Below are positions 1 through 64,000 of a stretch of DNA of 64,000 nt, piece by piece. The stretch covers positions 55,738,001 through 55,802,000 of the forward strand of contig JBNRSN020000004.1 in assembly GCA_051313645.2 (NCBI GenBank), in the 5' to 3' direction. Origin of the DNA: Centroscyllium fabricii. Taxonomy: Eukaryota. Position numbers and translations under genes: made by a program. The notes under the pieces are model-generated. The model did not search any database. It was not told the DNA's origin and saw only the letters and a program-made list of their open reading frames with translations. Within the stretch, counting starts at the first letter, position 1, and each line of letters opens with the position of its first letter.

Positions 1-1050
1 CCTTCAGGAGACACACTGTGGAAAAGGAGACATCCTCGGATTGCCCGGGTTCCACCTCGCCGGGTCCATCCTCAGTAGGCAGCATGGGATGGCAACCTTT
101 GTTAGGTCTGACCTCAGTTGGTCAGCCACTGGTCAATCTCCACCGGGCTCTGGTGTTGAGTGGCTGTCCACAAGAATACAGACAACAACGGTTGTGAACG
201 TGTACAAGCCCCCACCATCGGTACTGTCCACATCAGCCCTCCCGATTGCCCCGGCACCCGCCATCTACGCCGGGGATTTCAACTGCCAGCACACCGACTG
301 GGGATACACCCACACAACACCGGACGGTGAGACGCTGAGTGATTGGGCCTCCAACGCCAATGCCCAGCTCCTGTTTGACCCCAAAGAGCCACCAAGCTTC
401 TACTCCTCCAGATGGAACACCTTCACCAACCCAGACCTTGCCTTTGCTGTGTTCCACAGTAATGACCCGCTGCCAGAGAGAAGGGTCATTGACAGGTTCC
501 CCCGATCACACCACCGACCGTCCGTCATCGGAATTCCATCACTGGTGCAGCCGGTCGCGGGGAAACCTGTCAGAAGATGGAACTTCCGGAAGGCCAACTG
601 GCATGTATTTTCTGCCGAGACAGAGAGAGCATCTGCCAGTCTTCCGGACCCAGACAGCCCTGATGTAGATGCCGCATATGCAGCCTACTGTGAAGTGCTG
701 ATAGGGGCAGCGAAAAAATCAATCCCACGAGGCTACAACGCGAACTACATCCCAGGTTGGGATGAAGAGTGTAACCACCTGTTGTGGGCCCACCAACAGG
801 CTATTTCAAGAGTGGAAGTGGATGCAACGGCAACGACACTAGTTGAGAGGCTGGATGCCACCCGCAGGGCCAGATGGACGGAGGTCGTCGAGTCGATTGA
901 CTTCACCCACTCCAGCCGCAAGGCGTGGCAGACCATCAACCGGCTCTCAGGCAGAAACACGAAGCCTCCCAAGTGCCCGGTGACAGCAAATGCCATCGCA
1001 GCCCAGCTCCTGAAAAATGGCCACTTCCCAGAGGCAGATAAGGACTTCGC
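1..1050 (+). mobile_element. Vingi/Ingi-like non-LTR retrotransposon fragment: APE endonuclease plus linker, open frame, RT missing
   Basis: Frame reads LQETH...VYKPP...YAGDFN...SFYSSRWNTFTNPDL...FPRSHHRP...RRWNFRKANW...SIPRG...SSRKAW. These are APE motifs plus linker motifs I associate with Ingi/Vingi. The frame runs off the left edge. Confidence 0.75.
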
Positions 1051-1472
1051 CCGCTTGATTGGCACCCTATCCACCTCCTTAAACATTCACTCACTGCACT
1101 GTGGCTGCAGTATGTACCGTCTACAAGATGCACTGCAGCAACTCGCTAAGGCTTCTTTGGCAGCACCTCCCAAACTCTGACCTCTACCACCTAGAAGGCC
1201 AAGGGCAGCAAACACGTGGGAACACCACCAGCTCCAAGATCCCCTCCAAGTCACACACCATCCTGACTTGGAAATATATCGCCAATCCTTCTTCATCGCC
1301 GGGTCAAAATCCTGGAACTCCCTCCCTAACAGCACAGCAGGAGTACCTTCACCACACCAACTGCAGCGGTTCAAGAAGGCAGTTCACCACCACCTTCTCA
1401 AGGACAATTAGGGATGGGCAATAAATGCTGGCCTTGCCAGCGATATCCACATCTCATGAATGAATTAAAAAA
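1051..1472 (+). mobile_element. CR1-group (Zenon-like) LINE 3' fragment
   Basis: RLIGTLSTSLNIHSLH...YKMHCSNS...QRFKKAVHHHLLKDN* followed by 3' UTR gggatgggcaataaatgc...catctc and an A-rich tail. Same family as 11453, 23431, 25625 and 44258. Confidence 0.85.
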
Positions 1473-1635
1473 CAATGTTTCATATTTAAGAAGGAGAAAT
1501 GGAGGCCTGGGATAAGTGTATTTGTGAGCCTAAACATAAAAGAGAGCAGGAATGCTGAATTGCCTTTAGTTGACTAGGTTGAATTGGTGTCAAGAAAATG
1601 AAGGGTTGACACAAGTGTTGCCATCCTGACACAAG

Positions 1636-2441
1636 GGGGGGGGGCGATTTTCCTGGAGGTGTGGGAACCTGGCAGGGATTGGTCGGGGTGGGTTCCTGTC
1701 CCGTCCGCCAAGGACCTGGGAAGCCGACACAACTTTTGTTTAATTGATCAATTAAATCCCCACGTGCGGGGTGCCCCTGTTAATTGCAGCAGTCGAGTGG
1801 CCAATTCCGGAGCTCAAACGGCATTGCAGAAGGTTTTTAGACAGCTGCGGCAACTGTGTATATACAGTTCCCATGGAAACACTCCGCTGTGACATCACAG
1901 TGGAGTGGAACCAATGGGAAAGGCCAAGTGCTGTTGAGTGACAGGGGGGTGGGCGGGCTCCAAATCTTTGACAGCTAGACAGCGGCTGTCAGTAAATCTG
2001 GGAAGGTAAGATTTCTAAGTTTTTGCCACAGCTGGTATTGACCCAAGGGAGTGACTTACTCCTCCAGGGTGTTGAAGGCCTGGGAAGCATTTTGCTGTAG
2101 GTCCTTCAACACCTTGAAGGAGAAAGTCAGGAAGACCACTGTGATCCTGCTGGGTTTCACCAGCGGGGTTTTAGGATGGCGGGGTTAGGGTGGGAAGGGG
2201 TTGAAAGTTGCTAAGGGCCCTTAAAATGGCATTACACATGCCAATCAAGGGCCCTTAATGAGCTGAGCAACCATTCCCGCCGGCGGTCGGTGGGAAAGAT
2301 TCGGGGTGGGGAGACAGGGTGGCGGAAAACGCAAAAGCGGCCGGGATCCGGCGGGGGGCGGGGTCGCGAACCACTGGTTCCACTATTTTGCCGTCCGACC
2401 CGCTGAAAACCCCGCCTCACGGGGACTTGAACATTTTGGCC
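1636..2441. mobile_element. Non-autonomous PIF/Harbinger-like MITE, family A
   Basis: G-run/gatttt left terminus, degenerate attttggcc right terminus, AAG flanks. About 800 bp shared with the copies at 7151, 27692, 30628 and 44207. Confidence 0.7.
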
Positions 2442-2811
2442 AAGGTGTACTTGATCACATTATCTAAAAAATTCTACCTGTAGAATCACAGTAGTTGTGC
2501 CAGAGGAAAGAAGAATTCTTCACTCTCCCAGTTCATGGACATGAGAAAATTATCTGATGTATCCAGTTGCGTGCACTTTAATTTCAGCATTGTCTCAGAA
2601 TCGGTGGGCACAGTTTGGGAATATCACTGCCTTGTTTGTTTACAGTTGTGCAGAGAATAGGAAGCACTCGATTCACGCTTTGCTGGCAGAGTGGGTACAT
2701 TAACTGGGGTGTGGAAAGCAACAGATCGACTGCTCTGTGAACAAAGACCTCTGGAGTTAGCCACAGCCATTGTCTTCACTCAACCCTCTCCTCACTCTAA
2801 ATCCAGGCAAG

Positions 2812-3476
2812 CAATTCAATTCAATTCAATTCAATTCAAGTTTTATTGTCATTGCAGAGTACTAGTACAATACAACGAGACGAAGACTCGACTCTCCCGA
2901 GAGTAGTGCAAATAAATTACATGCAGATTGCATACAGTAAAGTACATTATCAGGCGTGCAGGTGCCGGAGTTTATTTTTAGAGTTCAGGAGGCTGACAGC
3001 CCTGGGGAAGAAGCTGTTCTGAAATCTAGTCGTGCGGGTGCGAATTGATCTGTAGCGTCTCCCGGAGGGCAGGGGGGCGAACAGACTGTGGCTGGGGTGT
3101 GTGGGGTCTTTAATAATGTTCAGAGACCTCCATAAGCAGCGTTTGAGGTAGATGCTTTCCATTGACGGTAGCTGGGTACCGGTGATTCGTTGGACAGTTT
3201 TGACTTCCCGCTGCAGGGTTTTTCGGTCTGAGATAGTGCAATTTCCATACCAGACAGTGATGCAGCTTGTCAGTATGCTTTCTATTGTGCAGCGGTAGAA
3301 GTTGGAGAGGATGCCGGATGACAGCCTGGCTTTCTTCAGCTTCCTTAGGAAGTACAGGCGCTGTTGGGCCTTCTTGACCAGAGAGGAGGTGTTTAGTGAC
3401 CAGGAGAGATCTTCCGAGATGTGGACCCCGAGGAACTTGAAGCTGGACACCCTTTCCACCTCAGCCCCTTGGATGA
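2812..3476 (-). mobile_element. Rex1/Babar LINE, 5'-truncated (RT C-terminus plus 3' tail)
   Basis: ORF 2950-3459 FKFLGVHISEDLSW...KAQQRLYFLRKL...IESILT...HPSHSLF...SGRRYRS...NSFFP. Tail caatgacaataaa followed by (ttgaa)n. Confidence 0.9.
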
Positions 3477-3883
3477 ATATATATAATAATAGTTAATGTA
3501 ATTTCAACAGTTTCTAAGAATCTATGTGTGTATCTAATAGTTAACATAGCTACACCAGTTTCTAAGAATCCAGTCAATCTGTGCTTCTCATTCCTAGCAT
3601 CCTGGTTCTACATTGTACAAAGGGATTATGAAGTACTAGTTATTTACTTTGCGTAACATTCTAACCAGTCTTCAACAAAACGTGTGGTGCATATTAGTTA
3701 CTCCTCACATGAAGACAGGAGTTGTGGAGTGCCTACTAATCAGTTATGCTGATGGGGTTGGATGAAGAGGGGTGGGAGGAGGCTTGTGTGGAGCATAAAC
3801 ACCGGCATGGATCAGTTTGGCTGTCTAGCCCGTTTCTGTGCTGTACATTCTGTATAATCACTGTTCATATAAAGGCAGGAATT

Positions 3884-5022
3884 AACATAGAAACATAAAA
3901 GATAGGAGCAGGAGTAGGCCATTCGGCCCCTTGAGCCTGCTCCGCCATTCAATGCGATCACGGCTGATCATTCACTTTCAGTACCCTGTCCCTGCCTTCT
4001 CCCCATATCCCTTGATCCCTTTAGCCTTAAGAAATATATCCAACTCCTTCTTGAATATATTTCATGAATTGGCCTCTACTGACTTCTGTGGTAGAGAATT
4101 CCACAGGTTCACCACGCTCTGGGTGAAGAAATTCCTCCTCATCTCTGTTCTAAATGGCTTACGCCTTATCCTTAGACTGTGACCCTTGGTTCTGGACTCC
4201 CCCTCCATCGGGAACATCCTTCCTGCATCTAGTCTGTCCAGTCCTGTTAGAATTTTATAAGTTTCGATGAGATCCCCTCTCATTCTTCTAAATCCAGCTA
4301 GTACAAGCCCAATCGACCTAATCTCTCCTCATACGTCATTCCTGCCATCCCAGGTATCAGCCTGGTGAATCTTCGCTGTAATCCTTCCATGGCAAGAACA
4401 TCCTTCCTTAGATAAGGTGACCAAAATTGCACACAATATTCAAGATGTGGTCTCACTAAGGCCTTGTACAACTGCAGCAAGACAGCCTTGTTCCTGTACT
4501 CAAACCCTCTCGCTTCAAAGGCCAACATACCATTTGCCTTGTTAACCACCTGCTGCACCTGCATGCTTACCTTCAGTGACTGGTGCACAAGGACACCCAG
4601 GTCTCGTTGCACTTCCCCTTCTCCTAATCTATTGTTGTTGAGATAATAATCTCCCTTCCTGTTTTTGCCACCAAAGTGGATAACTTCCCATTTATCCACA
4701 TTATACTGCATCTGCCATGCATCTGCCCAATCACCCAACCTATCCAAGTCATACAGGAGTTTCTCGGCATCCTTCTCACAGCACACACGCCCACCCAGCT
4801 TTGTGTCGGCTGCAAACTTGGAGATATTACATCTCGTTCCCTCGTCCAGATCATTAATATATATTGTGAATAGCAGGGGTCCTAGGACCGATCCCTGCCG
4901 TAGCCCACTAGTCACTGCCTGCCACTCAGAAAAAGACCCGTTTATTCCAACTCTTTGCTTTCTGTCTGCCAACCAGTTCTTTATCCAAGTCAATATCTTG
5001 CCCCCAATCCCATGTGCCTTAA
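3884..5022 (-). mobile_element. CR1 LINE 3' fragment (RT)
   Basis: QGSVLGP, SKFA(A)DTK, LVRPHLEY, RGDLIE and FFTQ motifs. 3' hairpin with (tttctatg)-type tail. Confidence 0.92.
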
Positions 5023-5795
5023 ACACAATCTTGGCTGACACTTCAATGTAGTACTGAGGGATGCGGTACCAGAGGTCCCGTCTTTCAAGTGGCATGTTAA
5101 ACTAAGGTTCTGTCTGCCTCTTAGAAACATAGAAACATAGAAACTAGGAGCAGGAGTAGGCCATTCGGCCCTTCGAGCCTGCTCTGCCATTCAATGAGAT
5201 CATGGCTGATCATCCAAACCCAGTACCCCACCCCTGCCCTCTCCCCATATCCCTCGATCCCTATCGAGCCTGCATCGACACATATCCCACCCTATCCCCG
5301 TAACCCCACATATTCAATCCCCCTAACACTAAGGGTCGATTTATCATGGCCAATCAACCTGACCCGCACATCTTTGGACTGTGGGAGGAAACCGGAGCAC
5401 CCGGAGGAAACCCACGCACACACGGGGAGAATGTGCAAACTCCACACAGATAGTCACCTGAGGCTGGATTTGAACCCGGGTCTCCAGTGCTGTGAGACAA
5501 CAGTGCTAACCACTATGCCACCGTGCCGCCCTTCATGCAGATGTACAAGATCCCATGCCATTATTCAGAGAGGAGATGGGGAGTTCTCTCAGTATTGCTC
5601 AACCAACATCATCAGAACAGAATTATTGGTTATTTACCTCATTGCTGTTTGTTGGTCCTTGCTGTGCACAAGTTGGCTGCCGTGTTTGCCTGCAAAACAA
5701 CAGTGAACAACACATCAAAAGTAATTCATTGGTTGTAAAATACTTTGGGACATTGAGGATATGCAAGACACTATATCAATGCAAATTTGTGTTAT
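5023..5795 (+). mobile_element. Old DeuSINE (SacSINE1/AmnSINE-like) with L2-type tail, interrupted by a V-SINE
   Basis: Deu-domain-like agtactgaggga...ccgtctttc...gttaaac...tctgcc...aagatcccatg, then an L2-type tail (cattggttgtaaaatactttgggaca...aatgcaa). Confidence 0.65.
5122..5531 (-). mobile_element. HE1-like V-SINE, full length
   Basis: tRNA-like A/B boxes (tggcatagtgg, ggttcaaatcc), V-domain gtgtggagtttgcacattctccccgtg..., CR1-derived tail ending (tttctatg)n. Confidence 0.9.
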
Positions 5796-6128
5796 TTGCT
5801 TTTCTATCTATATGAATATATTTGTGCAATGTAGTATAATCAAGTGAGTGCCTAAATATTCTGAATTTCATTAACTATTTGCGGTAGTAAAGACTGCTGC
5901 AGATTGAATTTGAGATCAATGCTCAAAAACTTAACAAAGTTTTTCATTTGCCTTCAAACTGCAGAACACAACTGTTATCCACAGCGTCACGAAACATTGT
6001 TTTGGTCACAAAAATACAGAACCGTGGCAAGAATTTTAATTTTCATTGCAGAAACTCACACCTAATTCTGCTACAAGGCAATTCCCTTTAATTTGCCTCA
6101 AGTCATTCCCCTGCCTTTATTTCTATAA

Positions 6129-6249
6129 TGTGGAGGTGCCGGTGTTGGACTGGGGTGGACAATTGTAAGAAGTCACACAACACCAGGTTATAGTCCAACA
6201 GTTTTATTTGAAATCACAAGCTTTCGGAGCATAGCTCCTTCCTCAGGTG
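6129..6249 (-). mobile_element. Penelope-like element terminal repeat remnant
   Basis: Near-identical to 12721-12845 and 56612-56922. Contains a hammerhead motif and AATAAA. Confidence 0.8.
6214..6249 (-). ncRNA. Minimal type I hammerhead ribozyme motif
   Basis: Minus strand reads CAC-CUGAGGA-A-GGAGC UAU GCUCC-GAAA-GC-UU-GUG: CUGANGA and GAAA core, stems I and II, palindromic AAGCUU at stem III. Confidence 0.7.
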
Positions 6250-7150
6250 TATTTCTATAGGATGCAATAGCAGGCGTGGGGGGGGAGGGGGGGCGGGGGC
6301 GGTGGTGGCGGAAAGAAGCGATAAGGGAGAAAAAATTAAGGCAACTGAAGGAGGAAAAATAAATGACAGAAAACCAAAACCACTGAATGCCTGTAAGCTG
6401 CCAATTTCATCTGCTTTTCAATTGAAATGGTATTTGAATAGTTTATTACAAGGCACCTTGGTGGCATTGTGTGGGATACTGACATGTGAATGAGGATTGG
6501 CCCAATGAGGGTTTGTCTTTGTATTACCCATAAGATGAGTTTCCGGTCCAGCTGAGTTTTAGTGGAGATGGGCTCATGCAGAGTCAAGGCATTTTCACAG
6601 AGTAAGAGATGATATTCAGAGGTTAACTCAACCCATGTGTTCCATACAAGCTATTGAGCAGCTGGCTCTAAAGTAATATTAGCAGAGGGCTGGGAACAGA
6701 TTTCATCCAGGCATTCCCACCTAGTAACGATATCTGGCACAGAGATATCATATCGAAAATAAACAGAGGGGAAACATAATTTACAAGTTGAAATAAAATA
6801 AATGAATAGCCATTCAAGATGAAGGTCTCTACCCAAACATTCACTGATTGGATTCCCTGCTGGGCCTGCTGTATAGTTACAGCATTTTCTGTTTTGATTT
6901 CAGATTTATAGCATTTGGAAATGTTTTATTTTTAAGAAATTATACAATTCATTAAATTGTAAAAATGCCACGAGATGTAATGAGAGATTTGTTTTCTCCC
7001 TTGCTTTTAAAGCAAGGCAAGTTTACGCATGTCTGGAAAGAAGATGCTTCACAACTAACATACAGCAGACCAGTTAATCAGAACTAAGATGCAATGATGG
7101 GACTTGTGATGGAAGCAGAGTTCTGTGGTGCCTTTAAGAAGAAAGTGTAT

Positions 7151-8456
7151 GGGGAGGATTTTCACAAAGGTGTGGAAAACTGGCGGGTTTTGGGTGGATC
7201 AGATTTCTGACATGAATGTTCAAGGTCCTGGGAGCCCCATGCAATTTTGGCTTAATTGGCCAATTAATTGCCCACGTGTCAGAGCCCCTACCAATTGACT
7301 GATTCCAGTCAGAAAGCGGCGGTGCTGCAGCTGACAGCCGGAGGTTTGATTGACAGGGCTGAGGACTGTGTGTTGTTAGTTTCTATGGAAACAGTGCATT
7401 GTGACATCACACTGGAGTGCACAATGGAGTGCAAGCAATCTCAAAGCCCAAGTGGGTTCAGTGACAGGTCTAAGGACTCGCTGGAAAGCTCTCACAGTTA
7501 GGGGCCGTCTCTCTGTGAAGCATTTCCATTCATCTGTCAGGTAAGTTTGTGAAAGGCTTTTTCCACAACTGCTCTTCAGACAAGGGAGTCACTTACAGGT
7601 GTTGAAGGCCTGGAAGGTATTCTGCTACAGGTGCTTCAATGCCTTGAAGGTGTCATCCGGCATCCTCTCCAACTTCTACCGCTGCACAATCAAAAGCATA
7701 CTGACAAGCTGCATCACAGTCTGGTATGGAAATTGCACCATCTCGGACCGGAAGACCCTGCAGCGGGTAGTAAAAACTGCCCAACGAATCACCGGTACCC
7801 AGCTACCATCAATGGAAAGCATCTACCTCAAAGGCTGCCTAAGGAGGTCTCTGAACTTTATTAAAGACCCCACACACCCCAGCCACAGTCTGTTCGCCCC
7901 CCTGCTCTCCGGGAGACGCTACAGATCAATTTGCACCTGCACGACTAGATTTAAGAACAGCTTCTTCCCCAGGGCTGTCAGCCTCTTGAACTCTAAAAAT
8001 AAACTCCGGTACCTGCACACCTGAAAATGTACTTTACTGTATGCAATTTGCATATAATTTATTTGCACTACTCTCGGGAGCGTCAAGTCTTCGTCTCGTT
8101 GTATTGTACTAGTACTCTGCAATGACAATAAAACTTGAATTGAATTGAATTGAATTGATTTGAAAGTGACCAAGCTGAATGTGATCCCGCTAGGTTTCAC
8201 CAGCGGGGTTTCAGGATGGTGGGGTATGGGTGGGAAGGGCTTCAAAATCATGAGGGGCCCTTAAAATGGGATTACCCATGACAATTAAGGGCCCCTAATG
8301 AGCACAATAATCAACCCCGCTGGTGGCGGGCGGGAAAGATTCGGACCGGCTAGACACGCCGGCCGAAATCTGCAAAGCGGTGGGGACCCCTGGTTTCGCG
8401 ATTTTAAGCCCCGCCCACCAGAAATGGGCACTCACAGCCCTCCAAAAATCCCCCCC
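7151..8456. mobile_element. Family A MITE interrupted by Rex1
   Basis: Termini ggggaggatttt...aaaatccccccc with TAT TSD on both sides. Homologous to 1636-2441. Confidence 0.75.
7652..8160 (+). mobile_element. Rex1/Babar LINE 3' fragment
   Basis: Very similar to 2812-3330 in the opposite orientation. (ttgaa)n tail. Confidence 0.9.
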
Positions 8457-8647
8457 TATTTTTCATACCCTTTTTTTATGCGACCTGGGCTGTATTGGGT
8501 AATGCGTGTGTGATTGTAAAGAACTATTTTTAGAAGCTGTCTGGAGATTCACCAAGATACAAAAGCTTTGTTTGAAGAGGAGAGGTGAATTTGTGGTCCT
8601 AGAAGGGTAATAGGTCTTTTACTTTTGGACTCTTATCAGATATTACC

Positions 8648-8782
8648 GCCAAGAATTTCCTCAGCGGTTCTCCCAATTGGCCGCCATAAGTTTGGCGGAA
8701 ACCCCAGTTACAGATCTGCCCAGGGTTTCTGCCAAAGTCACGGCAGCCAATCAGGAGGACCCACCCCAAGGAAATTTCCGAC
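8648..8782. mobile_element. Small palindromic MITE (about 135 bp)
   Basis: Imperfect foldback aatttcct...tttggcggaaaccc / gggtttctgccaaa...aggaaattt. Confidence 0.55.
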
Positions 8783-9107
8783 ATTAAGAATGGTTTCTCT
8801 GAGGGGAGCTCAGTAGTCAAGAGCAATTGAAGCCTGAGACAGCCAAGAGACCACTGTTTAATACTTACCCACTTCAACACTAAGGGAGTGTTGTACCAGC
8901 AATGGTGCAATCCGTTGAGTGAACTGTTAAACCGAGTCTCCATTTGCCTGTTCTGGTGGTTCAGCTGGATGTTAACCTGAAAGTAATAGTCTAATGGTCT
9001 GATATTTAGTGAGTTTTAGAGTGAAGCAGAGAGCATTTTGGGCACCTTAAAGTACATAAACCGACAGTAGAAGAATCACTGTTAATCCTGTGGCATATTA
9101 TCCCATT

Positions 9108-9851
9108 GAACTGGATTTTGCCAGCCGAGATGAGTTGGGGGCAGGACTGCTGCCTTCCAGGTTCTAGTCCTGCCCCCAGTGAAGTCTGATGAATGCACGC
9201 TATTTTCCCTTGATTGGCCTTGTTAAGCCCACCAGACCTTGTTAAGCCCGCCACTAGCCAATTAAGGGAAAGCTGGTGACAGACTGTCAGCTTATGACGT
9301 TTCATCTGTCAAAAAAACTTTGACAGATGAATTGTCAGCATTTGACATCTCTGTTCTAAGGTGAGCCCTTGCACACAGGTTCACCAAGACTTCACTCCTC
9401 AGCAGAAAGCAGATGGCTGCAGCATCTGAGAATGCAGCAGCCATTCTGTCATCTCTCGTTGAGATGAGGCACCTCCAGATCCCCAAGGGTTGAAGCCTGC
9501 AGGAAGAAGCAAAGATAAGGAAACTTTTTCTAACACTTTACACTCACCTCTCACCCCTTTCACCTCTGCAGACCCAGTGCTCGCCTCACAGGCCCTAGTG
9601 AGGTTCGCAGCTGTTGGGAAGCCCGCAGCAGAAGGCTCAAAATGGGGAAAATCCTCAAAACTACCTGTTAACAGGCAGTTAATTGGCTCTCATCCCCTTC
9701 ACGCCTCGAGGAGACGAGTCCCTGCGTGAGTCGGGGACCTGCCTCCCAGGAAGATGGCACAGAGGCGGGTTGGGAGCGGGGTCGGTACCGCTCCCAGTTT
9801 CTGCCATTTTGCTGGCAGTCCCGCCTCCTCAAGGCTGGGTAAATTCCCCCC
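9108..9851. mobile_element. PIF/Harbinger-like MITE, family B
   Basis: Termini ggattttgcc...gtaaattcccccc. Homologous to the split copy at 30039-30518 plus 34305-34667. Confidence 0.65.
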
Positions 9852-10006
9852 AACGTATCCCTAAGGATAAAAGTTTTAACTCCAAGGAGATTCAGATGTA
9901 TTGATTAAAATCTTCCATTTTGCTGTTAACATGAGTTAAAGCATTAAGAGGAAGGCCATAATCATAACAGCACTCATCAACTGCCTGGATAGATTGCAAA
10001 CAATAT

Positions 10007-10160
10007 GGCTGAGAATTCTCTTGGAGCTGCACCTGCTCGCCGTCGTAACCTAGTCAGAAGCACAGCAGAAATCCAATTTACACGCATAAACAGGGTTTCC
10101 GATGCACTCTCTGCGAAGTTACGGTGATGGACAGGGAGCCGCTCCGAGAAAATAGCCAGT
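10007..10160. mobile_element. Small palindromic MITE (about 150 bp)
   Basis: Imperfect foldback ttctcttggagc...cgtaac...gaaatcc / gggtttc...gttacg...gctccgagaa. Confidence 0.5.
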
Positions 10161-10427
10161 CTATAAAGACCCCTCAATGCATCAACCCAGTTGTAGGGTA
10201 TGCAATTGGTGTGCTGGTGTAAAGAAAGTAAGGCATACAAAGAGTTATTTTACTGATGGGACCTTTCACATTATTTTGGATGGCAGGAGTGAATGAGAAA
10301 ATAAAAGGCTCTCTACTGGTTGGAAGGGCAACTCAGCACTAACTAAAGGGGTGGGTGGCAATCACAATCAAAGTGGTCCAAACAACTTGTCACGTTTGAA
10401 TGGAGGTGTGGGGAAAAGGCATCAAAC

Positions 10428-10824
10428 AAACATAGAAGATAGGAGCAGGAGTAGGCCATTCGGCCCTTCGAGCCTGCTCCGCCATTCAATGAGATCATGG
10501 CTGATCATCCAAACCCAGCACCCCGTCCCTGCCCTCTCCCCACATCCCTCGATCCCCATCGAGCCTGCACCGACACATATCCCACCCTATCCCCGCAACC
10601 CACATATTCAATCCCCCTAACACTAAGGGTCAATTTATCATGGCCATTCAACCTAACCCGCACATCTTTGGACTGTGGGAGGAAACCGGAGCACCCGGAG
10701 AAAACCCACGCAGACACGGGGAAAATGTGCAAACTCCACACAGATAGTACCCGAGGCTGGATTTGATCCCGGGTCTCCAGTGCTGTAAGGCAACAGTGCT
10801 AACCACTATGCCACCATGCCACCC
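10428..10824 (-). mobile_element. HE1-like V-SINE
   Basis: Same head, V-domain and CR1 tail as 5122-5531. Confidence 0.9.
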
Positions 10825-11030
10825 AAATTGAAGAAGAAAGCCAAGGTAAAATATCAATGACATTACATTGCTAGGTATGATATAGCTGCCAACTATATTA
10901 CATTGGCTGAAATATTTATCCAAGGAGGTTGCAGACATTAACCATATTTACCTGTTTAGTTATACATAACAATATTATTGAGTTAAATTTAAACTTTAAC
11001 CTGCTGTAAGTAAAGTAGAAAAGAGATACT

Positions 11031-11153
11031 GGGGTAAGTTTGACTTTCTATGATAGCTCGTTTCACATCTCCTGATCTTTTGTTAGATGTGAAATGGGCT
11101 GCCGATACGCTATCACCTGTTTTACACTATCGCACAAAGTCAAAATTACTCCC
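11031..11153. mobile_element. Small palindromic MITE (about 120 bp)
   Basis: TIR ggggtaagtttgacttt / aaagtcaaaattactccc. Internal hairpin tttcacatct/agatgtgaaa. Confidence 0.6.
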
Positions 11154-11452
11154 ATTGAGGATATTTCAGATCTCAAACAATAGAGTAGAAATTGCAGAAC
11201 TCCTCATCAGCAGCGGAATAAGATTGTTCACCAAATATCTGTAGGCGCTGATTAAAAATGGACAAAACAATACTCTGCTTCAGAGGTCGTGTAACAGACC
11301 TGCTGCAGAGTTCAGCAAGGCATTCTTCTTATAACCAGCATCAACGCTGGGACGCTGGCATCTCTCCACAGTGCTTTAGCACCAAACCTAACTGGTTAAA
11401 AAATAGCAATGTGGGAATGAAGCAAATGCGGAGTAAACGTTCGTGTTCTTTG

Positions 11453-11863
11453 TTTTTTTAAATTTGTTTATGGGATGTGGGCATCACTGGCAAGGCCAGC
11501 ATTTATTGCCCATCCCTAATTGCCCTCGAGAAGGTGGTGATGAGCTGCCTTCTTGAACCGCTGCAGTCCGTGTGGTGAAGGTACTCCCACAGTGCTGTTA
11601 GGTAGAGAGTTCCAGGTTTTAACCCAGCGACAATGAAGGATCGGCATTATACTTCTACGTCAGGATGGTGTGTGACTTGGAGGGGAACTTGGAGAGGTGG
11701 CGGTGTTCCCAAGCACCTGCTGCCCTTGTCTTTCCAGGTGGTGAAGGTCACGGGTTTGGGAGGTGCTGCCTAAGAAGCCTTGGTGAGTTGCTGCAGTGCA
11801 TCTTGTAGATGGTACACACTGCAGCCACGGTACGCCGATGGTGGAGGGAGTGAATGTTTAAGG
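11453..11863 (-). mobile_element. CR1-group (Zenon-like) LINE 3' fragment
   Basis: Reverse-complement homolog of 1051-1472, including the 3' UTR. Confidence 0.85.
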
Positions 11864-12550
11864 TTAATTGTTGCGTTATAAACAATAATGTGTTAATGCC
11901 CTTCTGTCCATTAAAGTTTATTGAATTTCAAAAGCAATTTAGCAGTGTAAGCAAATGTAAATGTTTACTGAATGAATGGCAACTCACAGAATTGCTGACA
12001 TACAGAAAGACTTTTACTGACTGGTGCTGTGTCCATATGAATTTCTCGGGAGTGCTTTTTGAATGCAGCTGTAAAACAGATTAACACCTGATTTCAGAGT
12101 CTGGAGGGAGATTTATTATGGTCAATAATCAGTCAGAAAATATACTCATAATTAGCACATGGTCTAAGCTTGAGCACAGAGAGCAACTTAAACTCCAAGC
12201 ATTCTTTTCCCAGCAATTGGAACATGTTGAACACAGAATTGCTGACATCATGTCACATTAACTGATTAAAGATAACCTTAGTCATGAGAAGGCCTCATAA
12301 CTCACTTGAAGCTTTTCCACTTTCGAATTAGCCACTATTATTATTGAAACCCTTATGATGCAGAAAAAAGGATTTTTATTTTAGGGAGGATTCTGAGTCT
12401 CCAGTTCAATGGCATCATAAACCACAAGCACATTTACCAAGGTTAGCAGAACCCCAGATTGTATAACAGCCTATAACTGCCTCCTAGCATCTATCATTAG
12501 TTTATATAATAATTATGCACGTTCATTTTTCAATATATATTTTTATATCT

Positions 12551-12669
12551 GGGGTGACTTTTCTCTGAGCTTCTCCCGCTCCACCGCTGTAACGTTAGGG
12601 TTTCCGCTGCAGCATCTCCAAAGTTACGGAGGTGTAGCAGAGAGTAACTTGAGACATAAGGGAAGTCGA
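12551..12669. mobile_element. Small palindromic MITE remnant
   Basis: ggggtgactttt start. ctcccgctccaccgctgtaac pairs imperfectly with gttacggaggtgtagcagagag. Confidence 0.45.
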
Positions 12670-12720
12670 GTATGCTTGACAGAAACAGGAGACTTTGGAC
12701 TTATTGTTCTCAAAGCTCTT

Positions 12721-12895
12721 CATGTGGAGGTGCCGGTGTTGGACTGGGGTGGACAATTGTAAGAAGTCACACAACACCAGGTTACAGTCCAACAGTTTTA
12801 TTTGAAATCACAAGCTTTCGGAGCGCTGCTCCTTCCTCAGGTGAAGTGACGAGATTCATTTAAACATAGCATATATATAGAGAGAGAGAACAATG
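12721..12895 (-). mobile_element. Penelope-like element 3' end/terminal repeat
   Basis: Matches the 6129 and 56612 copies. The gagattcatttaaaca extension is shared with the 56612 copy. Confidence 0.8.
12808..12844 (-). ncRNA. Minimal type I hammerhead ribozyme motif
   Basis: UCAC-CUGAGGA-A-GGAGC AGC GCUCC-GAAA-GC-UU-GUGA. Stem I UCAC/GUGA and stem II are perfect. Confidence 0.75.
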
Positions 12896-12953
12896 TGGTC
12901 TCTCCAGCTGTTTCACATCACACCCCAGCTGAGAGACATCAAAGCAATCAAAG

Positions 12954-13680
12954 GAGGAGATCGGCCATTTGCAGAGGGAGATCAGCCATTTGCAAGGGGA
13001 GATCGGCTGTTTGCAGGGGGAGATCGGCCGTCTGCAGGGCGAGATCAGCCGTCTGCAGGGCGAGATCGGCCGTCTGCAGGGGGAGATCGGCCGTCTGCAG
13101 GGGGAGATCGGCCGTCTGCAGGTGGAGATCGGCCATTTGCAGGGGGAGATCGGCCATTTGCAGGGGGAGATCGGCCGTCTGCAGGGGGAGACCGGCCGTC
13201 TGCAGGGGGAGATCGGCCGTTTGCTGGGGGAGACCGGCAGTTTGCAGGGCAGACCGGCCATTCGCAGGGGGAGATCGGCCATTTGCAGGGGGAGATCGGC
13301 CATCTGCAGGGGAAGATCGGCCGCCTGCAGGGGTAGATCAGCCGTTTGCAGGGGGAGACCGGCCGTTTGCAGGGGAGATCAGCCGTTTGCAGGAGGAGAT
13401 CGGCCGTTTGCAGGGGGAGACCGGCCGTTTGCAGGAGGAGACTGGCCATTTGCAGGGGGAGACTGGCCGTTTGCAGGGGGAGACCGGCCATTTGCAGGGG
13501 GAGATCGACCGTCTGCAGGGGGAGATCGGCCGTCTGCAGGGGGAGACCGGCCGTTTGCAGGGGGAGACCAGCCGTTTGCAGGGGGAGATCGGCCGTTTGC
13601 AGTGGGAGACCGGCCGTTTGCAGGGGGAGATCGGTCATTTGCAGGGGGAGATCGGCCTGTTGCAGGGGGAGATCGGCTGT
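12954..13680. repeat. 21-bp minisatellite, about 34 units, consensus gcagggggagatcggccgttt
   Basis: Directly visible tandem array. Frames give LQGEIGR, RGRSAVC and AGGDRPF repeats. Confidence 0.95.
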
Positions 13681-13999
13681 TTTTTTCCTCAGCATGGCAT
13701 CAACAGCACGAGATCGGGGTAGGAACGTATTTTTTCTGCTTCAGCTTCAATTTATTTTAGAAAAAAATGATTATGTTGCCGCAACCCTGGACTTCGGTTT
13801 TTGGAGTTGCGGATAAGGGATTGTGTACCTGTATTGATTATGACTGGACCTTTTCTGTTGAAGTTTACATCATGACATTTAACAAAAAAAAAATGGCTTT
13901 TCTTCAGATTGTGGGAAGCTTGCTAGTTTCAGAGGCTGTGTGTTTAGTCCCCCAGCAGAAGTTCATCGGTTCAATACACAGGAATACCCGATCGGCAAA

Positions 14000-14150
14000 C
14001 AAGCATGGAGCGACATTGAGTACTGGGTTATACAGAGAAATTCCAGATTTCATCCCGACTCGGTGCTGAGTTTGGAAGAAACACTGGGGGGCACTACAAT
14101 TAGCCTGACTGCCCCGGGGTTAAGAAGATGAAGAAAAATAATCAGCCATC
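14000..14150 (+). mobile_element. Old unnamed SINE-like repeat fragment
   Basis: ggggcactacaattagcct...gcccc...gaaaaataatcagcca matches the reverse complement of 35925-35999 and, weakly, 28985-29045. Confidence 0.45.
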
Positions 14151-14350
14151 ATATTAACATAAGAACATAAGAACATAAGAAATAGGAGCAGGAGTAGGCC
14201 AATCGGCCCCTCGAGCCTGCTCCGCCATTCAATAAGATCATGGCTGATCTGATCCTAACCTCAATTTTATTTTTACTCTCCACCCCGCCCAAACCAATGT
14301 AATCACCTGGGAGAGCTGAAAAACCAGACATGGCCGATCTCAACCTAGCC

Positions 14351-17300
14351 TCACGTCCAATTACCAGCCCATTCACCATAACCCCTAATTCCCTTTAATT
14401 CCAGGAAACTGTCTATCTCAGTTTTAAATTTATTCAACGTAGTAGCTTCTACAGCTCTCTGGGGCAGCAAATTCCACAGCCGCACCACCCTCTGAGTAAA
14501 GAAGTTCCCCCTCATCCCAGTTTTAAAATGGGAGCCCTTTATTTTAAGATTATGCCCCCTAGTCCTAGTCTCACCCACCATTGGGAACATCCTCACCGCA
14601 TCCACCCGATCAAGCCCTCTCACAATCTTATATATTTCAATAAGATCGCCTCTCATTCTTCTGAACTCCAATGAGTAGAGGCCCAATCCACTCAGCCTCT
14701 CGTCCTATGTTAGCCCCCTCATCCCCGGAACTAACCTAGTGAATCTTCTCTGCACTGCCTCGAGATCAAGTATGTCCTTTCTTAAATAGGGACACCAGAA
14801 CTGCAAGCAGTATTCCAGGTGTGGTCTCACCAATACCCTGTACAACTGTAACAAGACCTCCCTGCTTTTATACTCAATCCCCTTAGCAATAAAAGCCAAC
14901 ATTCCGTTGGCCTTCCTTACCACCTGCTGCACCTGCATATTAACTTTCTGTGTCCCCTGCACCAGGACCCCCAGATCCCTTTGCACTGAAGTACTTTCCA
15001 GTTCCTTTCCATTTAGATAATAACTCGCTCTATTATTTTTCCTGCCAAAGTGCATAACTTCACATTTTCCAGTATTATACTCCATCTGCCAAATCTCTGC
15101 CCACTCACTTAGCTTATCTATGTCCTTTTGCAGTTTTTTAATGTCCTCCTCATTCATCACCCTCCCTCCCATTTTTGTGTCATCCGCAAACTTTGATATG
15201 TTGCACTTGGTCCCTTCTTCCAAATCGTTAATATAGATTGTAAAGAGTTGGGGTCCCAGCACCGACCCTTGCGGAACACCACTAGTGACTGACTGCCAGT
15301 CTGAGAACGAACCATTTATCCCAACTCTCTGTTTTCTGTTAGAAAGCCAATCCTCCACCCATGCCAGAATATTACCCCCAACCCCGTGATTTTTTATCTT
15401 GAGTAATAATCTTCTGTGGGGCACCTTGTCAAATGCCTTTTGGAAGTCCAAATGCACCACATCCACTGGTTCCCCTTTATCCACCCTATATGTTATGTCC
15501 TCAAAGAACTCTAGCAAATTTGTCAAACATGACTTCCCCTTTGTAAAACCATGCTGACTTTGTCCTATTAAATGGTGTTTATCCAAATGCCCTGTTACTG
15601 TTTCCTTAATAATAGATTCTAACATTTTCCCAACCACAGATGTTAGGCTAACTGGTCTATGATTTCCAGCCTTCTGTCTATTACCCTTTTTAAATAAGGG
15701 CGTTACGTTAGCAGTTTTCCAATCTGCCGGAACCTTTGCCAAGTCCAGTGAGTTTTGAAAAATTATTACCAACGCATCCACAATCCCTATCGCCACTTCC
15801 TTCAAGACCCTAGGATGTAAGCCATCAGGTCCAGGGGATTTATCCTCTTTAAGTCCCATAATTTTCCCAAGTACCATCTCCTTAGTGACTTTAAATGTAA
15901 TTAGCTCCTCCCCCCCTAGAGCCACCTGTTTATCCAATGATGGGATATTTTGAGTGTCCTCTACTGTAAAGACGGATACAAAATATTTGTTCAGCGCTTT
16001 TGCCATCTCCATGTCTCCTACCATTAATTTCCCGGTCTCATCCTCTAAAGGACCAACATTTACTTTAGCCACCCTTTTTCTTTTTATGTAACTATAGAAA
16101 CTCTTGCTATCTGTTTTTATATTTTTTGCTAACTTACTTTCATAATCTATCTTCCCTTTCCTAATCAATCTTTTTGTTATCTTTTGCTGACATTTAAAAG
16201 CTTCCCTATCTTCTATCTTCCCACTAGATTTAGCTACCTTATATAACCTTGTTTTTAGTCGGATACTCTCCTTTATTACTTTACTTAGCCACGGATAGTT
16301 GTTTTTACTTTTACACCCCTTTTTCCTCAGTGGAATATATTTATCTTGAAAGTTATAAAATAATTCCTTGAATACACACCACTGATCATGTACCGTCTTA
16401 CCCTTTAATCTGTTTCCCCAGTCCACCTTAATCAATTCTGCTCTCATACCATCATAGTCTCCTTTATTTAAGCTCAGTACCCTTGTTTGAGATCCAACCC
16501 TCTCACCCTCTAATTGAATTTGGAATTCGACCATGTTATGGTCACTCTTTCCAAGGGGATCCTTTACTAGGACATTTTTAATTAATCCTGTCTCATTACA
16601 TAGGACCAGATCTAAGATTGCTTGCCCCCTGGTCGGTTCAGTTACGTACTGTTCAAGGAACCCATCCCTAATACACTCAATGAACTCTTCCTCAAGGCTG
16701 CCCTGTCCAACTTGATTTGTCCAGTCAATATGAAAGTTAAAATCTCCCATAATTATAGCTGTTCCCTTATTACAAGCCCCAACTATTTCCTGATTTATAC
16801 TCCGTCCAACTGTGTTACAACTGTCTGGAGGCCTATAGACTACGCCCACTATTGTTTTTTTCCCTTTATTATTTCTTATTTCCACCCAAACTGTTTCACC
16901 ATCTTGATGCTCTGAACCAATATCTGTCATAGGGTGGATTCCTTTTCAAGGAATTCCCCTTTAAGGAATCCATCTTTGTATTCTATGTTTTTGCTTGTTG
17001 TACCTCATTTACCTGTGCACATACCTCAGTGTACCTCGTTCGCTGTTACATGCACTTGATTGGATAGCTCTAATCAATCTAGTTAGCTTGATTTGCTTAT
17101 AAGCTTAGAGCTGAGACCAGCAAGTTGCCGGATCATTACTACTTACAACTAGGACACACAGAGGTGCTGTCCTAGCTCCGTGGGAGGCAGTTGCGCATAT
17201 GGATGATGGACTCTCCTTCAGAAAACTCAGTGAGAGTGAGTCCCCGCTGTGGAGCGGATTCTGGAGAATTCCTAATTCTACACTCTGGACATTGCTCTCT

Positions 17301-18152
17301 ATTACCTGAACTCAGGTTTGGACATTCCATTTCTACATTCTGGACTGTGCTCTCTATCACCTGAACTCAGTAGCTCCATGGAGGCAAATGTATGTGGGGC
17401 GTTCCCCTGCTTGTGGATAATGGATTCTCTTTCTGAAGACCCAGGTTGGAGTGAGTCCCTGCGATGGACAGGACTCTGGAGAATTCCATTTCTACATTCT
17501 GGACATTGCTCTCTATCACCTGAACTCAGGATGGGACATTTCATTCTTACTACAATGAGGCCCTTCTGTTATGAGGATGCTCTTTGTTGAGTGTCCTGGG
17601 GGTTCAGTTGTACATTGCTCTAAATCACCTGAACTCAGTTTTGGACATTTCATTCTTACTACAATGAGGCCCCTTCTGTTATGAGGATGCTCTTTGCCGA
17701 GTGTCCTGAGGGTTCCGTTCAGTATTAAGCTTGTTCCAGTTTTCCTTCTGAAGACTTGCTTTATATGTATATTATTTGTATGTATGGATGTATTTAATAT
17801 AGGTTTGGTTACATTATATGAAATAAAGGAATCTGAGTTTTAGACTGTTTTCTCAGTGTCTCGCATTTGGGCCCCACCACCCAAACGTTACAATATCATT
17901 CCGCTGTATTGCCGTGATACCTTGCCTTACTAATATAGCCACCCCACCTCCCCTTCCCTCCCGCCTGTCCCTCCTAATCATTAAATACCCTTGTATGTTT
18001 AATTCCCAGTCCTGGTCACCCTGTAGCCATGTCTCCGTAATTGCCACAAGATCATACCCATATGTAACTATCTGTGCCGTCAACTCGTCCATCTTATTAC
18101 GAATACTACGTGCATTCAAATAGAGGACTTTCAAATATATCTGACACTTCAT
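14351..18152 (-). pseudogene. CR1 ORF2 (APE + RT), interrupted by a solo LTR and one in-frame TAG at 14705-14707
   Basis: NARSI/ITETW/GGGV (18152-17893) joins DIGSEH...GDFN...SDH...PQGSVLGP...FADDTK (16924-14705). Segment 14351-14686 continues in the same frame past the stop. Confidence 0.92.
16925..17892 (+). mobile_element. Solo LTR (968 bp) inserted in CR1 ORF2
   Basis: TGT...ACA termini, 5-bp TSD ATATC (16920-16924 and 17893-17897), TATA-like ttataag near 17097, AATAAA near 17822, internal direct repeats. Confidence 0.85.
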
Positions 18153-19267
18153 CCTGCTTTTTCCTTTTTTTCAACTTTACCTTTATCACCATACATTCTT
18201 TCCTTTCCTGACACACTCTGTCTTTTAATTGTCCCGTTGTTACCTATGTCCATTACCTTCTCCAGTGTCATTTTATTTATTTGCTCTCTAGAAACCTCCA
18301 CCCCACTAATTAGATTTAAAGCCCTCTCTACAGCCCTAGTTATACGATTCGCCAGGACACTGGTCCCAGCCCGGTTCAGGTGAAGCCCGTCCCACCGAAA
18401 CAGTTCTCCCCTGTCCCAGTACTGGTGCCAGTGTCCCAAGAAGCAAAACCCAATTCTCCCACACCAGTCTTTGAGCCACGCATTTAACTCCCTAATTTTA
18501 TTTACCCTATCCAAATTCGCTCGTGGCTCAGGTAATAACCCAGAGATTATTACCCTTGAGGTTCTGTTTTTTAGTTTGACCCCTAGCTGCTCATACTCCT
18601 GTAACAGAACCTTCTTCCTTGTCTTATCTATGTCGTTGGTACCAACATGTACCAGGACAAGTGGATCCTCCCCTTCCCACTGCAAGTTTCTCTCCAGTCC
18701 AGAAGAGATGTCCTTAACCCTTGCACCAGGCAGGCAACACAGCCTTCGGGACTCCCGCTGTTGGTTGCAGAGAACTCTATCTATCCCCTTGATGATACTG
18801 TCCCCTACCACTACAACATTTCTATTAACTCCCCCCTCTTGAATGGCCCTCCGCTCCACGGTGCTGTGGTCAGGTTGCTCATCCTCTCCACAGTCCCCGC
18901 TCCCGCCCCCACAGGGAGTAAGAGCCTCAAACCTGTTGGACAAGAGCAAGGTCTGCGGGTCCTCCAACACTACCGCCTTGATTCCCGTACCTGCCTCATT
19001 TATAGTCACACCATCCTGTCCCTGGCCATGATCTACATTTAAGTTAATTAATCTATTTTGTGTGGCTGTTTCCTGCACCATAAAGTCCAGGTAATTCTCC
19101 CCTTCCATGATGTGTCGCAGTGTTTGAAGCTCAGAATGCAGCTCATCAACATGAAGCCGGAGTTCCTGGAGCAACAAACACTTGCTGCAAATGTAGTCAC
19201 CGCGAGCATCAATCGTGTCCACGAACTCCCACATCTCACAGCAGTAGCACATCACCTGCTCACCCAT
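18149..19267 (-). CDS. CR1 ORF1p: Zn-finger/leucine zipper plus SGNH esterase, intact 372 aa
   Basis: CYCCEMW...CSKC plus heptads; blocks GDSII, PGARV, HVGTND and DGLH. Confidence 0.9.
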   Translation of the reverse strand: MGEQVMCYCCEMWEFVDTIDARGDYICSKCLLLQELRLHVDELHSELQTLRHIMEGENYLDFMVQETATQNRLINLNVDHGQGQDGVTINEAGTGIKAVVLEDPQTLLLSNRFEALTPCGGGSGDCGEDEQPDHSTVERRAIQEGGVNRNVVVVGDSIIKGIDRVLCNQQRESRRLCCLPGARVKDISSGLERNLQWEGEDPLVLVHVGTNDIDKTRKKVLLQEYEQLGVKLKNRTSRVIISGLLPEPRANLDRVNKIRELNAWLKDWCGRIGFCFLGHWHQYWDRGELFRWDGLHLNRAGTSVLANRITRAVERALNLISGVEVSREQINKMTLEKVMDIGNNGTIKRQSVSGKERMYGDKGKVEKKEKAG

Positions 19268-20080
19268 TCTATATATTTAATTATACTTATTAATTATACC
19301 CAATATAGTTAAATATCACGATATTAAAGAGCACTTTCCACCAGTGACGTATAAAGAGTAAAATAGAAGCAACAGTACTTACCAACAAGCTGATTGGTAA
19401 GTATTGCTGCCGTCATGCAAGAGTAAGCAGACAGTTCATCATAAAAAGACTATGCGCATCTGATAGCAAAACAATCATAATGAACGTGTAGTAAGAATGC
19501 AAATATTACAGCAGTAACACCTGCTTTATCTGAGTTATCTTTACTGTCGCCTGAAGACTAAATTGGAAATATAATTGATATGATAATATTTGAATAATTA
19601 CTTACTTCAGATACTATTTGTTCATTTATCTATATAATAAAGTTTGCTATACAGTGCGGCATACGTTAAATTTGTGGATGAAAAAATATATTGGCTCAAA
19701 TAAGCAATTTATGTTTACTTATTCACTGAAATATAGATCACCAAAGATCCCACAGAAAACAGCTGCTTCGAAAGCTGCAATTTCAACCAATCATACTGCT
19801 GCATTTCTCAGTGCTTCCACCTGTTATGTCTAGCTCAATATACAGCTGTATAAATCATACTTATTAAATAACAAACAGACAAGATTTTGCTATAAATCCC
19901 ACCGTTGTCTGTTGGAAATAGGGTCCAAGTAGTTTCTCCTGCAGGTCTCTTGGCCAATCTGATTGAAGAGGCCGAACCAAGTGGTAGAATCCCAGAATGC
20001 CACGGTCGCTCTGCATATGTCAACCTGGTGAGCTACCTTCTCCCATTGGTACTATGAGCAGGGCAACCTAACCAACAGTC

Positions 20081-20933
20081 TTTAAAATGGCCATTGCAGG
20101 ATACTCACAAAAAAGGGAAAGGAAAGATTTTTTAATGGATCTTTATAGGGCCAGGCGCAACAGGAAAACCTTCTCACCCACATCCTGCCTCTCCGTGCTT
20201 CACTCCCATTATTGCGTTTCCCCCCGCCCCCCAAACTCCAATATATAGCTCGGCTCCACGGAAGAGCCACTGGATTCCCCCCCGGCCCACCCGACCCTAG
20301 GCTCCGCACTCGATGCTTGCCAATTCATGGAAATGACATTGGGCAGGACGCACACTTGCTCTACCCACTGCCAGTCCAAAGTCTGCTGCAAGTTAAATTC
20401 GACTCGAAGGGCCAATTTTAACACTGCTTGCCAGGCAGAAACCAGGAGGGCAGTTAAAATAGCCATGGGGACTTACCAGCACCACACCCGCTGTTTTCCC
20501 ACAGGTTCCAATCTTAACCTGATCTTCTGAGCAGGCGAGAGGGACACCCACTGGAAGCCAGAACAGTCCTCCTGTCACAATACAGCTTGGACTGCGATGA
20601 CGTCATCAGGGCCTGACGGCTATTTTAACTGGAGGCCTGCACAGGGAAACTGCCCTGGCTTTCGTCCTAGGAAAGTTTGGAACTCTCGGGTCCGGGCCCT
20701 CCCCAAACACTTACCTGAGTGCCGATAAATGTTTCTTCGCTCCCCGGTGGCGGGCGCGTGCTGCCCAGCTTCCCGCCCTCGCCCGCTGCCCAGCTGTCGT
20801 TTCCCGGCGGGTTTGGGCGGGAGACTGACGGCCCAGGAGTTAAAATCTCCGGACTCGTGCTGCCGATGTCCAGACAGTTTACCGACACCCTCCACCCTCT
20901 CGCATGACTCCCACCCTGAGTTATAGTCGAGGC
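20081..20933. mobile_element. GC-rich MITE-like/Harbinger-derived element, boundaries uncertain
   Basis: Same style as the other MITEs (ttttaac, ccccgcc, tgacgtca, cttacct motifs). No clean TIR pair found. Confidence 0.4.
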
Positions 20934-21115
20934 CGTGAGTCAGGAATAGCAGGCTTCTATCGTTATTTAATTATTTGAGTAAGATGGACATAGATTTTAC
21001 CAAATGTTAATCATGATCATACAATAAAAGATTTCAATTTAAAAATATCATTATATACATTTTTAACATATTCCGCTCCTTTAAAATCAGGTGTTGGTAT
21101 GCATACAGAAGTTAT

Positions 21116-22520
21116 GGGAATTTTAACCCACAAGAAACGGGCGGGTTGGGGTCGAGTGGGAGGTTAAAGAGTTAAAAACCAGAATCCCAACTCCAACCCA
21201 TGCACTTCCGGTTCGTATGGAGAGGCGGGAAGGCAGGGTGGGGGCTGGGTGAGCAGCCAACCCGCTCACAGGAGGTACGTCGACCATTTAAATATTAGAA
21301 TAAGCCTCCATGCCTCATGGTGATCCACCATTTCAAATTTAACTCTGGCTGGCTGGGGTTCCCAGGCCTCGAGGAATCCACCAGTTAAAGAGAGGTGAGG
21401 ACTGCTGGATCCAGGTGGTAAGAGCCTTTCCACTTACCTGCTGGATCCAGCATCCCTGCCTTGCCAACCCCACACAGTCAGATGCCCCCCAACCCTTCCA
21501 ATCTCTCCACATCCCTGACTGCTCATACCCCCCACCCGCCCCCCTCCCCAAGTCCTTCGATCCCATCCCCCTCTCGAGGGGCTGGATTTTGTGGGGGGGG
21601 GCGGCGGTCTGCGGGCACATTTGGTGGCAGGTTGGGTGGTATAATGTTTTTTTCCCCCAGTGGGTCAGGACCCTGCTGTGAACCCACCACTAGCCATGGT
21701 GGGTTCACAGCAGATCAGCCATGATCTCATTGAATGGCGGAGCAGGCTCAAAGGGCCGAATGGCCTACTCCTGCTCCTATCTTCTATGTTTCTATGTTTC
21801 TATGTTTACATGCCTTTCCCCCAATGTCGGGTCTGTCAGCGCTGAGCAGATCCGACACACTGCCGCAGCTTCAAAGCGGGGAACCCAATTCAGGTAATTA
21901 CTGGCTTATTTAGAGCCACTTAAGAATGAATTTCAGCTTGCCCAAAGGTCCACGCTGATTGTGGATCACATCTGTCAAGCTGAGGCAGGAGTTCAATGGC
22001 CACTGAATCAGCTGTTTAATTGACAGCTGCAAATGTCTCCAGTCTGACCTCATTACCTCTCTCACCATTGACAGATCACTTCTGTCATCTCTACTTCACA
22101 TGCCATCTATTCCATCAGCATGGGTGCCCTTTATACTCTCTCACTTTGATCCGCAGAACCCCACCACGTTCAGCGCCAACACCAGGAGCACCAGGCACAC
22201 CAGCAGCACCAACAACAACAACAACAATCTCCACAATCAACTGATGCTGCACAGAACACAGGGCATCAGCACCCGACCACATTGCTACCCGTGAGGCCAG
22301 TGATGGCCTTGCCATGGCCAGATTTACGCATGGAGCCTTCATTGACACTGTACGCTCTGGCTGCCACATGATGTGCCAGGTTGGCATCACCCCACACCAA
22401 CACCTGAAAGGATCCCTTGTTTTCCAATTGGGCTAGGAAGGAGGTGCACCGCAAGAATGGACATGCCAGGCAACCAATGGCAGCAGCATGGGGGTGGGAC
22501 GGTTGGAGGGTGGAGCTCAT
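21116..22520 (+). mobile_element. Harbinger-like element remnant (left end plus degenerate internal region) with an inserted SINE/CR1 tail at 21712-21807
   Basis: gggaattttaac terminus, ggtaag...cttacc palindrome at 21404-21451, low-complexity spacer. Confidence 0.4.
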
Positions 22521-22522
22521 GT

Positions 22523-22932
22523 GGTGATCCCCAGGACTCTTCTCCCTGGAACGGAGAAGGAAGAGGGGGGACTTAATAGAGATGTTTAAAATGATGAAGG
22601 GGATCGATAGAGTAAACGTGCAGAGACTGTTTCCCCGGGTGGGAAGAACGACAACAAGAGGGCACGAGCACAAGATTCAAGGAGGAAGATTCAGAAGGGA
22701 TGGCAGGGGCAAGTTCTTTACGCAGAGAGTGGTCGGGGAATGGAATAGGCTACCATCTGAAATAGTGGATGCGGACAGTCTGGGTGCTTTTAAAAGGATG
22801 ATAGATAGGTACATGGAGGGGAAGGAGGAGTAGGGGGGACAGGAAAAAAATCAGAGACGGACTAAGCGCGGCACTACATTGAGGGCCCAAGGGCCTGTAC
22901 AGTGCTGTATGTTCTATGTTCTATGTTCTATG
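22523..22932 (+). mobile_element. CR1 LINE 3' fragment
   Basis: RGDLIEMFK...TRGH...FFTQRVV..WN.LP, ending in (ttctatg)n. Confidence 0.88.
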
Positions 22933-23608
22933 AATATGTCCAACCAGAGTTAGCAACCCTCTCCGAGTGCAGACCCAGCAAGCACTGAGTTTGGTTCTCT
23001 CGATTGCAAGATCAGTTGTGGCCCAGCCTACTGTCCCAGAATGGTTCGCTGAGTGATGTTCATCCACTATTTAGAACTGGGGAAATACCAAGCAGTTGAT
23101 TAGAGTTCAACTGAAAAGTGCATAATTAATTTGAAAATAAACTCCAGATAAAATATGTCACGTGATTTTACCACTCATGTACACACATTTTTTTTAAAAG
23201 GCAGTGCTTTTTTTAGAGATGTACTTCCTGTTAAGTCAAAGCTAACATTTGAAATATAGACAGGATGAACAGCAGTGTTCTCTTTAATTTATTTCCCCTG
23301 CATGGGCTCTTTAACTGGTTGCGTTGTACATTCAAAGTTTTGTGAATGCGCGGTTTCTTCATCGTAAAAGCTGGTGAGCGGCCTGCGCGAGATCTCCAGA
23401 TATCTGCACGGCTGCACTTAGCGGAACATTGATAAGCAGGCTGCAACAAAGTAGTCCCAATGGGAATCAAGGGGTAAACTCTCCATTGGTTGGAATCATA
23501 CCTAGCACAAAGGAAGTTGGCTGTGGTTGTTGGAGGTCATTCATCTCAATCACAGGACATCACTGCCGGAATTCCTCAGGGCAGTGTCCTAGGCCCAACC
23601 ATCTTCAG

Positions 23609-24010
23609 GCGGCATGGTGGCATAGTGGTTAGCACTGTTGCCTCACAGCACTGGAGACCCGAGTTCAAATCCAGTCTCGGGTACTATCTGTGTGGAGTTT
23701 ACACATTCTCCCCGTGTCTGCGTGGGTTTCCTCCGGGTGCTCCAGTTTCCTCCCACAGTCCAAAGATGTGCGGGTTAGGTTGATTGGCCATGATAAATTG
23801 ACCCTTAGTGTTAGGGGGATTGAATATGTAGGGTTACGGGGATAGGGTGGGATATGTGTCGGTGCAGGCTCGATAGGGATTGAGGGATATGGGGAGAGGG
23901 CAGGAGTGGGTTACTGGGTTTGGATGATCAGCAATGATCTCGTTAAATGGCGGAGCAGGCTCGAACGGCCGAATGGTCTACTCCTGCTCCTATCTTCTAT
24001 GTTTCTATGT
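23609..24010 (+). mobile_element. HE1-like V-SINE
   Basis: Full structure, TTCAG TSD. Confidence 0.9.
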
Positions 24011-24395
24011 TTCAGGTGTTTCATCAATGACCTTCCCTCCATCATAAGGTCAGAAGTGGGGATGTTCGCTGATGATTGCACACTGTTCAGCACCATTCGA
24101 GACTCATCAGGTACTGACGCATTCCGTGTCCATATGCAGCAAGACCTGGACAACATTCAGACTTGGGCTGACAAGTGGCAAGTAACATTCGCACCACACA
24201 AGTGCCAAGCAATGACCATCTCCACCAAGCGAGACTCTAACCATCTCCCCTTGACTTTCAATGGCATTATCATCGCTGAATCCCACACTATCACCATCCT
24301 GGGGGTTACCATTGATCGGAAACTGAACTGGACCAGCCATATAAATACTGTGGCTACAAGAGCAGGCCAGAGGCTGGGAATTCTGTGGCGAGTGT

Positions 24396-24792
24396 CATAG
24401 AAACATAGAAGATAGGAGCAGGAGTAGACCATTCGGCCCTTCGAGCCTGCTCCACCATTCAATGAGATCATGGCTGATCATCCAAACCCAGTACCCCGCC
24501 CCTGCCCTTTCCCCATATCCCTCGATCCCTATCGAGCCCGCACCGGCACATATCCCACCCTATCCCCATAACCCCACATATTCAGTCCCCCTAACACTAA
24601 GGGTCAATTTATCCTGGCCAAACAACCTAACCCGCACATCTTTGAACTGTGGGAGGAAACCGGAGCACCCGAAGGAAACCCACGCAGACACGGGGAGAAT
24701 GTGCAAACTCCACACAGATAGTACCCGAGGCTGGATTTGAACCCGGGTCTCCAGTGCTGTGAGGCAACAGTGCTAACCACTATGCCACCGTG
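24396..24792 (-). mobile_element. HE1-like V-SINE
   Basis: Full structure in reverse orientation. Confidence 0.9.
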
Positions 24793-25856
24793 TCTCACCT
24801 CCTGACTCCCCAAAGCCTTTCCACCATCTACAAGGCACAAGTCAGGAGTGTGATGGAATACTCTCCACTTGCCTGGATGAGTGCAGCTCCAACAACACTC
24901 ATGAAGCTCGACACCATTCAGGATAAAGCAGGCCGCTTGATTAGCACTCCATCCACCACCTTCAACATTCACTCCCTCCACCACCGGCGCACTGTGGCTG
25001 CAGTGTGTACCATCTACAAGATGCACTGCAGCAACTCGCCAAAGCTCCTTCAACAGTACCTTCTAAACCTGCGACCTCTACCACTTAGAAGGACAAGGGC
25101 AGCAGATGCATGGGAACAGCACCACCTACAAGTTCCCCTCCAAGCCGCACACCATCCTGACTTGGACCTGTATCGCTGTTCCTTCACTGTCGCTGGGTCA
25201 AAATCCTGTAACTCCCTTCCTAACAACATTGTGGGTGTACATACACCATATGGACTGCAGCGGTTCAAGAAGGCAGCTCACCACCATCTTCTCAAGGACA
25301 ATTAGGAATGGGCACTAAATGCAGGCCTTGCCATCCAGTGACGCCCACATCCCATCAATGGTTAAAAAGAAAACACGAGAGATAGTGATAGATATGACCG
25401 GTTCACCTCCAGCTGATCTGCAGTGGAGGAGGAACTGGTTGGATTAAAAGTGCCCCAGATAAACCATAGCAAATAAATGTACTAAAACACACCCTTATTG
25501 ATTCAGTAGTTCACTATGAACAAAAGTAGCTTTCTTAAATGTACTGTTGACTCTAGAAGAAATTTGGCAATTGTTTGAAAATCTTTAATGCGTTAAAGAC
25601 CGAAGAAGTTTGTAAAAGGTCAATTTTGTTTTTATTCGATCATGGGATGTGGGCGTCACTGGCAAGGCTAGCATTTATTGCCCATCCATAATTGCCCTTG
25701 AGAAGTTGGCGGTGAGCCGTCGCCTTGAACTGCTGCAGTCCGTGTGGTGAAGATACTCCCACAGTGCCGTTAGGGAGGGAGTTCCAGGATTTTGACCCAG
25801 CGACGATGAAGGATCGGCGATATACTTCTAAGTCAGGATGGTGTGTGACTTGGAGG

Positions 25857-26277
25857 TTGATGTGCCTTCAACAACTACAAAACTAGAAGTTATAGACTTA
25901 AACAGAAATGCTTTTAATCACTAAGAATTAGAGCTCACATCTCATCGGGCCGGCTGTCTCACAGGAATGAGTTATATAGATCCTGGATCTTTATGTAAGG
26001 TGAGCCAGGGGCGGAGCCAAAGCCAATTCCTGGAATCTCCCAGGTTTAGTCAGGAAACAGGAAGTGCAACTATACACAGTGGGGGAGGGTAATATACATG
26101 AGTGCAAAAGGAATACTCAAATCCGCGTATCACCAGCTCCCCATTAGAACGGAGGACCGCCCATACACCGCCTTCGACGCGAACGGGCGTCTCTACCATT
26201 TTCTCAGAGTGCCCTTCGGGGTAACAAATGGGGTGTCGGTTTTCCAACGCGAGATGGACTGCATGGTTGACGAGATG
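25857..26277. mobile_element. LTR-like fragment plus Gypsy RT fragment inserted in the LINE
   Basis: 26117-26277 on the plus strand reads LKSAYHQLPI..EDRPYTAF...LYHFLRVPFGVTNGVSVFQREMD. The upstream 250 bp looks like a minus-strand LTR 3' part. Confidence 0.7.
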
Positions 26278-27691
26278 GGAACTTGGAGGTGGTGGTGTTC
26301 CCATGCACCTGCTGCCCATCTCCTTTTATGTGGAAGGGTTCACGGGTTTGGGAGGTGCTGCTGAAGAAGGCTTGGTGAGTTGCTGCAGCGCATCTTGTAG
26401 ATGGTACACACTGCAGCCACGATGCATCGGTGGTGGAGGGAGTGAATGTTTAAGGTGGTGGATGAGGTGCCAATCAAGCAGGCTGCTTTGTCCTGGATGG
26501 TGTCAAGCTTCTTGAGTGTTGCTGGAGCTGCACTCATCCAGGCAAGTAGAGAGTATTTCATCACAATCCTTACTTGTGACTTGTAGATGGTGGAAAGGCT
26601 TTGGAGAGTCAGAAGATGAGACACTCATCGCAGAATACCCAGCCTCTGACCTGCTCTTGTTGCCACAGTATTTATGTGGCTGGTCCAGTTAAGTTTCTGG
26701 TCAATGGTGACCCCCAGGATGTTGATAGTGGTGGATTTTACGATGGTAATACTGTTGATTGTCACGAGGCAGTGATTAGACTCCCCCTTGTTAGACATAG
26801 ATATTGCCTGGCACTTGTGTGGCGTGAATGTTACCTGCCACTTATCAGCCCAAGCCTGAATGTCGTCCAGGTCTTGTTGCATGCAGGCAAGGACTGCTTC
26901 ATTATCTGAGGAGTTGTGAATGGCGCTGAACACTGCGCAGTCATCAGCGAACATCCCCATTTCTGACCTTATGTTGGAGTGAAGGTCATTGATAAAGCAA
27001 CTGAAGATTGTTGGGCCTAGGGCACTGCCCTGAGGAACTCCTGCCACGGTGATGATTGAGCTCCAACCACCACAACCATCTTCCTTTGTGCTTGGATGAC
27101 TACTAATGTCCCAATCTCCTCCATCACCATCCCTGGGTATGTCCTGTCCCAACGCCAGAACAGACCCACCAGGGGTGGCAGCACAGTGGTGTGCCATCGG
27201 GAATGATTGGGTCTGGGAGTCCTCAACATTGACTCTGGACTCATGGCAAGGAAACCTCCTGCTGATTAACACCTACCACCCTCCCTCAGCTGATGAATCA
27301 GTACTCCTCCATGCTGAACACCACTTGGAAGAAGCACTGAGAATAGCAAGGGCACAGAATGTACCCCAGATGTTGGTGAGGGGGACTTTGCAGGATCAAC
27401 TGGGCTGGATATGCCATGGTCGTGTGCATAGCTGGTGCCGAGGTCGATGCCGGTGGTCCGTCCGGTTTCATTCTTATTATTGTTGTTTCTTGTAGTGGTT
27501 TGTTACAACTGAATGGCTTCTTAGGCCATTTCAGAGGGCAGTTAAGAGTCAACCGTATTGCTGTGGGTCTGGAATCACATATAGGCCAGGCCAGGTAAGG
27601 ACAGCAGATTTTCTTCCCTAAAGGACATTAGTGAGCCAGATGGGGTTTTAAGACAATCCTATAGTTTCATGGTCACCATTACTGACACTAG

Positions 27692-28585
27692 GAGGGGAAT
27701 TTTTAAAAAAGCTGTGGGAAGCAAGCGGGTTTTGGGCAGGTCAGTTTTCTGCCCCGCCCGCCCAAGGACCTGGGAGGCCTGAGCGATATTGGATCAAGTG
27801 GCCAACTAAATCCCCGCCGAACTGTTGGGCTCCCAATACACACAAATGGGGGGGAAACAAAGCCCTTTACATTCACAATTTGAGTTGGGTGGGCTGTTGA
27901 TTAACAGGCCTGAGTAGTAAGAACTCACTAATCTTGATTGACAGATCTAAAGTGTTGCCTTTGTTCCTATGTTTACACAGCCATGTGAGTCAGAGTATGA
28001 AGGAACCATATGAAACCACAAAACAAACAGTTGAACTGAGTCAGTGTTTGTTTGTGATTTCAATGGAATGTAAACAGAAACTGATCCCCAGGGTGATTGA
28101 CAACTTGGTTCACAGCGCAGCGCGATGTCTGTTAAATAGGAGCGAGTTGAAGATTAATGATATCAAGGTTTTGGGCTCTGAAGTTTCTCACCCTTGGGTG
28201 GCAGCTGCACCTCCAGCATGGTGGAGGCTAGCAAGCTGCTGTGTGGGTGCTGTGCCAATGCCTTGAAGGTGGTAGACACCCAGCCGCCTGGGTTCCCACC
28301 ACCTTTTTCACGGTGGGTTTTCACCAGCCGGGTTTTGGGTGGGAAGAGGGCTAAAATAGCTGAGGGCCCTTAAAATCCGATTAGCCATCGAATTAAGGGC
28401 TCTCAACGACCTCAATCTGTATCCCCACCGGCGGCAGGCGGGAAACATGCGGGGCTGCAAAACCCGCCCAATGAAACTCCCAAATGGGCGGGGATCCGGC
28501 GGGGTTCCTTCCCGCCCACCAGATTGGAATTTTAGAAACTGACCCGCCAAAAACCCGCACTCAGGGACCTCCTAAAATTCCCCCC
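27692..28585. mobile_element. Family A-related MITE inserted in the MetaSINE head
   Basis: Termini ggggaatttt...aaaattcccccc; shares gggcccttaaaat and other blocks with family A. Confidence 0.7.
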
Positions 28586-29062
28586 TCACTTTTTATTGCA
28601 GATTTATTTAATTAACTGAATTTAAATTCCTCAGCTGCCGTGGTGGGATTTGAACTCACGTCTCTGGATCATTAGTCCAGGCCTCTGGATTACTAACTCA
28701 GAAACATTCCCACTGTGCTACCATTTCCACAAATTGGCAGCACCTTAAGATTGGATTGGCGTTTTCTATTTAACTGTTGTGTTTGGATCGGAAATACTGT
28801 ACAGTGGGAATGAATGAGACCTGGTTTGGCATACTGAAACGTAATATCAGAGTGAAAATGATGCTCTAGAGGCTCTTGATGATTTAATGAGTAAAGGCGC
28901 TGTGTGGTGCTATATTAAACCAAATAGAATATTTGTGGTTTCATTCCCAATCTTTGCTGCGACTTCTGCTCTAAGCAGAAACAGCAGGAATGCTAAAACT
29001 GGCCTTGCACCATCGGGTTAGGGAAGGAAAATCTCAACCAGGTTTCCAACATGTTCATCTAT

Positions 29063-29168
29063 AGTTCCCACATTACAACAGTGACTACACTTCAGAAGTA
29101 CATCATCGGCTGTAAAGTGCTTTGGAAGGTCCTCAGGTCGTGTAAGGCACGATACAAATGCAAGTTTG
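29063..29168 (+). mobile_element. L2/DeuSINE-type 3' tail fragment
   Basis: acattacaacagtgactacacttc...ggctgtaaagtgctttgg...aaatgcaagt, homologous to the tail at 5690-5790. Confidence 0.6.
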
Positions 29169-29189
29169 TTCCTTCGGTCGTAGACTAGA

Positions 29190-30035
29190 GACTGTCATTT
29201 TAATTCTCCGGACCACTCCCACTCTGACCTCGGCCTCCTACACTGTCCCAATGAAGTTCAACTTAAGCTCGAGGAACAGCACTCCATCTTTCTATTATTC
29301 ACTTTACAGCCTTCCGGACTCAGCATTGAGTTTAACAATTTCAGATCATAACCACTGCTCCCATTTTTTTGGACAACATCTGTTGCAGATAATTCTGATG
29401 TTCCCATTTAAACCTCCACTCGACCCATCTTTTGTTTCTTTACTTGTCTCATTAGCATCTCCTTTCACCTTGTACGGCACGGTGGCACAGTGGTTAGCAC
29501 TGTTGCCTCACAGCACTGGAGACCCGGGTTCAAATCCAGCCTCGGGTACTATCTGTGTGGAGTTTGCACATTCTCCCCGTGTCTGCGTGGGTTTCCTCCG
29601 GGTGCTCCGGTTTCCCCCCACAGTCCAAAGATGTGCAGGTTAGGTTGATTGGCCAGGATAAATTGACCCTTAGTGGTAGGGGGATTGAATATGTGGGGTT
29701 ACGGGGATAGGGTGGGATATGTGTCGATGGGGGCTCGAGAGGGATATGGGTAGAGGGTAGGGGCGGGGTGCTGGGTTTGGATGATCAGCCATGAACTCAT
29801 TGAATGGCAGAGCAGGCTCGAAGGGCCGAATGGCCTACTCCTGCTCCCAGTTTCTATGTTTCTATGTTTCAATGTACCATCCTCCCTTTTGTCATTTAAT
29901 CACTCCTGCCTTCCACCCTATCACAGACCTTCCTTTTCCTTTTACCTCCCCTCGTTCCCTGCCTCTGTACTTGCTTTAAACCTGTTACATCGCTAACCTT
30001 TTCCAGTTCTGACGAAGGTCCATTGACCTGAAAAG
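29190..30035 (+). mobile_element. Penelope-like (Neptune-type) 3' fragment: GIY-YIG C-terminus, 3' UTR and truncated hammerhead core; interrupted by a V-SINE
   Basis: HFNSPDHSHSDL..LHCPNEVQLKLEEQHSIF..TLQPSGLSIEFNNF*. CTGACGA-AGGTC catt GACCT-GAAA at 30009-30033. Confidence 0.8.
29476..29873 (+). mobile_element. HE1-like V-SINE
   Basis: Full structure, TGTAC TSD. Confidence 0.9.
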
Positions 30036-30518
30036 ATTGGGCGGATTTTGCCAATGCGGGGGGCGTTGGAGGCGGGACTGCTGCTTGTCGGGTTTAGTCC
30101 TGCCTCCATCGACATCCGGCCAACCCATGCTATTTTCCCTTGATTGACCTCGTTAAGCTCACCCAGCGGGCTTAGCAGGCCGATTAAGGGATAGCCGGTT
30201 ACTGGTGACGTCAGCGAGTGATGTTTCACCTGTCAAGAGCTTTTGATAGATGAAATGTCAGTGTTAGAGAGCTCTGTGAAGCTGTCAAACACTGACAATC
30301 TGTGCTCTAAGTTGAGTCCTTCCACTCAGGCTCAGTTAGAGAGCTCTCCTGAGCAGAAAGCTGCAAATTTTAACAGTTCAGCGGCCATTCTGCTTTCTGT
30401 ACCAGTGAGCTGAGGGACTCCCGAGACCTGGAGGGAGGAAGCCTGCAGGAAGAGGTAAAGTTAAGTAAAACTTATTAAAACACTTTACACAGACCTCACA
30501 CACTTACCTCTGCACACA

Positions 30519-33500
30519 TCAGGCAAGTGGTAGAAGTGTTAGTCGGAGAGAATTTTGGTGACAGTGGCCATAATTCAGTGAGATTTAAGGTAGTCATGAA
30601 AAAGGACAAAGATGGACAGGAAATAAAGGGGGGATTTTGCCGGAAGTGCAGGAACCTGGCGATGATTGGTCAGGGCGGGTTCCTGTCCCGCCTGCCCAAA
30701 GACCTGGGAACCCCACGCAATTTTAATTTAATTGAATAATTAAATCCCCGCAGGCGGCAGCCGGTGGTAATTGACTCAATTGAGTCGGAGCTGTCGTCGG
30801 CTGCGAGAAGCTTGTTGACAATTCCAGCACTGGTTGTTGATAGTTCCCATGGAAACACTCCACTGTGACATCACAGCCGAGTGGAACCAATGGGAAAGGT
30901 CACGTGCTGGGGACTGACCAGTGGGCGGGCGGGCTCCGAATCCTTGACAGCTTGGCACCAGCTGTCAGGAAATGTGCAAAGCTGAGATTTCAGTTTTTGC
31001 CCACAGCTAGTATACCCACCACAGAGTGACTTACTTCTCTCAGGTGCTGAAGGCCTGTGAAGCATTTTGCAGCATGTCCTTCAACACCTTGAAGGAGAAA
31101 GTTATGAACATCACTGTGCTCCCGCTGAGTTTCACCAGCAGGGTTTTAAGCTGGCGGGGTTAGGGTGGGAATGGCATGAAAATTTGGAAGGGCCCTTAAA
31201 ATGGCATAACACATGCCAATTAAGGGCCCTTAACGAGGTGACAACCCATTCCCACCGGCGGCCGGTGGCGAGGTTTTTGGGTGGGGAGTCAGGACGGGGC
31301 AAAATATCAAAGCGGTGGGGATTCGGCGGGGGCGTCACGACCCGCCCATTCCGTGATTTTGACGGCCGACCTGCCGAAAACCCCGCCTCACGGGGGCATG
31401 AAAATCCCCCCCAAAGGTTCTAAATTGGGGGAAGGCTGATTTTTATACATTAAGGCAGGATCTGTCCAAAGTGGACTGGGATCAGCTAGTTGTAGGAAAA
31501 TCCACATCAGAGCAGTGGGAGTCTTTCAGAAAGGAAAAGTGAGAGTACAATGGCAACATGTTCCCGTGAAGGTCAAAGGTGGGACCAACAAGCCCAGGGA
31601 ACCCTGGATGTCAAGGGACATATGAAAATGGATTTGGAAAAAAAGGGAGGCTTTTGGCTGATACAAAGAACTAAAAACAGTGGAAGCCCTGGAGGAGTAT
31701 AGATAGAGCAGGGGGGTACTTAAAAAAGAAATTAGGAGAACAACGAGGGGGCATGAAATAACACTGGCGGGCAAAATAAAGGAAAATCCCAAGGTGTTTT
31801 ATAAGTATATTAAGGGCAATAGAATAGCCAGGGAAAGAGTAGGGCCCATTAGGGACCAACGTGGCAATCTGTGTGTAGAGCCAGAAGATGCAGGTGGGGT
31901 TTTAAATGAATACTTTTCATCTGTGGTCACTATGGAGAAGGATGATGAAGGCATAGAAATCAATCAGGGGAATTGTGATATACTTGAACAAATTAGTATC
32001 AAGAGGGAGGAGGTACTAGCGGTTTTAGCAGGCTTAAAATTGGATAAATCCCCAGGCCCAGACGAGATATATCCCAGGCTGCTGTGTGAGGCAAGGGAGG
32101 AGATTGCAGGGGCTCTGACACACATTTTCAGAACCTCTCTGGCCACAGGGGATGTGCCAGAGGATTGGAGAACAGCTAACGTAGTACCAGTATTCAAGAA
32201 GGGTAGTAGGGATAAACCAGGGAATTACAGGCCAGTGAGCCTAACATCAGTGGAAGGGAAACTATTGGAAAAAACTCTGAGGGACAGAATTAGTCTACAC
32301 TTAGAGAGGCAAGGATTAATCAAGGATAGTCAGCATGGCTTTGTCAGGGGGGGATCATGTCCAACCAATTTAATTGAATTTTTCGAGGGGGGTGACTAGG
32401 TGTGTGGATGAGGGTAATGCAGTTGATGTGGTCTACATGGACTTCAATAAGGCTTTTGACAAAGTCCCACATGGGAGACTGGTCAAGAAGCTAAGAGCCC
32501 ATGGGATCCAGGGCAACTTGGCACATTGGATCCAAATTTGGCTTAGTGGCAGGGAGCAGAGGGTGATGGTTGAAGGTTGTTTTTGTGACTGGAAGCCTGT
32601 GTCCAGTGGTGTACCGCAGGGATCGGTGCTTGGTTCTTTGCTGTTTGTAGTGTACATTAATGAGTTATATATGAATGTAGGAGGTATGACCAGTAAGTCC
32701 GCAGTTGACACCACAACTGGTGGGGTAGTAAATAGCGAGGAGGGAAGCCTTAGGCTGCAGGATGATATAGATGGGTTGGTCAGATGGGCAGAACAGTGGC
32801 AAATGGAATTTAACCCTGAAAAGTGTGAGGTGATGCATTTTGAGAGGACTAACAAGGCAAGGGAATACACAATAAATGGCAAGACCCTAGGTAGGATAGA
32901 GGATCAGAGCGATCTTGGTGTGCATGTACATAGATCCCTGAAGGTAGCAGGACAGGTAGATAAGGTGGTTAAAAAGACATATGGGATACTTGCCTTCATT
33001 AGCCGAGGCATAGAATATAAGAGCAGGGAGGTTATGATGGAGCTGTACAAAACACTAGTTAGGCCACAGCTGGAATACTGTATGCAGTTCTGGTCAGCAC
33101 ACTATAGGAAGGATGCGATTGCATTGGAGAGGGTGCAGATGAGATTCACCAGTACGTTACTTGGGCTGCAGCACTTCAGCTATGAAGAGAGACTGGACAG
33201 GCTGTGGTTGTTTTCCTTAGAGCAGAGAAGGCTGAGGGGGGACCTGATTGAGGTGTACAATTATGAGGGGCAGAGATAAGGTAGGTAGAAAGGAACTTTT
33301 CCCCTTAGCAGAGGGGTCAATAGCCAGGGGGCACAGTTTCAAGGTAAGGGGCAGGAGATTTAGAGGGGATTAGAGGAAAAACATTTTAATCGAGAGGGTG
33401 GTTGGAATCTGGAACTCATTGCCTGAAAGGGTGATAGAGGCAGGAACTCTCACAACATTCAAGAAGCATTTAGATGAGCACTTGAAACACCATAGCATAC

Positions 33501-33607
33501 AAGGCTACGGAGCAAGTGCTGGAAAATGGGATTAGAATAGACAGGGGTTGATGGCCGGCATGGATACGATGGGCCGAAGGGCCTCTTTCTGTGCTGTATA
33601 ACTCTAT
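30519..33607 (+). mobile_element. CR1 LINE, 5'-truncated, frameshifted ORF2
   Basis: GDSGHN, KSPGPD, NYRPVSLTS, AFDKVPH, PQGSVLG and RGDLIE motifs; (actctatg) tail. Confidence 0.92.
30628..31412. mobile_element. Family A MITE inserted in CR1
   Basis: Termini ggggggatttt...aaaatccccccc with AAA TSD. Removing it restores the CR1 codons E-I-K-V-L. Confidence 0.85.
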
Positions 33608-34304
33608 GGGGGAGAAATATGGTGGCTTGCACCAGCCGTTAACCCCCTGAGAGGGCTGCTAATGAGGCGCCTCCCACGATATTCAGTGGGGCGCTGGCGT
33701 GTGCGGTAGCCAGTAGCACCCCGCGGCTCCACACTGCCGGGGATGATGTCATCGGAGCGCACAGTGACCCGCAAAATTGAGTCGCGCCCACTGCCGAACC
33801 ACCTGACACTGCCCACGACAGCTTCAAGCTGTCGTACTTGCAGCAGGGGAGCGCTACTTAAAGGGAAGGGTGCCGGGCGGCCATTTTTCTTGCAGGCCGA
33901 CTGCCAGCACCTTCTCCCTCTGCTGTCCCCGGCCTCCCCCGATGCTCCCCCACAGTGTGCTGCCTCTGCTTCATCAGCCCGGCACTTCCCTCAAGTGCCG
34001 GGCTCCTTCGGCGGCATTGCGTCCTACGGCGACCCTGTGGGGCTTCGGCCGGAACTGCGCTAGGCCCCTCCCCTTTAATCAGGGGAGGAAGGCCTGCAGT
34101 ACTGCGCCACGGCACTCTGTGTAGCGTGGCGCTTCAGCCCACAGCGCCGGATATTCAATTGTAGCGCCTGCAGTAGCACCCGACCTCCTACTTTGGGTGC
34201 AACAACCGAATTTCACGAGGAATGGCGCCAGTGTTAGGCGGGCGCTAAAACTAGCGCACCGCCGAGGTTAGCGCCCAAAAATGGCGCCACTGAATTTTTC
34301 CCCC
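33608..34304. mobile_element. PIF/Harbinger-like MITE, family C
   Basis: Termini gggggagaaat...atttttccccc, inserted in a CR1 tail. Inverted homolog at 37293-38001. Confidence 0.8.
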
Positions 34305-35999
34305 CATGACTCGATGACATGCGCTCATCATTCACCAGCACACCGGACATCTCGGCCCATCCGAGCCCCGCAGATCGACAGCCCGCCTCGCTGACCCTGC
34401 CGAAGTTTGGAGCCACCGGGAAGTGTCCACTTCAGGGCTGAAAATAGGGATGCTCCAAAAAGCTGCCTGTTAACGACCTGTTAACAGGCAGTTAATTGGC
34501 ACTAATTCCCTTCCCGCCTCGAGGAGACAGGACCTGGCGCGGGTCGGGTACCCGCCTCCTGGGAAGATGGCACGGAGGCGGGTTGTGAGCGGGATGGGTA
34601 CCCGTCCCCAGATTCTACCATTTTCCCGGCAGTCCCGCCTCCCCAGGGCTGGCAAACTCACCCCCTCAGTGTCAATAGTTAATGTTGGTAGAATAGGGGA
34701 AATTGGGAAGGTGACACCTACATACTTGTCCCTAGCAGAGTTCTGTGCTTTTGTATAGGATGCAGACGTGTCTAATGTTGCATCCTATGGCTAATCCTCT
34801 ACATCGTCCCTTTATGAAGAGTGAGAGGCAATACTGTTTTGGTCAGTTACCAACAGTGATGAGAAAGTGAAGTGGTGAAATCAAAGAAATTGTCAGAAAT
34901 GCAAACCAACACGATATCTTTCACAAGTAGTTTTTTTCTCTTAAACCCGACAGTCCCATGTTGAATACCTCACTAAATATATATTCATTAACAGTTTACA
35001 TATAGTTTCATTATCAATTACATTAAAATGATATATTCATGCTTTGCCCAGTGCATCACATTGACATTGCCTCATCAGAATACAGGAAATAATTTGTGTA
35101 ATTATGCATCTAATTATCCCATTGAGCAACATCTCCCCTTCTTGAAATCTTACACTGATCCACTGTATTAGTGACTCAGTAGCTAGAGCTGCTGAGAAAT
35201 GCGACAGTGGTTTAAATTCTCGGTCATGCTGCCCAGGTTCAAATGAAGTCTTTAAGACAAACATTCCCACTTCTCAATAAAACACATCTGGCCTGAGGCA
35301 AAACTTTAACAAGCTATTACAAGCACAACCTGCTCTCATTTTTCAGAACAGCACTCCACACATGCGCACACACACACACACACAAAATAGCTTACACAGA
35401 ATACAAAATCTATTCAATGTATAAATTGCAGTCGCTGTTTTGATGAAATGCATACTTACCTGCCTTTCAGGCAAGGCATCAGCAAACTATTACCATATAC
35501 TGGACATTTGATATTAAAGTATAATATTTCAACTCTGTTATTTTATTCATGAAAACAAAAGCAAAATTGTTGAGTGGTATGATATTAGGATTCAATTCAG
35601 CAAATAATACCGGACATAGTATCACACACGAGTCATGTGTGCTGGAAGAGCCTGTCCATGCCTGCCTTTGCTTGTATTGTCAAATGACTTGAGAATTCTG
35701 AAATTAAGTTGTTTCTAAGTTGAAACTAACTTGAAATGCACTTTGTACTCATTCTACAAATCCTCATTCAATGTTAACCATTACTTTATTTGTTTTCTCC
35801 CATTGTGTTCCCTCCTCCCCTGAAGGTGATGACTGCTGTGGTACGGAACCACAGAGGACATCATTGCTAAGCCATGTCCACACATGTGGGCCATTCTAGC
35901 AATGGGCACGACACAGATCGAGTAGGGATGTTGGCTATTTTTTCTCTTCTCCAGGCTAGGGGCTCTGAGGCAACTGTAGTGCCCCATTCTGCCACTCCA

Positions 36000-36643
36000 G
36001 GCGGGGCAGATGGCGGCGCGCTAGATGCAGCGGCTTTGCGTCTCCCAAGTTTTATTGTCCCTGGTCCCGCACTGTTCCTGGAGAGGACGGCGGGGTCGGT
36101 GGAGTGGAGCACCGGTGCTCCTCAATCGGGGCACCGGTGCTGAACAAGCCGTCGGGCCGTCGGGGAGCTGTGGCCGTCGGGGAGCTGTGGGCGTCGGGCC
36201 GCCTCACGGAGCTGTGGCGTCGGGCCTCGGAGAGCTGTGGCCCTCGGGGAGCTGTGGCCGTCGGGGAGCTGTGGCCGTCGGGCCTCGTGGAGTCGGGCCT
36301 CGGAGAGCTGTGGCATCGGGCCTCGTGGCGTCGGGCCTCGGAGAGCTGTGGCGTCGGGCCTCGTGGCGTCGGGCCTCGGAGAGCTGTGGCGTCGGGCCTC
36401 GGAGAGCTGAGGGGCAGGGAGCTGCGAGGCCGTCGTGGCTGGAGCACCAGGGCCTGCGTGGCCGGGCACCGGGCGCATCGTGGCTGCAGCGCCAGGGCCT
36501 GCGTGGCCTGGTGGGATGGAATGGATCAGACTGGGACCAAGGACATTTAATAATTTGGGAGATTGCATGTTTGCATTTCGTTGTTTTGTGTATGTTCACT
36601 TTACAATGACAATAAATTGAATCTTATCTTATCTTATCTTATC
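36000..36643 (+). mobile_element. Non-autonomous Rex1-type retroposon with an internal GC-rich minisatellite
   Basis: Starts near gatggcggcg, carries gtggcgtcgggcctcggagagct-type repeats, and ends caatgacaataaa plus (tctta)n like Rex1 tails. No RT coding. Confidence 0.6.
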
Positions 36644-37292
36644 AACTAATGTAGCATGGACTAGGGTTCAAACAATGGGGGAGAAGTTCGGTAAAGCCCC
36701 TTTTGGAGCGCTAAAACTTTAAAAGTTGAAATATTGGCGCTTGGAGGTAATCATTCTTGCTTCCCGCGAAATTCAGTTTTAGCGCTCTAAACACTTCTCT
36801 TAGGGCGCTAAACTCCGAGAGCAGGGCGGTAGTGACAGAGCGCTAAATAATTTTGAGCGCATTGTAAGAAGCACTCTTTCATCACAGAGGCTGCTTCTCT
36901 CGCTTAAAGGGAAGGGCCTATGATGCTGCACAAACTAGTTGTCATCTGTTCTGCCTTGTAATGCGATCTGGACAACTGCCATTATAGCCCCAAACATCTC
37001 ACAAAGTGGAGGGCTTGGACAGCTTGCACCAATGAAACATTAATCATTCTGTACAGGCACCAGACTGGTGCAAATAATAAAGGATGCGCGAGCTGAAAAG
37101 CATTCCCTTTAATTACCGCTCCTGAAGCGGCCAGCTGAGTTCACAGCGCCTCCTCTTGCTGGCGCTGCCGGCGCGCGGTGTTAAAGCAGGAGGGCAAGAG
37201 CCAATTTTCCATCCAGGGCGATAACGGGGCGCTGTGCACTTTATGACATCACGATCTGTGAGGTGCTAGAGGCCCAGGCGCTAAGGGTCATA

Positions 37293-38001
37293 GGGAGAAA
37301 AATTCGATGGTGCCCATTTTTGGGCGTTAACCTCGGCGGTGCACTACTTTTAGCGCCCGCCTAACGCTGGCGCCGTTCCTCGTGATATTCGGTTGTAGTG
37401 CCCAAAGTAGGAGGTCGGGCGCTACTGCAGGCGCCTGACCTCATTGTTTAGGCACTACAACTGAATATCTGCCGCTGTGGGCTGATGAACCACGCTATAC
37501 AGAGTGCCGCGCCACAGTACTGCAGGCCTTCCTCCCCTGATTAAAGGGGAGGAGACTAGCGCGGTTCTGGCCGGAGCCCCGCGGGGCCGCCGTGGGACGC
37601 AATGCCGCCGAAGGAGCCCTGCACTCGAGGGAAGTGCCGGGCTGACGGAGCAGAGGCAGCACACCGCGGGGGAGCATCGGGGGAGGCCGGGGACGGCAGA
37701 GGGGGAAGGTGCTGGCAGTCGGCCGGCAAGAAAAATGGCCGCCCGGCATCCTTCCCTGCTGCAAGTACGACAGCCTGTACATCAGCGGGCGCGATTCAAT
37801 TTCACGCCCTGGATGCGAGCGGGTCGCTGCGCGCTCCAATGACATCATTCCTGGCAGTGTGGAGCCGCGGGGCACTACTGGCTACCGGCTACCGCACACG
37901 CCAGCGCCCCACTGAATATCGTGGGAGAGGCCAGGCTTGTGCCCCATTAGCAGCCCTCTCAGGGCACTAACGGCTGGCACAAGCCACCGAATTTCTCCCC
38001 C
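37293..38001. mobile_element. Family C MITE (inverted relative to 33608)
   Basis: ATA TSD; reverse-complement similarity to 33608-34304. Confidence 0.8.
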
Positions 38002-39133
38002 ATAGAGTCATAGAGGAATAATGGCACAGAAGGAGGCCATTCGGCCCATCGAGGCCGTGTCAGCACTCTGCAGAGCAATCGAGTCAGTCCCATTCTCCCG
38101 CTCTATCCTTGTAGCCCTGCAAGTTTATTTTACTCAAGTGCCTATCCAGTCTCTCCTTGAAAACATTGAGTGTTTCCACTTCCACCACTTCTGCCAGCCG
38201 CGAGTTTCAGGTCCTCACCACTCGCTGTGTAAAAAAGTTTTTCCTCACATTCCCCTGTAGCTCTTGCCCAAAATCTTAAACATGTGTCCCCTAGTCCTTG
38301 TGCCATCAATTAGTGGGAACAGCCTTTCCACGTCTAGCCTATCCAAACCCGCCATAATCCACAGGGGAGGTGCCAGAGGACTGGAGAACAGCTAACGTCG
38401 CACCATTATTCAAGAAGGGTAGTAGGGATAAACCAGGGAATTACAGGCCAGTGAGCCTAACATCAGTCGTAGGGAACTTATTGGAAAACATTCTGAGGGA
38501 CAGAATTAGTTTCCACTTGGAGAGGCATGGATTAATCAAGGATAGTCAGCATGGCTTTGTCAGGGGGAAATCATGTCCAACCAATTTGATTGAATTTTTC
38601 GATGGGGTGACTAGGCGTGTGGATGAGGGTAGTGCAATGGATGTGGTATACATGGATTTCAGTAAGGCTTTTGACAAAGTCCCGCATGGGAGACTGGTCA
38701 AGAAGGTAAGAGCCCATGGGATCCAGGGCAATTTGGCACATTGGATACAAAATTGGCTTTGTGGCAGGAGGCAGAGGGTGATGGTCGAAGGTTGTTTTTG
38801 TGACTGGAAGCCTGTATCCAGTGGTGTACCGCAGGGATCGGTGCTGGGTCCCTTGTAGTGTACATTAATGATTTAGATATGAATGTAGGAGGTATGATCA
38901 GTAAGTTCGCAGATGACACAAAAATTGGCGGAGTGGTAAATAGCGAGGAGGGAAGCCTCAGGCTACAGGACGACATAGACGGGTTGGTCAGGTGGGCAGA
39001 ACAGTGGCAAATGGAATTTAACCCTGAAAAGTGTGAGGAGATGCATTTTGGGAGGACTAGCAATGCAAGGGAATACACAATGATTTGTAGGACATTAGGA
39101 AGGACAGAGGATCAGAATGATTTGATGTGCATG

Positions 39134-39419
39134 TGTGGCATAGCCACTCAAGAGAGACATCCGATCTCTCGAGGACTCAGAATCCACCTTTCCCAAACGG
39201 GCCCTCCCCCGTTTCCTCATTGGTCAAATTAGGTCAACGGTTACGGTCCCTGACTGGTCCAAAGGGCTGTCACTCAAGAGCCCCACAGTGCTTTGCGTTT
39301 TCGCACCATTTTCCAGCAGTTCTGCGTGGTTGTACTTGAATAAAGACTTGTTTGAATTTGCTCCGCTGTTTTCCTCCGTTTCTTGATAATTAAAGAGTGG
39401 GAAACTACTGTTCCCCACA
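39134..39419 (+). mobile_element. Solo LTR (286 bp), Gypsy-like
   Basis: TGTGG...CCACA termini, CATG TSD, AATAAA near 39339. Confidence 0.85.
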
Positions 39420-40103
39420 CATGTACATAGATCCCTGAAGGCAGCAGGACAGGTAGATAAGTTGGTTAAAAAGACATATGGGATACTTGCCTTCATTAGC
39501 CGAGGCATAGAATATAAGAGCAGGGAGGTTATGATGGAGCTGTACAAAACGCTAGTTAGGCCACAGCTGGAATACTGTGTCCAGTTCTGGTCGCCACACT
39601 ATAGGAAGGATGTGATTGTATTGGAGAGGGTGCAGAGGAAATTCATGAGGATGTTACCTGGGCTGGAGCGCTTCAGCTATGAAGGGGGACTGGACAGGCT
39701 GGGGTTGTTTTCCTTAGAGCAGAGAAGGCTGAGGGGGCCCTGATTAAGGTGTTCAAAATTATGAGGGGCATAGATAGGTTAGATAGAAAGGAACCTTTCT
39801 CCTTCGTAGAGTGGTCAATAACCAGGGAGCATAGTTTCAAGGTATGGGGCAGGAGGTTTAGAGGGGATTTGAGGAAAGACTTTCACCCAGAGGGTGGTTG
39901 GAATCTGGAACTCACTGCCTGAAAGTGTGATAGAGGCAGGAACCCTCACAACATTCAAGGAGCATTTCGATGAGCACTTGAAATGCCATAGCATACAAGG
40001 CTATGGACCAAGTGCTGGAAAATGGGATTAGAATAGATAAGGCTTGATGGCCAGTGCGGACACGATGGGCCGAAGGGCCTCTTTCTGTGCTGTATAAATC
40101 TAT

Positions 40104-40945
40104 GGGCGAAAAATTGGTGAGCGCACGTTTTTGGACGCTAAACTTGGCGCAGCGCTAAAATGAGCGCCGGCGCAAATTAGCACCGGAGCTCCCGATATTG
40201 GGTTTAACGCCGGCCTTGCAGAATGCAACGCTAAATCTAGCATTGCACGGCTGCGAACAGCCAATTTCCTGCCGATAATTGGCAATCGCGGGCGCAGCGC
40301 TCCTTCAGCCACTCCTGCCCTTCCCACGAACTCTGGCAACGGTCAGGTCTTGAAGGGGGGGAGGGAAAACAGTAAGTGATGTCTCCCCACCTCCCTTGGC
40401 ATCTCCCTGATCTCTGCCCACCTCCCTCGGCATCTCCCCGATCTCTGCCCACCTCCCTTGGCATCTCCCCGATCTCTGCCCACCTCCCTCGGCATCTCCC
40501 TGATCTCTGCCCACCTCCCTCGGCATCTCCCCGATCTCTGCCCACCTCCCTCGGCATCTCCCCGATCTCTGCCCACCTCCCTCGGCATCTCCCTGATCTC
40601 GGACAAAAGGCTACCGAATGAAAGGGAGCAAGTGTCTCCCTTTAAGCAGCACCGCAGCGGCTCCACAGAGCATCAGCAGTGCTTTCCAAAGCTGGCGCGA
40701 ACAGCGTTGCGCCGGGGTAGTCACATAAAGGTGAATTTCGGGTGCAGCCTGGTGGGCGGGCATTGCACCAGGATATCAGCAAAGGATGGCCGGTCACCAA
40801 TTAGTGCGCGCTAACATTTAGTGCCGGCGCTAATCGCTTGGCGAATTTAGCGCCTGGCGCTAAAATTTCTGCGCCCGGCGCTAAAACCTCTAGCACCCAT
40901 TTTCAGGCGCTAATCGGTCGGCGTTGGAATGCCAATTTTTTGCCC
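40104..40945. mobile_element. PIF/Harbinger-like MITE, family D
   Basis: TIR gggcgaaaaattgg / ccaattttttgccc, inserted in a CR1 tail microsatellite. Confidence 0.8.
40384..40600. repeat. 31-bp tandem repeat (about 7 copies) inside MITE D
   Basis: Unit ctcggcatctccccgatctctgcccacctcc. Confidence 0.9.
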
Positions 40946-41210
40946 AATGACTCTATGACTTGTACACCTCCATCAAATCACCCCTCAACCTCCTTTGCTC
41001 TAATGAAAACAAATCCAGCTTCTCCAACCTGTCCTTATAGCTAAGAGCCCCTATCCCCGGAACCATTCTGGTAAATCTCCTCTACACCCTATCAAGAGCC
41101 TTCACACCCTTCCTAAAGTGTGGTGACTAGAACTGGATGCAATACGCCAGTTGTGGCCTAACCAGCACTACATTAAGATTCAGCATAACTTCTCTACTTT
41201 TGTACTCAAT

Positions 41211-42013
41211 GGCCGCGAAATTGGCGCCTTAAGCGCTGAAAATCGGCACTAATGGGCCGGCGCCGACCTAGCACCAAAATTAGCGCCGGGCGCTAAATTG
41301 GCCTAGTGATTAGCGCCGGCGCTAAACGTTAGCGCTGCGCCGCTTGGCAATCACCAGTCGTCGTGACAATGCATGTGCAACGCCCGCCCAGCGGGTTGCG
41401 CCCGATATTTGGCTTAGAGCCTTTCCACCGCCCCCCACGCTATCAGCGCCAGCTTTTGCAAGCGCTGCAGCGGGTTTCAGTGGCCGCTGCAGCACTGCTA
41501 AAAGGGCCATCTTCGGCCCGAGATCGGCCAGCTGATGAGGGAAGGGGGAGGCATCCCGATCGGCCAGTTGATCAGAGAGCGGGGAGCGGGGGGAGGGATG
41601 CCCGCGGCGGCTGATCAGAGAACGCGGAGCGGACGAGGGATGGCCGCGGTGGCTGATCAGAGTGCGAGGAGGGTGGGAGGGGATGCCCGCGGTCGGCAGC
41701 TGGCCCGCGGTCGGCAGATGATCAGAGAGCGGGGAGCGAAAGATGCTGCTCTGCTTCCCCTTTAAGACCTAATCAGCTGCAGAGGTCATTGGGAAGCAAG
41801 CAGTTAGTGAGGGAGCGCTGCGCCCGGGAACGGCCATTAGTGCCAAGATATTGGCCGCCTGGAAGCCGTGCAAGAAGTGAATTAGCGCCAAATTCTGCAA
41901 TGACGGCCCTAACGCCAATATCGGCTGCCTCGGCGCTAATTTAGCAGCGGCGCTAAATTTTAGCACTTCGCCAAATTTAGCGTCCAATCTGTGTGCTCAC
42001 GAATTTCGCACCC
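41211..42013. mobile_element. Family D-related MITE, inverted relative to 40104
   Basis: TIR ggccgcgaaatt / aatttcgcaccc with AAT TSD. The right end is the reverse complement of the MITE D left end. Confidence 0.8.
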
Positions 42014-43011
42014 AATACGTCCATTTATGAAACACCAAATCCCATTTGCTTTGCGAACCACTCTCTCAGTATGTCCTGCCACCTTTCGGGACCTATACAC
42101 ATTAACTCCCGGGTCCCTGTCCCTGCACACTCTTTAAAACACTGCCATTAAGTGTTGCCTCTCCCTGTTCCTTTTGCCAAAATGTAGCACCTCACCTTCT
42201 CTGAATTAAATTTCATCTGCCACTTGTCTGCCCATTCTGCTAGCCTTTCTATGACCTGTTGCCATCGATTGGTATCATCATCACTGTTCGCCACCCCCCC
42301 AAATTTGGTGTCATCTGCAAATTTAGAAATTCTACTCTGTATTCCAATATCCAGGTCATTTAGTTATATATCAAAAAAGCAGTGGCCCCAGCACTGACCC
42401 TTGGGGAACACCACTGTCTACCATCTTCCAGTCTGAAAAACAGCTATTTACCACAACTCGCTGTTTTCTGTCCTTAAGCCAATTCCTTATCCAAGCTGCC
42501 ACTGACCCACCTATTCCATGAGCCTCAATTTTGTTAATCAGCCTTCTATGTGGTACTTTGTCAAATGCCTTCCTAAAATCCATGTAGACAACATCCATTG
42601 CATTCCCTTCATCAATCCTCCCTGTTACTTCATCAAAAAATTCAAAAAGATTTTTGAGTTAACGCCAGCGCTAACCCAGCACTGAAGTGTGTGAGCGTTG
42701 CTGCACTCACCACACCGGGGCGCTAATGCGCCCCATTAGCGCCCCCGTCAGGCACTAATGCGAGGCGCTAACAGGCCAAATTTTGCTGCCATTGTCTTTA
42801 TGGTTAGACACCCTGTTATCCAAGCAACACTGAGTTAAAGAAAGAAAGCTCGTAATCTTACAATACAAATGGTTTTGGTAAGATTTTACTTTTGCTTTCT
42901 GAGATAAATATTTCCTGTTTATGCCCATCTGAGATCTTTACATTCTGAAATAGGATGAGAAACATTATGGTACCTTGGAAAGGTCTGCAGTCCTGTGTGT
43001 ACATTTATAAT

Positions 43012-43773
43012 GGCCCAGAAATTCGGGCTGGGGGCTTCCTGCGAGTGCAAGCCTCCAACCCACACATACGGAGCGCACAGAACTTTGTCCTCTTCTGGGA
43101 GTTGAACACCCGATGCTAGGCCCTGCTCCAAGCCCCACACGCCGCGCTGAGGCAACTCAGCGTCAGAGACAGTGCAAGATTCTGCGCGGGACTACATGGT
43201 CTGCGGGGAGCCAATCACTGCCAAGAATCCTCCATTAATAACTTTGACAGACAGATCTGTCAAAATTATGAAATGCAAGAGCCCCAAAAACACACTAAAC
43301 ATTAAAATAAAATTTTAAAAAACCCAGATTTTTTAACATTACTATCACTAACATAAATTACTTATTTTAAACAAAAAATAAAAATTTTGAAAAAATATTT
43401 TATGTTTTTAACTGGACTAAAAAACGACTTACCTTTGTTTAAATTATTTAAAAATAAAAAACCTGTGAAAGAAATACTTAAATTGAATAAAATAGAGACT
43501 CACCTGCTAAAAAGGGGTCGTTGCGGCTGATATTTTCAGCCGTAGCTTTCCCGATACTTACCCCGATAAAAAACTTGAAAAACAATCGGGATTTCACTGC
43601 GCACCTGCTGGTGCGCAGGCCAACGTGCTCCGGCTCCTGACCCCTCCAGACCCGGCATCGGAAGTACTGGTTCTGTGCGCATGCTATGTGCACACACAGA
43701 GCCAGCACTTCTGAGGGCCGCACGCATGAGTACACCGTCCGTACTCGCGCAATGCGCCCCTAATTTATGGGCC
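43012..43773. mobile_element. PIF/Harbinger-like MITE with AT-rich core
   Basis: TIR ggcccagaaatt / aatttatgggcc. Confidence 0.7.
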
Positions 43774-44257
43774 ATTGTAAAATGCATGAAACACTTCAAT
43801 TTCTTCAATTTTAACCTGGAGGTGGAACAGTTTTAAAGAACAGTCGTACAACTTAATTTACACTCATGGATGCAATCCTGCTGTACAATATTCATTAGAA
43901 GAGTTTTACATTTACAGAGGAAAGACTATTGCTTAATAATGACTTTTGAGGTTTTACACTGAAAGTTGACTCCAGTGTATTTTAATTTTACATGTACAGA
44001 ACCAAATATGATTACTTGATCTTTAAAAACAAAAGTACTGATATTGTGAAATGTCAAACAGCAAAAATGGCCTTGGAATTTCCTTGTTTTTAAAGAATAA
44101 ATTTTAATAAAGATATTAAACGTCTTTTGTGCTACCCTTTTATGATCTCCTGCAGTAGAATTCTACACAGCATCATTCTTGTAGGTTGACGCAAAATAAG
44201 AGGTCTGGGCTGCAGACTTACGCCGGAAGGGTGGGAACCTGGCGGGGATTTTTAAAA

Positions 44258-44802
44258 TTTTATTAATTGATGGGATGTGGGTGTCGCTGGCTGGCTGACT
44301 AGGCATGCATTTAGTGCCCATCCTTAATCGCCCTTGAGAAGATGGTGGTGAGCCGCCTTCTTGAACCGCTGCAGTCCATATGGTGTAGGTACACCCACAA
44401 TGTTGTTAGGAAGGGAGTTCCAGGGTTTTGGCCCAGCGACAGTGAAGGAGCGGCGATACAGGTCCAAGTCAGGATGGTGTGTGGCTTGGAGGGGAACTTG
44501 TAGGTGGTGCTGTTCCCATGCGTCTGCTGCCCTTGTCCTTCTAAGTGGTAGAGGTCGCGGGTTTGGAAGGTGCTGTTGAAGGAGCTTTGGTGAGTTGCTG
44601 CAGTGCATCTTGTAGATGGTACACACTGCAGCCACAGTGCGCCGGTGGTGGAGGGAGTGAATGTTGGAGGTGGTGGATGGAGTGCCAATCAAGCGGCCTG
44701 CTTTATCCTGAATGGTGTCGAGCTTCTTGAGTGTTGTTGGAGCTGCACTCATCCAGGCAAGTCGAGAGTATTCCATCACACTCCTGACTTGTGCCTTGTA
44801 GA
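44258..44802 (-). mobile_element. CR1-group (Zenon-like) LINE 3' fragment
   Basis: YKAQVRSVMEY...HHHLLKGD* followed by the 3' UTR. Confidence 0.88.
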
Positions 44803-45200
44803 CGGCCCCGCCTGCCCAAACAGCTGGGAAGGCCACGCAATTTTAGTTTAATTAGGTTGTTAAATCCACGCCGGCGGTGGCGGGAGGTAATTAGGTCAAT
44901 CGAGTCGGGCTGCATTAGGGCTGCGAGGAGTTTGATTCACAGTTCCAGCACTGGTTGTTGACAGTTCCCATGGAAACACTCCACGGTAACATCACAGTCG
45001 AGTGGAACCAATGGGAACGGTCAAGTGCTGGTGACTGACAGGTGGGTGGGCGGGCTCATAATTATTGACAGCTCGCAGCGGCTGTGAGGAAATGTTCAGA
45101 GCTGAGTTTTCTCAGTCTCTGCTCACAGCTGCTGCAGCCACAGCGGAGTTATTTACTCCTCTAAGGTGCTGGAGGCATGCCAAGCATTTGGCTGCATGTC

Positions 45201-46661
45201 AATAGACAATAGACAATAGACATTTACGGCACTTGAACAGGCCAGCCGGCCTACAAGTCGTGCCGCCCGATCCCTCCAGCTTCCCTTCTAATACCCTTCT
45301 CTCCCCATGTGGATATCCAGTTTCCTCTTGAACGCCTCCAGGCTGCCTGCCTCTACAATCCGTGCCGGCAGCCTATTCCAATCTCCCACAACCCTCTGCG
45401 TGAAGAACCCCCCTCTTCCATCCCTTCTGAACTTTCCTCCCTGTATTTTATACTTGTGACCTCTCGTACCTATCTCCCCCATCCTTGGAAACAGTCTTTG
45501 TATGTCCACCTGATCAATGCCCTTCATCATTTTGAATACCTCTATCAGGTCTCCCCTTGCCCTTCTTCTCTCTAGAGTGAACAGCCCCAGTTGCCCCAGC
45601 CTCTCCTCGTACGTCTTCCCTCCCATCCCCGGCAGCATCCTTGTGAATCTCCTCTGCACCCTCTCCAGAGTCTCCACGTCCTTCCTGTACCTCGGTGCCC
45701 AGAACTGAACGCAGTACTCCAAGTGCGGTCTTACCAGCGTTGTATACAGCCTCATCAACACCTCTCTGTCCCTAAACTCCAGGCCCCTATTGATGAAGGC
45801 CAGTATCCCATAGGCCTTCTTTGCTGCCCTGTCCACCTGTGCGGCCGCCTTCAGTGACCTATGCACATACACCCCCAGATCTCTCTGCTCCTCCGTTTCC
45901 TTTAACACTTTTCCGTTTAGTCTGTATTCCCTCCTTCCGTTCTTGCTGCCAAAATGCATCACCTCACATTTCCCAGCATTGAACTCCATCTGCCATCTCT
46001 CAGCCCATCCCTGCATTCTTTCTATATCCCTCTGTAGTCTCTCCCCTCCTTCTTCCTCATCCACTTCCCCCCCAATTTTTGTATCGTCCGCAAACTTACT
46101 GACCCACCCCTCTGTTCCTTCCTCCAAGTCATTTATGAAGATAGCGAACAGTAGTGGACCCAGCACTGATCCCTGCGGGACCCCGCTGGTGACCGGTCTC
46201 CAACTGGAGTAACATCCATCCACTACCACTCTCTGTCTCCTTTGCGCCAGCCAGTTCTCTATCCAGTTAGCTATTCCCTCATTTACCCCACATCCCCTTA
46301 CTTTCCTCATCAGTCTTCCATGTGGAACTTTATCAAAGGCCTTGCTGAAATCCATATAGACCACATCAACCGCCTTCCCTTCATCCACACTCCTGGTCAC
46401 TTCCTCAAAGAACTCTATCAGATTTGTCAGGCACGATTTGCCCTTCACAAATCCGTGCTGACTGCTCCTAATGAATTTAACCTCTTCTAAGTGCCTATAC
46501 ACCCTATCCCTCAGTACCCTCTCCATTACTTTTCCCACCACTGAGGTCAGGCTGACCGGTCTGTAGTTTCCCGGTTCCTCCCTGGACCCTTTCTTAAATA
46601 GTGGAACTACATTCGCCTCCCTCCAATCACCCGGCACCATCCCTGATGCTAGTGAGGCCAT
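45201..46661 (-). mobile_element. Young 5'-truncated CR1 with an uninterrupted 457-aa RT frame (45288-46661)
   Basis: RT motifs intact, including PQGSVLGP and FADDTK; (gtctatt)n tail. Confidence 0.93.
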
Positions 46662-47668
46662 CCTTCACACCTTGAAGGAGAAAGTTATAACCAGCGCTGT
46701 GCTCCCGCTGGGTTTCACCCAGCGGGGTTTAAGGTGACTGGGTTAGGGCGGTAAACAGGGCAAAATGGCTGAGGGCCCTTAAAATGGCATTAAAGATGCC
46801 AATTAAGGGCCCTTAACGAGGTAACAACCCATTCCCGCCGGCCGGCGATGGAAAGGTTTTGGGGCGGGGAATCTGGGCGTGGGAAAATGAGAAAGCGTCG
46901 GGGATATGGCAGGGGGGGCGGGATCTGCCGGTTCCGCTATTTTTCCGGCTGGGCCGCCGAAAACCCCGCCTCACGGGGACATGAAATTCCCCCCCCCTTA
47001 GTTTGAATTGTCCTCAAAGTATGATCTGATTTGCTATACGCTTCTCTCCAGTCCAGAAGCTCAGAAGCAGTGGACTATTGCTGTATGTGTTGATGCGGAT
47101 TAGTTTTATGACTTAAGGATAAGCTACTTTCATGTCAAGAAGTGATGCTTCTTTTTATAGCAACAGCGGAGATTTTTGGAAGAGAAGAAGAGTTTAGTTG
47201 CTCAAGCAAGCCTGTCTGCTTTGTCCTACACCTTCTTCCTCTGGAAACCCATTTAAATTAACAACACGTCACATACAGTGTTGCTCGCTTTCGTGGGGAC
47301 TGGCGCACGGCAAAAGGGAGGCAGTGGACGGTGAAGTAGGTTTGGAGTGAGAAGGAAGAATAGACTTTTCCAGCACAAGAAGAGGCCATTCGGGCCGCTG
47401 TGCTCTTGCTGGCTTTATGAAAGAGCTATTCAATTAGTCCTACAGCCCTGCAAGTGGTGTGCAGCTGTGATGGGCTGTGCATTGAGTAAAAAAAAGTGTG
47501 AAACTCTCAACGAGAAATGCACGCAGGTAGCTGGGCCATGACAATGAATGTCAGTTGGGTTTATTTCAGTGTGTAATTTATTCATTTGTTAATAGTAATG
47601 AAGTGTGGGTGTCAAATAATGTTATAATCCACCTGTTTATCTTTGATAACACTGGGATTTGCCTAAAA

Positions 47669-47910
47669 ACATAGAAACATAGAAGATAGGAGCAGGAGTA
47701 GGCCATTCGGCCCTTCGAGCCTTCTCCGCCATTCAATGAGATCATGGCTGATCGGTGCGGGCTCGATAGTGATCGAGGGATACGGGGACAAGGCAGGAAC
47801 AGGGTACTGGGTTTGGATGATCAGCCATGATCTCATTGAATGGCGGAGCAGGCTCGAAGGGCCGAATGGCCTACTCCTGCTCCTATCTTCTATGTTTCTA
47901 TGTTTCTATG
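47669..47910. repeat. Foldback of two V-SINE/CR1 3' tails
   Basis: 47669-47753 is the reverse complement of about 47819-47903. Confidence 0.85.
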
Positions 47911-50435
47911 GCTAGAGGAATGGTGCAAAGGAGAGGGATTTAAATTCCTGGGACACTGGAACCGGTTCTGGGGGAGGTGGGACCAATACAAACTGGATGG
48001 TTTGCACCTGGTTTGGACCAGGACCAATGTCATAGGGGGAGTGTTTGCTCGTGCTTTTAGGGAGGGTTTAAACTAAAATGGCAGGGGGTTGGAAACCTGT
48101 GCAGGGAGATAGAGGAAAGGGAATGAGAGGGGATCTCATTGAAACTTATAAAATTCTAACAGGACTAGACAGACTAGATGCAGGAAGGATGTTCCCGATG
48201 GTCAGGGAGTCAGAACCAGTGCTCACAGTCCAAGGATAAGGGGTAAGCCATTTAGGACAGAGATGAGGAGGAATTTCTTCACCCAGAGAGTGGTGAACCT
48301 GTGGAATTCTCTACCACAGAAGGAAAATTCATTTAATATATTCAAGAAGGAGTTAGATATATTTCTTGAGGCTAAAGCAATCAAGGGATATGGAGAGAAG
48401 GCAGGAACAGGGTACTGAATTTGGATGATCAGCCATGATCTCATTGAATGGCGGAGCAGGCTCGAGGGGCCGAATGGCCTAGTCCTGCTCCTATCTTCTA
48501 TGTTTCTATGTTTCTATGGAAGCAATGATGGAAGCAAAAGACAGGAAGGAGAAAAGCAAAATTGGAAGGCACAGAAATCAAGGGTGTAAATCAATCAGGG
48601 TCACAGTAAATAATAATTCTAAAAGGACCATTAAAAAATCAAGCCTGAAGGCTTTGTGTCTTAATGCAAGGAGCGCTCATAATAAGGTGGATGAATTAGC
48701 ATGCGCAAATAGATGTAAACAGATATGATATGATTGGGATTACGGAGACATGTCTCCAGGGTGACCAAGACTGGGAATTCAACATCCAGGGATATTCAAT
48801 ATTCAGGAAGGACAGGAAAAAAGGAAAAGGAGGTGGGGCAGCATTGCTGGTTAAAGAGGAGATTAACACAAAAGTAAGGAAGGATATTAGCTCTGATAAT
48901 GTGGAACCTGTATGGGTAGAGCTGAGAAATACCAAGGGGCAGAAAACGTTAGTGGGAGTTGTATACAGACCCCCAAACAATAATGCTAAGGTTGGGGATG
49001 GCATTTAATGGGAAATTAGAGATGTGTGCAATAAGGGCACAGCAGTTATCATGGGTGACTTTAATCTACATATAGATTGGGCTAACCAAATTAGTAACAA
49101 TACTGTGGAGGAGAAATTCCTAGAGAGTGTATACGGGGTGGTTTCCTGGACCAATATTTTGAGGAACCAACTAGAGATCAATCCATCTTAGACTGGGTAT
49201 TATGTAATGAGAAAGTAATAATCAGCTATCTTGTTGTGCGAGGCCACTTGGGGAGGAGCGATCATAATATGAAGAATCCTTCATTAAAATGGAGAGTGAA
49301 ATAATTGACTCAGAGACTGGGGTCCTGAATTTAAATAAAGGAAACTACGATGGTATGAGGCGCGAGTTGGCTAGGATGGATTGGGGACTGTTACTTAAAG
49401 GGTTGACGGCAGATAGGCAATGGCAACAACTTAAAGATCGCATGGATGAACTACAGAATTTGTTCATCCCTGTTTGCCATAAAAAAAAAACAGAAAAGGT
49501 GACTCAACCGTAGCTAATAAGGGAGATTAGGGAGAGCATAAGATCCAAGGAGAGGACATATAATTTGGCCAGAAAAAAACACAGAAACACAGAAGATAGG
49601 AGCAGGAGTAGGCCATTCAGCCCTTCGAGCCTGCTCCGCCATTTTGATGAGATCATGGCTGATCATCCAAACCCAGCACCCACCTCCTACCCTTTCCCTA
49701 TATCCCCCAACACCCCTAAATCTAAGAATTAAGAACTCTAAAAAGCAGCAAACCTGAGGATTGGGTGCAGTTTAGGATTCTGCAAAGGAGGACAAAGGGA
49801 ATAATTAACAGGGGGGAAATAGATTATGATAGCAAGCTTGCAGGAACAGAAAAAACTGACTGCAAAACTTCTATAGATATGTGAAGAGAAAAAGATTGGT
49901 TAAGTCAAGTGTAGGTCCCTTGCAGTCAGAATCAGGGGAATTTATAATGGGGAACAAAGAAATGGCATTCCAATTAAATATATACTTTGGTTCTGTCTTC
50001 ACAAAGGAGGACACAAATAACCTCCCAGAGATGTCGGGAAACATAGAGTCTAATGAGAGGGAGGAATTGAATGAAATCAGTATTTGTAGGGAAATTGATG
50101 TTAGGGAAATTGATGGGATTGAAGGCCGATAAATCCCCAGGGCCTGATAATCTACATCCTAGGGTACTTAAGGAAGTGGCCCTAGAAATAGTAGATGCAT
50201 TGCTGGTTATCTTCCAAAATTCTATAGACTCTGGAAGAGTTCCCATGGATTGGAGGATAGCTAATGTTACCCCACTATTCAAAAAGGGTGGTAGAGAAAA
50301 AATGGGGAATTATAGCCTGATAAGGCTGACATCGTTAGTGGGGAAAATGCTAGAGTCCATTATAAAAAATGTAATAGCAGAGCACTTGGAAAATTATAAC
50401 AGGATCGGACAAAGTCAACATGGATTTACAAAATT

Positions 50436-50838
50436 GGGCAGCACGGTGCCAAAGTGGTTAGCACTGTTGCCTCACAGCACTAGAGTCCCGGGTTCAAATC
50501 CGGCCTCGGGTACTATCTGTGTGGAGTTTGCACATTCTCCCCGTGTCTGCGTGGGTTTCCTTCGGGTGCTCCGGTTTCCTCCCACAGTACAAAGATGTGC
50601 AGGTTAGGTTGATTAGCCATGATAAATTGACCGTTAGTGTTAGGGGGATTGAATAGGTGGGGTTACGGGGATAGGGTGGGATATGTGTCGGTGCGGGCTC
50701 GATAGTGATCGAGGGATACGGGGACAAGGCAGGAACAGGGTACTGGGTTTGGATGATCAGCCATGATCTCATTGAATGGCGGAGCAGGCTCGAAGGGCCG
50801 AATGGCCTACTCCTGCTCCTATCTTCTATGTTTCTATG
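50436..50838 (+). mobile_element. HE1-like V-SINE
   Basis: Full structure, CAAAA TSD-like flanks. Confidence 0.9.
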
Positions 50839-51010
50839 CAAAAGGTGTATCATGCTTGACTAATCTACTGGAACTTTTGAGGATGTAACTGTTAGAATAG
50901 GTAAGGGAGAACCAGTGGATGTGGTTTGGAATTTTAGAATACTTTCGATAAGGTCTCGCGTAAGAGATTAGTGTGTAAAGTTAAAGCACATGGGATTGGG
51001 GGTAAGGTAC

Positions 51011-54000
51011 TGTGGCGACACGCCCACCAACAACATCGAACCCGCATCGGGAGCGCTGCAAGACGGTCCCGCCCACCAGGCGGCGTGCTGACGTCACCGC
51101 GACTTCCGGCGTGATGACGTCGCCAGGTGGAGACCCGGCAGTGACGTCACCTACCTGGGCTCCAGGTGGCTCAGTCTCTTTTCCACCTAGCCCTAGCTAC
51201 AGTAACAATAAATGTTAACCTTCCGACTCATCTGTGTCCAGTGTGGTTCTTCGGCCCTGCATGCCTCTACAGTGGTGACCTCGATACTTGGGACGATTTC
51301 CAAGAGATCAATGAAGCAGTCGCTGCAGGACTGAGGGCCAAGCTGCCTCAGTTGAATCGCAACCACCATGCCAGCAGGGATCGAAACAGCACGCCACCAC
51401 AGACAGGGCCAGCACTTCGGCCACATCCCAATCCTACCTGAGTTCTGGGAACTCCGTCCAGCGGCCTGGTTCCTCAACACTGAGAACACCTTCCGCATCC
51501 ATGGCGTGCAGGGGGACGATCGCTACAGCCTGCTCTTCGCAGCCCTTGCGCAGCCCACAATCGACCGAATGTGGGACTCCATCGAGCAAGAACCAACTGC
51601 TGGCAGGTATGAATCGCTTAAGGCCGCGCTGCTCCAAAAATTTACCCCCACCATTTTTGAGCGCGACTGCCAAGTCATTAATCTCCCCGACCTGGGGGAC
51701 GCAGACCCCACCGACCTGTGGGCCCAATTCGAAGCGCTTAACCCAGACCCGGCCACTCTCAAGCGCGCCTTGTACCTCCTTAAACTGCCCCACTCCGTCA
51801 GACCGGCTCTGACGCTCCTGGAGCACCTCTCAACCAAGCAACTAGCTCAGGAGGCAGACAAGCTGATAAAGGCCGAGCGCACCCGCGCCACCATGCACCG
51901 TAACGCTACCGCTCCACCGGAGCAGCACTACGCGCACCCCAGGCACCAAGCCAGAGCGGTGCGGACCCACAAAAAGCCATGCACTACGGGCCCAGGCTGG
52001 TGCTACTACCACACCAGGTTTGAAGCCAAAGCGCAGCGCTGCATCCAGCCCTGCACCTTCAAACCCCAAACCAGCCCAAGCCACACAATGTCCGTAGGCC
52101 GCTCCGGAGCACTGCTCTTCGTTACAGACAGTTGCTCAGGCCTCCGCTTCCTCTGCGACACAGGCACGCAGCACAGCATCGTGCCAGCCTCCTCCGCAGA
52201 AACCAAGCAGGGTACCCAAGGCCCACCACTCGAGGCCGCAAACGGCTCCGAAATAGTCACGTTCGGCACCCGCCAGCTTACCATCAAGCTGGCAGGCCAC
52301 ACGTACACGTGGGACTTTATCACAGCCCAAGTTAAAATACCCCTACTCGGGGCCGACTTTCTGCGCGCCCACGGCCTCCTGGTCGACGTTACCCGACGCC
52401 GCCTGGTCGACATCCACAACATGTCGACCATCCCATGCTCCACAAGGCCGGCACACCAGACCCACGCAGCATCCCACTGCCGAGCCCGGAACTCCGACAC
52501 GTACGCCACGCTGCTCGCGGAGTTCCCAGCCCTAACCAACCCCACCTTCACAGCCCGCACGGCCAAGCACGGGGTGGAGCACCACATCACCACCACAGGC
52601 CCCCCAGTCCATGCCCACGCACGCAGGCTGGACCCGGCCAAGCTGGAGATCGCGCGCGCCGAGTTCCACATCATGGAACAACTCGGCATTATCCGCCGCT
52701 CCAGCAGCCCCTGGGACTCCCCCCTCCACATCGCCCCCAAACCCGGCGGCGGCTGGCGCCCCTGCAGAGACTACCGCCGCCTCAACAATGCCACCACCCC
52801 GGACAGGTACCCCGTCCCCCACATCCAAGATTTCTCAGCCAGGCTAGCCGGCTGCACGGTCTTTTCCAAGATCGACCTGGTACGGGGCTACCACCAGGTA
52901 TCGGTGCACCCGGCGGACGTCCCTAAGACAGCCGTCATTACCCCATTCGGCCTGTTTGAATTCCTCCGAATGCCCTTAGGACTCAAAAACGCGGCCCAGG
53001 CCTTCCAGCGCCTCATGGACTCAGTCCTACGGGAGTTGCAGTTCACGTTCGTCTATCTCGACGACATCCTCGTGGCCAGCGCCTCCCCCCAGGAACACCT
53101 CGTCCATCTCAGGGCCCTTTTCAACCGTCTGGCCAAACACGGCCTTATATTAAGCCCCTCCAAGTGTCGATTCGGCCTCGAGGCTATCGACTTCCTCGGC
53201 CACCACATCTCCCAGACCGGGGCCATACCCCTGCCCTCCAAGGTGCAGGCGGTCCAGGAATTCCCCCGCCCGCACTCCATCAAGGGGCTGCAGGAATTCC
53301 TTGGGATGGTTAACTTTTACAACCGTTTCATCCCCCGAGCAGCCGCTCTCATGGCCCACCTCTACCACGCCACCCGCGGGCAGTCCAACAAGGCCGCGGT
53401 CGAGTGGACGGCCGAAGCCTCCACCGCCTTCACCGCAACCAAAACTGCCCTAGCCAACGCCACGCTCCTCAGCCACCCTAGGCCCAACGCCAGAGTAGCC
53501 CTCACCACCGACGCCTCCGACCACGCTGTCGGAGCAGTCTTTCAGCAGTGGACGGGCGACTCCTGGCAGCCCCTGGCCTTCTTCAGCCGACAGCTCCGGC
53601 CCCCGGAGGTCAAGTACAGCGCCTTTGATAGGGAGCTACTCGCTCTCTACCTCGCGGTGCGCCACTTCCGCTTCTTCCTAGAGGGCCGCCACTTCACAGC
53701 CTTCGTGGATCACAAGCCACTTGTGTCCGCAATGGCCAAGATCTCTGAACCCTGGTCGGCCAGGCAGCAGCGCCAGCTCGCGGCTGTGTCGGAATTCATT
53801 ACCGACATCCAGCACATCGCCGGCCGCGACAACGTGGTCGCTGACTGCCTCTCACGGCCCACCATCGACAAACCGGCCTCCGACCACCCCCCACGCCCCA
53901 CCATCGACAACGTGGTCGCCGACTGCCTCTCACACCCCACCACCGACAGCGTCTGTGCGCACTGCCTCTCACGCCCCACCATCAACTTCGTCCAAACGGC

Positions 54001-55788
54001 CGTCGACTATGCCAAAATGGCGGCCGATCAACTAACCGACCCTGACCTGCTCGACCCTACCACCAACCTCCCCGGCCTGCTCTTGGCCACCGTAGCACAC
54101 GGACCCACAGCCACAGAGATCCGCTGCGACATCTCCCTCCCCCAGCCCAGACCCGTCGTCCCCCACACATGGAGGCGACACATCTTCCAGACCCTCCATG
54201 ACCTGTCCCACCCCGGTATCCGCGCGTCCACCAAACTCATCTCTGCGCGATTCGTTTGGCGCGGCCTACGCAAAGATGTCCGTGCCTGGACCAACTCGTG
54301 CAATGCCTGCCAGCGCGCCAAGGTGCACACCCACATCAAGGCACCGCTCGAAACCATCGCCATCCCAGCTAGACGCTTCAGCCATGTACACGTCGACCTG
54401 GTCGGACCACTACCACCATCACGTGGACATTCACACATCCTAACGATGGTCGACCGCACCACCCGCTGGCAAGAAGCGGTCCCCCTCACCCCTACCACCA
54501 CCGCCGACCTGGCCAGGGCCTTCATTGCCACCTGGGTCGCCCGTTTTGGCGTCCCCACCGACATCACATCAGACAGGGGCCCCCAATTTACCTCAACCCT
54601 ATGGGCAACCATTACCCACGACCTCGGGGCAACCCTGCACCGAACCACCGCCTACCACCCTCAGGCCAACGACCTCTGCGAACGGTTCCACCGATCCTTC
54701 AAAGCTTCCTTGCGAGCCAGCTTCCAAGACGCGACCTGGACCGACCGCCTACCCTGGGTAATGCTCGGCCTGCGTTCAGCGGCCAAGGAAGACCTGCACG
54801 CCTCAGCAGCTGAACTGGTCTATGGCCAACCACTAACTGTACCGGGCGAGTTCGTGGCAGAAACCAACGAACCCTGGTCAGCCGAGCGCTGCCTCAAAGA
54901 CTTTAATAATCAGGCAGCCACATTCAAACCACTTCCGGTGGCCCGGCACGGACAGCCGGCAGCACGTGTTCCAGACGGCATCCAAAATGCCAAGTATGTG
55001 TTTGTCCGCCACGACGCACATCGAACACCACTACAACCACCGTACGACGGACCATTCAGGGTGCTTCGGGTGGGACCCAAAACTTTTCAAATTAAAATGG
55101 GCAATAGAGCCGAGACTGTCTCAATTGACCGGCTCAAACCGGCACACGTAATGGTGGGCGAGACAACAGTCCCCGCACAGCCACCAAAGCGCGGACGCCC
55201 TACTGCACCAAACCCCGCCCACACTCCTACGCAGAACAAGGAGCAGCGCACGACACGTGCTGGCCGCATCATCAGGCCACCTCAGCGCCTCGCCTGTGAC
55301 GACACGTGCAGGCCACATCATCAGCCCGCCTCAACATCGCATTCGGAACATGGAACAGCGCACGACACGTGCGGGCCACACCATCAGGCCACCTCGGCAA
55401 ACCGCCGGACATTCCATGTTATACTCGAAATTTGTGTGTGCTCTCCTTTATGTCTCCTTCTCCTCTAGGTCTATCCTTGCTCTCCCTCACGGATTCTGGG
55501 GGGGAGCTGTGTGGCGACACGCCCACCAACAACATCGAACCCGCATCGGGAGCGCTGCAAGACGGTCCCGCCCACCGGGCGGCGTGCTGACGTCACCGCG
55601 ACTTCCGGCGTGATGACGTCGCCAGGTGGAGACCCGGCAGTGACGTCACCTACCGCGGGACCTTTAAATACCTGGGCTCCAGGTGGCTCAGTCTCTTTTC
55701 CACCTGGCCCTAGCTACAGTAACAATAAATGTTAACCTTCCGACTCATCTGTGTCCAGTGTGGTTCTTCGGCCCTGCATGCCTCTACA
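51011..55788 (+). mobile_element. Full-length Gypsy LTR retrotransposon, CsRN1/Kabuki-like
   Basis: LTRs 51011-51271 and 55510-55788 (TG...CA), GTAC TSD, PBS tggtgacctcga (tRNA-Trp-like), PPT ggggggag before the 3' LTR. Confidence 0.97.
51368..55468 (+). CDS. gag-pol: Gag-Pol polyprotein (gag CHCC, PR, RT, RNase H, IN), 1366 aa, open
   Basis: CYYH..F..KA..C..PC gag motif, LCDTG protease, YLDD RT, TDAS RNase H, HHCC and D-D-E integrase, GPF motif. Confidence 0.95.
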   Translation: MPAGIETARHHRQGQHFGHIPILPEFWELRPAAWFLNTENTFRIHGVQGDDRYSLLFAALAQPTIDRMWDSIEQEPTAGRYESLKAALLQKFTPTIFERDCQVINLPDLGDADPTDLWAQFEALNPDPATLKRALYLLKLPHSVRPALTLLEHLSTKQLAQEADKLIKAERTRATMHRNATAPPEQHYAHPRHQARAVRTHKKPCTTGPGWCYYHTRFEAKAQRCIQPCTFKPQTSPSHTMSVGRSGALLFVTDSCSGLRFLCDTGTQHSIVPASSAETKQGTQGPPLEAANGSEIVTFGTRQLTIKLAGHTYTWDFITAQVKIPLLGADFLRAHGLLVDVTRRRLVDIHNMSTIPCSTRPAHQTHAASHCRARNSDTYATLLAEFPALTNPTFTARTAKHGVEHHITTTGPPVHAHARRLDPAKLEIARAEFHIMEQLGIIRRSSSPWDSPLHIAPKPGGGWRPCRDYRRLNNATTPDRYPVPHIQDFSARLAGCTVFSKIDLVRGYHQVSVHPADVPKTAVITPFGLFEFLRMPLGLKNAAQAFQRLMDSVLRELQFTFVYLDDILVASASPQEHLVHLRALFNRLAKHGLILSPSKCRFGLEAIDFLGHHISQTGAIPLPSKVQAVQEFPRPHSIKGLQEFLGMVNFYNRFIPRAAALMAHLYHATRGQSNKAAVEWTAEASTAFTATKTALANATLLSHPRPNARVALTTDASDHAVGAVFQQWTGDSWQPLAFFSRQLRPPEVKYSAFDRELLALYLAVRHFRFFLEGRHFTAFVDHKPLVSAMAKISEPWSARQQRQLAAVSEFITDIQHIAGRDNVVADCLSRPTIDKPASDHPPRPTIDNVVADCLSHPTTDSVCAHCLSRPTINFVQTAVDYAKMAADQLTDPDLLDPTTNLPGLLLATVAHGPTATEIRCDISLPQPRPVVPHTWRRHIFQTLHDLSHPGIRASTKLISARFVWRGLRKDVRAWTNSCNACQRAKVHTHIKAPLETIAIPARRFSHVHVDLVGPLPPSRGHSHILTMVDRTTRWQEAVPLTPTTTADLARAFIATWVARFGVPTDITSDRGPQFTSTLWATITHDLGATLHRTTAYHPQANDLCERFHRSFKASLRASFQDATWTDRLPWVMLGLRSAAKEDLHASAAELVYGQPLTVPGEFVAETNEPWSAERCLKDFNNQAATFKPLPVARHGQPAARVPDGIQNAKYVFVRHDAHRTPLQPPYDGPFRVLRVGPKTFQIKMGNRAETVSIDRLKPAHVMVGETTVPAQPPKRGRPTAPNPAHTPTQNKEQRTTRAGRIIRPPQRLACDDTCRPHHQPASTSHSEHGTAHDTCGPHHQATSANRRTFHVILEICVCSPLCLLLL

Positions 55789-56611
55789 GTACTGTCTTAG
55801 ATAGAGAACTAGTTGGCAGACAGGAAGTAAAGAGTTGGAATAAAGCGGTCTTTTTCCGAATGGCAGGCAGCGACTAGTGGGGTACTGCAGGGATCGGTCC
55901 TTGGACCCCAGCTTTTCACAATATATATTAATGATCTAGATGAGGGAACTAGATGTAATATCTCCAAGTTTGCAGATGACACAAAGCTGGGTGGGCGTGT
56001 GTGCTGTGAGGAGGATGCAGAGAAACTCCAGTACGATTTGGACAAGTTGGGTGATTGGGCAGATGCATGGTGAATGCAGTATAATGCGGATAAATGCAAG
56101 GTTATTTACTTCGGTGGCAAAAACAGGAAAACAGATTATTGTCTGAACGGCATTAGATTTGGAAAAGGGGAAGTGCAACAAGACCTGGGGCTCCTTGTGC
56201 ACCAGTCGCTGAAGGTGCAGCAGACAGTTAAGGAAGGAAAATGGTACATGGCCTTCATAGCGAGAGGATTCAAGTACAAGAGGAAGGATGTCTTGCTGCA
56301 GTTGTACAGGGCCTTGGTGAGACCACACCTTGAGTATTGTGTGCAGTTTTGGTTGCCTTATCTGAGGAAGGATGTTCTTGCCATGGAGAGAGTTCAGCGA
56401 AGATTCACTAGACTGATACCTGGGATGGCAGGAATGACACATGAGGAGAGATTGGGTCGATTAGGCTTATATTCGCTGGAGTTTCGAAGAATGAGAGCTG
56501 ATCTCATTGAAACTTATAAAATTCTAACAGGATTAGACAGGTTAGATACAGGAAGGATGTTCCTGATGGCAGGGAGTCCAGAACCATGGGTCACAGTCTA
56601 AGGATAAGGGC

Positions 56612-56922
56612 AAGAAGTCACACAACACCAGGTTATAGTCCAACAGTTTTATTTTAAATCACAAGCTTTCGGAGCGTAGCACCTTCATCAGGTGTATGTA
56701 AAAGAGATTCATTTAAACACAGCTTGTGATTTCAAATAAAGCTGTTCGACTATAACCTGGTGTTGTGTGACTTCCTACAATTGTCCACCCCAGTCCAACA
56801 CCAGCACCTCCACATCATGTTATAATTAGAGAAATGCAAGAAGTCACACAACACCAGGTTATAGTCCAACAGCTTTACTCTAAATCACAAGCTTTTGGAG
56901 CGTCTGCCCCTTCGTCAGGTGA
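56612..56922. mobile_element. Cluster of three Penelope-like terminal repeats (minus 56612-56723, plus 56721-56819, minus 56838-56922)
   Basis: Homologous to the 6129 and 12721 copies. An inverted arrangement is typical of Penelope insertions. Confidence 0.82.
56659..56694 (-). ncRNA. Minimal hammerhead ribozyme motif with canonical CUGAUGA
   Basis: CAC-CUGAUGA-A-GGUGC UAC GCUCC-GAAA-GC-UU-GUG, with one U-U mismatch in stem II. Confidence 0.65.
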
Positions 56923-57720
56923 AAGAGAAGCTGACTTAAAGAATGCACATATGGGAGGAAGAGAGAAATCTGATCTCCCACATCTCACCTTAGCAGAGAC
57001 AGACAGAGCACACAAAGGCAGCGGTATAAGTGAGTAAAACTTACGCAAAACAAAACAATCTCAGAGTAAAGATATTTAAAAGTAATCTCTGCAGTGTTCT
57101 AACCACAAATCGTTCGGGCAGCTAAAATGGCGGCTTCCAATGCACTGACCGCAAATATGCTCCCCATTATGAACTGGGAAGCCGACGATGTCGTGGAAGC
57201 TTTCCGGAAATTTAAGCAAAAATGTGAACTTACTTTTAAAAGCTTTCTAAAAAGCTCCGGCGATGAAGAAAAAGTCAGCTACATGCTACTGTGTGCAGGA
57301 GAAAAAGGCTTAGATTTCTATAACAGCTGGCGATTGTCCAAAGAGGATAAAACGACCTCTACGAAAATTTATGAAAGGTTCAGTAACCATCTCGAGCCTA
57401 AATCAACCTACTGCATACACAGGTATAAATTCCAAAGCATAAGACAGGAACCAGATGAAACGGCCGACGATTTCCTGACGAGACTAAAAAACGAAGCCAG
57501 CAAATGCAAGTTTACGGAACTAGAAGAAAGATTAGTAGACCAATTAATATGGGGATCAGCGCATGCAGGAGTGCAAAAAGAACTAATAGGGAAAGAAAAG
57601 CTCAGAATAACCGAAGCTTTAAATGCAGCGAGGGCTCACAAGGCCACAAAACAACAGATAAAAATGCTGAATACTCATACGGCTGGCATGTGGACAACTC
57701 CTGAGCCTGATCAGAGAGTA

Positions 57721-58132
57721 ACATAGAAACATAGAAACATAGAAGATAGGAGCAGGAGTAGGCCATTCGGCCCTTCGAGCCTGCTCCGCCATTCAATGAG
57801 ATCATGGCTGATCATCCAAACCCAGTACTCTGTCCCTGCCTTGTCTCCATGCCCCTCGATCCCTATCGAACCTGCATATCCCACCTGATCCCTGTAACCC
57901 CACATATTTAATTCCCCTAACACTAAGGGTCAATTTATCCTGGCCAATTAACCTAACCCGCACATCTTTGGACTGTGGGAGGAAACTGGAGCACCCGGAG
58001 GAAACCCACGCAGACACGGGGAGAATGTGCAAACTCCACACAGATAGGACCCGAGGCTGGATTTGAACCCGGGTCTCCAGTGCTGTGAGACAGCAGTGCT
58101 AACCACTGTGCCACCGTGCCACCGTGCCCACC
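57721..58132 (-). mobile_element. HE1-like V-SINE
   Basis: Full structure, GAGTA TSD. Confidence 0.9.
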
Positions 58133-59197
58133 GAGTAGATGCAGTGCGCAAAAAGAACACAAAAAGACAAGTATATGACAGCAGGAAAAATACGTGTAGG
58201 AACTGCGGAAGACAACACGACTACACAGACGGAAGAAAATGCCCAGCTTATGGTACAAGATGCAACACGTGTGATAAAGCAAACCACTGGCAAAAGATGT
58301 GCAGAGCTAAAAGAGAGGGGTGACACACCAAAAGGTGGACAGCAAAACCAGCAAAAGAAAAACAAAATCCATACCATGGGTGAGCAAGATGATGAAGACT
58401 GCGGGTATGACAAAACTATGAACATTGAAACAATAAAGGTTCTCTCACACAAAACAAGCACCCCAAAGAAAGAATGGCACACTACCATCCAGATTAGAAA
58501 GAGGATCGAAGGACAGCCCACAACTGTCAATCTAAAAGTAAAGTTGGACACAGGAGCTCAGAGCAACATCCTTCCACTGAGAATATACCAGAGCATCTGC
58601 CCCAAAAACTTGGGTGAAGATAGATACTCGTAAAGAGGATGTCTAAAAGCAAACAATGTCACACTGACAGCGTATGGGGGGAGCAAGATCAGACAACTCG
58701 GAATAACCTATATAAAAGGAACACACAAAAGCAGAAACATCAACTGCATGTTCTATGTGACCGACACCGAAGGACCGGCGATCCTGGGATTAAACAGCTG
58801 CGTGAAGCTGGGGTTAATCTCGATAAACCACGAACTAACAAAAACATCACTGAAAGTCGACAGCAACACCCCACTGGAAAAACATCCACAAATCAAGGAC
58901 ATGAAACATGTGATGGACATGTATTCAGAGTGTTTTGACAACACAGTAGGATGCTTCGGGGAGTTCAAGTACCATATAACAGTAGATCCAGAGGTAAAGC
59001 CCGTCATCCATGCCCCAAGAAAAATACCAATCGAGCTAAAGGAAAAATGATACGTAGAACTCAAAGAAATGGAAGAGAAAGAGATAATCGCAAAGGTCAC
59101 TGAACCCACAGACTGGGTAAACTCGATTGTGTTACGGGAAAAGCCGAACGGGCGGCTCAGAATCTGTCTGGACCCCAAGGACTTAAACCAGACAATA

Positions 59198-59698
59198 GGG
59201 GCGGTGGTGGCATAGTGGTTATGTCACTAGACTAGTAAAGCCAGAGGCTCAGTCAAATGCTCTGAAGATATGGGTTCAAATCCCACCACGGCAACTGGTG
59301 GAATTTAAATTCAATTCAATTTAATTCTGGAATTAAATGTTAGTCTTAGTAATGGTGACCATGATACCATTGTCGATTGTTGCAAAAACCCATCTGGTTC
59401 ACTAATGTCCTTTAGGGAAGGAAATCTGCCGTCCTTACCTGGTCTGGCCTACATGTGACTCCAGACCCACAGCAATGTGGTTGACTCTTAATACCCTCTG
59501 AAATAGCCTAGCAAGCCACTCAGTTGCAAAGAAAAAACAACCGCTACGCAACATTGTGGGTGTACCTACACCATATGGACTGCAGCGGTTCAAGAAGGTG
59601 GCTCACCACCATCTTCTCAAGGGCAATTAGGGATGGGCACTAAATGCAGGCCAAGCCAGCCAGCGACGCCCACATCACATCAACGAATAAAAAAAAAA
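59198..59698 (+). mobile_element. MetaSINE (tRNA head, Meta-type body, Zenon-like LINE tail)
   Basis: A box tggcatagtgg and B box ggttcaaatcc; body aaaaacccatctggttcactaatgtcctttagggaagg...; the last 150 bp or so match the LINE 3' end (25224-25370); poly(A). Confidence 0.85.
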
Positions 59699-59734
59699 GC
59701 GGGACCATTAAACCACACCAACAAATGAAGAAAT

Positions 59735-62700
59735 TGTAGAGGCATGCAGGCCTGAAGAACCACGCTGGACACAGAAGATTCGGAAAACAATCATTTAATA
59801 TTAACTCAGCTATGGCCAGGTAGCGAAAGAGAGTGAGCCACCTGGAACCAAGGTATTTAAAGGACCCGCGGTTGGTGACGTCACTGCCGGGTGTCCACCT
59901 GGCGACGTCATCACGCTGGAAGTCGCGGTGACGTCATCACGCCGCCCGGCGGGCGGGGCTGTCTCGCAGTACTCCCGAGGCGGATTCGATGGTCCTGGTG
60001 GGCGTGTCGCCACACAGCTCCCCCCCAGAATCTGTGAGGGAGAGTGAAGTTTAAGCTAAAGTAGAAAGGAGCATAAAGTAAAATAAAAAAATGGAGCATA
60101 AAAGTTGAGTCTCAGGCGAGGCGTTGAGGTGGCCTGATGATGCGGCCAACACGTGTTGTGCGCTGCTCCTTGTTCTGCGTTGGAGTGTGGGCGGGCTTTG
60201 GTGCGGTAGGGCGTCCGCGCTTTGGTGGCTTCGCGGGGACTGTTGTCTCACCCACCATTACATGTGCCGGTTTGAGCCGGTCGATTGAGACAGTCTCAGC
60301 TTTGTTGCCCATTTTAATTTGAAACGTTTTAGGTCCCGTCCGAAGCACTCTGTACGGTCCGTCGTACGGTGGCTGTAGTGGTGTTCGATGTGCGTCGTGG
60401 CGGACAAACACATACTTGGCATTTTCGATGCCGTCTGGAACACGTGCTGCCGGCTCTCCGTGCTGGGCCACCGGAAGTGGTTTAAACACCGCTGCCTGGT
60501 TATTGAAGTCTTTGAGGCAGCGGTCGGCTGACCAGGGGGCGTTGGTTTCTGCGACGAACTCGCCTGGTACGGTTAGGGGTTGGCCATAGACGAGTTCTGC
60601 CGCTGAGGCATGCAGGTCTTCCTTGGCCGCTGAACGCAGGCCGAGCATTACCCAGGGCAGATGGTCGGTCCAGGTCGCGTCTTTGAGGCTGGCCCGCAAG
60701 GAAGCTTTGATGGAGCGGTGGAACCGTTCGCAGAGGCCATTGGCCTGTGGGTGGTAGGCGGTGGTTCGGTGCAGGGTTGCCCTGAGGTCGTGGGCGATGG
60801 TTGCCCATATGGTTGAGGTAAATTGGGGGCCCCTGTCTGATGTGATGTCGGTGGGATCGCCGAAACGTGCGACCCAGGTGGCAATGAAGGACCTGGCCAG
60901 GTCCGCGGTGGTGGTAGCGGTGAGGGGGACCGCTTCTGGCCAGCGGGTGCTGCGGTCGACCATAGTCATGACATGTGTATGTCCCCGTGATGGTGGTAGT
61001 GGTCCGACCAGGTCGATGTGGACGTGGCTGAAGCATCTAGCTGGGATGGCGATCGTTTCAAGTGGCGCCTTGATGTGCTTGTGCGCCTTGGTGCGCTGGC
61101 ATGCATTGCAGGTGTTGGTCCAGGCGCGGACATCCTTGCGCAGGCCGCGCCAAACGAATCGCGCAGAGATGAGCTTTGTGGACGCGCGGACACCGGGGTG
61201 GGACAGGTCATGGAGGGTCTGGAATATGTGTCGCCTCCATGCGTGGGGGACGACGGGTCTGGGCTGCGGGAGGGAGACGTCGCAGCGGACCGCCGTGGCT
61301 GTGGGCCCGTGTGCTACGGTGGCCAAGAGCAGGCCGGGGAGGTTGGTAGCTGGGTCGAGCAGATCGGGGTCGGTCAGTTGGTCGGCCGCCAGTTTGGCGT
61401 AGTCGACGGCCGTTTGAACGGAGTTGATGGTGGGGCATGAGAGGCAGTCAGCAACCACGTTGTCGCGGCCAGCAATGTGCTGTATGTCGGTGGTAAACTC
61501 CGACACAGCCGCGAGCTGGCGCTGCTGCCTGGCCGACCAGGGTTCAGAGATCTTAGCCATTGCAGACACAAGTGGCTTGTGATCCACGAAGGCTGTAAAG
61601 TGGCGGCCCTCTAGGAGGAAGCGGAAGTGGCGCACTGCGATGTCGAGAGCGAGTAGCTCCCTATCGAAGTCACTGTACTTGACCTCCGGGGGCCGGAGTT
61701 GTCGGCTGAAAAAGGCCAGGGGTTGCCAGGAGTCGCCTGTCCACTGCTCAAAGACTGCTCCGACTGCGCAGTCGGAGGCGTCGGTGGTGAGGGCTACTCT
61801 GGCGTTGGGCCTAGGGTGGCTGAGGAGCGTGGCGTTGGCCAGGGCGGTTTTGGTTGCGGTAAAGGCGGTGGAGGCTTCGGCCGTCCACTCGACCGCAGCC
61901 TTGTTGGACTGCCCGCGGGTGGCCTGATAGAGGGGTGCCATGAGAGCGGCTGCTCCTGGGATGAAGTGGTTATAGAAGTTAACCATCCCGAGGAATTCCT
62001 GCAGCCCCTTGATGGAGTGCGGGCGGGGGAATTCCTGGACCGCCTGCACCTTGGAGGGCAGGTTTATGGCCCCGGTCTGTGAGATGTGGTGGCCGAGGAA
62101 GTCGATCGTCTCGAGGCCGAATCGACATTTGGAGGGGCTTAATATAAGGCCGTGTTCGGCCAGGCGGTTGAAAAGGGCCCTGAGTTGGAGGAGGTGTTCC
62201 TGGGGGGAGGTGCTGGCCACGAGGATGTCGTCTAGGTAGACGAACGTGAACTGCAAGTCCCGTAGGACTGAGTCCATGAGGCGCTGGAAGGCCTGGGCCG
62301 CATTTTTGAGTCCGAAGGGCATTCGGAGGAATTCAAATAATCCAAATGGGGTAATGACGGCTGTCTTAGGGACGTCCGCCGGGTGCACTGGTACCTGGTG
62401 GTAGCCCCGTACCAGGTCGATCTTGGAAAAGACCGTGCAGCCGGCTAGCCTTGCTGAGAAATCTTGGATGTGGGGGACGGGGTACCTGTCCGGGGTGGTG
62501 GCGTTGTTGAGGCGGCGGTAGTCTCCGCAGTGGCGCCAGCCGCCGCCGGGTTTGGGGGCGATGTGGAGGGAAGAGGCCCAGGTGCTGCTGGAGCGGCGGA
62601 TTATGCCGAGTTGTTCCATGATGTGGAACTCGGCGCGCGCGATCTCCAGCTTGGCCGGGTCCAGCCTGCATGCGTGGGCGTGGACTGGGGGGCCTGTGGT

Positions 62701-64000
62701 GGTGATGTGATGCTCCACCCCGTGTTTGGCCGTACGGGCTGTGAAGGTGGGGTTGGTGAGGGCTGGGAACTCCGCGAGGAGCGTGCCGTACGTGTCGGAG
62801 TTCCGGGCTCGGCAGTGGGACGCTGCGTGGGTCTGGTGTGCCGGCCCTGTGGAGCATGGGATGGTCGACATGTTATGGATGTCGACCAGGCGGCGTCGGG
62901 TAACGTCGACCAGGAGGCTGTGGGCGCACAGAAAGTCAGCCCCGAGTAGGGGTATTTTGACTTGGGCTGTGATGAAATCCCACTTGTACGTGTGGCCTGC
63001 CAGCTTGATGGTAAGCTGGCGGGTGCCGAACGTAACTATCTCGGAGTCGTTTGCGGCTTCGAGTGGTGGGCCTTGGGTGCCTTGCTTGGTTTCTGCGGGG
63101 GAGGCTGGAACGATGCTGTGCTGCGCGCCTGTGTCGCAGAGGAAGCGGAGGCCTGAGCCACTGTCCGTGACGAAGAGCAGTGCTCCGGAGCGGCCTACGG
63201 ACATGGTGGGGCTGGGGCTGGTTTGGGGTTTGAAGGTGCAGGGCTGGACGCAGCGCTGCGCTTTAGCTTCAAATCTGGTGTGGTAGTAGCACCAGCCGGG
63301 GCCTGTGGTGCGTGGCTTTTTGTGGGTCCGCACCGGTCTGTGTTGGGACCTGGGGCCGGGCTTGGGGTGCGCGTAGTACTGCTCCGGTGGAGCGGCGGTG
63401 GGTCGGCACGTGGCGGCTCGGGTGCGCTCGGCCCTCATCAGCTTGTCGGCCTCCTGAGCCAGTTGCTCCTTGGTATAGTGCTCAAGGACCGTCAAAGCCG
63501 GTCTGACAGAGGGAGGCAGTTTAAGGAGGAACAAGGCGCGCTTAATGGTGGCCGGGTCGCAATTGAGCGCTTCCATTTGGGCCCAGAGGTCCGATGGGTC
63601 TGCGTCCCCAAGTTCGGGGAGGTTAATGAGCTGGCAGTCGCGCTCAAATTGGGTGGGGGTGAATTTTTGTAGCAGCGCGGCCTTAAGCGTTTCATACCTG
63701 CCAGTGGTTGATTCGTGCTGTATCGATGACCACATTCGGTCGATCGTGGGCTGTGAAAGGGCCGCGAAGAGCAGGCTGTATCGATCGTCCCCCTGCACGC
63801 CATGGATGCGGTAGGTGTTCTCTGTGTTGAGGAACCAGGCCACTGGACAGAGTTCCCAGAACTCTGGTAAGTTTGGGATTTGGCCCCGTCTGTGGAGTCG
63901 TGCTGTTTGGCTCCCTGCTGGCATGGTGGTTGTGATTCAACTGAGGCAGCTTGGCCCTCAGTCCTGCAGCGACTGCTTCATTATGTTCCCTTGGAATTCG
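59735..64000 (-). mobile_element. Second CsRN1-like Gypsy element (3' LTR 59735-60014; 5' LTR outside the window)
   Basis: LTR related to the 51011 element, PPT near 60019-60026, internal region highly similar to 51300-55290. Confidence 0.95.
60112..63924 (-). CDS. gag-pol: Gag-Pol polyprotein, 1270 aa, open
   Basis: CHCC gag, DTGA protease, YLDD, TDAS, HHCC, DDE (ANGLCER) and GPY motif. Confidence 0.95.
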   Translation of the reverse strand: MPAGSQTARLHRRGQIPNLPEFWELCPVAWFLNTENTYRIHGVQGDDRYSLLFAALSQPTIDRMWSSIQHESTTGRYETLKAALLQKFTPTQFERDCQLINLPELGDADPSDLWAQMEALNCDPATIKRALFLLKLPPSVRPALTVLEHYTKEQLAQEADKLMRAERTRAATCRPTAAPPEQYYAHPKPGPRSQHRPVRTHKKPRTTGPGWCYYHTRFEAKAQRCVQPCTFKPQTSPSPTMSVGRSGALLFVTDSGSGLRFLCDTGAQHSIVPASPAETKQGTQGPPLEAANDSEIVTFGTRQLTIKLAGHTYKWDFITAQVKIPLLGADFLCAHSLLVDVTRRRLVDIHNMSTIPCSTGPAHQTHAASHCRARNSDTYGTLLAEFPALTNPTFTARTAKHGVEHHITTTGPPVHAHACRLDPAKLEIARAEFHIMEQLGIIRRSSSTWASSLHIAPKPGGGWRHCGDYRRLNNATTPDRYPVPHIQDFSARLAGCTVFSKIDLVRGYHQVPVHPADVPKTAVITPFGLFEFLRMPFGLKNAAQAFQRLMDSVLRDLQFTFVYLDDILVASTSPQEHLLQLRALFNRLAEHGLILSPSKCRFGLETIDFLGHHISQTGAINLPSKVQAVQEFPRPHSIKGLQEFLGMVNFYNHFIPGAAALMAPLYQATRGQSNKAAVEWTAEASTAFTATKTALANATLLSHPRPNARVALTTDASDCAVGAVFEQWTGDSWQPLAFFSRQLRPPEVKYSDFDRELLALDIAVRHFRFLLEGRHFTAFVDHKPLVSAMAKISEPWSARQQRQLAAVSEFTTDIQHIAGRDNVVADCLSCPTINSVQTAVDYAKLAADQLTDPDLLDPATNLPGLLLATVAHGPTATAVRCDVSLPQPRPVVPHAWRRHIFQTLHDLSHPGVRASTKLISARFVWRGLRKDVRAWTNTCNACQRTKAHKHIKAPLETIAIPARCFSHVHIDLVGPLPPSRGHTHVMTMVDRSTRWPEAVPLTATTTADLARSFIATWVARFGDPTDITSDRGPQFTSTIWATIAHDLRATLHRTTAYHPQANGLCERFHRSIKASLRASLKDATWTDHLPWVMLGLRSAAKEDLHASAAELVYGQPLTVPGEFVAETNAPWSADRCLKDFNNQAAVFKPLPVAQHGEPAARVPDGIENAKYVFVRHDAHRTPLQPPYDGPYRVLRTGPKTFQIKMGNKAETVSIDRLKPAHVMVGETTVPAKPPKRGRPTAPKPAHTPTQNKEQRTTRVGRIIRPPQRLA

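Follow-up and report, generated by a model that had tools for sequence, protein, structure and literature searches.

The window, a stretch of 64,000 nt from Centroscyllium fabricii (GCA_051313645.2, contig JBNRSN020000004.1, positions 55,738,001 to 55,802,000), holds two related retroelements (Table 1). On the minus strand lies a dead, rearranged and mosaic copy of a ~3.3-kb elasmobranch LINE of the Zenon clade (CR1 group), belonging to subfamily B. On the plus strand lies a 501-bp SINE built from the two ends of a younger subfamily, A.

Table 1. Elements of the Zenon copy and of the short interspersed element in the window.
Feature	Position	Strand	Remarks
tRNA-derived head and AT-rich linker	28586..28729	-	93.5% to subfamily-B consensus 8-129; A-box 28710-28720, B-box 28646-28657
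895-bp secondary insertion, MITE-like non-autonomous DNA transposon	27691..28585	n/a	G-rich terminal inverted repeats
Leader body	27499..27690	-	~145-nt near-invariant core and 3′ hairpin (27506-27534, decayed in this copy)
Start of the EN+RT frame	27365..27498	-	Basic N-terminal extension, GCT position to TNIWG (27366-27377)
Inverted endonuclease fragment	27103..27364	+	Consensus 544-832
RT and C-terminal part	26274..27101	-	Consensus 2227-3063, 90% to subfamily B; FADD motif 26940-26948
417-bp inserted fragment	25857..26273	n/a	RT-like piece and LTR-like stretch; ORF list, 75-79% matches to flanks of other loci
ORF end, short 3′ UTR, AATAAA, A-tail	25625..25856	-	92% to subfamily B 3060-3282; AATAAA 25631-25636
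501-bp SINE	59198..59698	+	Zenon subfamily-A nt 1-343 + 3169-3315, junction 59548/59549; A-box 59208-59218, B-box 59273-59283

A sequence-only reading of the window had described a tRNA-like head and a body running directly into a CR1/Zenon-like ORF, followed by RT and 3′ UTR. The join of the body to TNIWG stands; head and body, however, are separated at this locus by the 895-bp insert, and the ORF is interrupted by an inversion, a deletion and the 417-bp insert. It runs as consensus 130-455 in the sense orientation, 544-832 inverted and then 2227 onward, with 456-543 and 833-2226 missing; because the order jumps to 2227 after the inverted piece, about 1.4 kb of the ORF is gone. The RT label is supported by an RVT_1 domain on the protein of an intact relative (P0001). 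Full-length copies of the 895-bp element occur at 87-89% at three other loci (L142, L154 and L043), and it is missing from both subfamily consensuses; the 417-bp insert is presumably Gypsy-like, judged from its peptide. Segmental duplication was considered as the source of the look-alike at L043 and discarded, as its MITE is oriented the other way round and what it shares with the window amounts to repeat pieces at 70-89%.

With two foreign insertions and one inversion, such a mosaic might suggest that a SINE landed by chance upstream of a LINE fragment. This explanation is refuted by thousands of identical junctions, by empty-site joins and by the same join in other species. The body-ORF junction of the window is covered at 87-100% by 40/40 scored matches (the best 40 of 6,843 candidates) and is therefore not a chance product. 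Exact 22-mers across the junctions number 5,902 for the 5′ (body-to-ORF) and 24,235 for the 3′ junction of LINE subfamily A, and 7,008 for the SINE, reversed controls giving 0; the head-to-ORF junction is thus not confined to this locus. All 40 young copies, a set picked with a head-containing query, reach the head; both ends are present in 24 of them, and in 10 of those the flanks, once joined, match an uninterrupted repeat elsewhere. No convincing target-site duplication was found in the 24 full-length copies. An endonuclease-only query returned 29 non-self loci, of which 12 extend into the head, 13 stop in the body and 4 in the linker; an unrelated or alternative shared 5′ end was seen by eye in none of them. 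Scoring covered the best 40 matches of each search, a depth at which a divergent subfamily that begins differently could escape. The 5′ end of the LINE is sharp and lies just upstream of the A-box. Head, body, ORF and tail form a single transposition unit, which exists in thousands of copies and occurs in sharks as well as rays, and the tRNA-like A/B-box head with its ~190-nt body is the fixed 5′ end of elasmobranch Zenon LINEs. The central proposal of the sequence-only reading, a coding LINE family bearing a tRNA-derived, SINE-like head, is borne out by the junction counts and by insertion as a unit.

The family is assigned to Zenon on the sequence identity of its 5′ end with published elasmobranch Zenon elements; in a tree of RT sequences, which holds no named Zenon, it stands apart from canonical CR1 with a clade support of 0.997. 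In the supplement of PMC13343379, the head lies at the start of 7/7 elasmobranch Zenon consensuses, all with an A-box and 6/7 with a full B-box (by eye), and three hagfish/coelacanth Zenon consensuses are without it. Neither the leader nor the tail gave a blastn match at E 0.1 to 80 metagenome loci; relaxed ARAGORN matches in 15/80 of these loci, one of them upstream of the L219 ORF, are noise-like. Acquisition of the head probably took place on the elasmobranch lineage.

The minus-strand A/B-box head was correctly recognised by the earlier reading, and it scores below tRNA thresholds. An Rfam tRNA match to 28641-28706 stays under the gathering threshold (23 bits, E 0.068), ARAGORN at default settings makes no tRNA call on the window, and Rfam returns only chance-level matches on the leader of a young copy; at a relaxed threshold, ARAGORN calls the young-subfamily head a tRNA-Thr(AGT). 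The boxes are kept across sharks and rays, and the spacer between them has diverged (36/47 positions identical between A and B).

The Zenon LINE encodes a single ORF with an APE endonuclease and an RT, located at residues 42-242 (Exo_endo_phos) and 529-775 (RVT_1) of P0001, the protein of intact copy L177. Frames of 971-972 codons are intact in 4/40 subfamily-A copies. As proposed earlier, an ORF1 is absent: about 340 nt of leader precede the endonuclease, and no ATG-started frame in it exceeds 35 codons in A or 76 codons in B. The first in-frame Met is residue 284, so the intact copies have no in-frame AUG ahead of an endonuclease segment that is under purifying selection (dN/dS 0.15 upstream of this Met). 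For the N-terminal extension, where sites are few, dN/dS is 1.2 and 0.6 in the two frames, neither of which indicates purifying selection. The distance from a conserved in-frame GCT to the N of TNIWG is 117 nt in 40/40 A copies and a multiple of 3 in 38/45 scorable copies of the B set; the GCT position is CpG-decayed in the window copy, and its changes in other old copies look like CpG decay as well. Eleven ATGs lie upstream, which makes cap-dependent scanning unlikely. We consider it quite probable that EN+RT is translated by a non-AUG route, from or just after the GCT.

The ATG at 27462-27471, previously quoted as the ORF start, is out of frame with TNIWG and reads ATA in 37/40 young A copies, and was rejected as a plain start codon. 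A less direct role for it is conceivable: translation could begin there (uORF MKPDGPPG...) and enter the endonuclease by a -1 frameshift, or use a near-cognate start, the hairpin of the leader having no part. Indels between the ATG and TNIW preserve the frame, and 37/45 scorable B-set copies retain the ATG, as do six of the published consensuses (those of white shark, stingray, whale shark and catshark, SquAca-1 and SquAca-2). Such a start is nonetheless unlikely, as subfamily A has the ATA across most of a sample from thousands of copies, a classical slippery heptamer was not seen by eye, and the stretch between GCT and ATG likewise changes in length by multiples of 3 (22 vs 25 nt in subfamilies A and B and, judged by eye, in four of the published species), with SquAca-1 (24 nt) and the shorter SquAca-2 as exceptions.

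The preferred non-AUG route directs attention to the leader body. Its core is identical between A and B at 144/145 aligned positions, compared with a dS of ~0.2 in the ORF. The earlier description of this body as Meta-type does not hold: three BivaMeta/BivaMD motifs of 10-12 nt, used in place of the full 66-bp Meta consensus, fit with 3-5 mismatches, as they do in 44-100% of shuffles. A hairpin at the 3′ end of the body is predicted in both subfamilies (z about -0.5), and its loop and the GCT are conserved; the folding z-scores of head, body and hairpin (-1.55 to +0.62) are not significant, and no covariation between loop and GCT was found. The common LINE variant of the hairpin keeps a G-U pair, and a stem-breaking variant occurs in 7/26 SINE copies vs 2/95 LINE copies, both being local and query-biased samples. 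A young copy has no match to Rfam IRES models at E up to 10, and no PKII/PKIII ribosome-binding domain was found in the leader, which is therefore not a member of the IGR-type IRESs; the non-AUG EN+RT frame directly follows it, as in that class, and it may still work in a similar way. A speculative and rather improbable elaboration has translation start through an anticodon-like pseudoknot, in which the hairpin loop would pair with the first in-frame codon. Less probable still is the fullest version, which would place Zenon wholly outside the Pol II/cap/AUG system, as an uncapped 3.3-kb Pol III RNA with a factor-poor IRES leader; the last hairpin of this leader, with a 7-nt loop resembling that of tRNA-Ala(AGC), would pair with the in-frame GCT in imitation of codon and anticodon and so start EN+RT without AUG, in the manner of the dicistrovirus IGR IRESs. 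The near-invariant core, the frame kept from the GCT and the stem-breaking variant in SINE copies are hints in this direction. Internal deletions would then be ready-made tRNA-SINEs, and at least one SINE body would thus be a former LINE translation element.

Which polymerase makes the RNA can be approached through runs of four T (T4). Both subfamily consensuses are free of TTTT over 3.3 kb, with 16 A4 runs in each, and the sense-strand coding frame of the intact copies also lacks it. The absence has a P of 0.02-0.04 under three nulls, and the depletion is modest, 0.6-0.9 TTTT being expected under a Markov model that already knows TTT to be rare. All 15 control retroelement frames of the same genome (a set from which 45288-46664 of the window was left out) have at least one T4, and none is significantly depleted; one control CR1 frame is likewise low (1 in 1,740 nt, P 0.085). 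A young CR1 family taken as a further T4 control gave mostly truncated copies. In six complete Zenon-clade relatives from metagenomes, A/B boxes are absent, an in-frame Met lies upstream and T4 occurs 8-36 times; their T content is also higher (24-31% vs 20%). Because no T4 terminator occurs, Pol III could read through the element, and we consider it reasonably probable that Pol III transcribes full-length Zenon from the A/B boxes.

Precedent points the other way: in the accessible portions of PMC5786205 and PMC10886601 every characterised LINE counts as a Pol II transcript, and 3.3 kb is far beyond usual Pol III products, SINEs being 100-700 nt long by the same portions of PMC10886601. Zenon might accordingly have captured a tRNA or SINE head while its RNA still came from Pol II, through a promoter in the leader or read-through from the host; the boxes would persist by binding TFIIIC or by serving short derivatives, and the T-poor strand would be ordinary LINE strand bias. 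The AATAAA and poly(A) of the tail, the borderline P values for T4 and the low control CR1 frame all suit this alternative, which we regard as the less likely one because the boxes are kept while their spacer diverges, a sharp 5′ boundary lies a short way ahead of the A-box, the many upstream ATGs ill suit cap-scanning, and the elements with the head have lost both AUG and T4, neither loss being seen in head-less relatives.

The 501-bp SINE looks, as the earlier reading had it, like an internal-deletion derivative that shares both ends with the LINE: head and body agree as far as the CCGCTACG motif (59541-59548), after which the sequence jumps to the last 147 nt. Its family consensus matches LINE A at 99.1% and 98.6% in the 5′ and 3′ parts and contains no foreign sequence. 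The parent is not the window LINE's own subfamily, as the SINE copy is closer to the young subfamily A (94%/98%) than to B (87%/86%). The family is uniform, with 40/40 scored matches at 95-100% and near full length. It has the marks of a tRNA-SINE (SINE2), namely an A/B-box head with a weak covariance-model score, non-coding sequence, multiple copies and a LINE-derived tail, and also that of a SIDE or bipartite element, being built from nothing but the two ends (5′ and 3′) of a single autonomous partner. A shorter form joins the end of the body to the last ~80 nt of the LINE (92 exact matches in this genome); of 12 copies examined, 11 have an A-type head, one being 5′-truncated, and all 12 an A-type tail. 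Six of them share a loop variant with the longer SINE, so the shorter form fits a secondary deletion. Every short element examined bears the ends of subfamily A, and the head-ORF join is common to A and B, a pattern that favours the direction from LINE to SINE. On these sequence comparisons, the 501-bp SINE likely arose by internal deletion from subfamily A.

The reverse order, in which an old SINE with head, body and Zenon tail gave its 5′ part to a truncated LINE and template switching later homogenised the two, is quite unlikely for these families, yet the leader may have originated in that way in the first place. The loss of the AUG would follow from the truncation, SINEs often exchange modules (PMC5499810, PMC4824008), and recombination between an old SINE lineage and the LINE is another way to account for the breakpoint of the shorter form, which recurs at about the same point in contigs of three other organisms. 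The A-type ends and shared loop variant of the shorter form speak against it, as do the 501-bp breakpoint, which sits two codons inside the ORF, and one-off internal deletions with other breakpoints, which are common (L056, L131, L143, L156, L111 and L065). Among 158 body matches, from a sample obtained mostly with Zenon or SINE queries, no SINE combined this body with a non-Zenon tail, and the earlier reading's idea that the LINE adopted a pre-existing SINE is not borne out by the elements examined.

Derivation of the SINEs from the LINE fits into a single account. TFIIIC and Pol III would use the boxes of the head, and transcription would run through the whole element; the uncapped RNA would be translated from at or just after the in-frame GCT, and the protein would copy it from the 3′ tail by target-primed reverse transcription, a process established for LINEs. 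Jumps during copying would leave deletion products that act as SINEs because promoter and tail are kept; that copying jumps yield such products is highly probable. The joint account, in which the head likely drives Pol III, EN+RT is likely translated without an AUG via the conserved leader and subfamily A likely gave the 501-bp SINE, seems to us moderately probable.

The usual view holds LINEs to be Pol II mRNAs and SINEs to be non-coding Pol III parasites with only a tail in common with them. Here one abundant vertebrate family combines both identities, and intact young copies exist. It offers a direct route to the birth of SINEs and suggests a function for a SINE body that has otherwise had no explanation. 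If Pol III does make the RNA, Zenon would be a natural case of a Pol III transcript that is 3.3 kb long and codes for protein, and would serve as a model of translation independent of cap and AUG. Annotators will cut these elements into 'SINE + LINE' and overlook the start of the ORF; an IGR-type IRES in a non-LTR element would, in the light of the available part of PMC3894237, force a rethink of ORF2 annotation.

The closest known elements are SquAca_Zenon-1/2/3 and the CarCar, ScyCan, RhiTyp and HypSab Zenon-1 (PMC13343379, 2026), which share head, body and junction in the first 400 nt. SquAca_Zenon-1 is, by eye, subfamily B almost letter for letter; the head of subfamily A is not among the consensuses shown. 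Elasmobranch Zenon elements are described there as ~3.3 kb long with a poly-A tail, as also seen at the 3′ ends of the present copies, and without ORF1, a known Zenon trait. The words 'tRNA' and 'promoter' do not occur in the main text of that paper, nor 'tRNA' in its supplement, and the Pol III-type head, missing AUG, absence of T4 and derived SINEs were not found in the accessible parts of it. A literature search, with Repbase, Dfam and subscription papers outside its scope, found no description of a tRNA head in Zenon. The leader resembles the dicistrovirus IGR IRES and its PKI (PMC3894237, PMC3517527 and PMC10275262, in the portions available) in having ~190 nt before a non-AUG frame and a stem-loop whose loop could pair with the in-frame codon; it differs in the missing Rfam match and PKII/PKIII, in offering only 3-4 possible pairs and in lacking compensatory changes. 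With MetaSINEs (PMC4824008) a tRNA-Thr-like head is shared, but not the Meta-domain motifs. Internal deletions of Zenon are known from Persaeus, a lepidopteran SIDE that likewise is short, joins the 5′ end of a Zenon LINE to its 3′ end and arose several times (PMC6740152); homology to tRNA and a Pol III promoter are both lacking in Persaeus, whereas the present SINE, with its A/B boxes, cannot be told apart from a tRNA-SINE. According to the accessible part of PMC5786205, bipartite non-autonomous RTE, Ingi, Vingi and R2 elements and Bov-tA-type SINEs also share 5′ and 3′ sequence with a LINE, and RTE-1_DAn together with related elements, which belong to the RTE clade, set an architectural precedent for a LINE with tRNA-like sequence. 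In that group of bipartite elements and SINEs, the tRNA head was added to a deleted LINE, whereas here the autonomous LINE itself has the head.

The tRNA-headed architecture of this Zenon LINE is almost certainly real and family-wide. The sequence-only reading took a SINE head to be the 5′ end of the LINE, and the head-to-ORF join is not unique to the window locus: a junction query gave 6,843 candidates, all of the best 40 that were scored span the junction, and 39 loci assemble into a 3.3-kb subfamily B consensus with head, body, endonuclease plus reverse transcriptase (EN+RT) and tail. An EN-only query, chosen to avoid selection for the head, returned 3,714 candidates; among the 29 non-self loci within the best 40 scored, 12 are colinear into the head, another 13 end within the body and the remaining 4 within the linker, and no other shared 5′ end was seen by eye in 60-nt flanks. 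Such stops in body and linker are the pattern predicted by 5′ truncation. Subfamily A is younger and carries a distinct variant of the head; its copies are 96-99% identical to the consensus. The head is reached in 40/40 fetched copies, which were chosen with a head-containing query, and both ends are present in 24. In 10 of these 24, the two flanks put together match a repeat that is unbroken elsewhere, showing that the element was inserted head-to-tail as one piece, and none of the 24 has a clear target duplication. The junction of body and ORF in A is represented by 5,902 exact 22-mers and a position close to the 3′ end of A by 24,235, and ORF-into-body continuity recurs in contigs of other organisms (B, J and K). 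Four loci (L007, L022, L028 and L064) carry a partial, diverged body core, 77-78% identical over the first 78 nt and followed by unrelated sequence, which may be either an older relative or some other carrier of the body.

The window copy is dead and mosaic, its segments matching the working consensus in the order 8-129, 130-455, inverted 544-832, 2227-3063 and 3060-3282; its head gives a weak Rfam tRNA match (23 bits, E 0.068). Comparison with the consensus bears out the body-to-ORF junction of the sequence-only layout, which missed the insertions, the inversion and a 1.4-kb loss. The subfamily B linker has received DNA transposons several times within the same few bases (consensus ~130-134) and is a possible insertion hot spot: the 895-bp MITE of the window copy also occurs there in L043 in reverse orientation, and a distinct TA-flanked element in L033, L040, L107 and L134. 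Inversions of one part relative to the other, resembling that of the window copy, are found in Zenon copies L105, L114 and L149 and suggest twin-priming or template jumps during insertion.

Components of the Zenon copy and other elements in the window
Feature	Position	Strand	Remarks
tRNA-like head and AT-rich linker	28729-28586	minus	A-box 28710-28720, B-box 28646-28657
895-bp element with terminal inverted repeats	28585-27691		between head/linker and body
Body	27690-27499	minus	
Endonuclease frame start, up to TNIWG	TNIWG 27366-27377	minus	directly after body
EN fragment, inverted	27364-27103		
RT	from 27101	minus	
417-bp insert	26273-25857		presumably Gypsy-like, from peptide reading
Tail	ends 25625	minus	
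Zenon-A copy	23458-25368	plus	5′-truncated, young, 96-97% to consensus A; interrupted twice by ~400-bp copies of a different abundant SINE
Canonical CR1, near-complete	14705-16945, 18149-19276	minus	746-codon ORF2 piece, 375-codon upstream ORF1-like frame
Canonical CR1 fragment	45288-46664	minus	very young family; 893 bp ~100% in 39 other loci
~400-bp tRNA-SINE family	5122-5530, 10428-10824, 29475-29870, 50436-50838, 57724-58123, others		very abundant, 90-94% between copies; taken to be V-SINE/HE1-like
Gypsy-like LTR elements	51011-55803; 59735-64000	plus; minus	91% alike, inverted orientation; open frames of 1,370 and 1,274 codons
Tandem array	12952-13682		21-bp period

The 501-bp SINE is very probably a deletion product of subfamily A. 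With the SINE as query, 40/40 scored matches are near full length at 95-100% identity, and its junction is represented by 7,008 exact 22-mers. As first noticed from the sequence, SINE and LINE are common at both ends: the SINE consensus (30 copies) equals LINE A 1-343 plus 3169-3315, at 99.1% and 98.6% identity, and is only 87-88% identical to subfamily B. Since the head-to-ORF join exists in both A and B and the SINE is A-specific at both ends, deletion from A after the A/B split is the simplest account. The 30-copy consensus, compared with LINE A, shows no exact microhomology at the deletion junction. One-off internal deletions with other breakpoints are also present, as is a second, A-type short family (~406 bp; L294-L305; 92 exact matches) composed of LINE A 1-327 and 3237-3315. 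The breakpoint of this second family falls at about the same point in contigs of three other organisms, a recurrence that counts against the simple deletion reading and could reflect a hot spot guided by structure, or recombination of the LINE with an old lineage of SINEs. In the window, the SINE interrupts the RT-like reading of another LTR element (58800-59760), whose flanks read on in frame, with no target duplication visible by eye around it. The label 'Meta-type' for the body does not survive a short-motif test with motifs taken from PMC4824008, although according to that source the heads of MetaSINEs are likewise tRNA-Thr-like, and head A is classed as tRNA-Thr by ARAGORN at a relaxed threshold. 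The SINE was not found in the available portions of PMC5499810, PMC7245038, PMC10886601 and PMC3747384.

The frame of L177, an intact copy, is 972 residues long and includes EN and RT domains. In the PMC13343379 supplement, seven Zenon consensuses from sharks and rays, each represented by its first 400 letters, all begin with the same head, body and junction; within the same span, two hagfish and one coelacanth Zenon consensus are without them. The accessible parts of that paper describe Zenon as having no ORF1 and a poly-A tail, and elasmobranch Zenons as absent from repeat databases; 'tRNA' and 'promoter' have 0 occurrences in its text. The family is thus already published, and its head appears unremarked in those parts. 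The available section of a whale shark preprint names only CR1-Zenon-like LINEs. Literature searches yielded no account of a tRNA-headed Zenon; Repbase, Dfam or full-length supplement sequences may hold one. About 215 residues of this Zenon ORF, at 74% identity, turn up in a public aldo-keto reductase gene model of Heptranchias perlo (P0010), probably through an artefact of gene prediction.

A run of four thymidines (T4) terminates transcription by Pol III. The sense strands of the A and B consensuses contain no T4 and 16 A4 runs each; for the A consensus as for two intact copies, 2.7-3.9 T4 would be expected and 0 are present (P 0.017-0.041), while a Markov null expects fewer than one. All 15 control retroelement frames from the same genome carry at least one T4 (lowest P 0.085); a further row, read on the wrong strand, was excluded. 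A metagenome comparison covered 80 loci, 43 of them with frames of at least 800 codons and seven within the Zenon-like clade; in the six clade members with complete starts, EN is preceded by an in-frame Met, the boxes are missing and T4 occurs 8-36 times, though these elements are T-richer. By eye, the A-box fits 7/7 and the B-box 6/7 published consensuses; a comparison of A with B finds the boxes conserved (9/9 aligned and 12/13 positions) and the spacer drifting (36/47). Head boxes and T4 absence are consistent with Pol III, short of proof, and we lean towards Pol III transcription of the LINE.

For the EN+RT frame, a non-AUG start is probable. No in-frame Met precedes residue 284, which lies past EN, and the EN sequence upstream of it has a dN/dS of 0.15 between A and B (shifted frames, 1.2 and 2.6). 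The ATG originally proposed as ORF start lies in another frame than EN and is ATA in 37/40 A copies, and 11 upstream ATGs lead only into ORFs that are short or out of frame; the main rival is entry into EN by a −1 frameshift from the ATG first proposed. A conserved post-body GCT lies 117 nt from TNIW in 40/40 A copies, and the distance is a multiple of three in 38 of the 45 scorable B-set copies (of 99); by eye, the GCT frame is kept despite 3-nt length changes in four published species, SquAca-1 being one letter short. Between A and B, the core of the body agrees at 144/145 positions, against a synonymous divergence of ~0.2, which marks it as a constrained cis-element.

The last body hairpin presents a 7-nt loop with the shape of a tRNA-Ala(AGC) anticodon loop, complementary to the in-frame GCT. 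Translation might start by anticodon mimicry through this hairpin, which we consider unlikely. A stem-breaking variant occurs mostly in the SINE (7/26 copies, sampled with a variant-bearing query, versus 2/95 LINE copies), and in the common B variant (16/57) a G-U pair survives, both counting in favour; against it stand the non-independence of inherited variants and a loop variant that abolishes the fourth pair in 7/57 B copies. The loop/GCT pairing shows no covariation, z-scores for leader folding are not significant, and no Rfam IRES was found in the leader. The intact young copies of the family would allow an unusual route of expression to be put to a direct test. The complementarity of hairpin loop and GCT recalls PKI of the dicistrovirus IGR IRES, as described in the accessible part of PMC3894237.
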